From assembly GCA_964596925.1 (NCBI GenBank), contig CAZQWQ010000072.1, positions 576,305-640,304 of the forward strand: a DNA stretch of 64,000 bases. The letters run 5' to 3'. Made by a program: the position numbers and the translations under genes. Under the pieces are notes generated by a model. It saw nothing but the letters and a program-made list of their open reading frames with translations. It did no database searches and had not been told where the DNA came from. Within the stretch, counting starts at the first letter, position 1. Each line of letters opens with the position of its first letter. Source of the DNA: an uncultured Gemmatimonadaceae bacterium. Its GTDB lineage: Bacteria > Gemmatimonadota > Gemmatimonadetes > Gemmatimonadales > GWC2-71-9. Of this stretch, positions 1 through 64,000 are shown in pieces.

Positions 1-339
1 CCCCGCTCCAACCGCGCCCACGCCCACGGGGTGGCCCCCATGGGCGCGCTGCGTGAGGCGGGCGTGCCGTTGGGGATCGGCACCGACTCGGTGGTGAGCG
101 TTACGGATCTCGACCTGTGGGCCGAGACGCGGGCCGCGTGGCTTGGCGCCGAAGAGGCCCTACGCATGCTGACGTTGGAAGGCGCGCGCGCTCTCGGCTG
201 GGAGCGCACTATCGGCTCGCTCGAGGTGGGCAAGGCCGGTGACCTCGCGGTGTTCCGCTTCACGCCGCCGCAGCACCTGCCGCCACCCCCCTCTGCCTTG
301 CTGACGGTGATCGCTGGCCGCATCGTGCACCGGGCATGA
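1..339 (+). CDS. amidohydrolase-family protein, C-terminal fragment (5' end lies outside the window)
   Basis: Frame 1 is open from base 1. The tail '...[10 protein letters not shown]...LEGARALGW...[14 protein letters not shown]' resembles the C-terminus of metal-dependent amidohydrolases. Its stop overlaps the next start (ATGA). Confidence 0.7.
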
Positions 340-806
340 GCCTCAAGGCCCGGCGCCAGACCGCCATCCTGAGAATCGTCCGGCGCGACGCAGTGGAAAG
401 CCAGGAACGTCTCCGGGAGCGGCTCCGCGATGCGGGGTTCGTGGTCACGCAGGCGACCCTGTCACGCGATCTGCGCGAGATCGGTCTCAGCAAGGTCGCC
501 ACTCCCGACGGCGGGGCCCGCTACGCGGCGCCCCCGGGCGGGAACGCGGCGGTGCGGTCGTCGCTCGAGCACGTGGTTCCGGCGCTGCTTGTGTCGGCGG
601 ACGGAGCGGGGCCGCTGCTCGTCCTGCGCACCACCGCGGGGGGCGCCGCGGCGGTCGCCGCCGCCATCGACGCCGCGGCGTGGCCTGAGGTGCTGGGCAC
701 GGTGGCCGGGTCGGACACGGCACTCGTGGTGGTGCGGAGCGAGCAGGCACGCCGTGCGGTGCAGGTGCGCATCGGCGCCCTAACCCCCCGTCTTGCCGAA
801 CGTTAG
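336..806 (+). CDS. argR: arginine repressor ArgR
   Basis: 156 aa. The N-terminus has a winged-helix '[30 protein letters not shown]'. The C-terminus has the '[12 protein letters not shown]' oligomerisation/arginine-binding motif typical of ArgR. Confidence 0.85.
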
Positions 807-883
807 AAGTCGGAGTAGGATACGTGGCTGCCCCGTTCACGGTGAGCGAGGCGGTCGTTTTTTGATCCGGGAGAGGGGAAACT

Positions 884-1435
884 GTGCGCTGTCTCGCGCT
901 CAACGCGTCGTTCGAGCCCCTGACCATGGTGCCCGTGCGCCGCGCCCTGCGCCTCGTGATCGACGGCAAGGCCGAGATCGTCGAGGCGGACCAGGGCGAG
1001 GTGATGCGCAGCGCGCGCCTTGAGCTCCCGCGCCCCGCGGTGATTCGGCTGGTCAAGTTCGTGCACGTGCCCCGTCGCTTCCGTCGCCAGGTCACCAACA
1101 CCTTCCTGTTTGCCCGCGACGAGTACCGCTGCCAGTTCTGCGGCCGGCACCAGAGCTATCTGCGACACCGCGAATGCCTCACGCGCGACCACCTCATCCC
1201 GCTGTCGCGCGGCGGCACCAACGCGTGGAACAACGTCCTCACGGCCTGCTCCAGCTGCAACACTCGCAAGGGGAACCTGCTGCCCGAGGAAGTGGGGATG
1301 CACCCGTTGCGGCAACCGTTCGAGCCGCATTTCGTGCACCTCGCCTGGGCGGTGCGGCGTCTGACGGCGATCCAAACCCGCTACATCCGGCTGTTCTACG
1401 GGGCGGCCGTCCTGAGGACCCTCGAAGGGATGTAA
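884..1435 (+). CDS. HNH endonuclease (stand-alone, McrA-like)
   Basis: GTG start preceded by 'GGGAGAGGGG'. Motifs 'CQFCG', 'DHLIPLSRGG' and 'NNVLTACSSCNTRK' make an HNH/CCHH zinc-finger core. Confidence 0.8.
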   Translation: MRCLALNASFEPLTMVPVRRALRLVIDGKAEIVEADQGEVMRSARLELPRPAVIRLVKFVHVPRRFRRQVTNTFLFARDEYRCQFCGRHQSYLRHRECLTRDHLIPLSRGGTNAWNNVLTACSSCNTRKGNLLPEEVGMHPLRQPFEPHFVHLAWAVRRLTAIQTRYIRLFYGAAVLRTLEGM

Positions 1436-1453
1436 GCGGGCGGCGCTCGTCGC

Positions 1454-2077
1454 TCAGCGGTTACCAACATCTCCCGGGAACGTCCCCGTGCGCCCCTCAA
1501 GGGTCACGGTGGGCAGGCCGGCGATCCGTACCAGCGCGCGTTGCGCGCCGTGGGCCAGTGCCTGGCCGAAGTTTTCCTGTCCCGACACCGCCGGCGTGAC
1601 GTCTCCTTTCAACCAGCGCGCCAACTCCTCGAGATCGGTGTCGTTCAGCGTCGTCACGTCGAGGTGGGCCATCAGGTAAAAGCGTCCATTGCCCCTGGCC
1701 TCCAGGGCGACGCGATAGGGGAGGGCGAGCGCGGCGGCGAGATCCTCGGTGGTGGTGTACCGGGTCATGCCGCCGCCGGTGCGGATCAAAATGAACTCTT
1801 CGGCCAGCGGATCGTGCCGGGCGACCGCGTCCCATTCTACTCCGGTGAGATAGCGATCGAACCACCCCGAGCGCTCGCGCCACAGCTCCAGCCGAAAATG
1901 CAACCGCAGCGGGAAACCCGAGCGCATCAGGTCCGCAAACCGGCCGTCGTCGAGCAATCCGGTGGTTTGGACGCGGGCCACACGCTGGTCGCGGGTGACC
2001 GACAGCGCCGGGGCCTGCGACAAGAGACCAGGCGCCGCCGCTGCGACGAGACCGAGCACTACGAAGAGCAGACGCAC
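1454..2077 (-). CDS. DUF4390-like periplasmic protein
   Basis: A GTG start lies 2 nt after the upstream stop; the longer track ORF to 2257 overlaps the upstream gene. Signal-like 'VRLLFVVLGLVAAAAPG'. The pattern 'GFPLRLHFRLELWRERSGWFDRYL...YRVAL' fits DUF4390, a family normally adjacent to NtrY/NtrX-type two-component genes. Confidence 0.65.
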   Translation of the reverse strand: MRLLFVVLGLVAAAAPGLLSQAPALSVTRDQRVARVQTTGLLDDGRFADLMRSGFPLRLHFRLELWRERSGWFDRYLTGVEWDAVARHDPLAEEFILIRTGGGMTRYTTTEDLAAALALPYRVALEARGNGRFYLMAHLDVTTLNDTDLEELARWLKGDVTPAVSGQENFGQALAHGAQRALVRIAGLPTVTLEGRTGTFPGDVGNR

Positions 2078-2079
2078 CG

Positions 2080-3828
2080 CTAAAAGCGGTGCTCCAGCCG
2101 TGCGGTGACTTGCAGTGCCTGGCCGGCCGTCACCGCCTTGGCCACGTACACGCCGAACCCGCCCCAATCCACACCCAGGCCGAGGTCGGCGATCCAGCTG
2201 TCGATGTTCGGGAGCTGTCCGCTGGGCACCCGGCCGGGACCGCGGCCGACCAGCCATCCCTGGCCCGCGTCGGCGAACACCACGAAGTCCGGGCCTCGCA
2301 GGAAGCGCGTCATGTACCCCAACCCTTCACCCTCGCCCGTCTCGGGGTTGTAGCGGGTGCGGAGCGACAGGTGGCCGCGGAACTCGGCCTGCAGGGCGAT
2401 CACGCGGTCGCACGCCGCCGCGTTGGCGCCGGCGAACTCGGGGGCGGCGGACAGGGCCTGATTGCACGCACTCTGGCGGAACACATACCCGGGGAGCGGC
2501 TCGGGCCCGCCAATCGACAGCCGCCGCTGCAGCGGCAGCGGGTCGCCGCCCGCCCACCCGCCGAGGACAAGACGGAAATTTAGGCGATTCGCTCCGCCGA
2601 TCCGGTTGTAGCGGCGCAGGTCGAGGAACGCGCGCCCAAATTCGTAGGCGCCGACGAGCGCGACCGTGTCTCGCAGCGCGGCCGGGACGCCGGTCGCGCC
2701 GCGGGCGTCATTGCTGCGGCTGATGTCCAGCCACCCACGCAGGAACCACCCGGACGTGAGGTTGTCCCGATCGTTGCGCGAGTCCAGCGTGATGCTGGGG
2801 GTGAACGTGGTGTAGTGGCCGTTGTCGATCGGCGGGTTGGGGCGCCAGGGTCGTCCGGTGCGGGACAAGGTCCATGGATCGCGCGCCCGCAGGGTGCCCT
2901 GGCGCTCGCGCCGCACATCGAATCCGAGCGCGATCGGCGCCTCCACCTGCCAGCTGAGCCGCGCGGCCACACCGCTGTTGCGATAGTAGTCGCGGTAGTC
3001 GCGGCGTACGAGGAACGCTTCCCACCCCACCTCGTTCGCGTGCAGTCCCCAGTCCTCGACCGGGGCCACGAGGTCGAACGCCCGCAGTGCGAGCGCGATG
3101 GGGCGCCGGTCCCCGACACGCAGCTCGACGCGCGCGTTGTAGCCGAGGTCGCAGCACTCGCCGCTGATCGAACGGGCGGTGCGCAGCACACCCACCACCC
3201 CGGCGCGCAACCGGACGCCGCCTCCCTTGCCGAGCGCAATGTCCACGGACGGTCCGGCGATGATCGGCAGGCCTTCAACCCGGTTGTAGGTGCCGCCCGT
3301 TGCGAGCACCAGGCTGGAGCGCGAGTCGCCGCGCGTGAAGGTGTAGCGCGCGGACAGGCTCAGGCGTCGCCACAGGTCCGGAGCGTGGACCAGGGTATCG
3401 CCGACAACCCGGTAGGGGAGCGGCTCCTCGAACACGCGCACCGTACCTGCTACGACCTCGCGCGGGCCCGTGACTCGGCCGCCGATCACCAGCAGATCGC
3501 CCACGATCTCGGCCGTTGAATCGAGGACGGCGTTGCCGTTGAGCACGAGCAGCGACCCGTCGACGCGCCCGCTCACGAGCGCCGGTCCGTTGCGGACCGC
3601 CACGTTGCCGCGCCACGCGTTGCCGGCCGGGAGGTAGACGCGGCCCACCAGTCGCGTCGTCGTGGCGGCGTTGTAGAAGCGCACGGCATCGTCCGTCACG
3701 CTGCGCGGCAGCTCGGGCGGGGTGAAGTGCAGGCCGGCGCTCTCGGGGTGGATCACGATGGCCGTGTCCTGGGCGGCGAGCGGTCGCAGGATGGCGAGCG
3801 CCGCGCAGAGCAGCGAAAAGGCGCGCAT
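2080..3828 (-). CDS. outer-membrane protein: N-terminal bactofilin-like beta-helical repeats plus a C-terminal Omp85/surface-antigen-type beta-barrel
   Basis: The ATG at 3828 gives the signal peptide 'MRAFSLLCAALAILRPLAAQ'; the track start at 3840 is a TTG. The 'GRVDGSLLVLNGNAVLDSTAEIVGDLLVIGGRVTG' repeats look bactofilin-like. The C-terminus alternates in beta-barrel fashion and ends 'RLEHRF'. Confidence 0.65.
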   Translation of the reverse strand: MRAFSLLCAALAILRPLAAQDTAIVIHPESAGLHFTPPELPRSVTDDAVRFYNAATTTRLVGRVYLPAGNAWRGNVAVRNGPALVSGRVDGSLLVLNGNAVLDSTAEIVGDLLVIGGRVTGPREVVAGTVRVFEEPLPYRVVGDTLVHAPDLWRRLSLSARYTFTRGDSRSSLVLATGGTYNRVEGLPIIAGPSVDIALGKGGGVRLRAGVVGVLRTARSISGECCDLGYNARVELRVGDRRPIALALRAFDLVAPVEDWGLHANEVGWEAFLVRRDYRDYYRNSGVAARLSWQVEAPIALGFDVRRERQGTLRARDPWTLSRTGRPWRPNPPIDNGHYTTFTPSITLDSRNDRDNLTSGWFLRGWLDISRSNDARGATGVPAALRDTVALVGAYEFGRAFLDLRRYNRIGGANRLNFRLVLGGWAGGDPLPLQRRLSIGGPEPLPGYVFRQSACNQALSAAPEFAGANAAACDRVIALQAEFRGHLSLRTRYNPETGEGEGLGYMTRFLRGPDFVVFADAGQGWLVGRGPGRVPSGQLPNIDSWIADLGLGVDWGGFGVYVAKAVTAGQALQVTARLEHRF

Positions 3829-3836
3829 GGTGGAAC

Positions 3837-5216
3837 TCAATCCGAAAGGTGGCGCGGCGGCTCGAGGCCGAGGCGCCGCATCCGGCGATAGAGGTTGGCG
3901 CGGTCGGTGGAGAGGCGCCGGGCCGCATCGGCGACGTTGCCCTTGGCGGCGCTGAGCGCGCCGGCGATCAGCTGCCGCTCGTAACGGTCGAGCGTCTCGG
4001 CGAGCGGTGCCTCCGGCCCGGTGGCGGCGTCGATCGGGCGCGGCCCGACGCTGTCGAGCGGCAACACCCGCGTGACGTCGGTCGCCGTGATGGTGTCGGC
4101 CGCGGCGAGAATCGTGAGCCGCTCGACCAGGTTCGCGAGCTCGCGCACGTTGCCCGGCCAGGCGTAGGCCACCAGCAGCTGCAGGGCGCCGGTGTCGACC
4201 GCCAGCGTGCGCCCGAGCCGCCCCGACTGCCGGGCCAGGAAGTGGCGTACCAGCGGGGGCACGTCGTCCGCCCGCTCGCGCAACGGCAGGATGTGCACCG
4301 GCAGCACGTCGAGGCGGAACAGGAGGTCTTCGCGGAATTTCCCCTCCCGGGTGGCGCGGCCGAGATCCTTGTTCGTCGCGGCGAGCACGCGCACGTTCAC
4401 CGAGATGGGCTTGTCCCCGCCGAGACGCTCGATCACCCCCGTCTCGAGTACGCGGAGCAGCTTGGCCTGGGCTTCGAGCCCCAGATCCCCGACTTCGTCG
4501 AGGAACAGCGTGCCCCCATCGGCGAGCTCGAATCGTCCGAGCCGGCGGTCGGCGGCGCCCGTGAAGGAGCCTTTCTCGTGCCCGAACATCTCCGATTCGA
4601 CCAGGTCCCGGGGGATCGCCGCGCTGTTCACGGTGACGAACGGCCGGTCGGCGCGCAGGCTCTGGCGGTGGATCGCCGACGCGACGAGCTCCTTGCCCGT
4701 GCCGGACTCGCCGGTGATCAGCACGCGGGCATCGGTGGGGGCGATGCGGGCGATCAGCGCGCGCAGCTCGTCCATCGCGGTGCTCCCGCCGACCAGCGGA
4801 TCGGCGTGGCCCAACGCCTCGTGCAGCCGGCGGTTCTCGGCGCGGGTCCGCGACAGCTCCACCGCGCTGCGCACTGCCACCAGGAGCCCCTCCGGCGTGA
4901 GCGGCTTCTCGAGAAACTGAAACGCCCCGAGCTTGGTGGCGCGCACGGCGTCAGCGAGGGTCGCCTTGCCGCTCATCATCACGACTGGGACGTCGGGCAG
5001 CAGCAGTTTCAGCTGCTCCAGCGTCTGGAGGCCGTCAGGCCCGCCGGGCATCATCAGGTCGAGCATGATCGCGTCGGGTGGGGTGTCGCGTGCGGCGCTC
5101 ACCGCCGCGGTGCCGTTCGCCGCCTCGGCCGTCTCGAATCCCTCGGTTTGCAGCAGCGCGGCCACCATCCGGCGGATGTTGGGCTCGTCGTCGACCAACA
5201 GGACGCGCGGGCTCAT
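3837..5216 (-). CDS. sigma-54-dependent response regulator (NtrC/NtrX family)
   Basis: Receiver 'VLLVDDEPNIRRM...DLMMPG'. AAA+ Walker A 'GESGTGKELVA'. 'GHEKGSFTGA' (GAFTGA loop). C-terminal Fis-type HTH 'NVADAARRLSTDRANLYRRMRRLGL'. ATGA overlap with the kinase stop. Confidence 0.9.
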   Translation of the reverse strand: MSPRVLLVDDEPNIRRMVAALLQTEGFETAEAANGTAAVSAARDTPPDAIMLDLMMPGGPDGLQTLEQLKLLLPDVPVVMMSGKATLADAVRATKLGAFQFLEKPLTPEGLLVAVRSAVELSRTRAENRRLHEALGHADPLVGGSTAMDELRALIARIAPTDARVLITGESGTGKELVASAIHRQSLRADRPFVTVNSAAIPRDLVESEMFGHEKGSFTGAADRRLGRFELADGGTLFLDEVGDLGLEAQAKLLRVLETGVIERLGGDKPISVNVRVLAATNKDLGRATREGKFREDLLFRLDVLPVHILPLRERADDVPPLVRHFLARQSGRLGRTLAVDTGALQLLVAYAWPGNVRELANLVERLTILAAADTITATDVTRVLPLDSVGPRPIDAATGPEAPLAETLDRYERQLIAGALSAAKGNVADAARRLSTDRANLYRRMRRLGLEPPRHLSD

Positions 5217-6433
5217 GCGGGGAAGACGAGCGTGAACGTGGCGCCGCCCCCCGGCGTTTCCGACACGGCGATCGTTCCCTGGTGTGCGGCGATCGTCTGG
5301 CGCACCAGCGCCAGGCCCAGGCCGGTGCCATCGGGCTTGGTGGTCACGTAGGGCTCGAACACATGAGAACGGAGCTCGGGCGGGATGCCGGCGCCGTGAT
5401 CTGAGACGGTCACCACCATGCCGCGGCCCTCGCCGGCCACCGCGACGTCGATCGTGCCCCGGCCGCCCATCGCCTCCGCCGCATTGCGAAACAGATTGCT
5501 GAACGCGCGTCGCAGCGGCTCGTAGTGACCCTGAATTGTGCGGCGTCCCCCGTTCGTGGTCAGCCGGACGTCGACACCTTCGGGTACCGCGCTGTGACCC
5601 AGCTCGAGCAGCAACTCCACCACATCCACCTCGCTCGTCGGTCCTTCCGGGAGCCGGCCGAAGTCGGCAAAGTCGCGGGCGAGCCGTTCCAGGCGATCGG
5701 TTTCGGCGCTCAGGACTTCGATCGCCATCGCGGTCCGTCCCGGCGCCGGCGACTCGGTCCGCTGCAGCTGGTCCACAGCAATGCGCATCGAGGTCAACGG
5801 ATTCTTAATTTCGTGCGCGACCCGCCGCGCGACTTCCCGGAACGCGCGCAGCCGCTCGGCTTCCAGCTCCTGGGCGCGGGCCGTGTCGAGGGTCCCGGCC
5901 ATATCGCGCAATGCCAGCCGCAACGAGGCGAATTCCGGCGCGCCACGCAGCTCGCCCTCCGGCAGCGGCTCGTGTTGGCGGATCAGGCGTGTCCAGCCGA
6001 CCAATTCGTCGATCGGCCGCGACAGCTGCCGTGAGAGATGCCCCGCCACCCGGACCGCCGCGAACAGGACCAGGGCGCCGAGGACGATCACCACGATCGC
6101 CAATCCGGCCGTGTAGTAGCGCATGTAGCGATCGGCGCGGCGGGCGAAGCTCACCCCGCGGGAGACGGCGTCCAGGTGTTCGCGCACCGCCACGCGGGCG
6201 ATGGGGGAAAGCTGTGTCGTGTCGACTTGATCGAGCATCCCGCGCGCCGATGTCGCCACTTCCTCGAGCGACGCGCGGGCGCCCGCCGTCGGCCCAAAAG
6301 TCCGCACCGTCAGCACCCACCCGACCACCGCGAGTCCCGTGGGGACCGCGGCCATCAGGACGAGGACGACGAAAATCCGGCGACGAAAGGGAAGGGCCAT
6401 ATCTTGGTGCAATCTAGGGGCTTCGAGGGCCAT
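5213..6433 (-). CDS. sensor histidine kinase (NtrY/NtrB-like: two TM segments, HAMP, HisKA, HATPase)
   Basis: H-box '[10 protein letters not shown]', N-box '[10 protein letters not shown]', G1 'DHGAGIP', G2 'GTGLGLALV', and two hydrophobic helices at the N-terminus. An alternative ATG start is at 6400. Confidence 0.85.
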
Positions 6434-6435
6434 CC

Positions 6436-6855
6436 ATGAAGAGCCATACGCACTACTTGTGGTTCAACACAAAGAACCGGCAAGAGATCATCGACATCAC
6501 CGATACGGTGGTCGAGCAGGTGCGAGCCAGCGCGGTGCAGGAGGGGATGGTGCTCGTCTCGGCGATGCATATCTCCGCTTCGGTGTTCGTGAACGATCAC
6601 GAATCCGGCCTGTGGCAGGACATACTCAAATGGCTCGAGCAGACCATCGCACCGTGGGATCCTGGACGCTACCGGCACAACGAGACCGGGGAAGACAACG
6701 CGGCGGCCCATCTGCGCAGTCTCACCGTGGGCCACGAGGTGATCGTGCCGATTACCAAGGGCGCGCTCGATTTCGGTCCCTGGCAGCGGGTGTTTTACGG
6801 GGAGTGGGATGGGCAGCGCAAGAAGCGGGTGATCATCAAGGTGCTGGGGGAATAG
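6436..6855 (+). CDS. yjbQ: YjbQ/UPF0047 family protein (secondary thiamine-phosphate synthase type)
   Basis: 139 aa. '[18 protein letters not shown]', 'NAAAHLRS' and '[16 protein letters not shown]' match the conserved YjbQ pattern. SD-like 'GAGGG' lies upstream. Confidence 0.85.
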
Positions 6856-7280
6856 TCTCAAGACCTTCCCTTTTTGTTGCAAGTCGTTTAGAATCAAGGG
6901 TTCCCGATGGAGTCCGGGAATCGGTCCCGGCGGGTCCCCTGTTGGCCCCGGCGTCGACAAGCGGAATTCGTTCCGCGTGCTTCGAGCCGGTCAGCTGATT
7001 GCGCGCACCCCCGGTCCCCCCCGGACTCACCTTACCACCGTCCCGGGTCGACGTGGTCCGTCATCCCCCAAGGAAGCGGGGAGCGGCCATGCCACCGCGA
7101 ATCGGTTGGCGGGGCGCAGCAACCGGACGACGCACTTACCCGCGCTTGGCGCGATCGCGTCGCCGATCACATCTCGAGACTCCGCCGAATGCGCGAGGCC
7201 CCCGTCCGTCGATCGGGATCGGAACCGAGGGGCCCTGGAAACGCGCACGGAGCGAGAGTCAGGAGTCAAAACACAGTCAC

Positions 7281-9113
7281 ATGACTACTCAACCGCCGGC
7301 GCATCTTGCCCGGCCAGCGTACAAAGAACCTCCCACCCACGCCCCCAACGCAGCGCTGCTCATCGACTTCGACAACGTCACAATGGGGATCCGTTCGGAT
7401 CTTCAGACGGAGCTGAAGCGTTTGCTGTCGTCGGACCTGATCAAAGGAAAGGTCGCGGTGCAGCGCGCCTACGCCGACTGGCGACGCTATCCGCAGTACG
7501 TCGCGCCGCTTACCGCATCGTCCATCGACATGATCTGGGCGCCCGCCTACGGCGCCACCAAGAAGAACGCGACGGACATCCGCCTCGCGGTGGATGCGCT
7601 CGAGCTGGTCTTCACGCGACCGGAGATCGGCACCTTCATCCTGCTCTCGGGAGACTCGGATTTCTCCTCCCTCGTCATCAAGCTGAAGGAATACGGGAAG
7701 TACGTCATCGGGGTGGGCATTCGGGAGTCGTCATCCGACCTCCTGATCCAGAACTGCGATGAGTACTTCTCCTACAACGAGCTCGCGGGGCTCACCAAGG
7801 AGAGCGACGTCGAGCACGTGCGGCACGATCCGTGGGAGCTGGTGGTCGAGGCCGTCAAGCAGATGACCGCCCACAACGACGTGATGCGCTCCGATCGCCT
7901 CAAGCAGGTCATGCAGGAGATCGACCAGACGTTCGAAGAGAAGGACTCGGGGTTCTCCCGCTTCAGCAAGTTCGTGCAGGAGGCGGCGCACCGCGGTCTG
8001 CTCAGCACGGTGCTGCTCGACAACGGGCAGTACGAGGTCGCGCTCGGGCCACGGGCCGAAGGGGCCCCGGCGACACCCGCCACGGGTCGCCGCGAAGTGG
8101 CCTCTACCCCATCGGCTCCCAAAGTCGAGGCGGCAGCCCCCGCGCCGCGCGCTCGCAAGAGCTCCCTCATGGGCGACGCGTTTGGCCTCCTCAAGCAGGC
8201 CCTCGGTCGAATGGGTGGGGAACAGCCGGTGAGCGCCGAAGTGGTCCGTTCGGCGATGAATGAGCTCGCGCCCGAGGGCGCCAAACGGGTCGAGCCGCGC
8301 AGCATGCCGAAACTGCTGCGGCAGGCGCACGACGCGGAGCTGATCGACCTGACGCGCGACGAGGAGGGCACGTATGCCGTCCGCGTCCGTCAGGAGGAAG
8401 GCAGCGCGGCGCCGTCTCCGTTGCCGCCCCCCCTTCGCGAGCCGGTCGCGCGGACGAGCGAGCCGGAGGAGGAGGAGCCGCCGATGCCGACATCTTCGGC
8501 ACCGCCGCCCCCCTATTCCCAACCCTCGAGTTCCGGGGGTCTGCCGGTGCGCAGCGCGCGCTTTCGCCGCGGTTCGAGGGGTGGGCGCCCCGCCGCTCCC
8601 GGTGTGACCAAGGTGGGGGTCGTCGAGGTAGATCCCAACTTCCGTTCTCGAGTCGAGCAGCCGCCACCGCGGAATACCCCGCCGATGGTGACCGAGCCGC
8701 CGGCACAGGGGGCTGGACGCGATGACGAGCGGCCGCGACGCGAACGAGGAGAGCGCGGCGGTCGCGGTCGCGGCGGCCGCGGTGGCCGGGGCGGACGCGG
8801 CCGTGCAGGTGGCGAGGGCCGTGAGGGACACGAAAATCCACGCGGAGCGGGTGGGGGAGGGGGAGCGGGGGGCGCCGACATGGGCGACCGTCCGTCCCGC
8901 GGTCATCGCGGCGGTCGGGGCCGCGGAGGCAGAGGCCGCGGGGAGCGCAACGGCGAGGAGCGGGGCGAGCCGATGGTGTCCCGGCCGGTGTCTCCCCCGT
9001 TGGCGCCTAGCCCCTCGCCCACGCCTCCGCCCAGGCCATCTGCGCCGGCGCCCAAGGAGGAAGGTGGCTCCTTCTGGACGAAGGTCAAACGCGGCCTGAT
9101 CGGCGGGGAGTGA
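7281..9113 (+). CDS. NYN (LabA-like) nuclease-domain protein with two OST-HTH/LOTUS-like domains and a ~240-aa Pro- and RGG-rich tail
   Basis: The internal ATG (residue 95 of track ORF 6999..9113) precedes 'ALLIDFDNV...GDSDFSSLVIKLKEYGKYVIGVG' (NYN). Two LOTUS-like segments follow. The tail carries 'GRGRGGRGGRGGRGR' and 'RGGRGRGGRGRGE' tracts. Confidence 0.8.
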   Translation: MTTQPPAHLARPAYKEPPTHAPNAALLIDFDNVTMGIRSDLQTELKRLLSSDLIKGKVAVQRAYADWRRYPQYVAPLTASSIDMIWAPAYGATKKNATDIRLAVDALELVFTRPEIGTFILLSGDSDFSSLVIKLKEYGKYVIGVGIRESSSDLLIQNCDEYFSYNELAGLTKESDVEHVRHDPWELVVEAVKQMTAHNDVMRSDRLKQVMQEIDQTFEEKDSGFSRFSKFVQEAAHRGLLSTVLLDNGQYEVALGPRAEGAPATPATGRREVASTPSAPKVEAAAPAPRARKSSLMGDAFGLLKQALGRMGGEQPVSAEVVRSAMNELAPEGAKRVEPRSMPKLLRQAHDAELIDLTRDEEGTYAVRVRQEEGSAAPSPLPPPLREPVARTSEPEEEEPPMPTSSAPPPPYSQPSSSGGLPVRSARFRRGSRGGRPAAPGVTKVGVVEVDPNFRSRVEQPPPRNTPPMVTEPPAQGAGRDDERPRRERGERGGRGRGGRGGRGGRGRAGGEGREGHENPRGAGGGGGAGGADMGDRPSRGHRGGRGRGGRGRGERNGEERGEPMVSRPVSPPLAPSPSPTPPPRPSAPAPKEEGGSFWTKVKRGLIGGE

Positions 9114-9697
9114 GGCTCACCTCCCCGCCGCTCGCCGCCGTTTTCTACGCGCGACCCACTGCCGAGGTCGCGCGTCGGCTTTTGGGGCATTTCCTCGTGA
9201 GTGAAGTCGGCGGGCGGCGCACCGTGGGCCGCATCGTAGAAACGGAGGCCTACGTTGGCCCGCACGACGCGGCCTGCCATGCCTTCGGGCGGCGGCGCAC
9301 CCCGCGCACCGAAACGTTGTATGGCCCGCCCGGCACGGCCTACGTGTACTTCACCTACGGCATGCACTGGTGTCTCAACGCGGTCACCGAGCGCCGGGAC
9401 TACCCGGCCGCGGTGCTGATTCGCGCGCTCGAGCCGCTCGAGGGGCTCGCGGTGATGCGCCTGCGTCGCGGCAAAGTGGCGGAGCGCGCGCTCTGCGCCG
9501 GCCCGGCCCGTCTGTGCGAAGCGCTCGGCATCACGGGGGACCAGAACGGCACGTCGCTCGTGCGCGGGGCAGTGCGGATCCTGCGCGACCGCGGGAGACG
9601 CCCGCCCGTCGCCGTCACGTCACGTGTGGGGATCACACGCGCTGTGGACTGGCCGTTGCGCTTCGTGATTCAGGGCTCGCCCTGGGCCTCGCGATAG
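9110..9697 (+). CDS. mpg: DNA-3-methyladenine glycosylase (Mpg/AAG family)
   Basis: GTG start in a GTGA overlap with the upstream stop. 'VGRIVETEAYVGPHDAACHAFGRRRTPRTETLYGPPGTAYVYFTYGMHWCLN' is the AAG-family core. Confidence 0.85.
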   Translation: MRLTSPPLAAVFYARPTAEVARRLLGHFLVSEVGGRRTVGRIVETEAYVGPHDAACHAFGRRRTPRTETLYGPPGTAYVYFTYGMHWCLNAVTERRDYPAAVLIRALEPLEGLAVMRLRRGKVAERALCAGPARLCEALGITGDQNGTSLVRGAVRILRDRGRRPPVAVTSRVGITRAVDWPLRFVIQGSPWASR

Positions 9698-9698
9698 G

Positions 9699-9731
9699 GA
9701 AAACAAACGGGGGCACGAATGCCGTGCCCCC
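9699..9731. terminator. bidirectional intrinsic terminator between convergent mpg and the OM-barrel gene
   Basis: Perfect 9-bp stem GGGGGCACG / CGTGCCCCC (9709-9717 / 9723-9731) with a 5-nt loop. On the minus strand it is followed by 'GTTTGTTTTC'. Confidence 0.6.
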
Positions 9732-9760
9732 GCTTGCGAGTCGAGTCTCGAACCCAGCCG

Positions 9761-10444
9761 TCAGTGTGCCGTGTTGACGTCTTCCTTGGAGGTTCCCAGG
9801 GAATACCGGATGCCGCCCTGAATCGTATGCGTCGATCCCGAGATCAAGAATCCCTGGGCGGCCGAGGTGAGCATATAGTGGCCGTACACCGCCAGCTTCC
9901 CGACGTTGATTTGCACCCCGCCCATGATCCAGGCGAATCCCTTGCTGCCCGCGTCATCGACGGCGCCTTGCGCGATCGCTTGGTCGTTCGCGTTGGCGCA
10001 CTGGGAATTGGGGGAGGTGCCGCTGCAGTCCACGAGGGCGTCCTGCACCGTCATGATCGCGAAGCCCCCGCCGACGAACGGCTCGATGCGCTTTTGTAGG
10101 GGGAAGGCGAGGACACCCGCGAACAGGCGACGCACCTGGCCAAAGGTCGCGTCGCGCAGGCCGCTGCCCGAATTCGGATCGGACACCGTCGCCCGGCTGT
10201 CGGACAGGAAAAACGCCTGCTCGCCGCCGATGTAGAGCGCCGTGCGCTTGCCGGTAATGAGCCAGTGCGCCCCGAAGATCGGGTCGAAGACGTATCCCTG
10301 CGCATTGGTTTGGTACAGGAAACCGCCCGCCTGGGCGCCCCAATACCACCGGTTGGTTCGGTCGCTGGTCTGCTGCGCGGCCGCGGGTCGGGCGACCAGG
10401 GCCACAAGTAGCGCGCTCAGCGCAAGACGGGACAACGGCTTCAT
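9761..10444 (-). CDS. small outer-membrane beta-barrel protein (OmpA-barrel/OmpW-like)
   Basis: The ATG at 10444 is preceded by GGAGG. Signal peptide 'MKPLSRLALSALLVALVARPAAAQ'. Alternating aromatic/Gly beta-strand pattern. Confidence 0.75.
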   Translation of the reverse strand: MKPLSRLALSALLVALVARPAAAQQTSDRTNRWYWGAQAGGFLYQTNAQGYVFDPIFGAHWLITGKRTALYIGGEQAFFLSDSRATVSDPNSGSGLRDATFGQVRRLFAGVLAFPLQKRIEPFVGGGFAIMTVQDALVDCSGTSPNSQCANANDQAIAQGAVDDAGSKGFAWIMGGVQINVGKLAVYGHYMLTSAAQGFLISGSTHTIQGGIRYSLGTSKEDVNTAH

Positions 10445-10649
10445 TGCAATCCTCCACGGTTTGCAGGGTGGCCCAGGGGTCACCCGTGGACCCACAAAAT
10501 AGGGACCGGGCCTGTGGGGTCAAGGCTAGGCCTTTGCCGCAGTTTCGTTTAAGGGGTTGAAGCGTGAAACTACTTGAAGTCCGGCAACAAAACCGAAGAT
10601 ATGCCGAATCTTACTGTCGTTAATGTTTGAATAATGTTTCGATAGTGTG

Positions 10650-11843
10650 CTAGATCAACTGAAGTCGTTTGCCAACCGTCTTGAAGGCCCGCAGCGCGAA
10701 GTCGAGGTCGTCGCGGGTGTGGGTGGCCGACAACTGGCAGCGCACCCGGGCGTGTCCTTGAGGCACCACAGGGTACCCGAAGCCGGTGACGAACACCCCT
10801 TCCGCCAGCAGCAATTCGCTCATCTGAATCGCTTTCGCGGTCTCGCCGAGGATCACCGGAACGATTGGTGTTTCGCCCGGGAGCGGCTTGAACCCGAGCG
10901 CCAGGAGTTGCTCCCGGAAATAGCGGGCGTTTTGGTGCAGGTGGTGCACGCGCTCAGGGTGCGCCTCGAGGAAGCGCACGGCGCCGAGCGCGCTGGCCGC
11001 GACGGTCGGGGGCAGGGCGTTGCTGAAGAGCTGTGGCCGAGACCGCTGGGTGAGGTAGTCGGTCAGCGCGTGGGGGCCGGCCGTGAACCCGCCGGCGGCG
11101 CCGCCCAGGGCTTTCCCCAGGGTCGACGTGATGATGTCCACCCGGCCGGTGACCCCAAAGTGTTCGGCCGTCCCGCGGCCGGTCTTTCCCAGCACACCGG
11201 TGGCGTGCGAGTCGTCCACCGCCACGATGGCGTCGTTGGTCCGGGAGAGATCCAGGATGTCCGGGAGCTTCGCGATGTCGCCCTCCATCGAGAAGATGCC
11301 GTCGGTAAAAATCAGCCGGCGCCGGGCCCCGCTGGCCGCCTTCAACTTCTGCTCCAAATCGGCCATGTCCGAGTGTCGGTACACGGCCGTTTGGCACTTG
11401 GTGATCGTCTTGGCGAGGCGGATGGCGTCGATGATGGAGGCGTGGTTCAGCTGGTCGGAAATGACGATGTCCTGCTCGGTCAGGATGGTGGGACAGAGAC
11501 CCTCGTTGGCATTCCAGCAGCTCACGTATGTGAGTGAGGACTCACAACCTACCAGCCGCGCCAGCGCCGCCTCGAGCTCGCGATGGATCGTGAACGTGCC
11601 GCAGATAAAGCGGACTGAGCCGGTACCCGCGCCGAAGTCATCCAGTGCCGCTTTCCCGGCCGCCACGACCTCGGGCTCGTTGCACAGGCCGAGGTAGTTG
11701 TTGGATGACAGGATGACCACCTCGCCACGGCCTTCCATCCGGGCGCGCGCCCCCTGCGGGGAGTCGAGGTAGTTGAGCCGCTTGTAGACGCCGTCCGCCT
11801 TGAACTGGTCCAGCTCGGCCTGCAGACTGGCTGCGAAGCTCAT
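10650..11843 (-). CDS. kbl: 2-amino-3-ketobutyrate CoA ligase (glycine C-acetyltransferase)
   Basis: The internal ATG (residue 251 of the track ORF) is in an ATGA overlap with the tdh stop. 'NYLGL', 'DDSHATG' and PLP-lysine 'STLGKALGG' are present. Confidence 0.92.
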   Translation of the reverse strand: MSFAASLQAELDQFKADGVYKRLNYLDSPQGARARMEGRGEVVILSSNNYLGLCNEPEVVAAGKAALDDFGAGTGSVRFICGTFTIHRELEAALARLVGCESSLTYVSCWNANEGLCPTILTEQDIVISDQLNHASIIDAIRLAKTITKCQTAVYRHSDMADLEQKLKAASGARRRLIFTDGIFSMEGDIAKLPDILDLSRTNDAIVAVDDSHATGVLGKTGRGTAEHFGVTGRVDIITSTLGKALGGAAGGFTAGPHALTDYLTQRSRPQLFSNALPPTVAASALGAVRFLEAHPERVHHLHQNARYFREQLLALGFKPLPGETPIVPVILGETAKAIQMSELLLAEGVFVTGFGYPVVPQGHARVRCQLSATHTRDDLDFALRAFKTVGKRLQLI

Positions 11844-12868
11844 GCGATCTCCAGAATGACCTTCCCCGCATCGCCCGAACGGATCGCGGCGAGCGCCTCG
11901 TCGATCCGGGCGAGCGGAAAGCGGTGGGTGATGACGGGACGGGGATCGAACACCCCGGCGGTGAGGAAGCGGCGCATCTGGTGCCAGGTCTCGTACATCT
12001 TGCGCCCGATCACCCCGTACACCGTGATCCCCTTGAAGATGATCTCGTTGGCGAAATCGACGGGGACGTCTCCCTTGGGGATGCCGAGCAGCTGCACGCG
12101 ACCCCCCAGACGAACGGCGCGAAACGCCTGGTGCAAGGCCGAGGCGACGCCTGACATCTCGCACACCACGTCGGCCCCCTCGCCTCCGGTTTCCGCGCCC
12201 ACGGCCTGCACGACGTCGTCTGTGGCGGCGTTGATGGTGACATGCGCTCCCATTTGGCTGGCGAGCTCGAGCCGCTTCGGGTTGACGTCGGAAGCGATCA
12301 CGCGCGCCGCGCCCGCCGCGCGCGCGATCCCCACCGCGAAGCAACCGATCGGCCCGCACCCCACCACTAGCACAGTGGTGCCGGGGATGTCGGCGCTCAG
12401 TACGGTGTGGAAGGCGTTCCCCATTGGATCCATAATGGCGCCGATTTCGGTGGGGATCCCCTGCAGCGGCAGCACGTTGGTCGTGGGCATGGCGATGAAC
12501 TCGCCGAACGCCCCGTCCCGGTCGACCCCGATGATCCGGGTGTTCTTGCAGATGTGCCCGTTGCCGGTGCGACACTGCAGACAGTGACCGCACACGATGT
12601 GGCCCTCAGCGGTGACGAGCTGTCCCACTGTGAGCCCTGTGACCGCCTCGCCGATGGCGACGATCTCGCCGGCGAACTCGTGCCCGATCACAATGGGCGG
12701 CTTGATCCGCCCTTGCGCCCAGGCATCCCAGTCCGCGATGTGGAGGTCGGTGCCGCACACGCCGGCGTGGCGAACCGCGATCAACACTTCGCCCGGCCCC
12801 GCGCTGGGCTTCGGGACGCTCGTGACTGTGAGGCCGGGGGCGCGTTTGTCCTTGACGATCGCTTGCAT
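11840..12868 (-). CDS. tdh: L-threonine 3-dehydrogenase
   Basis: Zn-ADH motifs 'GHEFAGEIV' and 'CGHCLQCRTG', Rossmann 'VVGCGPIG', and the classic tdh-kbl pairing. Confidence 0.92.
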   Translation of the reverse strand: MQAIVKDKRAPGLTVTSVPKPSAGPGEVLIAVRHAGVCGTDLHIADWDAWAQGRIKPPIVIGHEFAGEIVAIGEAVTGLTVGQLVTAEGHIVCGHCLQCRTGNGHICKNTRIIGVDRDGAFGEFIAMPTTNVLPLQGIPTEIGAIMDPMGNAFHTVLSADIPGTTVLVVGCGPIGCFAVGIARAAGAARVIASDVNPKRLELASQMGAHVTINAATDDVVQAVGAETGGEGADVVCEMSGVASALHQAFRAVRLGGRVQLLGIPKGDVPVDFANEIIFKGITVYGVIGRKMYETWHQMRRFLTAGVFDPRPVITHRFPLARIDEALAAIRSGDAGKVILEIA

Positions 12869-12908
12869 CGCCCTGGTTGGGGAACGGGACGTGAGTCTGG
12901 GAAAACGC

Positions 12909-15863
12909 CTAGGGAATGGGCGCCGCGACCCGCACCGGCTCGATCCGCACCGCGCAGATCTTCAATTCCGCCATCTTCGCGTAGGGATCGAGAATCGGGT
13001 TGGTCAACAGATTGGCCGCGGCCTCGCGGAAATGGAACGGGACGAACACCTGACCGGGTGCCACGCGGTCCGATACGCGGACCGCGGTGACCATGTTGTT
13101 GCGGCGCGACGTGAGCCGCACGAGGTCGCCCTCGGTGACGTCGAGCCGCGCCGCATCGTCGGGATGGATCTCGACGATCGCGGTAGGCTCGCGAGCGTCC
13201 AGCCCACTCGAGCGCCGGGTCATGGTGCCGGTGTGCCAGTGGTACAGCTGGCGGCCGGTGTTCATCACGAACGGAAACTCGTCGTCGGGCAGCTCCACCG
13301 GGTCGGTGTATTCGACAGGAATGAACCGTGCTTTGCCGTCCGCGGTGGGGAACCCCTCGTCGAACAGGAACGCCGTTCCCGGGTGCTCGGTGGTCGGGAT
13401 AGGATATTGGAGCCCGGCGCCTTCGAGCCGTGGGTAGGTCACCCCGGCCCACGACGGAGTGACCTGCGCGATCTCGGCCATGACCTCGGCCGCCGCCTCG
13501 AACGGCGTGGGCAGGCCGAGCCGGCTGGAGAGGTCGATCAGGATTTCGAGGTCGCCCCGCGCCTGACCCGGCGGGTCGGTGGCGCGGTGGGAGAGCTGGA
13601 TGCGCCGCTCGGTGTTCACGAAGGTGCCCGTCTTTTCCGCGAAGCTCGCGCCCGGAAACACTACGTCGGCGTAGCGGGCGGTCTCGGTCAGGAACAGGTC
13701 CTGGACCACCAGAAACTCGAGGTTCTGGAACCACAGCTCGGCGTGGGCGATGTCCGGATCGGAAATGATCGGGTTCTCGCCCATGATGTACATGGCGCGC
13801 ACGCCGCTCTCCGGCTTCACGACCTCGGTCACCATCAACCCCTTGTCCAGCGACAGCGCTTCCGGCGGGAGGCCCCAGACGCTCGCGAACCGCTCGCGCA
13901 CCGCGAGGTCTCCCACGGGCTGGTAGTCGGTGTACACGAACGGGATCGCGCCGACATCGGAAGCGCCCTGCACGTTGTTCTGGCCGCGCACCGGCATCAT
14001 GGCGGCGCCCCAGCGCCCGATCATCCCGCAGGCCAGCATCAAATTGAGCAGCGACGCCACGAGGTCGGTCCCGTTGGCGTGCTGCGTCAGCCCCATCGCC
14101 CAGAGCGTGCTGGTGTTCGGGCCCCGGGCGTACATCTCGGCGGCGCGCCGAATCTTGTCGGCGGAGACGCCAGTGATCTTGGCGGCCTTCTCCGGGGTGT
14201 AGGGGCGGACGGCATCGCGCACCTTCTCGAATTCGTGGGTGCGCTCGGCGATGAACTGTTTGTTCTCGAGTCCCTGGGCCAGGATGTGGCCCAACATGGC
14301 CGAAAACAGGGCGACGTCCGTGCCGGGCAGCATCTGCAAGTGGATGTCCGCACGGTCGGCGAGCTCGATCCTCCGGGGGTCCGCCACGATCAGCGTCGCC
14401 CCGCGCTCGTGGGCGCGCTTCAGCGCCGCGCCGAACACCGGGTGCGTTTCCGTCGTGTTCGCGCCCGCGATGAAGATGACGTCGCACGCCATCTCCACCT
14501 CCCGCATGGAACCGGACGCCGCAGAGGTATTGAGCGCGCGCTGCATCGCCGCCACCGAGGTCGAATGACACAGCCGGGTGCAGTGGTCGACGTTGTTGGT
14601 GCCGATCGCTCCGCGAAACAGCCGCATCAACAGATAGTTCTCTTCGTTGGAGCACTTGGCCGACGAGAAGCACGCGAGGGCGTTGGGACCGTGGGTCTGC
14701 TTGATCCGCAGCATCTCCTGCGTCGTGAGCTCGAGCACCTCATCCCAGGTCGCTTCGCGGAACGGCTCGTACCACGAGGCCGGTGTCGCCACGCGATCGC
14801 GGATGTCCATGTCGATCCGCTCGAGCAGCGGCAGCTCGCGCACCGACTTGCCGCTCATGCGGGGCGGCGTGCCGGGCTTGGATTGCTGGCCCTCGTCCTC
14901 GATGGTGCGCCACGGGCCGCTGCGCCGGTCGGCGTCGACGGGGCCCGTCCACGCCCAGCGGCCGTCCCGCTTGACCCAACCCCTGCGGATGAGCGGGACC
15001 GTGAGCCGGTCGCGATGCTGGGGGAAATCGTAGCCGAACCGGCCCTTCACACAGGTGCTGCCCTGGTTCGGGGTATCGAGCTCGATGTCGGGGGAGGTCA
15101 CGCGGACGATGCTGTTGTCGGCGACGTGGAGGTCCACCTGGCAGCCGACGCCGCAATAGGGACAGGTAGACCGCACCACGCGCTCGGGCCGGCGGATCTG
15201 TTCCGGTCGGAAGCGCTGCTGTGGCATCACCTCGAAGATGGCGCCGGTGGGGCAGACGCGAACGCACTCGCCGCACCAGGTGCAGCCCGCCTTGTCGGGG
15301 TCGCCGTCCGCGCCGACGATGATCTGCGTGTGCTCGCCGCGCTGTCCCACGTCCAACACGCCGACCACCTGGATGTCCTCGCAGGCGCGCACACAGCGGG
15401 TGCACAGGATGCAGGTGGTCATGTCGTGCCGGATCATCGGATCGCCGGGGCGCTCGTCCCCGCCGCGTAACGACAGGTCGCGATCGGCGACGGTGGTCGG
15501 ATCGACGCCGTAGCGCGCGACATACTGCTCGAACTCGTTGCGCGGGTCCGCCCGGCCACCGTTGGCGAGGTGATCGGCCGGATAGCGCTCGAGCAGCAGA
15601 CGCAGCACGCCTTTGCGGTTCTCCACGGCGGCGTGCGACTCGGTCGTGACCGTCATGCCGTCGGCGACTTTGGCGGCGCAGGCGGGGAAGAGCTTGGGCT
15701 GACCCTCGACCGAGACGAGGCAAATGCGGCAATTGCCGACAATCGACAGTTTCGGGTACCAGCACAGCGTCGGAATGTCGATTCCCGCGGCCCGGGCGGC
15801 CTCGAGAATCGTCTGGTCCGCCGCGGCGGTGAGCGAGCGGCCGTTGATGGTGAGGGTCGGCAT
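12909..15863 (-). CDS. formate dehydrogenase alpha subunit, Cys-type, with a fused 2Fe-2S/4Fe-4S N-terminal module (YjgC/FdhF-like)
   Basis: The ATG at 15863 gives 'MPTLTINGRSL...CRICLVSVEG' (2Fe-2S). 'CILCTRCVRACE' and 'CTWCGECVRVCPTGA' are ferredoxin-type clusters. 'STCPYCGVGC' is the MopB cluster. The active site 'CTRLCHSTSVA' carries Cys, not Sec. A molybdopterin-binding C-terminus is present. Confidence 0.9.
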   Translation of the reverse strand: MPTLTINGRSLTAAADQTILEAARAAGIDIPTLCWYPKLSIVGNCRICLVSVEGQPKLFPACAAKVADGMTVTTESHAAVENRKGVLRLLLERYPADHLANGGRADPRNEFEQYVARYGVDPTTVADRDLSLRGGDERPGDPMIRHDMTTCILCTRCVRACEDIQVVGVLDVGQRGEHTQIIVGADGDPDKAGCTWCGECVRVCPTGAIFEVMPQQRFRPEQIRRPERVVRSTCPYCGVGCQVDLHVADNSIVRVTSPDIELDTPNQGSTCVKGRFGYDFPQHRDRLTVPLIRRGWVKRDGRWAWTGPVDADRRSGPWRTIEDEGQQSKPGTPPRMSGKSVRELPLLERIDMDIRDRVATPASWYEPFREATWDEVLELTTQEMLRIKQTHGPNALACFSSAKCSNEENYLLMRLFRGAIGTNNVDHCTRLCHSTSVAAMQRALNTSAASGSMREVEMACDVIFIAGANTTETHPVFGAALKRAHERGATLIVADPRRIELADRADIHLQMLPGTDVALFSAMLGHILAQGLENKQFIAERTHEFEKVRDAVRPYTPEKAAKITGVSADKIRRAAEMYARGPNTSTLWAMGLTQHANGTDLVASLLNLMLACGMIGRWGAAMMPVRGQNNVQGASDVGAIPFVYTDYQPVGDLAVRERFASVWGLPPEALSLDKGLMVTEVVKPESGVRAMYIMGENPIISDPDIAHAELWFQNLEFLVVQDLFLTETARYADVVFPGASFAEKTGTFVNTERRIQLSHRATDPPGQARGDLEILIDLSSRLGLPTPFEAAAEVMAEIAQVTPSWAGVTYPRLEGAGLQYPIPTTEHPGTAFLFDEGFPTADGKARFIPVEYTDPVELPDDEFPFVMNTGRQLYHWHTGTMTRRSSGLDAREPTAIVEIHPDDAARLDVTEGDLVRLTSRRNNMVTAVRVSDRVAPGQVFVPFHFREAAANLLTNPILDPYAKMAELKICAVRIEPVRVAAPIP

Positions 15864-15894
15864 GGAGTTACCGGAAAGAGTAGACGGCGCCGCA

Positions 15895-15934
15895 CCGAAA
15901 CGCAAAGCGGGGCCGGCGAACTCGCCGGCCCCGC
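15895..15934 (-). terminator. intrinsic terminator-like hairpin 30-70 nt upstream of fdhA
   Basis: GCGGGGCCGGCGA..TCGCCGGCCCCGC inverted repeat (15907-15934). On the minus strand it is followed by 'TTTGCGTTTCGG'. Confidence 0.5.
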
Positions 15935-15957
15935 TCTGCGCTCCCCCAACTGCCGGG

Positions 15958-16134
15958 TTACATGCCGGCCGGGTGCGGATCTACCGGCAAATGCCGGTGC
16001 ACATGATCCCCAGACTCCGCGACGTCGTCACACCAGCAATAGGCCCAGATCCTCGCCGGCCGCAATGCGCGTTGGCCTGCGCGGAGAATGATGCCCAAGG
16101 GTTCGTCGTCGAGAATTAATGGCAGACTGGTCAT
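15958..16134 (-). CDS. possible 58-aa small protein or gene remnant (below the ORF-track length cutoff)
   Basis: Hand translation gives 'MTSLPLILDDEPLGIILRAGQRALRPARIWAYCWCDDVAESGDHVHRHLPVDPHPAGM*'. It lies in a locally lower-GC island and is followed by the hairpin above. GC3 is only about 70%, lower than neighbouring genes, so coding status is uncertain. Confidence 0.3.
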   Translation of the reverse strand: MTSLPLILDDEPLGIILRAGQRALRPARIWAYCWCDDVAESGDHVHRHLPVDPHPAGM

Positions 16135-16228
16135 ACCACTCGATAGGGCAAGACCGTTGCCACAGCGACCAATCGCGTAATCTAGAGTCGGATAAGAAGT
16201 TACGTATTGCCGTCAGACAGGGGAGTGG

Positions 16229-17089
16229 TCACTCAGACACGTTCGCCTGCGTGTCGGACTGACGCGGCGGCTTCGTAGCGGCAAACCCGCCGCGGCGGCT
16301 GCGCGGTCGCCGCTCGATCTGCCATCCCGCATACAGCGGCAGCAGCGTATCGCTGCCGATCGGGATGACCTCCGGGGGCGCCGCTTCGCCTCGCGACGGC
16401 ACGAACAGGTGAACCCCCCCGGGGGGTGTGCGCCCTTGGAGATCGGTGATCAGCGCCTCGCGGGCATCGGCGCCGAGGGCGGCGAGCGCGGTGGGGTGGA
16501 GCACGGCGACGGTCACCGGCACGTCGGGCATCCAGTTTCCGAACTGCACCACCAGAGCGTGGAAGCGGGCGGCGAGCTGCTCGGTGACCGCTCGACCTTC
16601 CGCTGCCTCTACGGCGGCCAGGTCCTGATCCAGCAACAGGACTTCGACGTCGTGGGCCGCAATGAACAGGGCGGCGGGCAACGCGGCCGCCCCGATGACG
16701 ATGGCGGCGTCACCGGCTTCGAGGCGCTTGGCGCAGGCGACCAACGGGCCGTCGACGTCCAGCTCCCAGTGGGTCGGTTCCCGCTGGGCCGCCCGCAGTG
16801 CGCGGTGTCGGCGCGACCATCGCTGGAAGGCGGGCAGTCGCAGCCGTCGGCCGATGATCCGATCCACGTGCTCGAGCAGCAGCACTTCGGTGAGCAGGTA
16901 CTGGTCGGCGGCCGCGACCTCGAGCTCGCGCACCGCCTCATCCCCGATTTCGAGTAGCTCGGCGCGTGACAGGGAATTCTTGTACTCCTCGATGCGCTGG
17001 AACAGGAACTCCTCGTACTCCTGGCGCAGCGAGCGGGCGGGCCGGCGGGCGCGACCGGTGCGGGCGCCTTGGTCGACGGTGTTCAGCAC
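16229..17089 (-). CDS. hypothetical protein (Rossmann-like core without a clear SAM-binding glycine motif)
   Basis: The GTG at 17089 overlaps the CDF stop by 7 nt (GTGCTGA). The part of the track ORF upstream of that is Arg/Gly nonsense overlapping the CDF gene. The composition downstream is protein-like ('EYEEFLFQRIEEYKNSLSRAELLEIGDEAVREL'). Confidence 0.55.
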   Translation of the reverse strand: MLNTVDQGARTGRARRPARSLRQEYEEFLFQRIEEYKNSLSRAELLEIGDEAVRELEVAAADQYLLTEVLLLEHVDRIIGRRLRLPAFQRWSRRHRALRAAQREPTHWELDVDGPLVACAKRLEAGDAAIVIGAAALPAALFIAAHDVEVLLLDQDLAAVEAAEGRAVTEQLAARFHALVVQFGNWMPDVPVTVAVLHPTALAALGADAREALITDLQGRTPPGGVHLFVPSRGEAAPPEVIPIGSDTLLPLYAGWQIERRPRSRRGGFAATKPPRQSDTQANVSE

Positions 17090-17961
17090 GGCTCGATGTG
17101 CACGGTGACCTCGTGCAGTCGGAGGTCGCGCTTGAGTCGGTCTTCCACTTCGTCCGCGATGGCGTGCGCCGCGGCCACGTTGGCATTGCGGTCCACGGCG
17201 ATCGTCACTTCGGCGTAGCGCGTGCGGGCCGCGTCGCGCGAGCGGATGCCGTAGGCGCGTTTCACCCCCCCGATGGTTTCCGCCAGCGCCTGGATGGTGG
17301 TGTCGGGGATCGCGCGCGCGTCGACCAGGACCGGCACCGCGCGCAGGAAAATGCGATAAGCGATGCGCACGATGAAGAGGGCGATCCCCAACGCGAGCAC
17401 GGGGTCCGCCCACCACAGCCCGCGCCGGGCGAGCAGCAGGCCGATCAGCACCCCGACCGTGATGAACACGTCGGCCCGCGTGTGGGCCGCGTCGGCCAGC
17501 AAAATGTCGCTCTCCAGCTCACGGCCGCGCCGCGTTTCGTATGTGGCGACCAGCACGTTCACGCCGAGGGTCCCCACCAGCACCGCCAGTTGCGTGTCGG
17601 AGAGCTGGGGTGGCGCTTGTCCCGCGCCCAGCCGGGCGATGGCGTCACGCACCAGCTCGAAGCAGGTGATGGACATGAACCCGACGATCGCCAGCGCCCC
17701 CAGGGTTTCGAACTTCCCATGGCCGTAGGGGTGATCCGCGTCGGGCGCTTTGGAGGCGACCCGGATGACCACGAAGCCGAGGACGTTGTTCAGTGCATCC
17801 ACGATGGAGTGCAGGGCATCGCCCAACACGGCGAGGGAGCCTGTGGCGATTCCCACCGTGAGTTTTCCGACGACGACGGCCAGATTGGCGAAGAAGAGAC
17901 CGACGAGCACTCGTCGGACGAGGGCGGTCCGATCGAGCGCCTCGGGCCGGGCGAAAGGCAT
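17083..17961 (-). CDS. cation diffusion facilitator (CDF) family metal efflux transporter
   Basis: 'HSIVDALNN' and 'DADHPYGHGKFE' are CDF signature motifs, and six hydrophobic helices are present. The ATG at 17961 was chosen; a GTG at 18009 is an alternative. Confidence 0.85.
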   Translation of the reverse strand: MPFARPEALDRTALVRRVLVGLFFANLAVVVGKLTVGIATGSLAVLGDALHSIVDALNNVLGFVVIRVASKAPDADHPYGHGKFETLGALAIVGFMSITCFELVRDAIARLGAGQAPPQLSDTQLAVLVGTLGVNVLVATYETRRGRELESDILLADAAHTRADVFITVGVLIGLLLARRGLWWADPVLALGIALFIVRIAYRIFLRAVPVLVDARAIPDTTIQALAETIGGVKRAYGIRSRDAARTRYAEVTIAVDRNANVAAAHAIADEVEDRLKRDLRLHEVTVHIEPC

Positions 17962-18016
17962 GGGTGCAAGGTTGTGACTCGGGCGTCCGGAGTCAACTCC
18001 TTGGTACACATCCGGT

Positions 18017-19189
18017 TCAGTCGACAGCGCGCAGCAGGGCCCCCTTCAAGTACCCCGTCTCAGGGATGTTCAGGATCTCGGGATGATCGCTGCTCGCGCC
18101 AGTGACGCGCATCAGCTCGAGGCGGCGGCCGCTGTCGCGGCTCGCGTCCCCCAGCATCTCCAGGAAATCGGCGCGATGGACGTGGTAGGAGCAGGAGCAG
18201 GTAAACAGCACGCCGCCGGGCTCGAGCAACCGCATCGCCCGCAGGTTGATCTCCTTGTACCCGGCCAGGGCGCGGGCCACGCTGGCGCGTGTTTTGGCGA
18301 AGGCCGGCGGGTCGAGGACGATCGTGTCAAAGCGTTCCCGCTGCCGCTCGAGCCCGCGCAACAACTCGAACGCGTTGGCCTCTCGCCAGGTGATGTTGGC
18401 GAGCCCGTTCAGGGCGGCGTTGCGAGCGCCGCGCGCCAGGGCGTCGGCGCTCTGGTCGACTGCGACGACCGAAGCGGCGCGCCGCGCGAGGTGCAGCGCG
18501 AACGACCCATGGTAGGTGAAGACGTCGAGCGCGCGCCCACCGGAACGTGTCTGCGCCTCGATCAGGACGCGATTCTCGCGCTGGTCGAGAAACGCCCCGG
18601 TCTTCTGCCCGTGGTGCGGCGCGGCGAGGTAGCGGACCCCGTGCTCGATCACCTCGATCTCCTCGGGGACAGCGCCAACCACGGCAACGACCTCGAGCGG
18701 CAGGCCCTCGTGGCGGCGCACCGCCGCGTCGTTGCGCAGCAGGATCGCGTCGGGGGCGAGCGCCGCCCGGATGCCGGCCACCACGTCGTTGCGGACGGAC
18801 TCGAGTCCAGCCGAGAGGAGCTGGGCGACCACGTATGGGCCGTACCGGTCCACGACGAGCGACGGCAGGCTGTCGGCGTCGGCATGCACGACGCGCCAGG
18901 CAGTGGCGGGAATCCCGTCGCGCCGCGCGGCCGCGTCGGCGACGCGCACGCGCCACCAGTCGCGATCGATCGCCGCCTCGGACGCTGCGAGCAACCGCAA
19001 CCGGATCTCGCTGCGGGGAGAAAACAGCGCCTGGCCGAGGAACACCCCCCGCCGGTCGGTGACCCGGACGATGCCAGGATCGCCGCGCGGCGCCTGCACC
19101 ACGTCGGTGCGGTAGATCCAGGGATGGCCGGCCGCCCAGCGCGCGGCGCCTTTCGCGGAAATGACGGCGGTACCTTTGTCAGTGCCCAT
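18017..19189 (-). CDS. rlmI: class I SAM-dependent rRNA (cytosine-C5) methyltransferase, RlmI-like (PUA + MTase)
   Basis: N-terminus 'AKGAARWAAGHPWIYRTDV' parallels the RlmI N-terminus. The MTase core is 'ALDVFTYHGSFALH...VVAVDQS...DTIVLDPPAF'. Confidence 0.8.
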   Translation of the reverse strand: MGTDKGTAVISAKGAARWAAGHPWIYRTDVVQAPRGDPGIVRVTDRRGVFLGQALFSPRSEIRLRLLAASEAAIDRDWWRVRVADAAARRDGIPATAWRVVHADADSLPSLVVDRYGPYVVAQLLSAGLESVRNDVVAGIRAALAPDAILLRNDAAVRRHEGLPLEVVAVVGAVPEEIEVIEHGVRYLAAPHHGQKTGAFLDQRENRVLIEAQTRSGGRALDVFTYHGSFALHLARRAASVVAVDQSADALARGARNAALNGLANITWREANAFELLRGLERQRERFDTIVLDPPAFAKTRASVARALAGYKEINLRAMRLLEPGGVLFTCSCSYHVHRADFLEMLGDASRDSGRRLELMRVTGASSDHPEILNIPETGYLKGALLRAVD

Positions 19190-19847
19190 GCGCCTCGCGG
19201 ATCAGCTGCGCCTCATGGTGATCACGGATCCCGTCCTGCTCCAGGTGGGGGGGCGGGATCCCGTACACGTCTGTCGCGCCGCCGTGCGGGGCGGTGCCAC
19301 GATGGTGCAAGTCCGGTGGAAGGACGCCCACCCGAGCGACATGTTGGCCCTGGCCCGCGCGCTCGTGGCCGCGCTGCCCGTGCCCGTGCTGGTCAATGAC
19401 CGCGTGGACGTGGCGCTCGCCGCCGGCGCCGCCGGCGCCCACCTGGGTCAGGACGATGTGCCGCTCGACGCGCTGCGCCTGCACGTCCCGCCGGGTTTCG
19501 TTCTGGGCGCCTCCGTCGGCTCGCCCGCCGAAGCGGAGCGGGCGCGCGGATGGCGTGCCGACTATTGGAGCGTCGGCCCTTCGTTCGCCACCGCCAACAA
19601 ACCGGACGCAGGGGTCCCACTCGGAGCTGCGGGCTTCGCGGCGCTCTCCCGACTCGCGCCGGGCGGGGTGCCGGTCATCGCGGTCGGCGGGATCACCGCC
19701 GGGAATGCCGCATCCCTGGCGAGCGCGGGGGCCGCGGGCCTCGCGGTCATCGGCGCGATCCTCGCCGCGCCGGACCCGGAGTCAGCCACGCGGGCGATCC
19801 GGAACAGTTTCGACGCCGCTCGTGTGGGGGGCGTTCCGCCCCGCTGA
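19188..19847 (+). CDS. thiE: thiamine-phosphate synthase
   Basis: 'LMVITD', 'GGATMVQVRWKD', 'VNDRVDVALAAGAAGAHLGQDD' and 'IAVGGI' are present. An ATG at 19161 is an alternative start. Confidence 0.85.
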   Translation: MRLADQLRLMVITDPVLLQVGGRDPVHVCRAAVRGGATMVQVRWKDAHPSDMLALARALVAALPVPVLVNDRVDVALAAGAAGAHLGQDDVPLDALRLHVPPGFVLGASVGSPAEAERARGWRADYWSVGPSFATANKPDAGVPLGAAGFAALSRLAPGGVPVIAVGGITAGNAASLASAGAAGLAVIGAILAAPDPESATRAIRNSFDAARVGGVPPR

Positions 19848-19857
19848 CCGGACACCG

Positions 19858-20874
19858 CTACCTCCCGCTCCGCGGGGCGCGCGCCGCGGTACGCATGTCC
19901 TGCACCCGCCGGATCGCCTCGAGGTGCTCGGCGTAGCTGACCGAGAAGATGTGCTTGCCGTCGGGTTGGGCGACGAAAAACAGAAACGGCGCCGTGGCGG
20001 GATACAACGCGGCGTCGATCGAGGCGCTGTCCGGTTGGCTGATGGGGCCGGGTGGAAGACCGGGGTGCAGATACGTGTTGTACGGCGAAGGGGTCAGCAG
20101 GGTTTTTTCGTACACCCGTCGGGGGCGCCGACCGAGCGCATACACGACCGTCGGGTCCGCCTGCAGCAGCATCCCTCGCCTGAGCCGGTTGTGATACACC
20201 GCCGACACATAGTGCAGGTCGGGTGTGTAGCGCACCTCCGCCTCGATGATCGACGCGAGCGTCACGATCTGATGGCGCGACATGCGGAGCGCTTCGGCGC
20301 GCACCTGCCAAACGTGGGACCAGTGCGTGTTGAACTCGTCGGCCATGAGCCGCACCAGCTCGCGGGCGCCGGGGCGCGGCCGCACGGTATAGGTGGTGGG
20401 GTAGAGATAGCCCTCGGCGGTCTTGGCCACGGCATACACCCCCAGGTCGCGCAGCAGCAGCGGATCCTGGGCCGCGGCGCGAAACGAGTCACGCGGCACC
20501 CCCAGTTGTCGGGCCGCCTGGTCGGCGACTTCGAACAGCATCAACCCCTCGCGCACGGTGAAACGCACCAGCGTGCCGCGCCCGCGTTTCAAGGCGTCGA
20601 CGATTTCCCGCCAGTGGGCAGTGCGGTGGAAGGCGTAACTGCCGCTCTTGAGAGAGCTCCCCAGCCCGCGCAGCCGCGCGTAGACGATGAACCCACCACG
20701 ACGGTTCACGAGGTGGTGGGCGGCGAGCGAGTCGGTGGCCGTCCTCAGGGTGGCGCCGCGCGGGATGGTGACCGCGACGCAATCGGTCTCGCCGGCTTGG
20801 CAGGAGGGCGATGGGGCGCCCCCGCATGCGGCGAGCCCGGCCCACAAGAGGCCTGCGGCCATGATTCGTCTCAC
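19858..20874 (-). CDS. mltG: endolytic murein transglycosylase MltG (YceG family), lipoprotein-like N-terminus
   Basis: GTG start in a GTGA overlap with the ruvX stop; an ATG at 20862 is the alternative. '[17 protein letters not shown]' resembles a lipobox. The YceG core is 'LASIIEAEV...YHNRLRRGMLLQADPTVVY...YNTYLHPGLPPGPISQP'. Confidence 0.85.
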   Translation of the reverse strand: MRRIMAAGLLWAGLAACGGAPSPSCQAGETDCVAVTIPRGATLRTATDSLAAHHLVNRRGGFIVYARLRGLGSSLKSGSYAFHRTAHWREIVDALKRGRGTLVRFTVREGLMLFEVADQAARQLGVPRDSFRAAAQDPLLLRDLGVYAVAKTAEGYLYPTTYTVRPRPGARELVRLMADEFNTHWSHVWQVRAEALRMSRHQIVTLASIIEAEVRYTPDLHYVSAVYHNRLRRGMLLQADPTVVYALGRRPRRVYEKTLLTPSPYNTYLHPGLPPGPISQPDSASIDAALYPATAPFLFFVAQPDGKHIFSVSYAEHLEAIRRVQDMRTAARAPRSGR

Positions 20875-21314
20875 ACAGCGCTCCCCCGACGGCTGTCCAG
20901 GAAGTGCTGCAGCAGCAGCGTAGCCGCGAGCGCGTCGACATCCCCTTCGCGTCCCCGTGTTTTTCCGCCCATCTCGTGCACCGCCTGCCGCACCCGCGCC
21001 GTGGTGAACCGCTCGTCCCACAGGTCTACGGGCCGACTCGAGCGGCGTTGGATCGCCTCGGCCAGGTCGCGCGCAGCCCGCGCGGAGGGGCCTTCCGCGC
21101 CCGACGCGTCCAGCGGCAGCCCTACGACGATGCCGACGACCTTGTGGGCTTCAATGTGCGCGAGCAGGGGGGTCATCGGGAAGCGCTTGCCACTGCGGCG
21201 GGTGAGGGTGGCGAGCGGCTGGGCGATGGTCTGTGTCTCATCGGAGAGGGCGAGACCGATCCGGCGCTCGCCCCAGTCCACCCCGAGGAGCCGTCCGGGC
21301 GCTTCGGCCGTCAC
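20871..21314 (-). CDS. ruvX: Holliday-junction resolvase-like nuclease RuvX (YqgF)
   Basis: '[17 protein letters not shown]', 'IVVGLPL' and 'DERFTT' are present. GTGA overlap with the rho stop. Confidence 0.9.
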
Positions 21315-22564
21315 CCCTGGGACATGGTGGAGAAGAACTCCGTGTTCGACTTCGTGCGCTTCATCCGCTCGAGCAGGAACTCGATCGCTTCGACCGGCGG
21401 CATGTCAGCGAGGAAGTTGCGCAGCAGATAGACCTTGTTGAGCTCTTCCTTGGCGAGCAGCAGCTCTTCCTTGCGGGTGGAGGTGCGCTGCACGTCGATG
21501 GCGGGATAGACGCGCCGGTCGGCGATACGCCGGTCCAGCACCACCTCCATGTTGCCCGTGCCCTTAAACTCCTCGAAAATCACTTCGTCCATCCGCGAGC
21601 CGGTATCGATCAGGGCCGTGGCCACGATCGTGAGCGAGCCGCCGCCCTCGATGTTGCGGGCGGCGCCGAAGAACCGCTTCGGCTTCTGGAGCGCGTTCGC
21701 GTCCACGCCGCCGGAGAGGATCTTGCCGGAGTGGGGCACCACCACGTTGTGGGCGCGCCCCAGGCGCGTGATCGAGTCGAGCAGGATCACGACGTCCTTC
21801 CCGTGCTCCACCAGCCGTTTCGCCTTCTCGATCACCATATCGGCCACCTGCACGTGCCGGTCGGCCGGCTCGTCGAACGTGGAGGAGATCACTTCCGCCC
21901 CCTTCACGTTTTCCTCCATGTCCGTCACTTCTTCGGGCCGCTCGTCGATCAGCAGCACGATGAGATAGATGTCGGGGTGGTTTTCGGTGATGGAGTTGGC
22001 GAGCTTCTGCATCAGGATGGTCTTGCCCGCTTTGGGCGGCGACACGATCAGACCGCGTTGTCCCATGCCGATGGGGCAGAGAATGTCCATCACCCGCATC
22101 GACAGGTCGCCGTCCTTACGCTCCAGCTGGATGCGCTTCTCCGGGTAGCGCGGCCGGAGATTGTCGAACGCGACGCGATGCTTGGCCTTTTCTGGCTCTT
22201 CGCCGTTGACCGTTTCGACCTTGAGCAGCGCGAGGTAGCGCTCGCCCTCTTTGGGCGGGCGCACTTGCCCCAGCACCGTATCGCCGGTCCGCAGGTCGAA
22301 GCGCTTGATCTGGCTTGGGGAGACGTAGATGTCGTCGGGGCCGTAGAGATAGTTCCAGTCGGGGCTGCGCAGGAATCCATAGCCCTCTGGAAGGATCTCC
22401 AGGACTCCCTCTCCGCGCAGCACCGTATCGGTGTCGAGCAGCGACTGCTCGATACGGAAAATGAGATCTTGCTTGCGGAGCCCCGAGTAGTTTTGAATGT
22501 TGAGGGTCTCGGCCATCGCATGCAGTTCGGCGACGGATTTTTTCTTCAGCTCAGCGATATCCAC
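21311..22564 (-). CDS. rho: transcription termination factor Rho
   Basis: N-terminus '[31 protein letters not shown]'. Walker A 'PPKAGKT'. '[10 protein letters not shown]', '[13 protein letters not shown]' and '[25 protein letters not shown]' are present. Confidence 0.95.
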
Positions 22565-22685
22565 GTGTGTAGAGACTCCATTGGGCTACGGCGGGCGGCA
22601 AACCCTGTGGCAGGGGGCGTGAACGCGTTGATCGATGGAAGCTTAGGGATCGTACCGGTGTGCAGCGGCTATCATACGGGTTCTC

Positions 22686-23819
22686 GTGCCTTCTAGTCAA
22701 GATCGTACCATCCCGGTCGATTTGACCCCCTACGTGATCGCGTGGCGGACGACGGTCCTGCACGATCGGGAAGTCGTTGATGCGCTTATACATCCAGCAC
22801 ATGCCGGGCCCTCCACGTCCCTCGCGCAGGTGTTGCAGCGGTGGGAAGGGACGTACTACTGGTCCGACGAGCCTGGCGGCCGCTGGCTGGTTTTGACCCG
22901 CCGGCGCGCGGTGGCTGCGGAGCGTTGGTGGCTCCACGCCCTCTTGTTCGCGCTCACGCTCGCTACCACCACTCTGGGCGGCGCGGTGCTCAATGGAAAC
23001 GTCATCGTGGACGGCAGCTTTGGGCTGCTCACGGGGCGGGTCACGGTCGTCGGAGGGGTGGTGCCCGCGATCACGGCGGGGCTGCCCTTCGCGGTGCCGT
23101 TGCTCGCCATCCTGTTGGCGCACGAGATGGGGCACTATTTCACCGCGCGCCGCTACCAGCTCGACGTCTCGCCGCCCTACTTCATCCCAGTGCCGCTGTT
23201 CCCATCGTTCATCGGCACGATGGGCGCGTTTATCCGTCTGCGTACGGTGCTCTCCGATCGACGGCAGTTGTTCGACGTCGGTCTAGCCGGGCCAATCGCC
23301 GGGTTCGTCGTGGCCGTGCCGGTGCTGCTCTTCGGCCTGGTCCTGTCGGAGCCGCTTTCGGCGCATGAGGGCGTGCGGGGAATGGTGCTGTCGGTCCAGG
23401 GCGAGGGCTTTCTTCTCGGGGACTCCCTGGTCACGCTCGCGCTCCGCTGGCTGGTGCACGGGGGCGCCGCCGTGTCGCTCCATCCGGTCGCCTTCGCCGG
23501 CACGCTCGGGATGTTCGTGACGATGATCAACCTGATGCCGATGGCCCAGCTCGACGGCGGGCACATCCTGTACGCGGCCCGGCCGCGGCTGCACCGCCGC
23601 GCCGCGCTCGCCTTCTGGCTGGTTGTCCTGGGGCTGGGGCACTGGTGGATCGGCTGGTACCTGTGGGCGGGTCTGGTCCTCGTGCTGTCGCGCGGGCGGC
23701 TCGATCACCCACCGCTGTTGGACGCCTACCGTCCGTTCCCAGCCTCCCGCCGTTGGTTGCTCTGGGTAGCGGCCGTGCTGTTCCTGCTGACCTTTGCGCC
23801 GGCGCCGTTTGAAACGTGA
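22686..23819 (+). CDS. site-2 protease family (peptidase M50) membrane metalloprotease
   Basis: 'HEMGHY' (HExxH) and 'NLMPMAQLDGGH' (NxxPxxxLDG) are present, with multiple TM helices. Confidence 0.85.
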   Translation: MPSSQDRTIPVDLTPYVIAWRTTVLHDREVVDALIHPAHAGPSTSLAQVLQRWEGTYYWSDEPGGRWLVLTRRRAVAAERWWLHALLFALTLATTTLGGAVLNGNVIVDGSFGLLTGRVTVVGGVVPAITAGLPFAVPLLAILLAHEMGHYFTARRYQLDVSPPYFIPVPLFPSFIGTMGAFIRLRTVLSDRRQLFDVGLAGPIAGFVVAVPVLLFGLVLSEPLSAHEGVRGMVLSVQGEGFLLGDSLVTLALRWLVHGGAAVSLHPVAFAGTLGMFVTMINLMPMAQLDGGHILYAARPRLHRRAALAFWLVVLGLGHWWIGWYLWAGLVLVLSRGRLDHPPLLDAYRPFPASRRWLLWVAAVLFLLTFAPAPFET

Positions 23820-23882
23820 GGGTAGTATTGCGTAAGTCGCCGAAATCCATATCTTTGCGCAAACCAGCCCGATCGGCTAGGC

Positions 23883-24167
23883 ATGACAGCCCAAACGGCA
23901 CGAACCCTAGTACCGGCCGTACGCGAATCCGTCGTCCACGATCTTCCCCCCATACGGTTTGAAGGACAAAGTGTCGTCGTTCGCCTCACGGTACGACGCG
24001 CCGAGGATGGTGTGTGGCGCGGCCGGATCCTGTTTGGGGCGGAGGAGACCGAACACGAGCGGACCACGGCCGAGATCTTCTGCGCCGTCTCGGAACAGGA
24101 CCTGTGGTTGTCGGTCCGGGACCTGCGGGACCATCACCTCCGCGATCTGTACCGCTCGCTGCTCTAG
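23883..24167 (+). CDS. hypothetical 94-aa protein
   Basis: ATG start and balanced, non-shadow-like composition ('RFEGQSVVVRLTVRRAEDGVWRGRILFGAEETEHERTTAEIFCAVSEQDLW'). I recognise no family. Confidence 0.5.
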   Translation: MTAQTARTLVPAVRESVVHDLPPIRFEGQSVVVRLTVRRAEDGVWRGRILFGAEETEHERTTAEIFCAVSEQDLWLSVRDLRDHHLRDLYRSLL

Positions 24168-24258
24168 TATGCCCGAGGTCTCCGACCGGCTGTGAGCCGG
24201 CGGCACCGCTTGCGGTTTTGCCATCCATCACGGTGGTGGTTGCGCCTCCGGCGGACGA

Positions 24259-26070
24259 TTACGATCGAGCCGTGGTGTTGGCCGCGGCGTGCCCACTAAG
24301 CAGATAGAGCACCAGCAGCACCGCCGAGGCGCCGCTGACGGCAAATTTCAGGACCGCCGGGGCATCACTCGTGGAGAGCAGCCCTTCGATCGCCCCGGCA
24401 ATGGCCAGCAGGAACACCACGGCGCCGACCATGCGCATCGCAATGCGACCGTCCACGACGAGAGCGTCCAGGCGAGTGCGGTCGCCAGGGGCGATCAGGG
24501 CGTGCGCGAGCCGAAACCCCGCGCCCCCGGAGATGAAAATGGCCGTCAGCTCCAGCACGCCATGCGCGGCCACGAACGTGGCGAGGTAGCCAGCCGCGTG
24601 ATAGTTGGCGAACACGCCGAACCCAGTCCCGATGGCCAGGCCGTTGAACACCAGGGCCCACACCGTCAACACTCCCGCTAGCATACCGCCCGCGAACGCC
24701 ATGATGCACACGCGAATGTTGTTCGAGATGATCACCGCGGCGATCACGGGCCGCTCCCCGCTTTCCACCCGAGCGTAGCCCACCCCCTCCGCCTGTCGTT
24801 CCGCCGCCTGTTCCGCCCGGCTGACCATCACGGGCGACACGATCTCCTCAGCGAGCTGCGGCCGTTCCCGCAACATCACGTAGCCGATCACGGCCGGAAC
24901 CATGAACAGCAGGAACGACGCCAGCACGTAGCGCCACGATTCGACGACCGCCGCCGGGAAGTCGTGCAACAGATGGTGGGAGAACGGTGCGCGGCGTGTC
25001 GCACGCGCCTGGTACAGCGCGTTGTGCCCCGCCCCCACGAGGCGCTCGAGGTACGCCACCACCTGCGGGTCGACGCCGTAGGTGCGCGCCCGGGCGAGGT
25101 CCGCCGCGACTTCGCGGTAGCGTGCGGCGAACCCGGGGATCTCGGCGGCGGGAAGCCGGGCGAGCCCGCCTTTCTCGAGCTGCTGCGCGGCGGCGCGGAA
25201 CGCTTCCCAGGCGTCCCGTTTGCGGGCCAGGAACCGCTCACCGGTGACAGTCGTGCGCCCGGCAGAGCCCGTGGCCCGGGTCGCAAAGCGGCCGCGACGC
25301 TTTTGCTGCTCGTCGGCGAACACTGTGGTGAGGTACGCATCGGCGTCCGCGTCTCGTCTGGGGATGCGCGGCTCGAATCGGTGTGACAGCTCGGTGGTGA
25401 GCCGGTTGCGCACCGCCGGGGCGAGCTCGTGGGCCCGCGCGAGGAAACGGTCGAGCAGCTGGAACTCCTGGTCGGTGAGTTCGGGAGGGCCAAGCTCGAG
25501 CGCCTCGGTCGGCATCGGGGGCGGTGCGGGTGCCAAGCTCCAGGCGGCGACCCGATCGCGTACGACAATCGTCCCGGCCGCGAGATCACCGAGCCGCTTG
25601 TTGGCGGGGTGCAGGAACACCAACAGGCTCCCGGGGAGCGGTCCCAACGGCACTAGGAAATCGATGATGCGGATGAGATTCCGCACGGTCGCCGCGTTCG
25701 CCGTGACGGACCGTCCCGTGTCGAGCACCACGCGGATCCCGAGCGCGCGCTTCCCCGGCGTCCGGCCGTCCCCCAGCGCCTCGAACAGCGCGTAGTAAAG
25801 GAAGAAACCCAGCCCCAGGACGAGGACGACGATGGCCGTGCCCCAGCTGCCCAGGGCGGACGACCATGCTGCCCCGACACGAGCCACGGCGAAGAACAGC
25901 GCCATTCCCGTGTAGACGCAGAACAAGATCAGGAGATCGATCGCCGCGGCCGCGGCGCGCGTGCCGAGTCCGGCGAGCTCGAACGACAGCACTACGTGCT
26001 CGGGAGTCTCGACACCGTGCTGCTGGCGCAGGTCGAAGGCGTGGCGTGGGACTCGCGCGGGGGCGCTCAC
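24259..26070 (-). CDS. fusion membrane protein: N-terminal RDD domain plus C-terminal SpoIIM/DUF95-like domain
   Basis: RDD motifs 'RAAAAAIDLLILF' and 'GRTPGKRALGIRVV'. The C-terminal 'IISNNIRVCIMAFAGGMLAGVLTVWALVFNGLAIG' is typical of the stage II sporulation protein M family. Confidence 0.8.
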   Translation of the reverse strand: MSAPARVPRHAFDLRQQHGVETPEHVVLSFELAGLGTRAAAAAIDLLILFCVYTGMALFFAVARVGAAWSSALGSWGTAIVVLVLGLGFFLYYALFEALGDGRTPGKRALGIRVVLDTGRSVTANAATVRNLIRIIDFLVPLGPLPGSLLVFLHPANKRLGDLAAGTIVVRDRVAAWSLAPAPPPMPTEALELGPPELTDQEFQLLDRFLARAHELAPAVRNRLTTELSHRFEPRIPRRDADADAYLTTVFADEQQKRRGRFATRATGSAGRTTVTGERFLARKRDAWEAFRAAAQQLEKGGLARLPAAEIPGFAARYREVAADLARARTYGVDPQVVAYLERLVGAGHNALYQARATRRAPFSHHLLHDFPAAVVESWRYVLASFLLFMVPAVIGYVMLRERPQLAEEIVSPVMVSRAEQAAERQAEGVGYARVESGERPVIAAVIISNNIRVCIMAFAGGMLAGVLTVWALVFNGLAIGTGFGVFANYHAAGYLATFVAAHGVLELTAIFISGGAGFRLAHALIAPGDRTRLDALVVDGRIAMRMVGAVVFLLAIAGAIEGLLSTSDAPAVLKFAVSGASAVLLVLYLLSGHAAANTTARS

Positions 26071-26111
26071 GTCCTCATCTTATCGCCACCCCCCGCTCAT
26101 GAGCGAGGCCT

Positions 26112-26999
26112 ATGGCGGATTTGCGGCCGATGGAATTCGGGGAAATCCTGGACGGCGCGTTGTCGCTGTTCCGGCGCCACTTCCGGCTGTTTCTCAAGCT
26201 GAGCCTGACGGTGATGTGGCTCCCGATCGCCATCTTGCTCTACTGGCGCATTCGATTCATCGGCCTGCAGGGCACCCCCGAACAGGCGGCCGCCCTGCTC
26301 ATGGCGGATATCGTCCCGTTCGTGCTGTGGATCTTGATGTTTGCCGTCGTCTACGGGTTTGGGGTGTTGCTGCTCACCGCCGGATCGATCCGCATCATCT
26401 CCGATTCCTACCTCGGTCGCGAACCCAAGTTCGCGGACGCCCTCGCGTTCGGTTTCAGCAAGATCGTCCCCCTGTTTCTCGTAGGCGTCGGGAAATCGCT
26501 GCTCCTGATGCTGGTGCTCATCCTGGGTGCGGTGGTGATTGGCGTCAGTGCGGCCTTGGGCAAGGTCCTGGGTGTCGGCATCGCGATCCTCATCACCCTG
26601 GCGGCGTTTGCCGGCACTTGCTGGCTCGTGCTGTTCGTCGCGAGCGGCTACATGGTGACGACGCCGGTCGTCGTGCTCGAATCGCTGCCGTCCGCGTTCG
26701 ACTCGTTCGCCCGGTCCTGGGAGCTCACCCGCGCGGCCAAGCGCAAAGTGTTCGGCCTCGTGTTCGTCGGCTACCTGCTCGCCAGCCTGCTGCCGTCGAT
26801 CGTCCTGTCGGTCGTGGGCGAGCTGGTGAAGGAAGTCGTTCCCGCCGGCCTGCTGCCTTGGACGGTCGTCTCGGCGGCGGTGCCGATCCTGCTGGCGCCC
26901 ATGATCCCTTGCATCCTCACCCTCGCCTATTACGACCTCCGGGTACGGAGAGAGGGCTTCGACCTCCAACTGCTGGGCGAGCAGCTGGGGATCTCGTGA
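26112..26999 (+). CDS. polytopic membrane protein (about 6 TM; resembles GDPD-membrane-domain/DUF975-like proteins)
   Basis: ATG start. Long hydrophobic helices ('LSLTVMWLPIAILLYW', 'IVPFVLWILMFAVVYGFGVLLL' and others). The antisense 552-aa ORF is Arg/His/Pro nonsense. Confidence 0.7.
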   Translation: MADLRPMEFGEILDGALSLFRRHFRLFLKLSLTVMWLPIAILLYWRIRFIGLQGTPEQAAALLMADIVPFVLWILMFAVVYGFGVLLLTAGSIRIISDSYLGREPKFADALAFGFSKIVPLFLVGVGKSLLLMLVLILGAVVIGVSAALGKVLGVGIAILITLAAFAGTCWLVLFVASGYMVTTPVVVLESLPSAFDSFARSWELTRAAKRKVFGLVFVGYLLASLLPSIVLSVVGELVKEVVPAGLLPWTVVSAAVPILLAPMIPCILTLAYYDLRVRREGFDLQLLGEQLGIS

Positions 27000-27053
27000 G
27001 CGCGGTGCCCGAGCCGCTCCGGGCGTGATGGTTGCCTGCCGGAGTGGTGCAGC

Positions 27054-27683
27054 GTGATTTCCGTGCTGCTGCAGCAGGCCGTGCCATCCGATTCGTTGCG
27101 TCGCGCCGTCGAGGAGGTGTTCGCCCGGCCTGAGTACGGCTGGGCGCCAGGCGGCCAGCCGCTGCACCTCCTGCGCGACCTCTGGTCCCGGTTGGTGGAG
27201 TGGCTGAATCGGTTCGGCGCGGAGCATCCCCTCGGCTTCCGGTTGCTGTTTTGGGGGGCGGTCCTGCTGCTCGTGGCGTTGCTCGTGCACCTCGGGTGGC
27301 TCGGGTGGCGCATCTACCGATCCACCGTCGAGCGTCCGCCCGTGTCGGCACCGGGCGCTCCGTTGCTGGTCGATGCGCGGGGCCACCTGCAGCATGCCGA
27401 GGCGCTGGCCCGCGCCGGACGGTACACCGAGGCATTGGCGCATCGCTTCCTGGCGTTGCTGCTCGAGCTGGATCGCGCCGACGCCGTGACTTTCCATCCG
27501 TCGAAGACGCCCGCCGAATACGTGAACGAAGCGCGTCTCGGTGCAACCGGCCGCGACTCGCTCGCCGGGCTCGTGGCGCGACTGTACCACCACGTCTTCG
27601 GGGCAGAGCCGTGCGACGAGCGGTGCTACCGCGACTTCGGCGCGACGGCCGGGACTGTGCTGCAGCATGTCGCACCGCACTGA
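27054..27683 (+). CDS. DUF4129-like protein
   Basis: N-terminal TM 'FRLLFWGAVLLLVALLVHLGWL'. The C-terminal 'AEALARAGRYTEALAHRFLALLLELDR...FHPSKTPAEY' pattern is typical of DUF4129, which co-occurs with MoxR/DUF58. Confidence 0.7.
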   Translation: MISVLLQQAVPSDSLRRAVEEVFARPEYGWAPGGQPLHLLRDLWSRLVEWLNRFGAEHPLGFRLLFWGAVLLLVALLVHLGWLGWRIYRSTVERPPVSAPGAPLLVDARGHLQHAEALARAGRYTEALAHRFLALLLELDRADAVTFHPSKTPAEYVNEARLGATGRDSLAGLVARLYHHVFGAEPCDERCYRDFGATAGTVLQHVAPH

Positions 27684-28944
27684 GCTGGGCCTCGCGCTAT
27701 TGCTTGCCCTCGCGCTCACGGTGGCGCTGCTCGCGGGCCGGCGCCACCAGCGCACAGCCGAGGCGGAGGAGCCGGTTTCGACGTACTACAGCGGTCCGAC
27801 GGGCGGTCGCGGTCCCTACGACGTGCTGGCCCGCCTCGGCGTGCCGGTGGAGCGGCGTCGCACGACCCTGTTCGACCTGGGGCGGCAAGTTCGACGACAG
27901 CCCGCCGTACTGGTGGTCGTTGCTCCGTCGCGCTGGTTGGCCCCAGCCGAGCGCGAGGCCGTGGCCCAGTACATCGCTGGGGGAGGCGCCCTCGTGGCCG
28001 TGGGCGATGCAGGCGGAATGACCCAATGCCTGGGGTGGGACACGGCCACGCCGGACTCGGCCGATCTCGCTCGGCAGGACAGCGTGGCCGTGACGGCACC
28101 GGCGGGACTCGCCCGGCTGCCAGGGGTCAGCTGGGTACTGCAGTCCATTGAGCAGGACACCCTGGAAGGGGTCACCAAGCGCGCCGCGGAGCTGCGCAAG
28201 CTGGGGCGTGCCGGCGGCCTGATACGCGAGGACGGCGAGTGCGAATCAACGGTCCACGTGGCGACCGATACGCTGCTCGCGACGGTGCAGGGTGAGCCGG
28301 TGGTGGTCCGGTTGCGATACCGGGGCGGCGGTCGCGCGTTGTTGGTTTCCGAGGACGACTATTTCCGCAACCGCGCCTGGCGGGACACCGATGTACCCGG
28401 GCTGCTGGTGCCACTCATCGTGCCGGAGACGCGCGGCCGGGTGAGCTGGGACGAGTATCACCATGGCCATGGCGCGGAGGGTTCGCTCACGCGTGCGGCG
28501 CTGGCGTGGATGGCGCGCTCGCCCGTCGGGTGGGTGCTATGGCAGCTCGTGGCGGTCGCGCTCGTCTGGCTCGTGGTGACGGCGGTACGCTTCGGCCCGC
28601 CGCGACCGGTGATCGACCGCCGGCGCCGCTCGCCGCTCGAGCATCTCGAAGCCCTGGCCGCGGGACTCGAAGGCGCAGCGGGGGTGGAGACCGCCGTCGC
28701 GCTCACGGTGTCCGGCCTGCGGCGCCGCCTGTCGCGCACCGGCCAGCTGCCGCGTGGCGACGCCCGGCAATGGCTTGGCGCGCTCGAGCTGGCCCTACCC
28801 GGCGCGCGCGGCCGTCGCGCCGCGCGCCGCTTGCAGGATATGCTGACCAAACCCGGCGGGTCCGAGCGCGTGCTCGGGGTCGCCCAAGCCGTGGAGGACG
28901 TGTGGGAGGAATTGCGTCCGCGGGCGAAGCCCGCCGCATCGTAG
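27667..28944 (+). CDS. DUF4350-like protein
   Basis: The internal ATG (residue 43 of the track ORF) gives the signal/TM 'MSHRTELGLALLLALALTVALLAG'. 'YYSGPTGGRGPYDVLARLGVPVE' and a C-terminal TM are present. It overlaps the DUF4129 stop by 17 nt. Confidence 0.7.
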   Translation: MSHRTELGLALLLALALTVALLAGRRHQRTAEAEEPVSTYYSGPTGGRGPYDVLARLGVPVERRRTTLFDLGRQVRRQPAVLVVVAPSRWLAPAEREAVAQYIAGGGALVAVGDAGGMTQCLGWDTATPDSADLARQDSVAVTAPAGLARLPGVSWVLQSIEQDTLEGVTKRAAELRKLGRAGGLIREDGECESTVHVATDTLLATVQGEPVVVRLRYRGGGRALLVSEDDYFRNRAWRDTDVPGLLVPLIVPETRGRVSWDEYHHGHGAEGSLTRAALAWMARSPVGWVLWQLVAVALVWLVVTAVRFGPPRPVIDRRRRSPLEHLEALAAGLEGAAGVETAVALTVSGLRRRLSRTGQLPRGDARQWLGALELALPGARGRRAARRLQDMLTKPGGSERVLGVAQAVEDVWEELRPRAKPAAS

Positions 28945-29858
28945 ACGCCCTGAACCGGGTGGTGCTTGGCCAGGAGGCCGCGACTCGGGAGGTGCTCGTC
29001 GCCCTGCTGGCCCGCGGCCACGTCCTGCTCGAGGGCGTGCCGGGGACCGCCAAGACCCTGCTCGTCCGCACACTGGCGCTGGCGCTCGACGTCCGGTTCC
29101 AGCGCATCCAGTTCACCCCCGACCTCATGCCCGCGGACATCACCGGCGTCTCGATGCTCGCTGCGTCGCACGACTTCACCTTCCGGCCCGGGCCGATCTT
29201 CGCGGACCTGGTGCTGGCAGACGAGATCAACCGGGCCCCCGCCAAGACGCAAGCCGCGCTGCTCGAGGCGATGCAGGAGCGCACGGTCACGGTGGACGGC
29301 GTGAGTCATCCCCTGTCCGACGTGTTCACGGTCTTCGCGACCCAGAACCCGATCGAGTTCGAGGGCACCTACCCCCTGCCCGAGGCGGAGCTGGACCGCT
29401 TCATGATGAAGGTGCTGTTCGGCTACCCCGCCGCCGCACTGGAGCAAGGGATCCTGACTCGGTACGTCGAGGGCTTCGAAGCGGACCGGCCGGCCACCTA
29501 CGGGGTGTCCAAGGTGACGGACGGAGCGGGACTCTCTGCCCTCCGGGGGGCGGTGGAGGGCGTGCGAGTCGAGACGCAGATCACCGCCTACATCACGGCC
29601 ATCGTGCGCGCCACGCGCGATGCCGCCTCCCTCACCCTCGGCGCCAGCCCGCGGGCCGGCGTGTCGCTGCTCAAGGCGGCGCGGGCCTCGGCGCTACTCG
29701 ATGGACGCGACTACGTCATTCCCGATGATGTCAAAGCCCTCGCCCCGGCGGTGCTGCGCCACCGCGTGAACGTCGCCCCCGAGCTCGAGCTCGAAGGCGT
29801 CAGCGCCGACGTGGCCTTGAAGGCGATCCTCGACAAGACCGAGGTGCCCACCGCGTGA
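28902..29858 (+). CDS. MoxR-family AAA+ ATPase
   Basis: GTG at residue 133 of the track ORF. 'VVLGQEAATREVLVALLARGHVLLEGVPGTAKT' (Walker A), 'LADEINRAPAKTQAALLEAMQE' (Walker B/sensor) and 'FTVFATQNPIEFEGTYPLPEAELDRF' are present. Confidence 0.9.
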   Translation: MGGIASAGEARRIVDALNRVVLGQEAATREVLVALLARGHVLLEGVPGTAKTLLVRTLALALDVRFQRIQFTPDLMPADITGVSMLAASHDFTFRPGPIFADLVLADEINRAPAKTQAALLEAMQERTVTVDGVSHPLSDVFTVFATQNPIEFEGTYPLPEAELDRFMMKVLFGYPAAALEQGILTRYVEGFEADRPATYGVSKVTDGAGLSALRGAVEGVRVETQITAYITAIVRATRDAASLTLGASPRAGVSLLKAARASALLDGRDYVIPDDVKALAPAVLRHRVNVAPELELEGVSADVALKAILDKTEVPTA

Positions 29859-31177
29859 TCCTCCCGACGCGGCGCTTCCTGTGGATCGCGGCCGCGCTGG
29901 CGGGTCTCGGCCTCCTCGGCGTCTGGGTCGAGTGGGCGCTCGACGTGATGCTGCTGGCGGATGCGGGGCTCCTGGCCCTGGTCCTGGCGGACGCGGTGCG
30001 CGCACCGGCGGTCGGCGCCGCCGCCGCGGTGCAGCCGGAGCGCGACGCGCCGCCCGCGTTTTCGATGGGCCACGCCGTCGAGGTCACCTACATCTGGCGA
30101 AACTCGTCGCGCCACGCGGCGCGCCTGCGGGTGCGGGAGGTGCGCCCCGAGCTATTGGGTGGTCTCCAGCGTCCTCGCGCGCTCGTCGTACCCCCGGGCG
30201 GCGAATGGCGCGAGCGGCTGGCCGTGGGACCGGTGCGGCGCGGCTACGAAACCGGCGGTGCGCTGACGGTGGACACCATCGGGCCGCTCGGGTTGGGGTT
30301 GCGCCGGTCGACGCATGCCTTGCCGTGGGAGGTGCGCGTGTATCCCGCACTCACCACGCTGCGGCGTCGCGCCGCGGTGGCCCAGGCGCTGCGACGCCGC
30401 GAACAGGGACGCCAACCGCTGCGCCGACTCGGCGAGGGACGGCTGTTCGAGTCGCTGCGCGACTTCGTGCCAGGCGACGATCCGCGCCACATCGATTGGA
30501 AGGCGACGGCGCGGCGCCGCAAGGTGATCACGCGGCAGTTCGAGGCCGAACGGCGCCAGCACGTGTTGCTGGTTCTCGATGCCGGGCGCCTGCTCACCGC
30601 CGACGTCGCGGGCACGGCGCGGATGGACTACGTGGTGCAGGCGGCGCTGGAGCTCGCCTACGCGGCCGCACAGCACGATGACAACGTCGGCGTGATGGTG
30701 TTTGCCGACGGCGTGCGGCATTTCGTGGCGCCGCAGCGCGGGCGTCGCGGTCTGAAGCAGGTGCTCGACGTGCTGTCGGAGGTGACCCCGACCCTCGTCG
30801 AGCCCGATTACCCCGGTGCGTTTCGCTATCTCGCGGCGCGCAACCGCAAGCGCGCGCTCACGGTGGTGTTCACCGATGTGATTGACCGGTTTGCGTCGGA
30901 GGCGCTGGTCGCGAACCTCGTCACGCTACGGCCGCGGCACCTCCCGCTCGCCGTGACGCTGCGCAACCCGGAGCTCGACGCGATCGCTACGCAGCGGCCC
31001 GCCGAGGTGCGGGACGCGTGGCGCAAAGCGGCGGCGGAAGAGCTGCTGCGGGCGCGCGAGGAGGCGCTGTCGCACATGCGCCGCGCGGGCGTGCTGGTGC
31101 TGGACGTGCCGCCGGCCCGTGCGGCCGAGGCCGTCGTGGATACGTACGTGGAACTCAAACGGCGTGGGCGATTGTGA
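29855..31177 (+). CDS. DUF58 protein (vWA-like partner of MoxR)
   Basis: GTGA overlap with the MoxR stop. Two N-terminal TM helices. 'LRDFVPGDDPRHIDWKATARRRKVITRQFE' is the DUF58 signature. A vWA-like 'VLLVLDAGRLL' is present. Confidence 0.85.
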   Translation: MILPTRRFLWIAAALAGLGLLGVWVEWALDVMLLADAGLLALVLADAVRAPAVGAAAAVQPERDAPPAFSMGHAVEVTYIWRNSSRHAARLRVREVRPELLGGLQRPRALVVPPGGEWRERLAVGPVRRGYETGGALTVDTIGPLGLGLRRSTHALPWEVRVYPALTTLRRRAAVAQALRRREQGRQPLRRLGEGRLFESLRDFVPGDDPRHIDWKATARRRKVITRQFEAERRQHVLLVLDAGRLLTADVAGTARMDYVVQAALELAYAAAQHDDNVGVMVFADGVRHFVAPQRGRRGLKQVLDVLSEVTPTLVEPDYPGAFRYLAARNRKRALTVVFTDVIDRFASEALVANLVTLRPRHLPLAVTLRNPELDAIATQRPAEVRDAWRKAAAEELLRAREEALSHMRRAGVLVLDVPPARAAEAVVDTYVELKRRGRL

Positions 31178-31241
31178 TCTAAGCTGGCGAGGAAACCCGT
31201 TGGCTTCTATGTTGCTAGACCACCTGCTGACGGGAATGGTC

Positions 31242-32996
31242 ATGCGTTTCTACGCCCGATGGATCACCGCCGGCGCCGTTCTGGCGGCGGCCGTCGTCGC
31301 CTGTTCCGTGCCCACCGACAAGACCCAGGACATCCAGGTCGTCGTCCGGCTCTCGGATTCTCTGCAATCGCGAGGGATCCTGGGGCAGGGACTGCGCGAC
31401 TCGGTGCATGCGTTTGCCTTCCGGCTCGGCGCGTCAGGGGAAACACTCGCGGTGACCAACAGCGGGTTTCAGTGGACGTCGAGCGATCCGACGATCGCGA
31501 CCGTGGAGGGCCTGCCGACCGGTTGGGCGATCGTGACCGGGCTGGCGCCGGGGTCGGTCGCCTTTACAGCGCGACCGATCGCCTACGAGGACGCGCCGAG
31601 TGGTGCGCTGAGCGTCCGGGTGGCGACCCGGTTCGTGATCGACAGCGTACGACCCAGTCTCGTCCACTACGGCGACAAGGTGACGGTGTATGGCGTCGGG
31701 GTGAACCAGCTGTTCTCCCTCACGCTGGGCGCTGACCTGTTCCCCGATTTCTTCTCGTTCCAGGGCAACCCGGACGGTCTCAGCTCGGAGCAGTGGTGGG
31801 TGCCCTATCCGACGTCGAGCGGGTTGCCGTTCTTCATCGGCCCCGGTGTATTTGGCTTCGACACTGTCCCGGTCGCAGTGGTGGACAGCGATCTGTTCGA
31901 GCCCGACTCGGCCGCGCCGGCGCCGGTGATCGCCACCGGGGCAGGGGGGCCGCGCACGTTCGCCGGTCTCCCGGCGCTGTATTTCAACCCGGCGCTGTAT
32001 TTCGAGCCGGTGGATTTCACCCTGCCGCGCATCAACCTGCCGGTTGACTGGCTCCGCTTCGCCATCTCGGACTCGACGCAGCCGATTTCGTTCGTGGTGA
32101 CGTCCACCGTCTTCAGTGATACCGTCGCGGCGTTCACCTATATCGGGGACTCCGTCGAATACAACACGTGCCCCGGCCTCTACTGCGTCGGCCCGACGTC
32201 GAAGATCATCTTTCCGGGCACGCAGTGGATCTGCAACGGGAATTTCTTCGGCTCGAACGGCATTCGGCTGCCGCAGGTAACGGTGGCCTTCAAGAACTCG
32301 ATCTCCTTGAATCCGCAATTCATTTCGTTCTACTCGACTCCGGGCCGCTACGAGGTGGCCGTCGTGCGCGGGTACCTATCCCGCCTGCCACCCGATCGCT
32401 TTGAGGAGAACGACTTGTGGTGCGTCGATGTGGACAGCGCCTTCACTCAGTCGCCGGATTCCAACCCGAACTCACGCACCGCGAAACACATCGTGATCGG
32501 CCGCTCGGCGTTCGGCCAGAACGGCTTCTGGTTCGACTCGACGTTGACCATCGACAACCCAGGGGACGCGGACTTCATCCGCTTCCGTGTGCAACCGCCG
32601 GCGTTCGTGGGCGATACGTTCGTCACGATCCAAATCAAGGCGCGCCCGTTCGGGGTAATCGATCCGTCCGACATCGATCTCTACGTGATGCGGGTGAGCG
32701 ATTTCGCGTTCATGACCGCTTCGGTGAATGTGGGCTCGGACGATTCCGTGACGCTGAACCTGCCGCCGGATGACTATTATCTCGCCGTCGTGGATTTTGC
32801 GCAGCAACAGACCCGGTATGCGGTCTGCATCGTCAAGGGCTTCGGGTGTATCCCCCCCGGCGCGCCGCCGCGCCTGACGCGCGCTCCAGCGGTGAACCGG
32901 CTCCCACGCCGGGACCCCCACCGGGATCCACGCGTGCCGCCTGCGAACCTGCCGTTCCATATGCCGTTGGGGAGGGCTCCATCGCCGCCCCGGTGA
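31242..32996 (+). CDS. lipoprotein with a Big_2 Ig-like domain and a pre-peptidase C-terminal (PPC)-like domain
   Basis: 'MRFYARWITAGAVLAAAVVAC' is a lipobox. 'FQWTSSDPTIATVEGLPTGWAIVTGLAPGSVAFTARP' is Big_2. 'GDADFIRFRV...DIDLYVM...DDYYLAVVDF' is PPC-like. Alternative ATG starts are at 31209 and 31236. Confidence 0.7.
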   Translation: MRFYARWITAGAVLAAAVVACSVPTDKTQDIQVVVRLSDSLQSRGILGQGLRDSVHAFAFRLGASGETLAVTNSGFQWTSSDPTIATVEGLPTGWAIVTGLAPGSVAFTARPIAYEDAPSGALSVRVATRFVIDSVRPSLVHYGDKVTVYGVGVNQLFSLTLGADLFPDFFSFQGNPDGLSSEQWWVPYPTSSGLPFFIGPGVFGFDTVPVAVVDSDLFEPDSAAPAPVIATGAGGPRTFAGLPALYFNPALYFEPVDFTLPRINLPVDWLRFAISDSTQPISFVVTSTVFSDTVAAFTYIGDSVEYNTCPGLYCVGPTSKIIFPGTQWICNGNFFGSNGIRLPQVTVAFKNSISLNPQFISFYSTPGRYEVAVVRGYLSRLPPDRFEENDLWCVDVDSAFTQSPDSNPNSRTAKHIVIGRSAFGQNGFWFDSTLTIDNPGDADFIRFRVQPPAFVGDTFVTIQIKARPFGVIDPSDIDLYVMRVSDFAFMTASVNVGSDDSVTLNLPPDDYYLAVVDFAQQQTRYAVCIVKGFGCIPPGAPPRLTRAPAVNRLPRRDPHRDPRVPPANLPFHMPLGRAPSPPR

Positions 32997-34696
32997 CGCA
33001 GTGCGTCAAATGTCAGGCATCGTTGCCCGATAACAGCCGGTTCTGCTTCGCCTGCGGAGCCGACCAGACGGGTGGCGGGGGCGAGGCCGGCTCCGCGAGC
33101 GTGATCGAGAACCTCCAGAACCGGCTGCAGCGCCTCGTGCAAGGCAAGTACCAGATCAAGCGGCTGCTCGGCAAGGGCGGCATGGGCGCGGTGTTCCTGG
33201 CCGACGACCTCACGCTCGATCGGGAGGTGGCGATCAAGGTCCTGCCGCCCGACTTCTCGAGCGACCCCCAGGTGATCAAACGGTTTCAGCAGGAAGCGAA
33301 GACGGCGGCCAAGCTCGACCACGTGAATATCATCCCGATCTACCGGGTCGAGAGCGATGAAGGCCTCAACTACTTCGTCATGAAGTTCATCTCCGGCACG
33401 TCGCTCGAGGACTTACTGGATTCGAAACAGGAAATCTCCTACGACTACGCCCAGCGGATCCTGTGGGAGGCCGCCTGCGCGCTGGGTCACGCGCATTCGC
33501 GCGGGGTGGTGCATCGCGACGTGAAGCCGGCCAACATCATGTTCGACCACGACGGCAAGGTGATGCTCACCGACTTCGGCATCGGCAAGCTGCTCCAGTC
33601 GGCGACCGGGCTCACCGGCACGGGGATGATTATCGGTACGCCGCACTACATGGCTCCGGAGCAGGCCAAAGGCCAGCCGGTGGACGGACGCGCCGACCAG
33701 TATTCCCTGGGCGTCGTGGGCTATCGCCTGCTCTCGGGCTCGCTGCCGTTCAGCGGCGACTCGGTGCACACCATCCTCTACAAACACATCTTCGAGGAGG
33801 CCCCGCGGCTCTCGGGGCTACGGCAGAACGCGCCCAAATTCCTGACCGATCCGATCCAGCGCGCGTTGTCCAAGGAGCCTGCGCAGCGCTTCCCTACCAT
33901 GGAAGACTTCGCGTCGGCGCTCTGGCCGGAGCAACCGGTGTCGGCCACGGGGAAGGCGACGCCGAAACCCGCCCGCCAGGCTCCCGGCGCGCGCGGCCCG
34001 GTCACCGCCGACACACCGACCGAGCACGTCCGCGACGCCTCCGGCGCCTCCGCGCCTACCACGCCGTTGCCGTCGGCGGTGCGGCCACGCACCGCTCCGC
34101 ACCACGAGACGCGTCCCGCGAAGAAGTCCTCGTCCAAGGTGGGAGTGTTCGCCCTGGTCGCCGTCGCGGCCGTCGGTGCGGGGGGGTACGTCGTCATGCG
34201 TGGCGGTGGTGGCGGAGGGTCGCCGCAGAACGCCGCCGCGATCGAACCATCGCCGGTGCCCGCGCCGCCCGCCGGCCAGCAGAGCGTGGCCGTCACGCCG
34301 GAATCGACCGCGACGCCGCCTGCCGTGACGCCGTCCGTCACGCCAACTCCAGCGCCGATCGAACCCGCGGCTCCGCCCCGACAGACGACCCGGCCACCAC
34401 AGCAGCGGCCGACGCCCTCGCGGCCGCGGCAGCAACAGCCGGTGGAACAACCACCGCCCGTGCAGCAGCCGGCGGTGGAGGAATGGGGATACCTGTCGAT
34501 CAACGCCAACCCGTTCGGTACCGTCTTCATCGACGGCGTGAATGTGGGCGACACCCCAATCGACCGGCACCGCGTGAGGCCCGGCCCGCACACGATTCGC
34601 ATCGAGAACCCAGGCTACAAGACGCTCACCGAACGCGTGCAGATCGATCCCGGCAACACGATCCGTAAGACCTACCCACTGGTTCCGGAGGGATGA
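32993..34696 (+). CDS. Hanks-type Ser/Thr protein kinase with an N-terminal zinc ribbon, one TM helix and a C-terminal PEGA domain
   Basis: GTG in a GTGA overlap with the upstream stop. 'CVKC...FCFACG' is a zinc ribbon. Kinase motifs 'GKGGMGAV', 'VAIKVL', 'HRDVKPANIM', 'DFGI' and 'GTPHYMAPE' are present. TM 'VGVFALVAVAAVGAGGYVVM'. The PEGA region is 'GYLSINANPFGTVFIDGVNVGDTP...HTIRIENPGYKT'. Confidence 0.85.
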   Translation: MTQCVKCQASLPDNSRFCFACGADQTGGGGEAGSASVIENLQNRLQRLVQGKYQIKRLLGKGGMGAVFLADDLTLDREVAIKVLPPDFSSDPQVIKRFQQEAKTAAKLDHVNIIPIYRVESDEGLNYFVMKFISGTSLEDLLDSKQEISYDYAQRILWEAACALGHAHSRGVVHRDVKPANIMFDHDGKVMLTDFGIGKLLQSATGLTGTGMIIGTPHYMAPEQAKGQPVDGRADQYSLGVVGYRLLSGSLPFSGDSVHTILYKHIFEEAPRLSGLRQNAPKFLTDPIQRALSKEPAQRFPTMEDFASALWPEQPVSATGKATPKPARQAPGARGPVTADTPTEHVRDASGASAPTTPLPSAVRPRTAPHHETRPAKKSSSKVGVFALVAVAAVGAGGYVVMRGGGGGGSPQNAAAIEPSPVPAPPAGQQSVAVTPESTATPPAVTPSVTPTPAPIEPAAPPRQTTRPPQQRPTPSRPRQQQPVEQPPPVQQPAVEEWGYLSINANPFGTVFIDGVNVGDTPIDRHRVRPGPHTIRIENPGYKTLTERVQIDPGNTIRKTYPLVPEG

Positions 34697-35745
34697 GGCC
34701 GATGCGCCGCATACAATTCGCGCTGGTCGCGCTGGTCGTGTCGTTCGGGCCCGTGGCGCTCTCCGCGCAGCAGGCCGTCCAGAGCGCCATGCTGCAGCGG
34801 GCGATTCGAGCGTACGAGGTGCCGGATTTCCAACAGGTGATCATCCTGGCGCGGACGGCGCTCCGAGAGCGACTGTCCGCCGCCGAGCGTGCGCGGGCCT
34901 ACGAGCTGCTGGGGTTCGCGTTCAGCGCGACCAGCCAGCCCGATTCCGCGATTTCGGCCTTCCGCGATGCGATTCAGCTCGACCCCGACCGCCAGCTCGA
35001 TCCGCGTCGTACGTCGCCCCGCATCGCCGGGTACTTCAACGCGGCGCTCGGTCAGGTGCTGGTCGTACGGCAGCTCAAGGTGGACACCACGCGATTCGTC
35101 ACCGGCACCCAGGGCGGCGGGGTCCCGATCCGTTTCACCGTCACCGTTCCAGCGCGCGTACGCACCCGGGCGGTAAGCGGCCAACACACCCTGCTGATCG
35201 ACTCGAGCATCGTGGCCGGGACGCTCAACCTCCGCTGGACTGGCCTCCTCGCGAACGGGGATCCGGTCCCGCCCGGAAGGTGGACGATCCTCGTCGAGGC
35301 CACTGGGGCCGGGCAGAATACCCACTCGGCCTCGCAAGAGGTGCAGGTCACCGTGGGCGCGGTGGACACCTTGCCGCACTTGAGCGCGCTGCCCGGCTAC
35401 ACCACGCTCCCCGAGACCGAGATCCCACCCCAGAGCGGCCGGCCGCTGGGGATCGCGCTGCTTTACACCGGTATCGCCGGCGCCGGCGCCCTGGCGCTCA
35501 ACAACGGCGACCTTGGCACTGCCACTGGGCGCGAGATAGGCGTCGTCGCGGCCGCCGCGCTGATCACGGGATTCGTCATGACGTTGAAGAAGCCGGCGCC
35601 GCGTCCGGCGTTGGGCAACATCCAGTACAACCGCCTGCTGCAGGAGCAGCTGGCCCGGCGCAACACCGACATCGCGCAACAGAACGCCCAGCTGCGCCGC
35701 CAGGTGCAGATCACCGTCGTGCCGGTTGCCAGGGGGACCCGATGA
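34693..35745 (+). CDS. secreted/membrane protein with an N-terminal TPR-like region, an Ig-like (FlgD-Ig-type) middle and two C-terminal TM helices
   Basis: ATGA overlap with the kinase stop. Signal 'FALVALVVSFGPVALSAQ'. 'AYELLGFAFSATSQPDSAISAFRDAIQLDP' is TPR-like. TM segments are 'LGIALLYTGIAGAGALAL' and 'GVVAAAALITGFVM'. Confidence 0.65.
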   Translation: MRPMRRIQFALVALVVSFGPVALSAQQAVQSAMLQRAIRAYEVPDFQQVIILARTALRERLSAAERARAYELLGFAFSATSQPDSAISAFRDAIQLDPDRQLDPRRTSPRIAGYFNAALGQVLVVRQLKVDTTRFVTGTQGGGVPIRFTVTVPARVRTRAVSGQHTLLIDSSIVAGTLNLRWTGLLANGDPVPPGRWTILVEATGAGQNTHSASQEVQVTVGAVDTLPHLSALPGYTTLPETEIPPQSGRPLGIALLYTGIAGAGALALNNGDLGTATGREIGVVAAAALITGFVMTLKKPAPRPALGNIQYNRLLQEQLARRNTDIAQQNAQLRRQVQITVVPVARGTR

Positions 35746-36374
35746 GACGCACCATCATGCTCAGCGGACTGCTGCTCGTCGGCGGCGTCACCGCCCGCGC
35801 CCAGACGGTGAGCCTGGGCGTCCACGGCGCCCTCGGTGACTACCGCGAGGTGTCGTCGAATCTTCACTACCGTGGCGCAGGCGGAGGGCTGTCGCTGTGG
35901 CTGCGGGTCTACCGGTTCAGCGCGGAAGCCACCGCGACGCGGGTCAGCTACGACCCGCGGGACGACAACAGCGGGCTGACGAGCTTCGAGGCCACGCAGA
36001 TCGACGCCCGCGTCGGGTTCGATGTCGCGGCCGGCTTCACGGCCGAAATCGGTCTGCTGCGCCGCACCATCAGCCCCGAGCTCGCCGCGCAGGAAATGGG
36101 CGCGGCGCGCATCGGCGTGCGCTACTCCAAATTGATCGGCCCCGGCACCACGGTGGCGCTGCGTGGCAATTACCTGGCCGGCGCTGAATTCACCGGCAAG
36201 GGATCGGCGGGGTTGGCGTTCGAGCTCGGACTGCTCGTCTCGACCGGACCGGTCAACGGCCGGTACCGTTTGACGGGGGACTACGGCTTCCAACGGATCG
36301 ACCGCAAAGTCGGCGGCCAGCCAGTGCCGATCCAGCAATCGCTGGTGCGGGTGGGGGTGGCGGTGGGGTTCTAA
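35742..36374 (+). CDS. small outer-membrane beta-barrel protein
   Basis: ATGA overlap with the upstream stop. Signal 'MRRTIMLSGLLLVGGVTARAQ'. Alternating beta-strand pattern with a terminal '...VGVAVGF'. Confidence 0.7.
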   Translation: MRRTIMLSGLLLVGGVTARAQTVSLGVHGALGDYREVSSNLHYRGAGGGLSLWLRVYRFSAEATATRVSYDPRDDNSGLTSFEATQIDARVGFDVAAGFTAEIGLLRRTISPELAAQEMGAARIGVRYSKLIGPGTTVALRGNYLAGAEFTGKGSAGLAFELGLLVSTGPVNGRYRLTGDYGFQRIDRKVGGQPVPIQQSLVRVGVAVGF

Positions 36375-36382
36375 GAAGCTGT

Positions 36383-36413
36383 CAGCCGTCAACCATCAGA
36401 TAGCTGACGGCTG
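36383..36413 (+). terminator. hairpin downstream of the OM-barrel gene (possible terminator; also a copy of a short repeat)
   Basis: CAGCCGTCA / TGACGGCTG is a 9-bp perfect stem with a 13-nt loop, 9 nt after the stop. The downstream T-tract is weak. Confidence 0.35.
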
Positions 36414-36437
36414 CCTCTGCAGTAGATTTGTCCTTCC

Positions 36438-37787
36438 ATGCATGCCTATCCTCAAGGCCACGTCTTTTACCGTCGGCTGACGAAGTCCTTTCCGCGCATC
36501 GTGCGCGGCGAAGGCTGTTGGCTCGAAGACGCCGACGGCAAGCGGTACCTCGACGCGGTGGGGGGCGCCTTCGTCGCGTCGCTCGGGCACGGAAACCACG
36601 AGATCGCCGACGCGCTGGCCGACCAGGCGCGGCAGGTGGCCTACGTGAACGGCACCGCGTTCACGACCGAGCCAGCTGAAGCGCTGGCGGCGGAGTTAGC
36701 CCCGACGCTCCCCGGCGACTTGAGCCACCTGTATTTCCTCTCGAGCGGCTCTGAAGCGGTAGAAGCGGCGCTGAAGCTCGCACGTCAATACTGGGTCGAA
36801 CGGGGCGCTCCGCGGAAGCACAAGATCATCGCGTTGTCTCCGGCGTATCACGGCAACACGCTGCTGGCGCTCTCGGCGTCGGCACGCGAGCACTACCAGG
36901 CCGTTTTCCAAAGCTGGCTCGTGGACGTGGTGCGCGTGCCCGTTCCCTGCTATCGCTGCTCGTGCGGCGGGGATGATGCGAGCTGCCTTACCTGTACCGG
37001 TGCGGCGCTCGAGGAAGCCATCGTCCAGGCCGGAGCCGACACCGTCGCCGCGTTCATCGCCGAGCCCGTGGGCGGATCCTCTACCGGGGCGGCGGTGCCG
37101 CGACCCGACTACTTCCGGGTCGTCCGCGAAGTGTGCGATCGCCACGAGGTGCTGTTCATCGCGGACGAGGTGCTGTGCGGCGCAGGACGGACCGGGACGT
37201 GGTGGGCGATCGAGCGGTTCGGCGTGGCGCCCGACCTCATGACCATCGGCAAAGGCATCGCGGGTGGCTACGCTCCCCTCTCCGGGGTGGCGGCCCCGCG
37301 GCGCATCGTCGATGTGCTGGCTGAAGGATCGGGAGCGCTGCTCCATGCCCAGACTTTCTCCTTCCATCCGGTCGCGTGCGCTGCCGGGCTCGCCACGGTG
37401 CGGGCGCTGAAAGCGCGCAAGCTGGCGCAGCGATGCGCCGAGCTGGGCGATCTGCTGCACGCGAAGCTCGCAGGGCTCGTGGGTCTCCCGCACGTGGGTG
37501 CGGTGCGCGGCCGCGGGCTGTTGGCGGGCGTCGAGTTCGTGAACGACACGAAGACCGGCGCACCGCTGCCGCGGGCCCTGCGCTTTGCCGAGACCTTTGC
37601 CGAGCAGGCGCTCGCCTCTGGTCTCGTCGTCTGGCCCAACGTCGGGCACGTCGACGGCCGCAACGGGGACCTCGCGATGCTGGCGCCGCCCTTCATCGTG
37701 ACCGAGGAGGAGCTGGACGAGCTCGTCGCACGCTTTGCCGCGGCCCTGGACCGCACGCTCTCGACGCTCGCCGCCGGGGTGGCATGA
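36438..37787 (+). CDS. class-III (omega) aminotransferase
   Basis: 'GEGCWLEDADGKRYLDAVGGAFVASLGHGN', 'FIAEPVGGS' and 'IADEVLCGAGRTGTWWA' are PLP fold-type I class III motifs. Confidence 0.9.
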   Translation: MHAYPQGHVFYRRLTKSFPRIVRGEGCWLEDADGKRYLDAVGGAFVASLGHGNHEIADALADQARQVAYVNGTAFTTEPAEALAAELAPTLPGDLSHLYFLSSGSEAVEAALKLARQYWVERGAPRKHKIIALSPAYHGNTLLALSASAREHYQAVFQSWLVDVVRVPVPCYRCSCGGDDASCLTCTGAALEEAIVQAGADTVAAFIAEPVGGSSTGAAVPRPDYFRVVREVCDRHEVLFIADEVLCGAGRTGTWWAIERFGVAPDLMTIGKGIAGGYAPLSGVAAPRRIVDVLAEGSGALLHAQTFSFHPVACAAGLATVRALKARKLAQRCAELGDLLHAKLAGLVGLPHVGAVRGRGLLAGVEFVNDTKTGAPLPRALRFAETFAEQALASGLVVWPNVGHVDGRNGDLAMLAPPFIVTEEELDELVARFAAALDRTLSTLAAGVA

Positions 37788-39343
37788 CCAAGGTCACCTA
37801 CACCTCCGCCAACGTGGATCTGGAGGTGTTCCACCGCGACTTCGACGCCGCCTTGGCCGGCGTGCGCGCGGCCGCGGGCGGCGAGCATCCCAACATCATC
37901 GGAGGCGAGCCGGTAAGGGCGCCGGGCGCTCCGTTGGTGGACGTCACCCCCATCGACACGAGCGTGGTGCTGGGCCGCTTTGCCGCGGCGCGGCCGGCGG
38001 AGGTGGATCGCGCGGTGACCAAGGCGCGGGCGGCGCAGCCGGACTGGGCCCGCACGCCCTGGCGCCAGCGCGTGGACATCCTGCGAAAGGCAGCGGCGCT
38101 GATCCGCGAGCGCAAGTTCGCGCTCGCGGCTCTGATGAGCCTCGAGGTCGGCAAGAACCGGCTCGAGGCGATGGGTGACGCCGAGGAGTCGGCCGACCTG
38201 ATCGACTACTACTGCCAACAGGTCGAAGACGCGAACGGGTTCGTACGCGAGATGGCGCAGCTGACCTCCGTCGAGCACAACGTCGATGTGCTGCGTCCCT
38301 ATGGCGTGTTCGCCTGCATCGCCCCGTTCAATTTTCCGCTCGCGCTGTCGACCGGAATGTCCGCGGCGGCCCTGCTCGCCGGCAACGCGGTGGTGTACAA
38401 GCCGTCCGAGGACGCTCCCTGGACCGGCCTGAGGCTCTACGAGATCTACCGCGACGCGGGGCTGCCGCCGGGGATATTTCACTTTGTCGTCGGCCGGCGC
38501 GAGGAGATCGGCGATGCGATGTGGCAGCATCCCGGGGTGGACGGCGTGGTGTTCACCGGCTCGAAGGCGGTGGGGCTCCGCATCCACCACGGAATCTCCA
38601 CGGGGTGGATCAAGCCGGGTCTCATGGAACTGGGCGGCAAGAACGCCTGCCTCGTGATGGAATCGGCGGATCTCGACGCCGCCGCGGAGGGGGTCATGCG
38701 CTCGGCGTTCGGGTTGCAGAATCAGAAGTGCAGCGCCACGTCGCGCGTGTACGTGCACCGCGCCGTCGCCGCGCCGTTCGTCGAACGGCTGCTGGAGAAG
38801 ACCGCGGCCATGGCGATCGGCGATCCCACCGCGCGCGACGTGTACTTCGGCCCGGTGATCAACGAGCGTGCCGTCGCTCGCTACGAGCAGGCGGTAGCGC
38901 AGGCCACGACGGAAGGCAGCATCCTCACGGGTGGGCGCCGGCTCACCGAGGGGGCGCTCGCGCGGGGCCACTACGTGGCACCCACGGTCGCGCGGCTCTC
39001 GCTCGAGAGCACGCTGTTTCAGAACGAGCTGTTCGTGCCACTGCTCGCGGTCGGCGAAATCACGAGCCTCGACGCCGCGATCGCGGAGGCCAACCGGGCC
39101 GAGTACGGGCTCACGGCGGGCATTTTCACGAGCAAGCAAGGCGAGATCGACCGGTTCTTCGATGAGGTCCAGGCGGGGGTGTGCTATGTCAACAAGCGCA
39201 GCGGCGCTACCACCGGCGCCTGGCCCGGCGCGCAGGCGTTCTGTGGCTGGAAAGGCTCCGGCGCGACCGGGAAGGGTGGGTGCGGTCCCTATTACGTCGC
39301 GCAGTTCATGCGCGAGCAGAGCCGGACGGTGATTTCGACATGA
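37784..39343 (+). CDS. aldehyde dehydrogenase, L-glutamate gamma-semialdehyde (P5C) dehydrogenase-like (RocA/PruA type)
   Basis: ATGA overlap. 'EVGKNRLEAMGDAEESADLIDYY' parallels the P5CDH-specific segment. 'MELGGKNA' and catalytic 'NQKCSATSRVYV' are present. Confidence 0.85.
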   Translation: MTKVTYTSANVDLEVFHRDFDAALAGVRAAAGGEHPNIIGGEPVRAPGAPLVDVTPIDTSVVLGRFAAARPAEVDRAVTKARAAQPDWARTPWRQRVDILRKAAALIRERKFALAALMSLEVGKNRLEAMGDAEESADLIDYYCQQVEDANGFVREMAQLTSVEHNVDVLRPYGVFACIAPFNFPLALSTGMSAAALLAGNAVVYKPSEDAPWTGLRLYEIYRDAGLPPGIFHFVVGRREEIGDAMWQHPGVDGVVFTGSKAVGLRIHHGISTGWIKPGLMELGGKNACLVMESADLDAAAEGVMRSAFGLQNQKCSATSRVYVHRAVAAPFVERLLEKTAAMAIGDPTARDVYFGPVINERAVARYEQAVAQATTEGSILTGGRRLTEGALARGHYVAPTVARLSLESTLFQNELFVPLLAVGEITSLDAAIAEANRAEYGLTAGIFTSKQGEIDRFFDEVQAGVCYVNKRSGATTGAWPGAQAFCGWKGSGATGKGGCGPYYVAQFMREQSRTVIST

Positions 39344-40680
39344 CCGCTTCCCGCGACTATCCCCGCATCGTCGTCCCGCCGCCCGGTCCGAAGGCGAAGG
39401 CCGTGGTGGCGCAGCACGACCAATGGGCGTCTACCTCGTATCCGAAGGAGTATCCGCTCGTGATCGCGGGCGGCGACCGGGCCATGGTCGAGGACGTGGA
39501 CGGCAATCGCTTTCTCGATTTCATGGCCGGGATCGCCGTGACATCCACCGGTTACAACCACCCCAAGGTGGTCGCGGCGGTGCGCGAGGCGGCCGGGAAG
39601 TTCCTGCACATCTGCGGCGCCGATTTCTACTTCGAAGGGTTCGCCCGCCTGTGCGAGCGGCTGGCGAAGCTCGCGCCAGGGCGGAGCAAGAAACGCGTGT
39701 TTCTCTCGAATTCCGGAGCCGAAGCCGTGGAGGGAGCGATGAAGCTCGCCCGGCATTCGACCGGTCGGGCGGCGTTCGTCGCGTTCAGCGGGTCGTTTCA
39801 CGGCCGCACCTACGGCGCGTTGTCGCTCACGGCGAGCAAGGCCGTTCAGCGATCGGGGTTCGGACCGTTCCTCCCCGAGGTGTACCACGTCCCGTACGCC
39901 TACCCGTACCGTTGCGATTTCTGCCGCGGCGAGGATGCGTGCACCCAGGCGTGCGTGACCAACATCGAAGCGGACCTGTTCGCCCGACGCCTCGACCCCA
40001 AGAACGTCGCGGCCATCGTGGTGGAGCCGGTGCAGGGGGAAGGCGGCTATGTCGTTCCGCCCAAAGGGTTCCTGCCCGACCTGCGCGCGCTGTGCGACCG
40101 CCACGGCATTCTATTGATCTGTGACGAAGTGCAGTCGGGGGTGGGTCGCACCGGGAAGATGTTCGCGTGCGAGCACGAGGGCGTCGAGCCCGACATCATC
40201 ACCGTCGCGAAGGGGCTCGGGTCCGGGATGCCGATCGGCGCGCTCATCGCCAAGGAATCGGTGATGAAGTGGGGGCCCGGGGCGCACGGCTCGACGTTCG
40301 GAGGCAATCCAGTATGTTGCGCCGCCGCGCTTGCGACGCTCGATCTCGTCGAAGGGGAGTTCATGGCCAACGCCCGAACCATGGGCGCGCGCCTACTCGC
40401 CGGCGCGCAGCGCCTCGGCGAGAAGCATCGCACGATCGGCCAAGTCCGCGGCCTCGGCCTGATGATCGGGATCGAATTCGTGAAGGACCGGACGACGCGC
40501 GAGCCGTATCCCGAGCTCGTCGCGAAGCTCGAACGGCTAGCGTTCGCCAAAGGACTGCTCCTGCTCGGTGCCGGGAAGAGCTCGCTGCGCCTGGCCCCGC
40601 CTTTGGTGGTAGACGAGTACGATGTCGATACGGCGCTCGCCATCATCGACCAGTGTCTCGTTGAATTGGCTGATGGCTGA
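39340..40680 (+). CDS. class-III aminotransferase (4-aminobutyrate/acetylornithine/ornithine aminotransferase-like)
   Basis: ATGA overlap. 'DVDGNRFLDFMAGIAVTSTGYNHP', 'VEPVQGEGG' and 'ICDEVQSGVGRTGKMFA' are present. Confidence 0.88.
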   Translation: MTASRDYPRIVVPPPGPKAKAVVAQHDQWASTSYPKEYPLVIAGGDRAMVEDVDGNRFLDFMAGIAVTSTGYNHPKVVAAVREAAGKFLHICGADFYFEGFARLCERLAKLAPGRSKKRVFLSNSGAEAVEGAMKLARHSTGRAAFVAFSGSFHGRTYGALSLTASKAVQRSGFGPFLPEVYHVPYAYPYRCDFCRGEDACTQACVTNIEADLFARRLDPKNVAAIVVEPVQGEGGYVVPPKGFLPDLRALCDRHGILLICDEVQSGVGRTGKMFACEHEGVEPDIITVAKGLGSGMPIGALIAKESVMKWGPGAHGSTFGGNPVCCAAALATLDLVEGEFMANARTMGARLLAGAQRLGEKHRTIGQVRGLGLMIGIEFVKDRTTREPYPELVAKLERLAFAKGLLLLGAGKSSLRLAPPLVVDEYDVDTALAIIDQCLVELADG

Positions 40681-40686
40681 CGGCTG

Positions 40687-41601
40687 ATGGCTGAAAGCGT
40701 CTCGAAGGTCCTCTCGATGCACGACGCGATCGCGCGCTACGTCCGAGACGGCGACGCCGTCGTCATCGAAGGATTCACTCACCTCATCTGCTTCGCGGCC
40801 GGGCACGAAATCATCCGCCAGCGCCGTCGCGACCTGACGCTGTGTCGCCTCACGCCCGACCTGATCTATGACCAGATGATCGCCGCCGGGTGCGCCAGGA
40901 AGCTCGTCTTCTCCTGGGCGGGCAATCCCGGTGTTGGGTCGCTGCACGCGTTCCGGCGCGCCGTGGAAGGCTCGGGTAGCCCGCTCGAGCTCGAGGAGTA
41001 CTCGCACTTCGGCATGGTGGCCCGATTCTCGGCGGGTGCCGCGCGCCTGCCGTTCTGGCCGCTGCGCGACTACGCCGGCACCGACCTGCCCAAGGCAAAC
41101 CCGCTCATCCGCACCGTCACGTGTCCCTATACAGGCGTCCGGCTCGCCACCGTCCCCGCTCTGAACCCCGATGTCACCATCGTCCATGCCCAGCGGGCTG
41201 ACGCGGAGGGCAACACGCAGATCTGGGGACTGCTCGGCGTCCAGAAGGAAGCGGCGTTCGCCTCCAAACGGGTCATCGTCGTGGTGGAGGAGCTGGTGGA
41301 CACCGCGGTCATCCGCGCGGACCCGAACCGCACGCTGATTCCCGGCATCGCCGTGTCCGCGGTCGTGGTGGAGCCCTGGGGCGCGCATCCGTCATACGCA
41401 CACGGCTACTACGATCGCGACAACGACTTCTACGTCGCCTGGGAAGCGATCTCGCGCGACTCAGCGCGACTGGCCGATTACCTCGCAGAGTACGTGTATG
41501 GCGTGCCGGATCGGGCGGCCTACATGGCGAAACATCCCGGCCTCACCGATCGCCTCACGGCGCGCAGCCAGGTATGCGCGGGGGTGAACTACGGGTTCTA
41601 G
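40687..41601 (+). CDS. CoA-transferase subunit A (glutaconate/3-oxoacid CoA-transferase family)
   Basis: 'MHDAIARYVRDGDAVVIEGF' and 'GNPGVGSLHAFRRAVE' match class I CoA-transferase alpha features. It is paired with the subunit B gene. Confidence 0.8.
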   Translation: MAESVSKVLSMHDAIARYVRDGDAVVIEGFTHLICFAAGHEIIRQRRRDLTLCRLTPDLIYDQMIAAGCARKLVFSWAGNPGVGSLHAFRRAVEGSGSPLELEEYSHFGMVARFSAGAARLPFWPLRDYAGTDLPKANPLIRTVTCPYTGVRLATVPALNPDVTIVHAQRADAEGNTQIWGLLGVQKEAAFASKRVIVVVEELVDTAVIRADPNRTLIPGIAVSAVVVEPWGAHPSYAHGYYDRDNDFYVAWEAISRDSARLADYLAEYVYGVPDRAAYMAKHPGLTDRLTARSQVCAGVNYGF

Positions 41602-41620
41602 CACCTACACCCCCGACGAG

Positions 41621-42364
41621 ATGATGGCAGCCGTGGCCGCCCGCGAGCTTGCCGACGGCGAGGTCGTGTTCGTCGGCATCGGGCTCCCCAATCTCGCCTG
41701 CAACCTCGCGCGCGCGACGCACGCCCCGAACCTGGTCCTGATTTACGAATCCGGCGCCGTCGGCGCGTCGCCATCGCGGCTCCCCGTCTCGATCGGCGAC
41801 CCGGCGCTCGTCACCGGATCGCTGATGGTGTGCGGCATGGCCGACGTGTTTCAGCTGTTCTTGCAGAACGGTCGCATCGAAGTCGGGTTTCTGGGCGGCG
41901 CGCAGGTGGACCGCTGGGGGAACATCAACACCACGGTAATCGGGGATTACGCGCGGCCGAAAGTCCGGCTTCCCGGATCGGGCGGCGCCTCGGAGATCGC
42001 GGCACACGCTCATCGCACACTGGTGATGGCGAAGCTCGACCCGCGTACCTTTCCCGAGCACGTGGATTTTCTCACGAGTCCCGGGCACCGCTGCCGCGGG
42101 ATCCCGCGTCGCGAGCTGGGTCTCCCCGGCGCCGGACCGGTGAAGGTGATCACCGACAAGGCCGTCCTCGAGGCGGACCCCAAGAAGGGTGAGCTCGTGC
42201 TTGCGGCGCTCTACCCCGGCGTGCGTCCCGAGGAGGTCCGCGCCGGTGTGGGCTGGGAGCTGCGGACGCGCACGACCCTGCTCGAGCTGCCGCCACCCAC
42301 CGCGCGCGACCTGCAGCTGCTGCGCGAGGTGTTGGATCCGCGCAAACTCTATCTGAAGGGTTGA
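41621..42364 (+). CDS. CoA-transferase subunit B
   Basis: 'VVFVGIGLPNLACNLA' and 'LIYESGAVG' (the ESG catalytic-Glu motif of glutaconate-type transferases) are present. Confidence 0.8.
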   Translation: MMAAVAARELADGEVVFVGIGLPNLACNLARATHAPNLVLIYESGAVGASPSRLPVSIGDPALVTGSLMVCGMADVFQLFLQNGRIEVGFLGGAQVDRWGNINTTVIGDYARPKVRLPGSGGASEIAAHAHRTLVMAKLDPRTFPEHVDFLTSPGHRCRGIPRRELGLPGAGPVKVITDKAVLEADPKKGELVLAALYPGVRPEEVRAGVGWELRTRTTLLELPPPTARDLQLLREVLDPRKLYLKG

Positions 42365-42370
42365 GCGCGC

Positions 42371-42835
42371 GTGGCGGAGTCGGCCAGGACTCGGTGGACC
42401 CGCTGGAGATTCAACTATCTGTTCCCGGCGTTTCGGCGCACCGGCGGCCGGATCACCTACATCGCCGATGACTGGCGCGAGGTGCGGGTCGAGCTGCCGC
42501 TGAACTGGGCGACCAGGAACTACGTCGGCACGATATTCGGCGGCAGTCTCTATGTCGCGGCGGACGGGCACCTCATGGTCATGTTGATCAACCTGCTCGG
42601 GCCGGGCTACGTGGTCTGGGACAAGGCAGCCACCATCCGCTTCAGGAAGCCTGGCCGGACTACCCTCTACGCGCGCTTCGCGATCGACGAGCGTGAAACA
42701 ACCGCGATCCGGGAGCTGCTGGGGCTTCAGCCAAAGATCGATCGACTCTATCAGGTCGATTGGACTGACCGTGTGGGTCTGGTCCACGCGTCCATGGAAA
42801 AGACGATCCATATCCGACGCAAGGAGGCACCGTGA
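42371..42835 (+). CDS. hotdog-fold protein (DUF4442/YiiD_C-like putative thioesterase)
   Basis: GTG start. 'NYVGTIFGGSLYVAADGHLMVML' and 'IRFRKPGRTTLYARF' fit the DUF4442 pattern. Confidence 0.65.
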   Translation: MAESARTRWTRWRFNYLFPAFRRTGGRITYIADDWREVRVELPLNWATRNYVGTIFGGSLYVAADGHLMVMLINLLGPGYVVWDKAATIRFRKPGRTTLYARFAIDERETTAIRELLGLQPKIDRLYQVDWTDRVGLVHASMEKTIHIRRKEAP

Positions 42836-44052
42836 TCCGGCCCATTGGCATCGTGACGCTGCTCGTGGTAGCGACCTCGTTCGGGTCGGCCTACGGGCAA
42901 GCCAAGCCGCGCGCCCGCGACCTGGGCGTGCCGTTCGACGGCACGCCCGGCCCGCTGAACGGGATCACCGACGTCCCCGGCGTCGAAGTCGGCCACGCGA
43001 CGATCATCTTGGGAAGCGGGCCGCTGGTCTTGGGGAAGGGGCCGGTGCGGACCGGGGTCACCGCAATTCTGCCGCGGGGCAGGACCTCAGGCGATCCAGT
43101 GATGGCCGGATGGTTCACCTTGAACGGCAACGGCGAGATGACCGGCACCACCTGGATCGAGGAGTCCGGGTTCCTCGGCGGCCCGGTGATGATCACCAAC
43201 ACGCACTCGGTGGGCGTGGTGCACGACGCGGTGATCGAGTGGCTGGTGCGGCACGGCTTCGATTTCGACTGGTCGCTGCCGGTCGTCGCCGAGACGTGGG
43301 ACGGCAGTCTCAACGACATCAACGGATTTCATGTCACCAAGCAACACACGTTTGCGGCGCTGGACAGCGCGCGCGGTGGGCCCGTGGCAGAAGGGAACGT
43401 GGGCGGCGGGACAGGCATGGTGTGTCACCAGTTCAAGGGCGGCATCGGCACGGCGTCGCGCCGGTTTTCGATCGAGGACAAGAGCTACATGCTCGGCGTC
43501 CTGGTGCAATGCAATTACGGCTCGCGCCGCCTGCTCCGGATCGCCGGCGTTCCTGTCGGCGCCGAGATCCCCGATCAAACCCCGTGCCTCGACACGACTG
43601 GCCCCGCCACCGAGCGAGAGCGACCCGCCCGCTGCGCTACTGGACCGGGCCCGAGCGGCATGGAGCCCGAAGAGACCGGCTCGATCATCGTCGTCGTGGC
43701 GACCGACGCCCCGCTCCTGCCACACCAGCTCAAACGAGTGGCCAAGCGGGTCACGCTGGGTATCGGGAAGATGGGTGGGTTAGGGGGGAACAGCTCGGGT
43801 GACATCTTCGTGGCGTTTTCCACCGCGAACCCCAACGCCGCCTCGCCGACTGGCCACCCGAACGTCACCTTCATTCCGAACGAGGGGATCAATGCCGTGT
43901 TCGAGGCGACGGTCCAGGCGACCGAGGAGTCGATCGTCAACGCACTGGTCGCCGCCGAGACGATGAAAGGCGCCAACGACCTCCGGGTGACAGCGTTGCC
44001 CCACGACCGGCTGCGCGACGTGTTGCGGCGCTACAACCGTCTGACCCGTTGA
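42832..44052 (+). CDS. P1/S58 family peptidase (DmpA-type L-aminopeptidase/D-esterase), secreted
   Basis: GTGA overlap. Signal 'IVTLLVVATSFGSAYGQ'. 'GITDVPGVEVGH', 'NGNGEMTG' and 'NVGGGTGMVCHQFKGGIGTASR' are present. Confidence 0.85.
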   Translation: MIRPIGIVTLLVVATSFGSAYGQAKPRARDLGVPFDGTPGPLNGITDVPGVEVGHATIILGSGPLVLGKGPVRTGVTAILPRGRTSGDPVMAGWFTLNGNGEMTGTTWIEESGFLGGPVMITNTHSVGVVHDAVIEWLVRHGFDFDWSLPVVAETWDGSLNDINGFHVTKQHTFAALDSARGGPVAEGNVGGGTGMVCHQFKGGIGTASRRFSIEDKSYMLGVLVQCNYGSRRLLRIAGVPVGAEIPDQTPCLDTTGPATERERPARCATGPGPSGMEPEETGSIIVVVATDAPLLPHQLKRVAKRVTLGIGKMGGLGGNSSGDIFVAFSTANPNAASPTGHPNVTFIPNEGINAVFEATVQATEESIVNALVAAETMKGANDLRVTALPHDRLRDVLRRYNRLTR

Positions 44053-46595
44053 TGCGACGCGTCCGGGCGCTGGCCGTACTCGCCCTCGCGGCCGGTGCGC
44101 CGCTCGCCGCGCAGCGTGACACCGTGCTGCGCCAGGTGAGGCTGCCGCACACCTACTATTGGCTCGAGATGTACGTGCCGCAAGTCACGAGCGGGCCGAG
44201 TGGGGCGTCGTGGTCGCCCGACGGGCGGGAGCTCGTCTATTCGATGCAGGGGTCGTTGTGGCGCCAGACAGTGGGCGACACCGTCGCGGTGCAGCTCACC
44301 GATGGACCAGGGTACGACCTGCAGCCCGACTGGTCTCCCGACGGCCGCCGGATCGTCTTCGCCCGCTGGGTGGGCGACACGATCGAGCTGCAGCTCCTGG
44401 ATCTCGTGAGTGGCGTGATCGCGCCGCTGACCGCGAACGGCGCCGTGAACCTCGACCCGCGCTGGTCGCCGGACGGCGGGCGCATCGCGTTCGTTTCGAG
44501 CGCCGATTTCGGCCGCTGGCACGTGTATGTCGCCACGCTGCGGGGCGGTGGGGACACCATCGCGCGGCTCACCGAGGATCACGACAGCGGTCTACCGCGC
44601 CGCTACTACAGCCGCTACGACCATTACCTCTCTCCCACGTGGTCTCGAGACGGGCGTGAGTTGATCTTCGTCTCGAATCGCGGCCACATTCACGGCTCCG
44701 GTGGGTTCTGGCGGATGAACGCCGAGATCGGAAGCCCGCCGCGCGAGCTGCGCTACGAGGAGACGACGTGGAAGGCGCGCCCCGACTGGTCGCCTGACGG
44801 GAAGCGCGTGGTCTACAGCTCCTACCTCGGCCGCCAGTGGCATCAGCTCTGGCTGATGACTCCCGACGGGGGTGATCCGGTCCAGCTCACCTACGGCGAA
44901 TTTGACGCGACCGCGCCCCGCTGGTCGCCCGACGGCACGCGCATCGCCTACGTGTCGAACGAGGGGGGCAACACGTCGCTGTGGACGGTCGACCTCCCCG
45001 GCGGCAAGCGCACGGCCGTGGTGGCGCCGCTGCGTCGCTATCGGCGCCCCGTTGCCCGGCTGCGCCTCGTCGTCACCGGGGCCGCGAGCGGGCGCCGCGA
45101 GCCGCTGGCGGCGCGCGTCACCGTCACCGGTGCAGACGGCCGCGGCTACGCTCCCGACGACGCTTGGCGCCATGCCGACCTCGCTTTTGATCGCTCGGTG
45201 CGGGCCACGACGTACCAGTATTTCGACGTCGATGGCTCCGCCGAGCTCGTCGTGCCGGCGGGGCGGGTGGTGGTGACGGTGACGCGCGGACCCGAGTACC
45301 GGCCGGTGCGGCGCGAGCTGGACCTCGATGCAGGGACGACCGACACGGTGCCGGTGACGTTGGATCGGCTCGCCGATCTCGCCGCCCTCGGCTGGTGGAG
45401 CGGCGACCTGCATGTCCACATGAACTACGGCGGGTCCTACCGCAACACGCCGGCGCACCTTGTCTTCCAGGCGCGCGCCGAGGATCTCCATGTGGTGGAG
45501 AATCTCATCGTCAACAAGGAGCAGCGGATTCCCGACATCGCGTACTTTCGCCCAGGGGGGGGTCCAGACCCGGCCTCGACGCCGGGGTACCAGCTGTTCC
45601 ACGCGCAGGAGTTTCACACTGGATTCTGGGATCATACCGGAGTGCTGAACCTCCGGGAGCACTTCCTGCTCCCCGACTACGCCGGCTCCGCCAACACGCC
45701 GCTGGCCAGCATCTATCCACCCAACGCCGTCGTCGCGGATCTCGCGCACGCGCAAGGCGGGCTGCTCGGCTACGTCCACCCCTTTGACAGCCGGCCCAAT
45801 CCGTCCGATACGACGGCCGGATTGTCTTCCGAGCTCCCGGTGGATGTGGCGCTCGGGAAGGTGGACTACCTCGAGGTGCTGGGGTTTTCGAATCACCTCA
45901 TCACGTCTGAGGTGTGGTATCGCTTGCTGAACTGCGGTTTCCGCGTTCCGGCGGGAGCGGGGAGCGACGCGTTCCCGAACTTCGCGATGCTGCGCGGCCC
46001 GGTGGGGCTGGCGCGCGTGTACGTCAAGAGCGGACCGTCGCTTGACCACGATCGTTTCCTGACCGGACTGCGGGAGGGCCGCACGTTCGTCACCAACGGC
46101 CCGTTGCTGACGTTCACGGTCGGCGGGCAGGAACCTGGCGAGGAGGTCCGGCTGGCGGCGGCGGGGCGCGTGGCCGCACGGCTCACGCTGCGCTCCAACG
46201 TGCCGGTGGATCACCTGGAGATCATCGGGAATGGGCAGGTCGTGGCATCGATTCCTTTGCGCGGCGACCGCACCGCGGCGGACACCACCGTGCACGTCCC
46301 GGTGCCGCGCAGCGGTTGGCTGGTGCTGCGCGCCTACGGCGACGGCCCGCGCGAGCCGGTGCTCGATCTGTACCCGTTCGCCTCGACGAGCCCGGTCTAC
46401 GTCACCGTGGCTGGAGCGCCGGTCCGGTCTCGTGCCGACGCGGAGTTTTTCGTGCGCTGGATCGATCGGGTGACCGCCGCGACCCAGGCGCACGCGGGAT
46501 GGAATACCACGAGAGAAAAGGACCGCGTGCTGGCCCTGCTCGAGGAAGCGCGGGCCGTCTACGTGGCACGGGCGAAGGAGGGTGGGGACCGATGA
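44052..46595 (+). CDS. secreted PD40 (TolB-like) beta-propeller fused to a CehA/McbA-family (PHP-like) metallohydrolase
   Basis: The ATG overlaps the upstream TGA by 1 nt; the track start at 44049 is a TTG. Six 'WSPDG' blades are present ('WSPDGRELVYS', 'WSPDGRRIVFA', 'WSPDGGRIAFVS', 'WSRDGRELIFVS', 'WSPDGKRVVYSS', 'WSPDGTRIAYVS'). 'WWSGDLHVHMNYGG' is also present. Confidence 0.8.
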   Translation: MRRVRALAVLALAAGAPLAAQRDTVLRQVRLPHTYYWLEMYVPQVTSGPSGASWSPDGRELVYSMQGSLWRQTVGDTVAVQLTDGPGYDLQPDWSPDGRRIVFARWVGDTIELQLLDLVSGVIAPLTANGAVNLDPRWSPDGGRIAFVSSADFGRWHVYVATLRGGGDTIARLTEDHDSGLPRRYYSRYDHYLSPTWSRDGRELIFVSNRGHIHGSGGFWRMNAEIGSPPRELRYEETTWKARPDWSPDGKRVVYSSYLGRQWHQLWLMTPDGGDPVQLTYGEFDATAPRWSPDGTRIAYVSNEGGNTSLWTVDLPGGKRTAVVAPLRRYRRPVARLRLVVTGAASGRREPLAARVTVTGADGRGYAPDDAWRHADLAFDRSVRATTYQYFDVDGSAELVVPAGRVVVTVTRGPEYRPVRRELDLDAGTTDTVPVTLDRLADLAALGWWSGDLHVHMNYGGSYRNTPAHLVFQARAEDLHVVENLIVNKEQRIPDIAYFRPGGGPDPASTPGYQLFHAQEFHTGFWDHTGVLNLREHFLLPDYAGSANTPLASIYPPNAVVADLAHAQGGLLGYVHPFDSRPNPSDTTAGLSSELPVDVALGKVDYLEVLGFSNHLITSEVWYRLLNCGFRVPAGAGSDAFPNFAMLRGPVGLARVYVKSGPSLDHDRFLTGLREGRTFVTNGPLLTFTVGGQEPGEEVRLAAAGRVAARLTLRSNVPVDHLEIIGNGQVVASIPLRGDRTAADTTVHVPVPRSGWLVLRAYGDGPREPVLDLYPFASTSPVYVTVAGAPVRSRADAEFFVRWIDRVTAATQAHAGWNTTREKDRVLALLEEARAVYVARAKEGGDR

Positions 46596-47164
46596 ACCCG
46601 TCGTCCCCCGACTACGGGACCCCCAACCGCAACGCACCCCGCGAGCTGTCGCAGTTCGCTTTCCTCATCGGTACGTGGCGGTGCGAATCGAGCGTCAAGG
46701 GACCGGACGGCGAGTTCCACACCTATCCGGCCACATGGGTCGCGCGCTACATCCTCGATGGCTACGTGATCGCGGACGAATTCCGCCAGCTCGGGCCGGC
46801 CGGCGAGGTGGCGCAGCTCGGCCAAAACTACCGCTGCTTCAACGCTGACAGGAAAGCCTGGATCATCCAATGGCTCGATGCCCTGGACGGCACCTGGCTC
46901 GAGCTCGGGCCGGAAGACCTGGGTGGGGTAGTGGTGCGCGGGGGGACCATCACGTACAAACATCGCCGGCCGCGCGGGCGCGTCGGCAGGCTATACCCGC
47001 TGAACAGCCTGTTTCGCCTCACCTACGAGGGAATCTCCGAAAACCATTTCACCTGGCGGGCCGAGCTGTCGACCGACGGCGGGGAGTCGTGGGCGGAGGT
47101 GCAAGTGATCGAAGCGCATCGCGTCACGCACCGGCCGCCGGGACCACCGCCAGCACCATGCTGA
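46592..47164 (+). CDS. hypothetical protein (DUF1579/lipocalin-like pattern)
   Basis: ATGA overlap with the upstream stop. 'FAFLIGTWRCESSVKGPDGEFHTYPATWVARYILDGYVIADEF' is present. Confidence 0.6.
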   Translation: MNPSSPDYGTPNRNAPRELSQFAFLIGTWRCESSVKGPDGEFHTYPATWVARYILDGYVIADEFRQLGPAGEVAQLGQNYRCFNADRKAWIIQWLDALDGTWLELGPEDLGGVVVRGGTITYKHRRPRGRVGRLYPLNSLFRLTYEGISENHFTWRAELSTDGGESWAEVQVIEAHRVTHRPPGPPPAPC

Positions 47165-47567
47165 CGCTGGCGACGACCTGGCGCTGAGTCCGGACGGTGA
47201 CGTCCGCGAAATTCAAGTGACGCTTGCGCCGGACAACCGCGTCGAGCACGATCTGCGGGTCCTCGATCTCTACCGGCGCACGGAACTCCGCCGACGTTTT
47301 CACGAGGCGTGGTCGGCCACGCTGTCCATCGGCCCAGGCCCACAGGGCGACGAGCTGACCTGCCGCTTCGATGATGAGCGTGCCAGGGAAGATTGGGTCT
47401 CCCGGGAAGTGCTGGGCGTACACCCAATGTTCCGATCCGAGATCGACCTCTCCGGTGATCGTGGCCCCTTCGAGGGCGGTGACCCGGGCGATCTGCCGCA
47501 TCTGCTGCACGGGGAGATACGTGGCGTCGATGTCGATCAGGCTGGACTGTCCGGCCGGTGCCGCCAT
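47124..47567 (-). CDS. FabA/FabZ-family beta-hydroxyacyl-ACP dehydratase-like hotdog protein
   Basis: 'HFPGDPIFPGTLIIEAAGQL' is the dehydratase active-site motif. The ATG at 47567 is preceded by AAGGA; the track start at 47600 is a TTG. The 3' end overlaps the convergent gene by 41 nt. Confidence 0.75.
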   Translation of the reverse strand: MAAPAGQSSLIDIDATYLPVQQMRQIARVTALEGATITGEVDLGSEHWVYAQHFPGDPIFPGTLIIEAAGQLVALWAWADGQRGRPRLVKTSAEFRAPVEIEDPQIVLDAVVRRKRHLNFADVTVRTQRQVVASVSMVLAVVPAAGA

Positions 47568-47683
47568 GGTCACGTCCTTTCGCGCGGTTCGTTCATTCAA
47601 CGCTCGCGGAAACTAACACCCGAGATACGCCCCGCTACTGCAGTACGCCGCGGCGTGTCCAGCGGTTTGACAACGCCTGCCTG

Positions 47684-47721
47684 AAAACGCGAGCAACCCG
47701 GCCGATTCGACCGGGCTGCTC
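47684..47721 (-). terminator. intrinsic terminator of the 2178-aa repeat-protein gene
   Basis: GAGCAACCCGG / CCGGGCTGCTC stem (1 mismatch) with loop CCGATTCGA. On the minus strand it is followed by 'GCGTTTTCAG'. It is homologous to the hairpin at 54539-54568. Confidence 0.6.
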
Positions 47722-47761
47722 GATGCTGCCTTGCCCAATGCGCGCGAAACGATCTCGCGCC

Positions 47762-50700
47762 CTATGGCGTGATATTGAACGCGTTGCTGATCACGCCTGT
47801 CAGCACCGGGCCGGTCGAGCTGGCCGAGAGCGTAAAGCCGTTCCCCGGGTTGTTGATGCTCAGGCCGGCCAACGTCGCCACGCCGTTCGTGAACGCCGCA
47901 GGTCCGCCACCGGTCAAGATGGTGCCTGGGCCACCGGCATTCGTGCCGATGATGAGCGTCACGCCGCCGCCGTTGATCGTCGTCACCGTGTTGCCGAACG
48001 CGTCCTGCGCGGCGACCTGCACGGCCGGGGTGATGGTCGCGTTCGCCGTCGTATTCGACGGCTGCACGACGAAGCCGAGCTGTATCGCCGCAGCCGGCGT
48101 GATGGTGAACGTGGCGCTCGTGGTACCGGTCACGGTGGACGTGGCCGACAAGGTGTACCCGGTCGCCGATTTGTTGATGCTCAGATCGGCGAATGTGGCC
48201 ACCCCGCTGGCCGCCGCTTGGGTCAGCGTCCCGGAGAGTACCGCAGTCGGGTTGCCGGTTCCCGAAGTGATCAAGACCGTCACGTTCCCCGCGAAGCCGG
48301 TCGCGACGTTCCCCAGCGCGTCAAACGCTGTGACTCTCACGGCCGGCGTAATCGTGAGCCCGGCCACCCGATCGCTCGGCGCCACGGTGAAGACCAGGTG
48401 ATCCGCCGTTCCACCGTTGATGCTGAATGCCTGGCTGATGTCCGTAGCCAGTGCGCCGGAGGAGGCGGTGAGCCGGTACCCAGTGCCGGATTTGTCGATG
48501 CTCAGGGTGCTGAACGTGGCTGCACCAGCGATGGCGGCCACCGTCGCCGTCCCCGACAGCGTCCCGCCGCTCGGATTCGTCGAGATGACCAGGGCCACGT
48601 TCCCCGTGAACGTGTTGTCGATGTTCCCGAAGTTGTCACGCGCCTGCACCACCACCGCGGGCGTGATTTGTGCGCCCGCCGCCGTGGTCACGGGATCGGT
48701 GCTGAAGTCGAGCCGCGTCGCGGCGCCGCCGTTGATGTTGAACGTGCCGCTCGTCGCGCCCGCAAGGCCGGTCGCCGTGGCGGACAGCCGGTATGACAGG
48801 CCTTTCTTGTCGATGCTCAGGTTCGAGAAGGTCGCCACGCCGCTGACCGCTGCCACCGTGACCGTGCCGGAAAGCGTGGCTCCATTGGTCCCCGTGCCTG
48901 CGGTAATCGATACCGTCACGTTGCCGGTGAAGCCGGTCAGCGTGGTCCCCACGGCGTCCTGCGCGGTCAGCACGACCGCGGGACTGATCGACACTCCGGC
49001 CGTGGCCGTGGTCGGCTGCGTAGTGAAGACGAGCCGGCTCGCAGCCGAAGCGGTGATGTCGAACGTACTGCTCGCTACGACAGCAGCGGCAGGTAGAGAG
49101 GCAAACGCCTCGAGCTGGTACCCGGTCCCCGGTTGATCGATACTGAGATTCGAGAACGTTGCGACCCCGTTGACGGCGAACGGATTCGTGGTTCCCGAGA
49201 GGGCACCGGTGTTGCCGTTCAGAATAATCTGCATGAACACCTGGTCCGTGAAGCTCGTGACGGTGTTACCGAGCAGATCCTTTACGGCCACCTCGACTTG
49301 CGGGGTGATCGCCGCCAGGGCCGTCGCGTTGGACGGTTGCACCTTGAACTCGAGGTGGTCTGCCGCGCCCGGAGTGATGCTGAAGAACCCGCTGCTCGCG
49401 TCCGGCAGCCCGGCGCTCGACGCCGTGAGCTTGTAGTTCGTCCCGGTGACGTCGATGTGCACGCCGGGGAACGAGGCGGTCCCCCCGCCGGCGGCCACCG
49501 TCGTCGTCCCGATGAGCGCCGCGCCCGGCGCTCCGGTGCCGGACTTGACGGCCAGCGTGATGTTGCCACCGAAGCCCGCCACCACGTTGCCCGACGCGTC
49601 GCGCGCCTGTACCTGGATGTCGGGCGCGATTGCGGCGCCCGCCACCGCGGTGCTCGGTTGCACGAAGAAGAACAGCGACACGGCCGTCGGGTCACTCACC
49701 AGGAATGCGCTGCTGGCGGGACTCGTGAGGCCGCCCGCGGCGGATGCCGAGAGGGTGTACGAGCCGGCCAGGGCCAGTTTGATGTTCGGGAAGTTCGCGA
49801 CACCCGAGAGCGCGGCCTGCGTCAGGTCGCTCCCCGTGAAGCCGCCCGGCCCGCTGGCCTTGGCGATCGTGACGTTGGCGGCAAACCCGGTCGCGACGTT
49901 GTCGTTGGCGTCGAGCGCGGTGACCCGCACCGCCGGGTTGATCGCCGCCGCCGTGACCACGGCCGTCGGCTCCTGCGTGAACACCAGGTGCGTCGCGAGG
50001 CCCGGCGTGATGTTGAACGCGCTGCTCGTGGCCGACGCGGCCGCGCCGCCGCTCGCCGCCGCGCGAATGGTGTAGCCCGTGCCCACCTTGTTCACGCTGA
50101 GCGTGGGGAACGTGGCCACTCCGATGATCGCCGTCGCGGTAGCGTTGGACAGGACACCCGCCACGGGGTTCCCAGCGTTGTTCACGAATTCCAACGTCAC
50201 GAGACTCACGAAGGTCGGGTCCACGTTGGCGTGGTCGTCTCGCGCCTCGACCGTCACGGTCGGGAAGATCGACGCCCCGGCCACGGCGTTACTGGGCTGC
50301 TGACTGATCACGAAATTGGTCGCGGCGCCGGCGTTGATCGTGAACGCCGTGCTCGTGGCACCCGTCACGCCACCGGCCGTCGTGGAAGCGGCCAGTGTGT
50401 AGCCCGGGCCCTTCTTGTCGATGCTGAGATTTGCGAACGTGGCGACGCCGGCGGTCGCGTTCGGCACCGTCGTCGTCCCGGACAGCGTGCCGGGTGTCGG
50501 GCTTCCGCCATTCGTCCCGATAGCGATCGTCACGTTGCCCGTGAAGGTCGGATCGGTATTGAACAGCGCGTCCTGGGCGCTCACCACGGTGGTCGGGATG
50601 GTAGCCGGCGGTCCGGCCGTCGCCGCGCTCGGCTGCGTCGTGAAGACGAGCTGGGTCGCGGCCCCGGCCGTGATGTTGAACGCCGCGCTCACGAACGCGC

Positions 50701-53700
50701 CAGCGATCACCGGCGACGTGGCCGACAGGGTATAACCGGGCCCGCTCTTGTTGATGCTGAGGTTGGAGAAGGTCGCCAGCCCGGCCGACGCCGTGATGGT
50801 CGTCGTGCCCAAGAGCGTGCCGGGTGTGGGCGTGCCTCCATTCGTCCCGATCGCGACCGAGATGTCATTGGCGAAGGTCGCGACGGTGTTGCCCAGCCCG
50901 TCTTGCGCCGCCACGATGATCGCGGCGATCGAAGTCCCAGCCGTGGTGCTCCCCGGTTGCACCGTGAACGTCAGCATGGACGCCGCGCCAGCCGTGATGT
51001 CGAACGCCGCGCTCGCGAACGCGCCCGCGAGACCGGCGGTCGTCGCCGATAGTGTATAGCCGCTCCCGGCCTTGTTGATGCTCAGGTTGTTGAAGGACGC
51101 GACCCCACCGACCGCCGTCTGCGTGGTGGAGCCGGACAGGACGCCGCCCGGCCCGGCGTCGTTCCCGATCGCCATGTCCACGTTGGCGGCGAAAGTGGTG
51201 ACCGTATTGCCGAACTGATCCTGGCCCGACACCGCGACGGCGGGGGAGATGAATACCCCGGCGACCGTGTTGACCGGCTGCGCGGTGAACACCAGCTGGT
51301 TGAGCGCGGCGTGGGTGATGGTGAAGGCCGCCGAGTTCGCAACGGTCAGCGTACCCGACGTCGCGAGCAACGTATAGCCTACGGCGCTCCGGTTGATGCT
51401 CAACGTCGAGAACGTCGCCACGCCGTTGACCGCGGGGACCGAAGCCGTGCCGGAGAGAATACCGGTTCCGGGGGGCGGGTTCGTCCCGATCGACACCGCG
51501 ATGTTGGTCGTGTAGGCCGTATCGACGTTGTCGAACGCGTCGAGCGCCGACACGGTGACGGACGGCGCGATCGCCGCGCCCGCGACCGCGCTGTTCGGCT
51601 GGGCGCTGAAGGCGAGATGCGTGGCCGCCGCCGGCGTAATGTTGAACGCGGCGCTCGTGATGCCGGTGAGGCCCCCGGCGTTCGCGTCCAGTGTGTACCC
51701 GTCGCCCGAATTGTCGATGCTGAGGTTGGAGAACGTCGCGACGCCCGCGATCGCGGTGACCGTCGTCGTGCCCGAGAGAACCGCCGCGGGTCCCGTGCTC
51801 GGGTCATTCGAGATGGACACCGTGATCCCACCCGTGAAGACCGGGACGACGTTGTTCGAGGCATCGAGCGCGCTCACCACGACCGCCGGCGCGATGAACA
51901 CGCCCGCTACTTCATTCGTGGGTTGCACCGTGAATACCAGGTGCGTCGCCGTGTTCGCGAAGATGTTGAACGTCGCGCTCGTGGCGCCCGAGAGACCGGT
52001 GGCGTTGGCGGTGAGCGTGTAGCCGTTCCCCACCCGGTCGAGGGTCAGATCGCTAAACAAGGCGACCCCGGCCGCCGCCGGCTTGGCAAGGGTGCCGCCC
52101 AGGGTGCCGGGCGTAGGCGTCCCGGCATTGGTCCCGATCGCCACCGTGATTGTGCCGCTGAAGGTGAGGTCGGTGTTGTTCAAGGCGTCCTGCGCGCTGA
52201 CCTGTACGGCCGGCGTGATCGAGGCCGGCGCGGCGGCGGTGTTCACCGGCTGCACCGTGAAGGCGACCTTGGTCGCCGTCCCGGCGATGATGTTGAACGC
52301 CGCGCTCGTTGCCCCCGTCAAGCCGGTAGCCGAGGCCGTCAGCGTGTACCCGATGCCGCTCTTGTTGATGCTGAGGGTCGAGAACGTGGCCACCCCGGCC
52401 ACTGCGTTGACCGATTGCGTGCCGGACAGGATACCGCCCGGTCCGGCGTTGTTGCCGATCGCGACGGTCACGGAGCCCGTGAATCCGGCGGCCGTGTTTC
52501 CTTTGAAGTCCCGCGCCGTCACCACGACGGCCGGCGCGATCGCCACGCCCGCCGTCCGGTTGGAGGGCTGCGCAGTGAAGACCAGCTGGGTCGCCACGTT
52601 GGGCGTGATGTTGAACGACGCACTCGCGAAGGCCCCGACCAGACCGGTGGCCGTGGCGGACAGCGTGTACCCGGTGCCGACACTATCGATGCTCAGGTCG
52701 CTGAACGACACCACACCGGCGACGGCTGGTTTCGTCAGCGTGCCGGAGAGGGTGGCTCCCGCCTTGCCCGTGCCGCCTGTGATTGCCACCGTGACGGCGT
52801 TGGCGAAGCTGGCCGCGTTGTTGTTGAACGCGTCCCGCGCGGTGACCACGACGGCGGGCGTGACACTCGCCCCGGCCGCGGTGGCGACCGGCTGCACCGT
52901 GAAGACGAGCTGCGTCGCCGTCCCGGCGATGATACTGAAAGTTCCGCTCGCGCGGTTCACGGCGTTGGCGGTGGCCGTCAGGGTATAGCCCGCGCTGGCC
53001 TTGTCGATGCTCAGGTTCGAGAACGTCGCCACGCCGGCGATGGCCGCGACCGTCAGGGTCCCCGACAGTGTGCCGCTCGCGGGGTTCGTCCCGATCGACA
53101 TGTCCACGTTGCCCGTGAAGCCGGTGACCGTGTTGCTCCCCGCATCCAGCGCCGTCACCACGACGGCGGGCGCGATCGCCACCCCGGCGGTGGCGTTGGT
53201 CGGCTGCTGGGTGAACACGAGCTGCGCCAGCGGCCCAATGGCCACGTTGAAGGTCGCGCTCGTGGCCGGTGTCAGCACCCCGGACGTCGCCGAGAGCGTG
53301 TAGCCCGTTCCCGGCTTGTTGATGCTCAGGGCCGGGAAGGTCGCGACGCCGGCCACCGCGTTGATTGGCCCGCCGCCGGTCAGTACGCCGCCTCCGGGAT
53401 TCGCACCGATGGCAATTGTGACGGGGCCGACGAAGGCCGGTGTCGGATTGCTCTGGGCATCCTGCGCGCTTACAACGACGGCAGGCGAGATCGGCGAACC
53501 GGCCGAGCCATTACTGGGCTGAACGGTGAATACGAGCTTGGTGGTAGCGCCGGGGTTGATGTTGAAAAGGCTGGTAGTGGCTGGGACTAGGCTGGGGGCG
53601 GTTGCCGTCAGCGTGTAGCCCGTACCCGTCCGATTGATTGAGAGCGTGGAGAAGCTGGCCGTGCCGGAGGCCCCCGCCACCGCCGTCGTGCCCGACAGCG

Positions 53701-54298
53701 TGGCGCCCGCGGCGCCCGTGCCGGGAGTGATCGCGACCGTCACATTGTTCCCGATCCCTGCCGTGTTGCCGAACTGGTCGAGCACGGTGACGACGACGTT
53801 GGAAATAGTGGCTCCGGCCGTCGCGTTGGTCGGCTGGGTGGTGACGGACAACGCGGTCGCTGCGGCAGGGGCCGTGGTGAACCCCGCGCTCGACCCCCCG
53901 GTGAGGCCGGTCGCGGCCGCTGCCAGGGTGTATCCGCCGCTTCTTGTGATGGTGAGGCTGTTGAAGCTGGCGACGCCGGAGACAGCGGCGACGGTTGTCG
54001 TTCCTACGATGGAACCGCCTGTGGGCCCAGTCCCGACGGACAGCGTGACGTTGTCAGTGAAGCAGCTTTGCACATTACCGGAAGCGTCTTGCACCTGCAC
54101 CGTGACGGAGAACGGCACCCCGGCCGTGAGGCTACTCGGCTGCGCCGTGAAGACGAGCGTGCCCACGCACGGGCCGCCGCTGTCCGAATGGCATGTGGCC
54201 ACGAATAGCGTGAGCGCCATCGCGGCGCTTGCCCGCAGCAGCCGGACGGCGAACGGCGCCCGAAGGGCGCGAAGAGAAACCGACAATTCAGTGCGCAT
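47762..54298 (-). CDS. giant repeat protein (2178 aa): lipoprotein-like signal plus about 20 tandem Ig-like modules
   Basis: ATG start. The N-terminus 'LRALRAPFAVRLLRASAAMALTLFVATC' is followed by a recurring ~100-107-aa unit 'L.FT.QP...AG..I.PAV.V.A.DA.GN....F.G.VT.AI.....LSGT.T..AV.GVATFS.LSI.K.G.GYTL.A'. Thr/Ala/Gly/Val-rich. Confidence 0.9.
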   Translation of the reverse strand: MRTELSVSLRALRAPFAVRLLRASAAMALTLFVATCHSDSGGPCVGTLVFTAQPSSLTAGVPFSVTVQVQDASGNVQSCFTDNVTLSVGTGPTGGSIVGTTTVAAVSGVASFNSLTITRSGGYTLAAAATGLTGGSSAGFTTAPAAATALSVTTQPTNATAGATISNVVVTVLDQFGNTAGIGNNVTVAITPGTGAAGATLSGTTAVAGASGTASFSTLSINRTGTGYTLTATAPSLVPATTSLFNINPGATTKLVFTVQPSNGSAGSPISPAVVVSAQDAQSNPTPAFVGPVTIAIGANPGGGVLTGGGPINAVAGVATFPALSINKPGTGYTLSATSGVLTPATSATFNVAIGPLAQLVFTQQPTNATAGVAIAPAVVVTALDAGSNTVTGFTGNVDMSIGTNPASGTLSGTLTVAAIAGVATFSNLSIDKASAGYTLTATANAVNRASGTFSIIAGTATQLVFTVQPVATAAGASVTPAVVVTARDAFNNNAASFANAVTVAITGGTGKAGATLSGTLTKPAVAGVVSFSDLSIDSVGTGYTLSATATGLVGAFASASFNITPNVATQLVFTAQPSNRTAGVAIAPAVVVTARDFKGNTAAGFTGSVTVAIGNNAGPGGILSGTQSVNAVAGVATFSTLSINKSGIGYTLTASATGLTGATSAAFNIIAGTATKVAFTVQPVNTAAAPASITPAVQVSAQDALNNTDLTFSGTITVAIGTNAGTPTPGTLGGTLAKPAAAGVALFSDLTLDRVGNGYTLTANATGLSGATSATFNIFANTATHLVFTVQPTNEVAGVFIAPAVVVSALDASNNVVPVFTGGITVSISNDPSTGPAAVLSGTTTVTAIAGVATFSNLSIDNSGDGYTLDANAGGLTGITSAAFNITPAAATHLAFSAQPNSAVAGAAIAPSVTVSALDAFDNVDTAYTTNIAVSIGTNPPPGTGILSGTASVPAVNGVATFSTLSINRSAVGYTLLATSGTLTVANSAAFTITHAALNQLVFTAQPVNTVAGVFISPAVAVSGQDQFGNTVTTFAANVDMAIGNDAGPGGVLSGSTTQTAVGGVASFNNLSINKAGSGYTLSATTAGLAGAFASAAFDITAGAASMLTFTVQPGSTTAGTSIAAIIVAAQDGLGNTVATFANDISVAIGTNGGTPTPGTLLGTTTITASAGLATFSNLSINKSGPGYTLSATSPVIAGAFVSAAFNITAGAATQLVFTTQPSAATAGPPATIPTTVVSAQDALFNTDPTFTGNVTIAIGTNGGSPTPGTLSGTTTVPNATAGVATFANLSIDKKGPGYTLAASTTAGGVTGATSTAFTINAGAATNFVISQQPSNAVAGASIFPTVTVEARDDHANVDPTFVSLVTLEFVNNAGNPVAGVLSNATATAIIGVATFPTLSVNKVGTGYTIRAAASGGAAASATSSAFNITPGLATHLVFTQEPTAVVTAAAINPAVRVTALDANDNVATGFAANVTIAKASGPGGFTGSDLTQAALSGVANFPNIKLALAGSYTLSASAAGGLTSPASSAFLVSDPTAVSLFFFVQPSTAVAGAAIAPDIQVQARDASGNVVAGFGGNITLAVKSGTGAPGAALIGTTTVAAGGGTASFPGVHIDVTGTNYKLTASSAGLPDASSGFFSITPGAADHLEFKVQPSNATALAAITPQVEVAVKDLLGNTVTSFTDQVFMQIILNGNTGALSGTTNPFAVNGVATFSNLSIDQPGTGYQLEAFASLPAAAVVASSTFDITASAASRLVFTTQPTTATAGVSISPAVVLTAQDAVGTTLTGFTGNVTVSITAGTGTNGATLSGTVTVAAVSGVATFSNLSIDKKGLSYRLSATATGLAGATSGTFNINGGAATRLDFSTDPVTTAAGAQITPAVVVQARDNFGNIDNTFTGNVALVISTNPSGGTLSGTATVAAIAGAATFSTLSIDKSGTGYRLTASSGALATDISQAFSINGGTADHLVFTVAPSDRVAGLTITPAVRVTAFDALGNVATGFAGNVTVLITSGTGNPTAVLSGTLTQAAASGVATFADLSINKSATGYTLSATSTVTGTTSATFTITPAAAIQLGFVVQPSNTTANATITPAVQVAAQDAFGNTVTTINGGGVTLIIGTNAGGPGTILTGGGPAAFTNGVATLAGLSINNPGNGFTLSASSTGPVLTGVISNAFNITP
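47765..54163 (-). repeat. about 20 tandem coding repeats, unit about 300-320 nt
   Basis: Counted from recurrences of 'L(V/A)FT.QP' in the translation. The plus-strand track also shows a ladder of ~100-aa shadow ORFs, each starting 'M(S/L)MLR..NVATP', at the same period. Confidence 0.85.
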
Positions 54299-54532
54299 AC
54301 CGCTCCCCTGGACGTTGGCCTGACAGTGCCGCGCTGCTGCACAAACTACGCCCCACGGGGTCGCTGTCTAGAGTACGGGGCGGAAGTGTGCGCAAACGCT
54401 GCGAAAGCTGGAGAATCCTGCCCGGGAGTGTTGCTCGATAGCCACGTATGCCCCGGGGTCTGACCGACGAAGGACCTACCATCCGTCGCCATTGTCGCCG
54501 GCTGGCAACAGAGACGCTGCAGTCCGACCTCT

Positions 54533-54568
54533 GAAACGCGACAGCCCGACCGATTGGCCGGGCTGTCG
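54533..54568 (-). terminator. hairpin terminator of the 1641-aa repeat-protein gene
   Basis: CGACAGCCCG / CGGGCTGTCG is a perfect 10-bp stem with loop ACCGATTGGC, 27 nt after the stop. The trailing tract 'CGTTTCAG' is weak. Confidence 0.5.
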
Positions 54569-54594
54569 CTGTCTCGAGCAGGTTCCGCGGTGCG

Positions 54595-57500
54595 TCAGTT
54601 GATGTTGAACAGCGCGCTGGTCGCCGCCGTGACGCTGGCGGCCGAGGCGGTCAAGCGGTAGCCGACCCCAGCGTTGTTGATGCTCAGCGGCGTGAACGTG
54701 GCCACGCCGTTCGCGGCCGCAATCGCGGTCGTTCCCGCGAGCGTGCCTCCACTGGGGTTCGTCCCGATCGCCAGCGTCACGATTCCTGTGAAACCGGTCG
54801 CGACGTTGCCAAGCGCATCGAGCGCGGTGACCCGTATCGGTGGAGCGATCGTCGCGTTCGCCGCCGTGTTGCTCGGCTGCACGGTAAAGAGCAGCTGGGT
54901 CGCGGCACCCCCTGTGATGCTGATGGCGTCGCTCGTGTCCGAGGCGAGGCCGGCTGACGCGACGTCCAGCCGATACCCATTGCCGGACCGATCGATGCTC
55001 AGGTTGTTGAACGTCGCGATCCCGGCGACCGCGGCCACCGTGGTGGTGCCGGAGAGCACGCCGCCGGACGGATTCGTCAGCAGCGCCACGGATACGTTAC
55101 CCGTGAACGTCTTCACCGGGTTGCCCAGCACGTCGCGCACCGTCGCCTGGACGGTGGAGGCCGACACGCCGGGGATCAGCGCCCCCGCCGTCGTCGAAGC
55201 CGGTTGCACGGAGAAGGTGACGCGGGTGGGCGCTCCCGCATTGATGGTAAAGGGAGCGCTCACGGCGCCCGACAAGCCGCTGGCCGTGGCCGACAACCGG
55301 AAGCCGCTGCCGCTGTTGTCGATGTGGAGGCTCGCGAAGTTGGCGACGCCGGCCACCGCGGCGACCGTGGTCGTTCCGGAGAGCGTGGACCCGGCCGTGC
55401 CGGTCCCCGCGGTGATCGTCAACGTCACGTTCCCCGTGAAGCTGGTTTCCGTTTGGCCTGAGGAGTTCCGCGCCGTGACCCGCACCGACGGCGCGATGAT
55501 CGCGCCCGCCGTCGCACTGCTCGGTTGCCGTGTGAAAACGAGCTGAGTGACGAGCGACGCGCTGACGTCGAAGGCCGCACTCGTTGCACCCGTCGGACCG
55601 ACGGCCGTGGCCGTCAGCGTGTACCCGACGCCTGGCTGGTCGATGCTCAGGGTCGAGAAGGATGCGATGCCGGCAACCGCGGGCACCGTGGCCGTACCCG
55701 ACAGGATCCCCCCCGACGGATTGGTTGCGATCGCCACCGTTACGCCGCCCGTGAAGCCCGAGGCGGTATTGCCCTGCGCATCCCGCGCTGTCACTTCGAC
55801 GCGCGGCGCGATCACGATCCCCGCCGTCGCGGCGCTCGGTTGCAGCGTGAACGACAACTGCGTCGCCGTGCCGGCGTGGATCGTAAAGAACGCGCTGGTC
55901 GCTCCGGTGAGCCCGGCTGCCGTCGCGGTCAATTTGTAGCCCACCGCGCTCTTGTCGATGCTCAGATTCGCGAAGGTGGCGACCCCACTCACCGCGTTCA
56001 GGGTGGCCGTGCCGCCCAACACTGCCCCCGGCGCGCCTGTCCCGCCCGTGATCGCGACCGTCACCGGCCCGTTGAAGCTGCTCGCCGTTTGGCCCGATGC
56101 GTCTCGGGCCGTCACGACGACTGCGGGCGACAGGGCCGCGCCCGATGTCCCGTTCTGCGGCTGGCCGGTGAAGAACAGCACCGTCCCGACCGACGTGATG
56201 ACATTGAAGGTCGTACTGGTGGCCCCGGTGAGCCCCGCGGCCGTCGCCGTCAGGGTGTAGCCCGTCCCGACGTTGTTGAGGCTCAGGGCTTGGTACGAGG
56301 CGGTCCCGTTCACCGCGGCCAAGGTACGCGTGCCCGACAGGGTGCTGCCGCCGGGGTTGGAGCCGAGGTTCACGGTGATGTTGCCGTTGAAGGCGATGGC
56401 GTTGTTCCCCAGCGCGTCGCGCGCCGTGACCTTCACCGCGGGTGCGATGTTGGCGTTCGTCGTCACGGTGGCCGGTTGCACGCTGAACACGAGTGTCGTG
56501 GCCACGCCCGGAACGATGTCGAACGATGTGCTGCTCGCGCCCAGCAGGCCTGTGGCTGTGGCGGAGAGCGTGTAGCCGATCCCCGACTTATCGATGGTGA
56601 GGGTCGAGAACGTGGCGACTCCAAGCACCGCGGCGACCGTTTTGGTGCCGCCGAGCGTGCCGGCCGCGGGGTTTGTGGCGATCGCGACCGTCACGTTGCC
56701 GATGAAGCCCTTCGCCGTGTTGCCCAGCGCGTCGCGCGCCGTCAGCTGGATCGCCGGCGCGATCGTCACACCCGCCGCCGCCGTACTCGGCTGTACGGTG
56801 TACACGAGCTGGGTCGCGAGGCCGGCGGTGATGTCGAAGGCGGCGCTCGTGGCGCCGGTCAGGACGCCGGACGCGGCGATCAGTGTGTAGCCCGTGCCGC
56901 TCTTGTCGATGGACAAGTCCGAGAACGTGGCCACCCCCAAAACCGCCGTCACCGAGGTGGTGCCTGAGAGGGTGCCGGTTCCGGGATTCGTCCCGATCGT
57001 GACGGCGATGTTCCCGGTGAAGGTCGGCACGGTGTTCCCCTGCGCGTCCTGTGCCGTCACCTGGATCGCCGGCGCGATCGCCGTCCCCGCCACTTCGCTC
57101 GTCGGTTGGATGGTGAATGCGAGCTGGGTCACCGCTCCGGCGGTGATGTTGAAGCTCGCGCTCGTGGCGCCAGCCACACCGGTGCCCGTCGCCGACAGCT
57201 GGTAGGCGGTGCCGCTCAGGTCGATGCTGAGGGTGGAGAACGTCGCTACGCCAAGCGTGGCCGCGACGGTTTTCGTCCCGGACAACGCGGCCCCGGCCGT
57301 ACCGCTCCCCGCGGTGATCGTCAGCGTCACGTTTGCTGTGAAGGCCGTCACCGTGTTGCCGAGCGCATCGCGCGCCGTCACCTGGATGGCCGGGGCGATG
57401 GTCGCCCCCGCGATGGCGGACGTCGGCTGCACAGTGAACACGAGCCGGTCCGCCTGCGCGGCGGTGATGTCGAAAGCGGAGCTCACGGCGCCGGTCGGAC

Positions 57501-59520
57501 CGGTCGCCGCGGCCGTCAGGGTGTATCCGGCCCCCGCCGTGTTGATACTGAGATTGGTGAAGGCGGCGACACCGGCGACCGCGGCCACCGTCGTCGTGCC
57601 GGACAGGACCCCGCCGGCCGGATTGGTGCCGATCGCGACGAGCACATTGCCCGTGAAGCCGACGGCCGTGTTGCCCTGCGCGTCTCGCGCGGTCACTTCG
57701 ACCTGGGGCGTGATCGCCGCCCCCGCTGTCGCCGTGCTGGGTGGCACCGTGAAGACGAGTACGTTCGCCGCGCCCGCGTTGATCGCGAACGACGCGCTGG
57801 TGTCCGCCGTCAGCCCCCCCGCCGTGGCGGTGAACGTGTAGTCGGTCCCGCTCTTGTCGATGTTCAGGGTCGCGAACGTGGCGACCCCGCCCACGGCGGC
57901 GACGGTCGTCGTGCCGGAGAGGATGGCGCCGCTGGTGCCGGACCCGGCGGTGATCGCGATCGTCACCGCGCCCACAAAGCTGGGGGCGGAGTTGCCTGAA
58001 GCGTCCAGTGCAGCCACCTGGACGGCGGCCATCGTCGCGCCCGCCGTCGCAATCGTCGGCTGCGACGAGAAGACCAGTTGAGTGGCCGTGGAGGGGATGA
58101 TGTTGAATCCCGTGCTCGCCGTCGCCGGCAGGCCGGCTGCTGTGGCCGAGAGTGTGTAGCCGCTCCCCGCGGCATTGATGCTGAGGGTGGAGAACGTGGC
58201 GATGCCCGCTTCCGCGGCGACCGTGGCCGCGCCGGACAACACGCCGCCCGCGGGATTGGTCCCGATCGCCATGATCACATTGCCGTTGAACCCCGTCGCG
58301 ACGTTCCCCAACGCGTCACGTGCTTCCACCTTCACCGCCGGCGCAATCTCCGCCCCTGCCGTGGTCGTCACTGGCTGCACGATGAACACGAGGTCGGTAG
58401 CGATGCTGGGGGCGATGTCGAAGGAGGCGCTCGTGGCGCCCGTGAGGCCTGAGGCCGAGGCCGCCAGCGTGTAGCCGCTCCCCACCTTGTCGATGCTGAG
58501 ATCCGCGAAGGTGGCGACGCCCGCGACCGCGGCCTCCGTCGTCGTTCCGGACAGGACGCCGCCCGCGGGGTTCGCGCCGATCGCGAGCGTGACGTTGCCG
58601 GTGAAGCTCGTGACCGTGTTGCCCACGGCATCCCGCACCGTCACGTCCACCAAGGGAGTGATGGTGCCCCCGGCGGAAGTGGTGGTCGGCTGCACTGTGA
58701 AGGCCAATAGCGCCGCGGCTCCGGTGGTGATGTCGAAGGGGTCGCTGATTGCCGCCGTGAGCGCGCCGGACGAAGCCGTCAGCGTGTATCCCGTGCCGCT
58801 GATCGCGACGCCGCTCCTGTCGATGCTCAGATCGGAGAAGGTCGCGGCACCGGCGACTGCCGTGATCGTCGTGGTGCCCGACAGCGCGGCTCCGCTCGTC
58901 CCGGTTCCGGCGGTGATCACGACCGTCACGTCTCCCGTGAAGCCCGGGACGGGGTTGCCGAGGGCATCCTGCGCCGTGACACGCACGGCCGGGGTGATGG
59001 CGGCCCCGGCCGTTTCTGTCGTGGGCTGAGCGGTGAAGGCCAGTTGCGCCGGGGGTCCGGCATTGACGGTAAAGGACGCGCTGGTGCCCGCCGCGAGCCC
59101 GTTGGTGGTGGCCGTCAACCTGAATCCGGTGCCGCTCTTGTCGATACTCAGGTCATCGAACGTGGCGACCCCGTCCGTCAACGCCAGCGTGGTCGTCCCC
59201 GACAAGGTGGCCCCGCTCGTGCCCGTTCCGGTCGTGATCTCGAGCGTCACGCTCCCGGCAAAGTCGGTGAACGGGTCCCCGTCCTGATCCTGCACCTCGA
59301 CCTCAATCGCGGCGATGGTCGCGCCTGCCTCCGTGGTTCCGGGCGAGACCGAGAACCCCAACTGGGTCGCCTCCGGCGGGCCGATGACCTGGTCGCCACT
59401 ACAGGTGGACAACAGGAAGCACAGCACCGCGAGCCCCCCGGCGCGAGCCAGGCGGGCGGCGGCGGGTGCGCGGAAGACACGCAGGATCGCCGAGGAGTCA
59501 GTGTGCATGGGGTGGCTCAC
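54595..59520 (-). CDS. giant repeat protein (1641 aa): lipoprotein-like signal plus about 15 tandem Ig-like modules (paralog of the downstream gene)
   Basis: GTG start 4 nt after GAAGG. The N-terminus 'LRVFRAPAAARLARAGGLAVLCFLLSTC' is followed by the same repeat unit as 47762..54298. Confidence 0.9.
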   Translation of the reverse strand: MSHPMHTDSSAILRVFRAPAAARLARAGGLAVLCFLLSTCSGDQVIGPPEATQLGFSVSPGTTEAGATIAAIEVEVQDQDGDPFTDFAGSVTLEITTGTGTSGATLSGTTTLALTDGVATFDDLSIDKSGTGFRLTATTNGLAAGTSASFTVNAGPPAQLAFTAQPTTETAGAAITPAVRVTAQDALGNPVPGFTGDVTVVITAGTGTSGAALSGTTTITAVAGAATFSDLSIDRSGVAISGTGYTLTASSGALTAAISDPFDITTGAAALLAFTVQPTTTSAGGTITPLVDVTVRDAVGNTVTSFTGNVTLAIGANPAGGVLSGTTTEAAVAGVATFADLSIDKVGSGYTLAASASGLTGATSASFDIAPSIATDLVFIVQPVTTTAGAEIAPAVKVEARDALGNVATGFNGNVIMAIGTNPAGGVLSGAATVAAEAGIATFSTLSINAAGSGYTLSATAAGLPATASTGFNIIPSTATQLVFSSQPTIATAGATMAAVQVAALDASGNSAPSFVGAVTIAITAGSGTSGAILSGTTTVAAVGGVATFATLNIDKSGTDYTFTATAGGLTADTSASFAINAGAANVLVFTVPPSTATAGAAITPQVEVTARDAQGNTAVGFTGNVLVAIGTNPAGGVLSGTTTVAAVAGVAAFTNLSINTAGAGYTLTAAATGPTGAVSSAFDITAAQADRLVFTVQPTSAIAGATIAPAIQVTARDALGNTVTAFTANVTLTITAGSGTAGAALSGTKTVAATLGVATFSTLSIDLSGTAYQLSATGTGVAGATSASFNITAGAVTQLAFTIQPTSEVAGTAIAPAIQVTAQDAQGNTVPTFTGNIAVTIGTNPGTGTLSGTTSVTAVLGVATFSDLSIDKSGTGYTLIAASGVLTGATSAAFDITAGLATQLVYTVQPSTAAAGVTIAPAIQLTARDALGNTAKGFIGNVTVAIATNPAAGTLGGTKTVAAVLGVATFSTLTIDKSGIGYTLSATATGLLGASSTSFDIVPGVATTLVFSVQPATVTTNANIAPAVKVTARDALGNNAIAFNGNITVNLGSNPGGSTLSGTRTLAAVNGTASYQALSLNNVGTGYTLTATAAGLTGATSTTFNVITSVGTVLFFTGQPQNGTSGAALSPAVVVTARDASGQTASSFNGPVTVAITGGTGAPGAVLGGTATLNAVSGVATFANLSIDKSAVGYKLTATAAGLTGATSAFFTIHAGTATQLSFTLQPSAATAGIVIAPRVEVTARDAQGNTASGFTGGVTVAIATNPSGGILSGTATVPAVAGIASFSTLSIDQPGVGYTLTATAVGPTGATSAAFDVSASLVTQLVFTRQPSSATAGAIIAPSVRVTARNSSGQTETSFTGNVTLTITAGTGTAGSTLSGTTTVAAVAGVANFASLHIDNSGSGFRLSATASGLSGAVSAPFTINAGAPTRVTFSVQPASTTAGALIPGVSASTVQATVRDVLGNPVKTFTGNVSVALLTNPSGGVLSGTTTVAAVAGIATFNNLSIDRSGNGYRLDVASAGLASDTSDAISITGGAATQLLFTVQPSNTAANATIAPPIRVTALDALGNVATGFTGIVTLAIGTNPSGGTLAGTTAIAAANGVATFTPLSINNAGVGYRLTASAASVTAATSALFNIN
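54598..59370 (-). repeat. about 15 tandem coding repeats, unit about 300-320 nt
   Basis: Recurrences of 'L.F(T/S).QP...AG' and 'GVATF..LSI(D/N)' in the translation. A plus-strand shadow-ORF ladder is visible (55547, 55952, 56273, 56594, 56894, 57209 and onward). Confidence 0.85.
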
Positions 59521-59571
59521 GGCACCTTCTGTGCCAGGGGTTGGTGGTCAGGTGCAACGCAATAGAGGAGG

Positions 59572-59601
59572 ATTCTACCGCGAACTGTGGCGTAATGGCA
59601 A
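59572..59601 (-). promoter_or_regulatory. candidate sigma-70-type promoter for the repeat-protein genes
   Basis: Minus strand reads TTGCCA-N18-TAGAAT, about 50 nt upstream of the GTG start. Sequence match only. Confidence 0.35.
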
Positions 59602-59678
59602 CAGCTCGCCGCCTTAACCGACTCCATCGCATTACGGGCAGCTTATGTCAAACTGCGGCACGAATTGGGAATGTGGAA

Positions 59679-59752
59679 TGCGCCAGACGGGATTCGAACC
59701 CATGACCTTCGGCTCCGGAGGCCGACGCTCTATCCAGCTGAGCTACTGGCGC
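59679..59752 (-). tRNA. tRNA-Arg (anticodon CCG)
   Basis: Hand-folded cloverleaf: GCGCCAG/CTGGCGC acceptor, GCTC/GAGC D-stem, TCGGC-CTCCGGA-GCCGA anticodon arm, TTCGAAT T-loop. No encoded CCA. Confidence 0.9.
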
Positions 59753-59813
59753 AGGAAAGCAGTGAAACGAAGGTAACGGCGAACGACCTCACACTCCAGT
59801 CGCCGCACTGGTG

Positions 59814-61169
59814 CTACCCCAACCGCAGACGCGTGAACACTTGCAACGCCTTCGGAGCGGAGCCGTAGGCCGGTCGGAGCTCGGCCGGCAGGAAGTGCAC
59901 GCTCACTGCCATCCCGGCGCCCACGGTTCCCAGGCCCGCAACCCGGAGGTCGAGCGCGAGCCCGATTTCGAGTTTGCCGACGCCGAACAGCGTGCTATGG
60001 CGCAAATCGGTTGGGTCGAACAGCTCGTCCTTCACGACCCGCTCGACGCGGGCAAACACCGTGGATGATCCAACCGTGAGCGTGGACTCGAGCAACAGGG
60101 CGGGCTGCACCCGACTCGGAAACAGGAGCAGCAGCGAATCCACGGGGATGCCGGTTGTGTCGATGAGCGAGAGGTAGTGGTTCAGCACGGCTGGAGGAAA
60201 CGTTCGGATCGCCTCCCGCATGGGAATGACCGTACGCTGTCGTTTTCTCCGGGCCCAGACCGCGGTCGTTTGCCAGTTGCTCGTGCGCCAGCGTCGGTTG
60301 TACGTCACGGATGCCGATAGCATTCCATAGGGAATACGTGGGTGCAGGCGCTCCGGCTGAGCAAGGCCGGCGACGCCGGTTTGCAACACGAGATTTTCAT
60401 TCGCCGCAACGGAGACGCGCACCGCATGGGAATCGAGCCGCGGCTGCTCCACGTTCCAGCGCCGCGAATCCGGTTCGAGACCGTTGAAGCCCGACACCTC
60501 CAACTTCACCTGGCCGCTGGTCAGGCCGACGGTCATGACCCCATAGGTGATGTGGGTCGCGTCCTCGAAGTGGTGCCCGATAGGCGGGGACGGGAAGTCG
60601 CGGCCCGAGGCGCGGTGCAGAAACGGCGTCGGCCCAATGGCCGGGGAGCCGACGGGAGCGAGGTAGACGAACAGTTCGACGTCCGGGTCGATCGCCCGGC
60701 GGTAGGCGACGGCCACCTCCATGAGCACGTCGTGTGGGTGTTGTCGATCGCGCAGCGGAATCAGCCCGTCGGCGCTTTCACCGGTCTGCAGCAGCAGCGG
60801 GTATCCGTGGGGCCCCATCAAGGGTTCGGCGCTGGCCATGACCCGGGCTTCGAACACGCCGCGCCCCAGGCGGCGGGCCGCCGCCGCACCCAGCAGGTCG
60901 GTGACGTAGGTCTGGCGGTCCCCGCGAGGTTCGGGGCTGTTCGCGTAGTTGATCGACACCTGTCCATGCACCATTACCGACCAAGCCCCCATCCGGACGT
61001 GGATGCCCGCGGGGGGCGTGGAGGCAGGCTGCCAACTGGTGCCGGAGGCCGCCCGGGGATCCCAGACGTCTTCGGCGCGGTGGTCGTGCGGCCCGCTGGG
61101 GGTCTGGGCCGTGCCGGTGCGACCCCCCAGGGCGAGGCTGCAGATAATGAATAGACGTGGGGTAATCAC
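59814..61169 (-). CDS. secreted hypothetical protein, probable outer-membrane beta-barrel, with conserved-looking His/Asp motifs
   Basis: GTG start. Signal 'MITPRLFIICSLALGGRTGTAQ'. Motifs 'PHDHRAED', 'RDRQHPHDVLMEV' and 'PIGHHFEDATHITYG' are present, and the C-terminal half has an alternating beta pattern. Confidence 0.7.
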   Translation of the reverse strand: MITPRLFIICSLALGGRTGTAQTPSGPHDHRAEDVWDPRAASGTSWQPASTPPAGIHVRMGAWSVMVHGQVSINYANSPEPRGDRQTYVTDLLGAAAARRLGRGVFEARVMASAEPLMGPHGYPLLLQTGESADGLIPLRDRQHPHDVLMEVAVAYRRAIDPDVELFVYLAPVGSPAIGPTPFLHRASGRDFPSPPIGHHFEDATHITYGVMTVGLTSGQVKLEVSGFNGLEPDSRRWNVEQPRLDSHAVRVSVAANENLVLQTGVAGLAQPERLHPRIPYGMLSASVTYNRRWRTSNWQTTAVWARRKRQRTVIPMREAIRTFPPAVLNHYLSLIDTTGIPVDSLLLLFPSRVQPALLLESTLTVGSSTVFARVERVVKDELFDPTDLRHSTLFGVGKLEIGLALDLRVAGLGTVGAGMAVSVHFLPAELRPAYGSAPKALQVFTRLRLG

Positions 61170-61190
61170 GTGAACGTCCTGAGACTTCGT

Positions 61191-61267
<77 letters not shown>

Positions 61268-61272
61268 AGAGG

Positions 61273-61356
61273 CTAGACGCCCAGACGCCAAGACGTCCAG
61301 TCGCCTAGGTACTACAGGCTGCTCACTCCTAGGCGTCTCGGCGTCTGCACGTCTAG
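61273..61356. repeat. AGACGC-unit palindromic element, copy A (tRNA spacer)
   Basis: CTAGACGC-C-CAGACGC-CA-AGACGTC...CGCCTAGG [loop] CCTAGGCG...GCGTCTG-CAC-GTCTAG. The arms are imperfect reverse complements. Confidence 0.6.
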
Positions 61357-61370
61357 GCGTCCAGCAGTGA

Positions 61371-61444
<74 letters not shown>

Positions 61445-61446
61445 GA

Positions 61447-61523
<77 letters not shown>

Positions 61524-61529
61524 AAACCG

Positions 61530-61622
61530 CTAGACGCACAGACGCGATAGACGCAACAGACGCACAGCGTGCTCCTCAGGAACCCCTGCGCGTCTGGGCG
61601 TCTGCTGCGTCTGTGCGTCTAG
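61530..61622. repeat. AGACGC-unit palindromic element, copy B (tRNA spacer; best-preserved copy)
   Basis: Left arm CTAGACGC-A-CAGACGC-GA-TAGACGC-AA-CAGACGC. Right arm GCGTCTG-G-GCGTCTG-CT-GCGTCTG-T-GCGTCTAG. The outer 16 nt are perfectly complementary. Confidence 0.7.
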
Positions 61623-61628
61623 TAGTAG

Positions 61629-61702
61629 TAGCGGGGGTGGGATTTGAACCCACGACCTCCGGGTTATGAGCCCGGCGAGCTACCAGACTGCTCCACCCCG
61701 CG
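61629..61702 (-). tRNA. initiator tRNA-fMet (anticodon CAT)
   Basis: 5' CGCGGGG with an unpaired 1:72 position (C1 opposite U72). Three G-C pairs (GGG/CCC) close the CTCATAA anticodon loop. TTCAAAT T-loop. Confidence 0.85.
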
Positions 61703-61729
61703 TCGTTGGTGTGCTGCGGTTCCGGTCAG

Positions 61730-61802
61730 AGCGGGAAACGGGACTCGAACCCGCGACCCCAACCTTGGCAAGGTTGTGCTCTACCAACTGAGCTATTCCC
61801 GC
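61730..61802 (-). tRNA. tRNA-Gly (anticodon GCC)
   Basis: GCGGGAA/TTCCCGC acceptor, CAACC-TTGCCAA-GGTTG anticodon arm, discriminator U. Confidence 0.9.
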
Positions 61803-61864
61803 GCGCTGCAAATCTAACCGCCCAGTGGCGTGACTTCTACCGCAGCCCGTCCGTCATCACGAAA

Positions 61865-61937
61865 TGGAGGCGAGGGGGATCGAACCCCTGACCTCGTGAA
61901 TGCCATTCACGCGCTCTCCCAACTGAGCTACGCCCCC
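61865..61937 (-). tRNA. tRNA-Ala (anticodon GGC)
   Basis: GGGGGCG/CGCCTCC acceptor with the G3:U70 identity pair, and a CGTGA-ATGGCAT-TCACG anticodon arm. Confidence 0.9.
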
Positions 61938-61980
61938 GCTATATTAGCCGCCCCCGTAAGACCCCCGACGGGAACACGGC

Positions 61981-62009
61981 ATCTTATCGGGGCGTTCTAA
62001 CGGTGTCAA
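61981..62009 (-). promoter_or_regulatory. candidate sigma-70-type promoter of the tRNA operon
   Basis: Minus strand reads TTGACA-N17-TAAGAT. The -10 element ends about 43 nt upstream of tRNA-Ala. Confidence 0.5.
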
Positions 62010-62070
62010 GCGAAATTGTGAACTTTTCGCGCCGTGTTTGGTATCACGGGGCGATCAAATCGAGTGTCAC

Positions 62071-63108
62071 ATGCCCAAGTCTAGGCGCCGCACCAAAACC
62101 GCTTCCGCCAAGGCCAACCCCAAGGCCAAGGCCAGTGCCAAGCGGCCCGGTCGCGTGGTGCCCGCCAAGCCGGTGAAGCCCGCCCCGGTCAAGGCGGCAC
62201 CGCCCGCCGCGGCGGCCAAGGCGAAGCCCGGGCGCAAGCGCGGCCGGCGGCGCGGGCTCATGTCCGGGCTGGGGCACGAGCACGAGCGCGATATCCTCGA
62301 TCAGTACCTGCACGAGGTGAGCAAGACCCCGTTGCTCACTCAGAAGGAAGAGATCGCCCTGGCCCGGAAGGTGCGCGCCGGAGACCAGGAATCGATGCAG
62401 GAACTCGTCAAGCGCAACCTGCGCTTCGTGATCTCTGTCGCCAAGAAGTACCAGAACCGCGGGTTGCCGCTCACCGATCTGATCGGGGAGGGGAACGTCG
62501 GGCTGCTCACGGCCGCCCGGAAGTTCGACCCTGACCAGGGCGTGAAGTTCATCTCCTATGCGGTGTGGTGGATCCGCCAGGCGATTCTCGCCGCCCTGGC
62601 GCGCCAGGGCCGCACGGTCCGCGTGCCGCTGAACCGGACCGCCGACCTGTCGCGCATCGTGCGGACGGCGGAGTATCTGCGGCAGACGCTGCGGCGCGAG
62701 CCCACGCCCGAAGAGATCGCCGACGCGACCAAGTTGTCGCTCGAGGTGGTCCAGTCGCTCGCGGCGCTCAACACCGGCGACGTGCGGCTCGATGCGCCGC
62801 TCGATCCCGACGGGGACCGCTCGTTGATCGAGCGCTTCATCGCCGAGGACTTGCCCGACACGGAAGATCAGGCGATGGACCGCTTCCTGTCGGACGAGAT
62901 CGAGACGGCTCTGAACACGCTGCAGCGCCGTGACGCCAAGGTCCTGCGGCTGTATTTCGGGCTCGACGGCGGGCGGGAGCACACCCTCGAGGAAATCGGC
63001 GGCATGCTCGGGGTGACGCGTGAGCGGGTGCGTCAGCTGCGCGACCGCGCCCTGAAACGGTTGCGGGAAGGGGACGTGGGGAAGGCGCTCGCGAGCTTCG
63101 CCGCGTGA
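62071..63108 (+). CDS. rpoD: RNA polymerase sigma-70 factor, RpoD/SigA family (Bacteroidetes-like short primary-sigma type) with a basic Lys/Ala/Pro-rich N-terminal tail
   Basis: The ATG at 62071 is residue 12 of the track ORF. Regions present: 1.2 'ILDQYLHEVSKTPLLT', 2 'LVKRNLRFVISVAKKYQNRGLPLTDLIGEGNVGLLTAARKFD...FISYAVWWIRQAI', and 4.2 'LEEIGGMLGVTRERVRQLRDRALKRLR'. Confidence 0.85.
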   Translation: MPKSRRRTKTASAKANPKAKASAKRPGRVVPAKPVKPAPVKAAPPAAAAKAKPGRKRGRRRGLMSGLGHEHERDILDQYLHEVSKTPLLTQKEEIALARKVRAGDQESMQELVKRNLRFVISVAKKYQNRGLPLTDLIGEGNVGLLTAARKFDPDQGVKFISYAVWWIRQAILAALARQGRTVRVPLNRTADLSRIVRTAEYLRQTLRREPTPEEIADATKLSLEVVQSLAALNTGDVRLDAPLDPDGDRSLIERFIAEDLPDTEDQAMDRFLSDEIETALNTLQRRDAKVLRLYFGLDGGREHTLEEIGGMLGVTRERVRQLRDRALKRLREGDVGKALASFAA

Positions 63109-63112
63109 AATA

Positions 63113-63213
63113 CTAGACGCACTGACGCAGCAGACGGACAGCGGGTGACAGGTATCGGTGGCCAGGGGTTCCCTGGCCACTCTTGCTGTTCACCTCTGTG
63201 CGCCTGTGCGTCT
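63113..63213. repeat. AGACGC-unit palindromic element, copy C (degenerate; downstream of rpoD)
   Basis: It starts with CTAGACGC-A-CTGACGC-AG-CAGACGG, 5 nt after the rpoD stop, and ends with ...GTGCGC-CTGT-GCGTCT. The centre holds a perfect 10-bp hairpin. Confidence 0.5.
63158..63190 (+). terminator. rpoD terminator hairpin
   Basis: GTGGCCAGGG-gtt-CCCTGGCCAC is a perfect 10-bp stem, followed by 'TCTTGCTGTT'. Confidence 0.55.
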
Positions 63214-63249
63214 TTGCTCCGCTTTCTCCTCAGTACTAGCTTTCAGCCC

Positions 63250-64000
63250 GTGATCGAACGGATCGGCCGTCGAGCCGCCGCCGCCGTCCGGGCAGCGGGA
63301 CGTTTCGGTCATTTTCTCGGAGACCTGGCACGCGCCGTCCCTGACGTCGCGACCTGGGGCCGCCCCACCATCGTACAGATGCGACGCATCGGCGTGGACT
63401 CGCTCCCCGTCGCGTTATTCATCGCCGCGTTCACCGGCATCGTCCTCGCCCTCCAGGCCTCCTACACCTTCACCGGCACTGTCCCGCTCTACATCGTCGG
63501 CACGGTCGTCGGCAAGACGATGATGCTCGAGCTTGGCCCGGTGCTCACGGGCCTCGCCCTCTCGGGCCGGGTGGGCGCGAGTCTCGCCGCCGAGCTCGGA
63601 ACGATGAAGGTCACCGAGCAGGTGGACGCGCTCGAGACCCTCGCCTACGACCCGCATGCCTACCTCGTCCTGCCGCGGGTGTTCGCCGGGACCGTCATGG
63701 TGCCGCTGGTGGTGGCGCTGGGCATCGGGACCGGCATCGTCACCGGCTGGCTCACGAGTCTCGGATTGCTCGACCTCTCGACCGCCGAGTTCGTGAAGGG
63801 GCTGAAACTGCTGTACCGGTTCAAGGACACCTGGTTCGGGCTCGCCAAGAGCGCGAGCTTCGGGTTCATCATTACCCTGGTGGGCTGCCGGCTGGGACTG
63901 GGGACGCGCGGTGGCGCAGAAGGCGTGGGCCGCAGCACCACACGCGCCGTGGTCTACTCGGCGATGCTGATCCTGGTGCTGGATGCGTTCTGGGCGGTGG
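63250..64000 (+). CDS. mlaE: MlaE-family ABC transporter permease (3' end outside the window; absent from the ORF track because no stop is reached)
   Basis: Hand translation from the GTG at 63250 gives 'VIERIGRRAAAAVRAAGRFGHFL...QMRRIGVDSLPVALFIAAFTGIVLALQ...LGPVLTGLALSGRVGASLAAELGTMKVTEQVDALETLA...'. This parallels E. coli MlaE ('LRELGPVV...[21 protein letters not shown]'). Confidence 0.85.
   Translation, partial: MIERIGRRAAAAVRAAGRFGHFLGDLARAVPDVATWGRPTIVQMRRIGVDSLPVALFIAAFTGIVLALQASYTFTGTVPLYIVGTVVGKTMMLELGPVLTGLALSGRVGASLAAELGTMKVTEQVDALETLAYDPHAYLVLPRVFAGTVMVPLVVALGIGTGIVTGWLTSLGLLDLSTAEFVKGLKLLYRFKDTWFGLAKSASFGFIITLVGCRLGLGTRGGAEGVGRSTTRAVVYSAMLILVLDAFWAV

Follow-up and report, generated by a model that had tools for sequence, protein, structure and literature searches.

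What do two adjacent giant genes, each built almost entirely from copies of a single unit, encode, and where would their products act? The question is raised by a locus of an uncultured soil Gemmatimonadales bacterium, analysed here within a 64-kb window (the whole stretch of DNA under study). Gemmatimonadota are abundant in soils; to our knowledge, their cell surface is almost unexplored. Gene A (54595..59508/59520) consists of a leader and 15 Ig-like modules, and gene B (47762..54298) of a leader and 20 such modules (2178 aa); both lie on the minus strand, separated by a 296-nt spacer. An earlier, sequence-only reading had described two same-strand open reading frames of 1641 and 2178 codons, of which the positions, the strand and the length of B stand, whereas the length of A needs correction. 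Counted from GTG 59520, A has 1641 codons; since this GTG reads CTG in a 94% identical orthologue and the ATG at 59508 is conserved, the latter is probably the true start, giving 1637 aa, and the orthologues P0001 and P0003 begin at a Met matching it. The ATG of B is preceded at 4 nt by a GGGGAG Shine-Dalgarno sequence. The longest stop-free run extends over 2201 codons, compared with 400 on average and 544 at most in shuffled sequences, and dN/dS amounts to 0.13-0.32 for A against its orthologues and to 0.39 for B against that of locus L006. A and B are intact, functional genes under purifying selection.

A hidden Markov model of the unit (hmmsearch) delineates exactly 15 modules in A and 20 in B, 35 contiguous copies without linkers and with i-Evalues of 1e-21 to 3e-48, in agreement with the previous estimate of about 15 and about 20 tandem copies. 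The modules, each of ~105 aa, fill both proteins from residue 45-51 through the last residue, covering aa 51-1641 of A (54598..59370, minus strand; hmmsearch, alignment and AF2 models) and aa 45-2178 of B (47765..54166, minus strand; hmmsearch and alignment). In composition, the arrays are 75-80% A/T/G/V/S/L/I/N, with few charged residues.

The antiquity of the arrays, previously proposed from the divergence of their copies, is supported by comparison with relatives. Protein identity among modules ranges from 30 to 69% (mean 50%) and DNA identity from 47 to 71%, the longest exact repeat in the region measures 24 nt, and A and B are ~50% identical over their entire length. Module k of A pairs with module k (or k+1) of its orthologues at 61-82% identity; by this alignment, the modules are positionally orthologous, a previously unreported feature. 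A higher-order repeat or recent expansion was considered and rejected, because no module collinearity is detectable between A and B and the modules are positionally stable within orthologues. In addition, independent assemblies from three sequencing runs each contain the identical 2178-aa protein B, and orthologues on other contigs (56 to 520 kb) carry 15-16 modules in the A type and 20-21 in the B type. The length of the arrays is therefore not an assembly artefact, which answers a concern about copy number attached to the first description.

With regard to fold, an AF2 model of a single module comprises 8 strands at a pLDDT of 98.1, and a two-module model reaches a pLDDT of 97.6 and a pTM of 0.85, the latter indicating a defined inter-module geometry in the predicted structure. 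Every significant Foldseek match is an Ig-like domain, and the modules, as modelled, are Ig-like beta-sandwiches of the E-set type, a class of domains with some 100 residues and seven to eight strands in two sheets. The closest single domains are the C-terminal Ig domains of GH2 beta-galactosidases (Glyco_hydro2_C5; TM 0.69-0.74, rmsd 2.5-3.0 A), which differ in being single accessory domains of an enzyme, whereas A and B have no catalytic domain and share only 14-21% identity with them. The best tandem matches are the rod-like Ig stacks of type Ve proteins, namely FdeC (4e9l, TMq 0.48), InvD, InvE and invasin, and the S-layer proteins SbsC and Sap are also among the tandem matches. Inverse autotransporters such as intimin, however, possess an N-terminal 12-stranded beta-barrel anchor, often with LysM, which A and B lack; since nothing beyond a short tether lies between leader and first module, the principle of anchoring and export must differ.

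At the level of sequence profiles, no Pfam model attains its gathering threshold in A or B. The best match to A, Glyco_hydro2_C5 (PF18565), scores 23.1 bits against a cutoff of 32, Invasin_D3 (PF09134) scores 14.1 bits on the whole protein against a cutoff of 33, and Big_1 (PF02369) is unlisted in the whole-protein search. Single modules give faint matches to Invasin_D3 (10/35, best E 3e-4) and to Big_1 (7/35, best E 9e-4), a Planctomycetota relative of the module passes Invasin_D3 with 57 bits, and the V-T-A-x-D-A-x-G-N motif points towards invasin-type domains. Big_2 (PF02368) gave no match at E <= 1 to the whole proteins or to any of the 35 modules, an NCBIfam search found no match, and a profile of the module alignment retrieved only noise from PDB sequences (best E = 0.17). 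The suggested resemblance to invasin-type, Big_1-like domains thus holds in part: the fold and a weak affinity are supported by AF2, Foldseek and the faint HMM matches, whereas the Pfam thresholds are not reached.

Both proteins begin with a common type of leader (ILRVFRAPAAARLARAGG...LSTC / SLRALRAPFAVRLLRASA...VATC). That of A, MHTDSSAILRVFRAPAAARLARAGG-LAVLCFLLS-T-C (59401..59508, minus strand), as read from the sequence, comprises a basic n-region and a 12-residue h-region followed by a lipobox-like LSTC, with the Cys codon at 59401-59403; that of B, MRTELSVSLRALRAPFAVRLLRAS-AAMALTLFVA-T-C (54191..54298, minus strand), delimited from sequence and family comparison, ends at Cys36 (codon 54191-54193). 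A basic n-region and a hydrophobic h-region ending at Cys are the hallmarks of a lipoprotein signal, and 10-15 residues separate this Cys from module 1. The canonical lipobox [LVI][ASTVI][GAS]C, in which position -1 is restricted to [GAS] (PROSITE PS51257), is matched by neither leader, both having Thr at -1. The lipoprotein-like nature of this shared leader, as first noted, is reinforced by the family: every one of the 155 recognisable leaders keeps the Cys and has L/V/I/A at position -3, which strengthens the lipoprotein reading, and Thr occupies -1 in 78/101 close relatives (77%), with G, S or A otherwise. Exactly one acidic residue follows Cys in 93/101 leaders (92%), located at +4 in 56% of leaders; A (SGDQVI) and B (HSDSGG) have one apiece. 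The signature of Thr(-1), one acidic residue at ~+4 and G-P-P is conserved in both paralogues and across Gemmatimonadales genera, whereas other lipoproteins from this lineage carry lipoboxes of the canonical type. On these grounds, A and B would be lipidated. A Tat signal was rejected, as neither leader has a twin-arginine motif. A regular-expression scan of ~350 kb of Gemmatimonadales DNA for other lipoproteins returned 8 matches, several of them spurious antisense ORFs, a number too small to give a background frequency of Thr at -1, and the literature searched offered no usable account of lipoboxes with Thr in this position.

Apart from the leader Cys, B contains only Cys44 in the tether (54167-54169) and Cys79 in the first module (54062-54064), which together span 54062..54169 (minus strand). 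The pair occurs in 19/19 of the B-type orthologues listed, 17 of which have no further Cys along their roughly 2,150 residues, the other two having 2 or 4 extra. From this conservation, the two residues probably form a disulfide, and the pair is, to judge from the orthologues, a newly noted feature.

The surroundings of the genes offer no dedicated export apparatus. No C-terminal sorting or secretion domain (T9SS, T1SS or sortase) was found in A or B, the stop codon following the last module in both, as it does in the majority of the 120 closest homologues; neither has a match to a barrel family (Pfam, NCBIfam) or a tip domain, such as a lectin domain marking an adhesin. Likewise, no exporter, barrel or secretion genes, T2SS included, occur in the 64-kb window, which confirms over its full length the previously reported lack of a sorting tail, a barrel and nearby T1SS genes. 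Two neighbours had been named as candidate partners. The OM-barrel-like 451-aa gene (59814-61169) was rejected because it is missing at orthologous loci, where tRNA-Pro adjoins tRNA-Arg; the comparison marks it as a lineage-specific insertion into the tRNA cluster, and its family is large, without Pfam matches and unrelated in distribution to the giant genes. It is separated from A by tRNA-Arg(CCG) (59678..59753, minus strand), the last of a conserved 7-tRNA cluster and the upstream boundary of the A transcription unit, which amends the gene order given before. The FabA-like gene was also dismissed, as it lies behind a terminator and is not syntenic, the downstream gene at other loci being on the opposite strand or having no FabA Pfam match on record.

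Each gene has a strong 3' hairpin and its own conserved promoter-like element, which argues for separate transcription. The sigma-54 consensus places GG at -24 and GC at -12, 12 nt apart, in TGGCAC-N5-TTGC. Upstream of A, TGGCACAGAAGGTGC (59522..59536, minus strand) departs from it by one mismatch, retains both GG and GC, and is the single match in the window, 13 nt 5' of the ATG. Similar elements precede A orthologues in L004, L006, L007, L028 and L029 and paralogues in L008 and L016 (7 other loci in all), at 13 to 49 nt from the start codon across loci, with the conserved form TGGCAC-N5-(G/C)TGC, and the window contains a gene for an NtrC-type sigma-54 activator. The element of A is also a perfect 5-bp palindrome (GGCAC-N5-GTGCC) and might alternatively serve as an operator or form an RNA hairpin. 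A sigma-70-like TTGCCA-18-TAGAAT further upstream (59572..59601, minus strand), kept in L004 and not in L006, is of uncertain significance. For B, a TAGACA-N16-TAGTTT element lies in the A-B spacer (54343..54370, minus strand) and matches once in the window against an expectation of 0.00; the pattern precedes B orthologues in L004, L005, L013, L028 and L029 in the form TRGACA-N16-TAGYTT. These conserved cis elements before A-type and B-type genes are, by sequence, newly noted, and they suggest a sigma-54-type promoter for A and a sigma-70-type promoter for B.

The terminator-like hairpins lie 3' of A (54529..54578, minus strand; -39.8 kcal/mol, z = -7.3), followed by GUUUC, and 3' of B (47679..47734, minus strand; -33.8 kcal/mol, z = -5.1), followed by GUUUUC. 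Their homology, as originally observed, is corroborated by these folding energies and by a shared motif, AGCCCGGyC(n)AATCGGyCGGG, which occurs nowhere else in the window (expected 0.00). The further claim that the gene duplication included the 3' UTR is unproven, because the A/B split predates the compared lineages, yet in L005 and L006 the A-B hairpin type is retained by B alone.

The reading we consider somewhat probable is that A and B are separately transcribed, N-terminally lipidated rods of tandem Ig-like domains anchored on the cell surface. In the proposed mechanism, A would be transcribed from an activator-dependent, sigma-54-type promoter and B from a sigma-70-type one, and this difference in promoters may allow the A:B rod ratio to be regulated. 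The ~36-residue leader would take each protein through Sec, the invariant Cys would be diacylglycerol-modified, and signal peptidase II would cut the leader, leaving a ~10-residue tether and 15 or 20 rigidly stacked beta-sandwich modules. The lipid would anchor the mature proteins in the outer membrane, with fibrils projecting outward. Taking the literature rise of ~3.5-4 nm per Ig module, the rods would measure ~55-60 nm (A) and ~70-80 nm (B). An extracytoplasmic location is suggested by the Cys pair of B, the low-charge composition and fusions in other phyla, where an Ignavibacteriota protein combines the same module with a T9SS-type C-terminal domain and a Planctomycetota protein joins it to TSP3 repeats and a C-terminal anchor.

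The closest precedents come from other phyla. Leptospira LigA and LigB are surface-exposed lipoproteins with 13 and 12 tandem Ig domains, whose genes can be tandem (PMC7821625). As in A and B, a lipoprotein signal leads directly into a long array of diverged Ig-like domains, LigA too ends at its last domain, and the Lig locus has no dedicated exporter gene (PMC7821625). The differences lie in the domains, which in Lig are Big_2 (PF02368) of ~90 aa with 3-residue linkers, in the greater length of the A and B arrays, and in the N-terminal halves of LigA and LigB, which gene conversion has made nearly identical, in contrast to the ~50% identity of A and B along their whole length. Because the organism is free-living in soil and belongs to another phylum, the host ligands of Lig have no bearing on A and B. 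InvL of Acinetobacter baumannii, a T2SS-dependent, invasin-like surface lipoprotein (PMC9245377), similarly has invasin-like Ig domains and no beta-barrel, its T2SS machine being encoded elsewhere (PMC9245377); in contrast to A and B, around which the window has no T2SS genes, it comprises 3 Ig domains and a lectin-like tip in 492 aa, a tip that A and B do not have. Giant adhesins of T1SS (SiiE, LapA/BapA type) or T9SS also place very long Ig-like repeat arrays on the cell surface, but they need C-terminal secretion signals, whereas A and B start with a lipobox and end at the last module. Most likely, A and B are comparable to the Lig adhesins as lipid-anchored cell-surface rods, and by analogy with Lig and InvL they may act as adhesins or as a spacing coat.

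Surface anchoring demands a route across the outer membrane, and two candidates can be proposed by analogy. The proteins could travel by Lol and then be turned outward by a flippase, the precedents being Lig and the surface lipoproteins of Borrelia and Bacteroidota; or they could avoid Lol and cross by type II secretion, for which InvL and the lipoprotein pullulanase PulA are precedents. Alternatively, the lipoproteins might stay inside the envelope as a periplasmic scaffold, a possibility that we regard as doubtful; their anchor would then sit in the inner membrane or in the outer membrane's inner leaflet, and the rods would run alongside the membrane or the peptidoglycan. Such a scaffold would suit the window without an outer-membrane translocator, and the lone acidic residue near the lipid Cys could, by analogy, be a retention signal of the Lol-avoidance type, which in E. 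coli is Asp+2. Gemmatimonadota and Bacteroidota are usually placed in the FCB group, and Bacteroidota surface lipoproteins share with A and B a lipid-anchored N-terminus and a conserved acidic position soon after Cys. Their export signal (LES) has at least 2 acidic residues within six after the lipid Cys (PMC12578637, PMC5080379), whereas A and B, like 92% of their family, have one, which also favours retention. Against a scaffold, a linker-free array of 15-20 Ig domains with the predicted stacking (pTM 0.85) would extend over two to three typical periplasm widths, the module is joined to surface-secretion signals in other phyla, and the poly-Ig lipoproteins compared, Lig and InvL, are surface proteins (PMC7821625, PMC9245377). 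Moreover, in L030 a SusC/SusD-like pair adjoins an A-type gene, and its SusD-like lipoprotein carries a Bacteroidota-type acidic export signal (criterion from PMC12578637); the lineage therefore probably has surface-lipoprotein export.

Release of A and B after export, by proteolysis or in outer-membrane vesicles, as a loose matrix or S-layer-like coat is distinctly unlikely. LigA and InvL are partly shed into the medium (PMC7821625, PMC9245377), the Foldseek matches to SbsC and Sap fit such a coat, and the locus is a core one, conserved in several lineages beside rpoD, tRNA and Mla genes, as would befit a structural part of the envelope. On the other hand, the proteins show neither a self-assembly or anchoring domain nor a conserved cleavage site, and the lipobox is conserved, which speaks for the importance of the lipid anchor.

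It is very improbable that the leader is no lipoprotein signal at all, with Thr(-1) blocking signal peptidase II and the leader being cut by signal peptidase I or kept as an uncleaved anchor. Thr falls outside the canonical lipobox, and the canonical forms LAAC and VVAC are found in two further putative lipoproteins of the window; yet the Cys is invariant immediately after the h-region in 155 leaders amid variable surroundings, G, S or A stands at -1 in 20-70% of relatives, and A and B lack an Ala-x-Ala site. That misassembly or pseudogene decay accounts for the arrays can be given a negligible chance, since beyond the general risk with repeats nothing favours it, and the short exact repeats, module DNA identity of at most 71%, threefold assembly of B, long-contig orthologues of the same architecture and dN/dS well below 1 all oppose it.

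Considered as a family, these proteins are neither rare nor fundamentally new. The module is found in at least 26,694 cluster representatives in a search of 1.84 billion proteins, and the family is very large and unnamed: its members are all annotated as 'hypothetical', cluster look-ups of the largest module proteins gave no names or taxa, and the literature search found nothing usable describing the module family or Gemmatimonadota surface proteins. Lipoproteins that consist purely of the array are characteristic of Gemmatimonadales, and at least 5 other lineages also have the A+B pair. Given the size of the family and the clear precedents of Lig and InvL, the novelty implied by the sequence-only reading was overstated, and the architecture of A and B overturns nothing. 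Because the module is widespread and matches no Pfam or NCBIfam model at threshold, a curated domain model would provide an annotation for thousands of giant proteins now listed as 'hypothetical'. As conserved genes under purifying selection, present in several copies per genome, A and B are good candidates for the group's principal surface fibrils or adhesins.

The leader with Thr(-1) and a single acidic residue offers an entry point to how Gram-negative bacteria surface very long lipoproteins, and its contrast with the canonical SusD-like lipoprotein of the same lineage sharpens the export question. As a bolder and unlikely extension, the signature of Thr(-1), acidic ~+4 and G-P-P might be a new sorting signal, with a sigma-54-controlled A rod and a constitutive B rod forming the major surface fibril coat of soil Gemmatimonadales.

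P0168, a 1277-aa protein with the same leader as B, was considered as a 12-module copy-number variant and rejected, being a fragment cut off by the end of its contig that matches B residues 1-1281 at 93% identity. In one close relative, B is shortened to 5 modules, so full-length B is not essential there.

The minus-strand gene B (47762-54298, 2178 codons) and its neighbor gene A (54595-59520, minus strand, 1641 codons counted from GTG) encode proteins built of tandem modules, and the longest stop-free run of the window extends over 2201 codons, compared with a mean of 400 and a maximum of 544 in shuffles. When both proteins were searched with a hidden Markov model (HMM) constructed from 13 hand-cut units, 15 modules were detected in A and 20 in B, with lengths of 102-112 residues and per-module i-Evalues of 7e-21 to 3e-48. 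The modules follow one another without linkers, beginning at residue 51 in A and residue 45 in B and ending with the last residue. In the alignment of all 35 modules, Pro10 and Gly66 are invariant and another 17 columns are at least 90% conserved, which reproduces the consensus proposed by the sequence-only reading. Pairwise identity between modules is 30-69% for protein (mean 50%) and 47-71% for DNA, and the longest exact repeat within the 11.8 kb of A and B is 24 nt. Since the exact 2178-aa protein B was also recovered by independent assembly of three sequencing runs, the length of its array is no assembly artefact, a concern raised when the pair was first noticed. The GTG at 59520 is replaced by CTG in an orthologue of A with 94% identity, whereas the ATG at 59508 is conserved; protein A is therefore probably a 1637-aa product starting at that ATG. 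Apart from this start and a tRNA gene lying between A and its upstream neighbor, the two open reading frames and their tandem organization stand as originally described.

No Pfam or NCBIfam model reached its threshold on protein A or B, and a profile search of PDB sequences with the module alignment found nothing. By the families' own thresholds, the module lies outside every curated family. When modules were scanned singly, faint matches were obtained to Invasin_D3 (10/35, best E 3e-4) and Big_1 (7/35, best E 9e-4), and four of the 35 matched Glyco_hydro2_C5. With the window's own modules as the input alignment, AlphaFold2 predicts an all-beta, eight-strand sandwich for a single module (pLDDT 98.1); the values for two consecutive modules (pLDDT 97.6, pTM 0.85) imply that neighbors would adopt a defined mutual geometry. 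Structural matches to the tandem model include FdeC (TMq 0.48), InvD, InvE, invasin, titin Z1Z2, and the S-layer proteins SbsC and Sap. On the basis of the faint HMM matches, the predicted fold, and these structural matches, the module is an Ig-like domain related to the invasin/Big_1/GH2_C5 group, in agreement with the fold initially suggested. The loop between strands D and E occurs in two variants (e.g., 58717-59052 vs 58402-58716), long (I-T-A-G-T-G-T-S-G-A) and short (I-G-T-N-P-A-G-G), irregularly interleaved in both proteins, and a third (G-T-N-G-G-T-P-T-P-G-T) is found in B.

A and B belong to a very large, uncurated protein family. Among 1.84 billion 50%-cluster representatives, the module profile yielded 26,694 matches at E <= 1e-3 and 6,028 at E <= 1e-30, in proteins with up to 45 copies and up to 6,874 aa, indicating an abundant domain that lacks annotation. 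Strong homologues of the full-length protein number more than 2,200, and all those with a source name come from Gemmatimonadales or Gemmatimonadetes metagenome-assembled genomes (MAGs); they are named "hypothetical", once "hemagglutinin", and once "beta strand repeat-containing protein". The nearest species representative is Gemmatimonadales bacterium SMAG_U3966 (94% identity). At least four family genes occur in one MAG, and a third paralogue is located elsewhere in the closest MAG. The 120 closest homologues mostly consist of a leader and 15-25 modules only, with a C-terminal tail of 0 residues in most. The module is also found in Chloroflexota, Planctomycetota, Ignavibacteriota, Bacteroidota, and Xanthomonadales genomes, and in other phyla it is joined with other export or anchoring devices, such as a T9SS-type C-terminal domain, or TSP3 repeats with a C-terminal hydrophobic anchor.

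The leaders match the first description (A, ...ILRVFRAPAAARLARAGGLAVLCFLLSTC; B, ...SLRALRAPFAVRLLRASAAMALTLFVATC). Downstream of the hydrophobic core, a Cys is present in each of the 155 family members that have a recognizable N-terminus, with L, V, I, or A at position -3. This invariance supports lipidation of the putative lipobox Cys, strengthening the earlier suggestion of lipoproteins. The lipobox of A and B is non-canonical at position -1, where Thr lies outside the canonical pattern (PROSITE). Among 101 close relatives, this position is occupied by Thr in 78 and by Ser, Gly, or Ala in 17; more distant module proteins have a canonical lipobox (Gly at -1 in 26/54), and two other putative lipoproteins of the window carry canonical LAAC and VVAC. 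The Thr thus appears to be specific to the A/B subfamily. Exactly one acidic residue, mostly at +4, is present among the six residues past the Cys in 93 of the 101 close relatives, and a G-P-P motif follows around +8/+9 in family leaders; this conserved and unusual leader is a candidate sorting signal. In the lipoprotein export signal (LES) of Bacteroidota, two or more acidic residues are needed (PMC5080379, PMC12578637), which is more than the A/B family leaders provide. At another locus (L030, 10453-16541, on a contig presumably from Gemmatimonadales), a cluster of FecR, a SusC-like TonB receptor, and a SusD-like lipoprotein lies 2 kb from an A-type gene; the SusD-like protein has the canonical lipobox AVAC followed by the Bacteroidota-type acidic export signal TDLLNED. 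All B-type orthologues possess two extra Cys, the first 8-9 residues past the lipid Cys and the second within module 1 (in B, Cys44 of the tether, 54167-54169, and Cys79 of module 1, 54062-54064), and 17 of the 19 listed have no others beyond the lipobox Cys. This pair, which is lacking in A-type proteins, probably forms a disulfide stapling the tether to module 1, which fits an oxidising, extracytoplasmic location.

In the best-supported model, A and B would be exported by Sec, lipidated at the invariant Cys with cleavage of the leader by signal peptidase II, moved to the outer membrane, and exposed on the surface as stiff lipid-anchored rods of 15 or 20 Ig modules. An Ig domain of invasin's rod spans about 3.5-4 nm; by this value, A would measure ~55-60 nm and B ~70-80 nm. 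The main argument for a surface location is that such lengths would far exceed the width of the periplasm; it is further favored by the association of the module with surface-secretion signals elsewhere, the probable disulfide, and the precedents of Lig and InvL, surface lipoproteins of Leptospira and Acinetobacter baumannii. Two routes to the surface may be considered. The first, described for Lig (PMC7821625) and for surface lipoproteins of Bacteroidota (PMC5080379, PMC12578637), would combine Lol with flipping, and the SusC/D-like pair with its LES-bearing SusD suggests that the lineage has such a pathway. The second, with PulA and the invasin-like lipoprotein InvL as precedents (PMC9245377), would keep the proteins at the inner membrane until a type II system secretes them; on this route, the conserved acidic residue might serve as a retention signal. 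By analogy, the function may be adhesion, spacing, or a protective coat. LigA/LigB and InvL are the closest known systems in working principle, yet membership tests place A and B outside Big_2, Big_1, and Invasin_D3, and among neither inverse autotransporters nor LES-type, T9SS, or T1SS cargo. The pair is therefore filed as a variant of lipoprotein-anchored tandem-Ig surface proteins, a kind already known; given these precedents and the size of the family, the sequence-only reading had rated it as too strange.

Orthologues contain 15-16 modules in A and 20-21 in B, except at locus L004 of a close relative (A 81% identical), where B ends after module 5 (15086-16828, 531 aa). The DNA beyond this shortened B is AT-rich and differs from the remainder of the locus, suggesting a deletion or insertion event. 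Module k of A is best matched by module k at 15/15 positions in an 82% orthologue and by module k+1 at most positions in 65% orthologues with 16 modules; B behaves alike for modules 1-11, 15-17, and 19. This pairing argues that the arrays are old, positionally stable, and not homogenised, and no module collinearity is left between A and B. Across orthologues, modules A10 (56188-56502, 77-78%), A11 (55867-56187, 71%), and B19 (48089-48406, 72%) are conserved above the 50-65% seen elsewhere, which hints at position-specific functions and possible binding sites; A10 is the least consensus-like module of A. Comparison with the 94% orthologue gives a dN/dS ratio of 0.13, and more distant orthologues give 0.27-0.39.

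The conserved elements upstream of A-type and B-type genes are new here. The sigma-54 -24/-12 consensus is TGGCAC-N5-TTGC, and TGGCACAGAAGGTGC (59522-59536, minus strand), 13 nt upstream of the ATG of A, differs from it by one mismatch and is the sole match to TGGCAC-N5-KTGC in the window. It is the single conserved block in otherwise diverged upstream regions: TGGCAC-N5-(G/C)TGC precedes A orthologues (L004 9795-9809, L006 9973-9987, L007 3214-3228, L028 7973-7987, L029 7940-7954) and paralogues (L008 9934-9948, L016 1672-1686). Because its distance to the start varies (13 nt in four lineages, 46-49 nt in two), a promoter is favored over a ribosome-binding hairpin, although an operator or RNA hairpin is conceivable since the element doubles as a perfect 5-bp palindrome, GGCAC-N5-GTGCC. 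As a promoter, the element at 13-nt spacing would yield an essentially leaderless transcript; an NtrC-type sigma-54 activator gene is present in the window. A sigma-70-like site before A (59572-59601, promoter scan) is kept solely in the closest relative. Gene B is preceded by T(A/G)GACA-N16-TAG(C/T)TT (54343-54370, minus strand; one match in the window, 0.00 expected), which recurs before B of relatives (L004 15003-15030, L005 5378-5405, L028 13357-13384, L029 13057-13084, and L013). The differing elements and the strong hairpin after A indicate that A and B are likely separate transcription units with different promoter classes, and the predicted promoters would allow differential sigma-54/sigma-70 control of the pair.

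The very stable 3' hairpins of A and B (-39.8 and -33.8 kcal/mol; z-scores -7.3 and -5.1) have a common 20-21-nt core found nowhere else in the window, so the likeness first noted is real. Hairpins of the type ACAGCCCGG...CCGGGCTGT are found after A in L004, whereas in L005 and L006 they follow B and different terminators follow A, so the initial proposal that the duplication included the 3' UTR is not supported; the likeness may have arisen by the duplication, by later conversion, or through a preferred terminator stem.

The window is ordinary core chromosome, encoding Rho, YceG/MltG, an RpoD-like sigma factor, MlaE, MoxR/DUF58, a Ser/Thr kinase, the NtrC-type regulator and its kinase, a formate-dehydrogenase-like enzyme, aminotransferases, and peptidases; no secretion system genes were found in these 64 kb. 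In L004 and L006, as in the window, the sigma-70 gene is followed by seven tRNAs (Ala-Gly-Met-Val-Arg-Pro-Arg), then A and B, and A and B are paired with different flanks in L005, L028, and L029. Neither of the partners originally proposed is retained. The upstream gene (59814-61169, minus strand), encoding a secreted, beta-rich 451-aa protein without a Pfam match, fills the gap between tRNA-Pro(CGG) (61192-61267) and tRNA-Arg(CCG) (59678-59753), the latter separating it from A; as these tRNAs are 19-27 nt apart in L004 and L006, it is a lineage-specific insertion in an otherwise conserved 7-tRNA cluster. Its large family lacks Pfam matches and comprises more than 1,600 homologues; none of them is named, and P0358 carries a fused cupredoxin-like copper-binding domain. 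The FabA-like gene is separated from B by the terminator of B, and at other loci the downstream gene is on the opposite strand or has no recorded FabA Pfam match. Divergent from the tRNA-A-B block, here (62038-64000, plus strand) and in L004 and L006, lie the RpoD-like sigma factor gene and a MlaE/ABC/MlaD operon; this conserved neighborhood places the giant genes in a stable core region adjoining outer-membrane lipid-transport genes, which may be a coincidence. Elsewhere in the window (27541-31177, plus strand), a cluster of DUF4350, a MoxR AAA_3 ATPase, and DUF58/VWA shows long overlaps between open reading frame calls (27541-28944 vs 28506-29858), and the longest-frame starts there are probably placed too far upstream.
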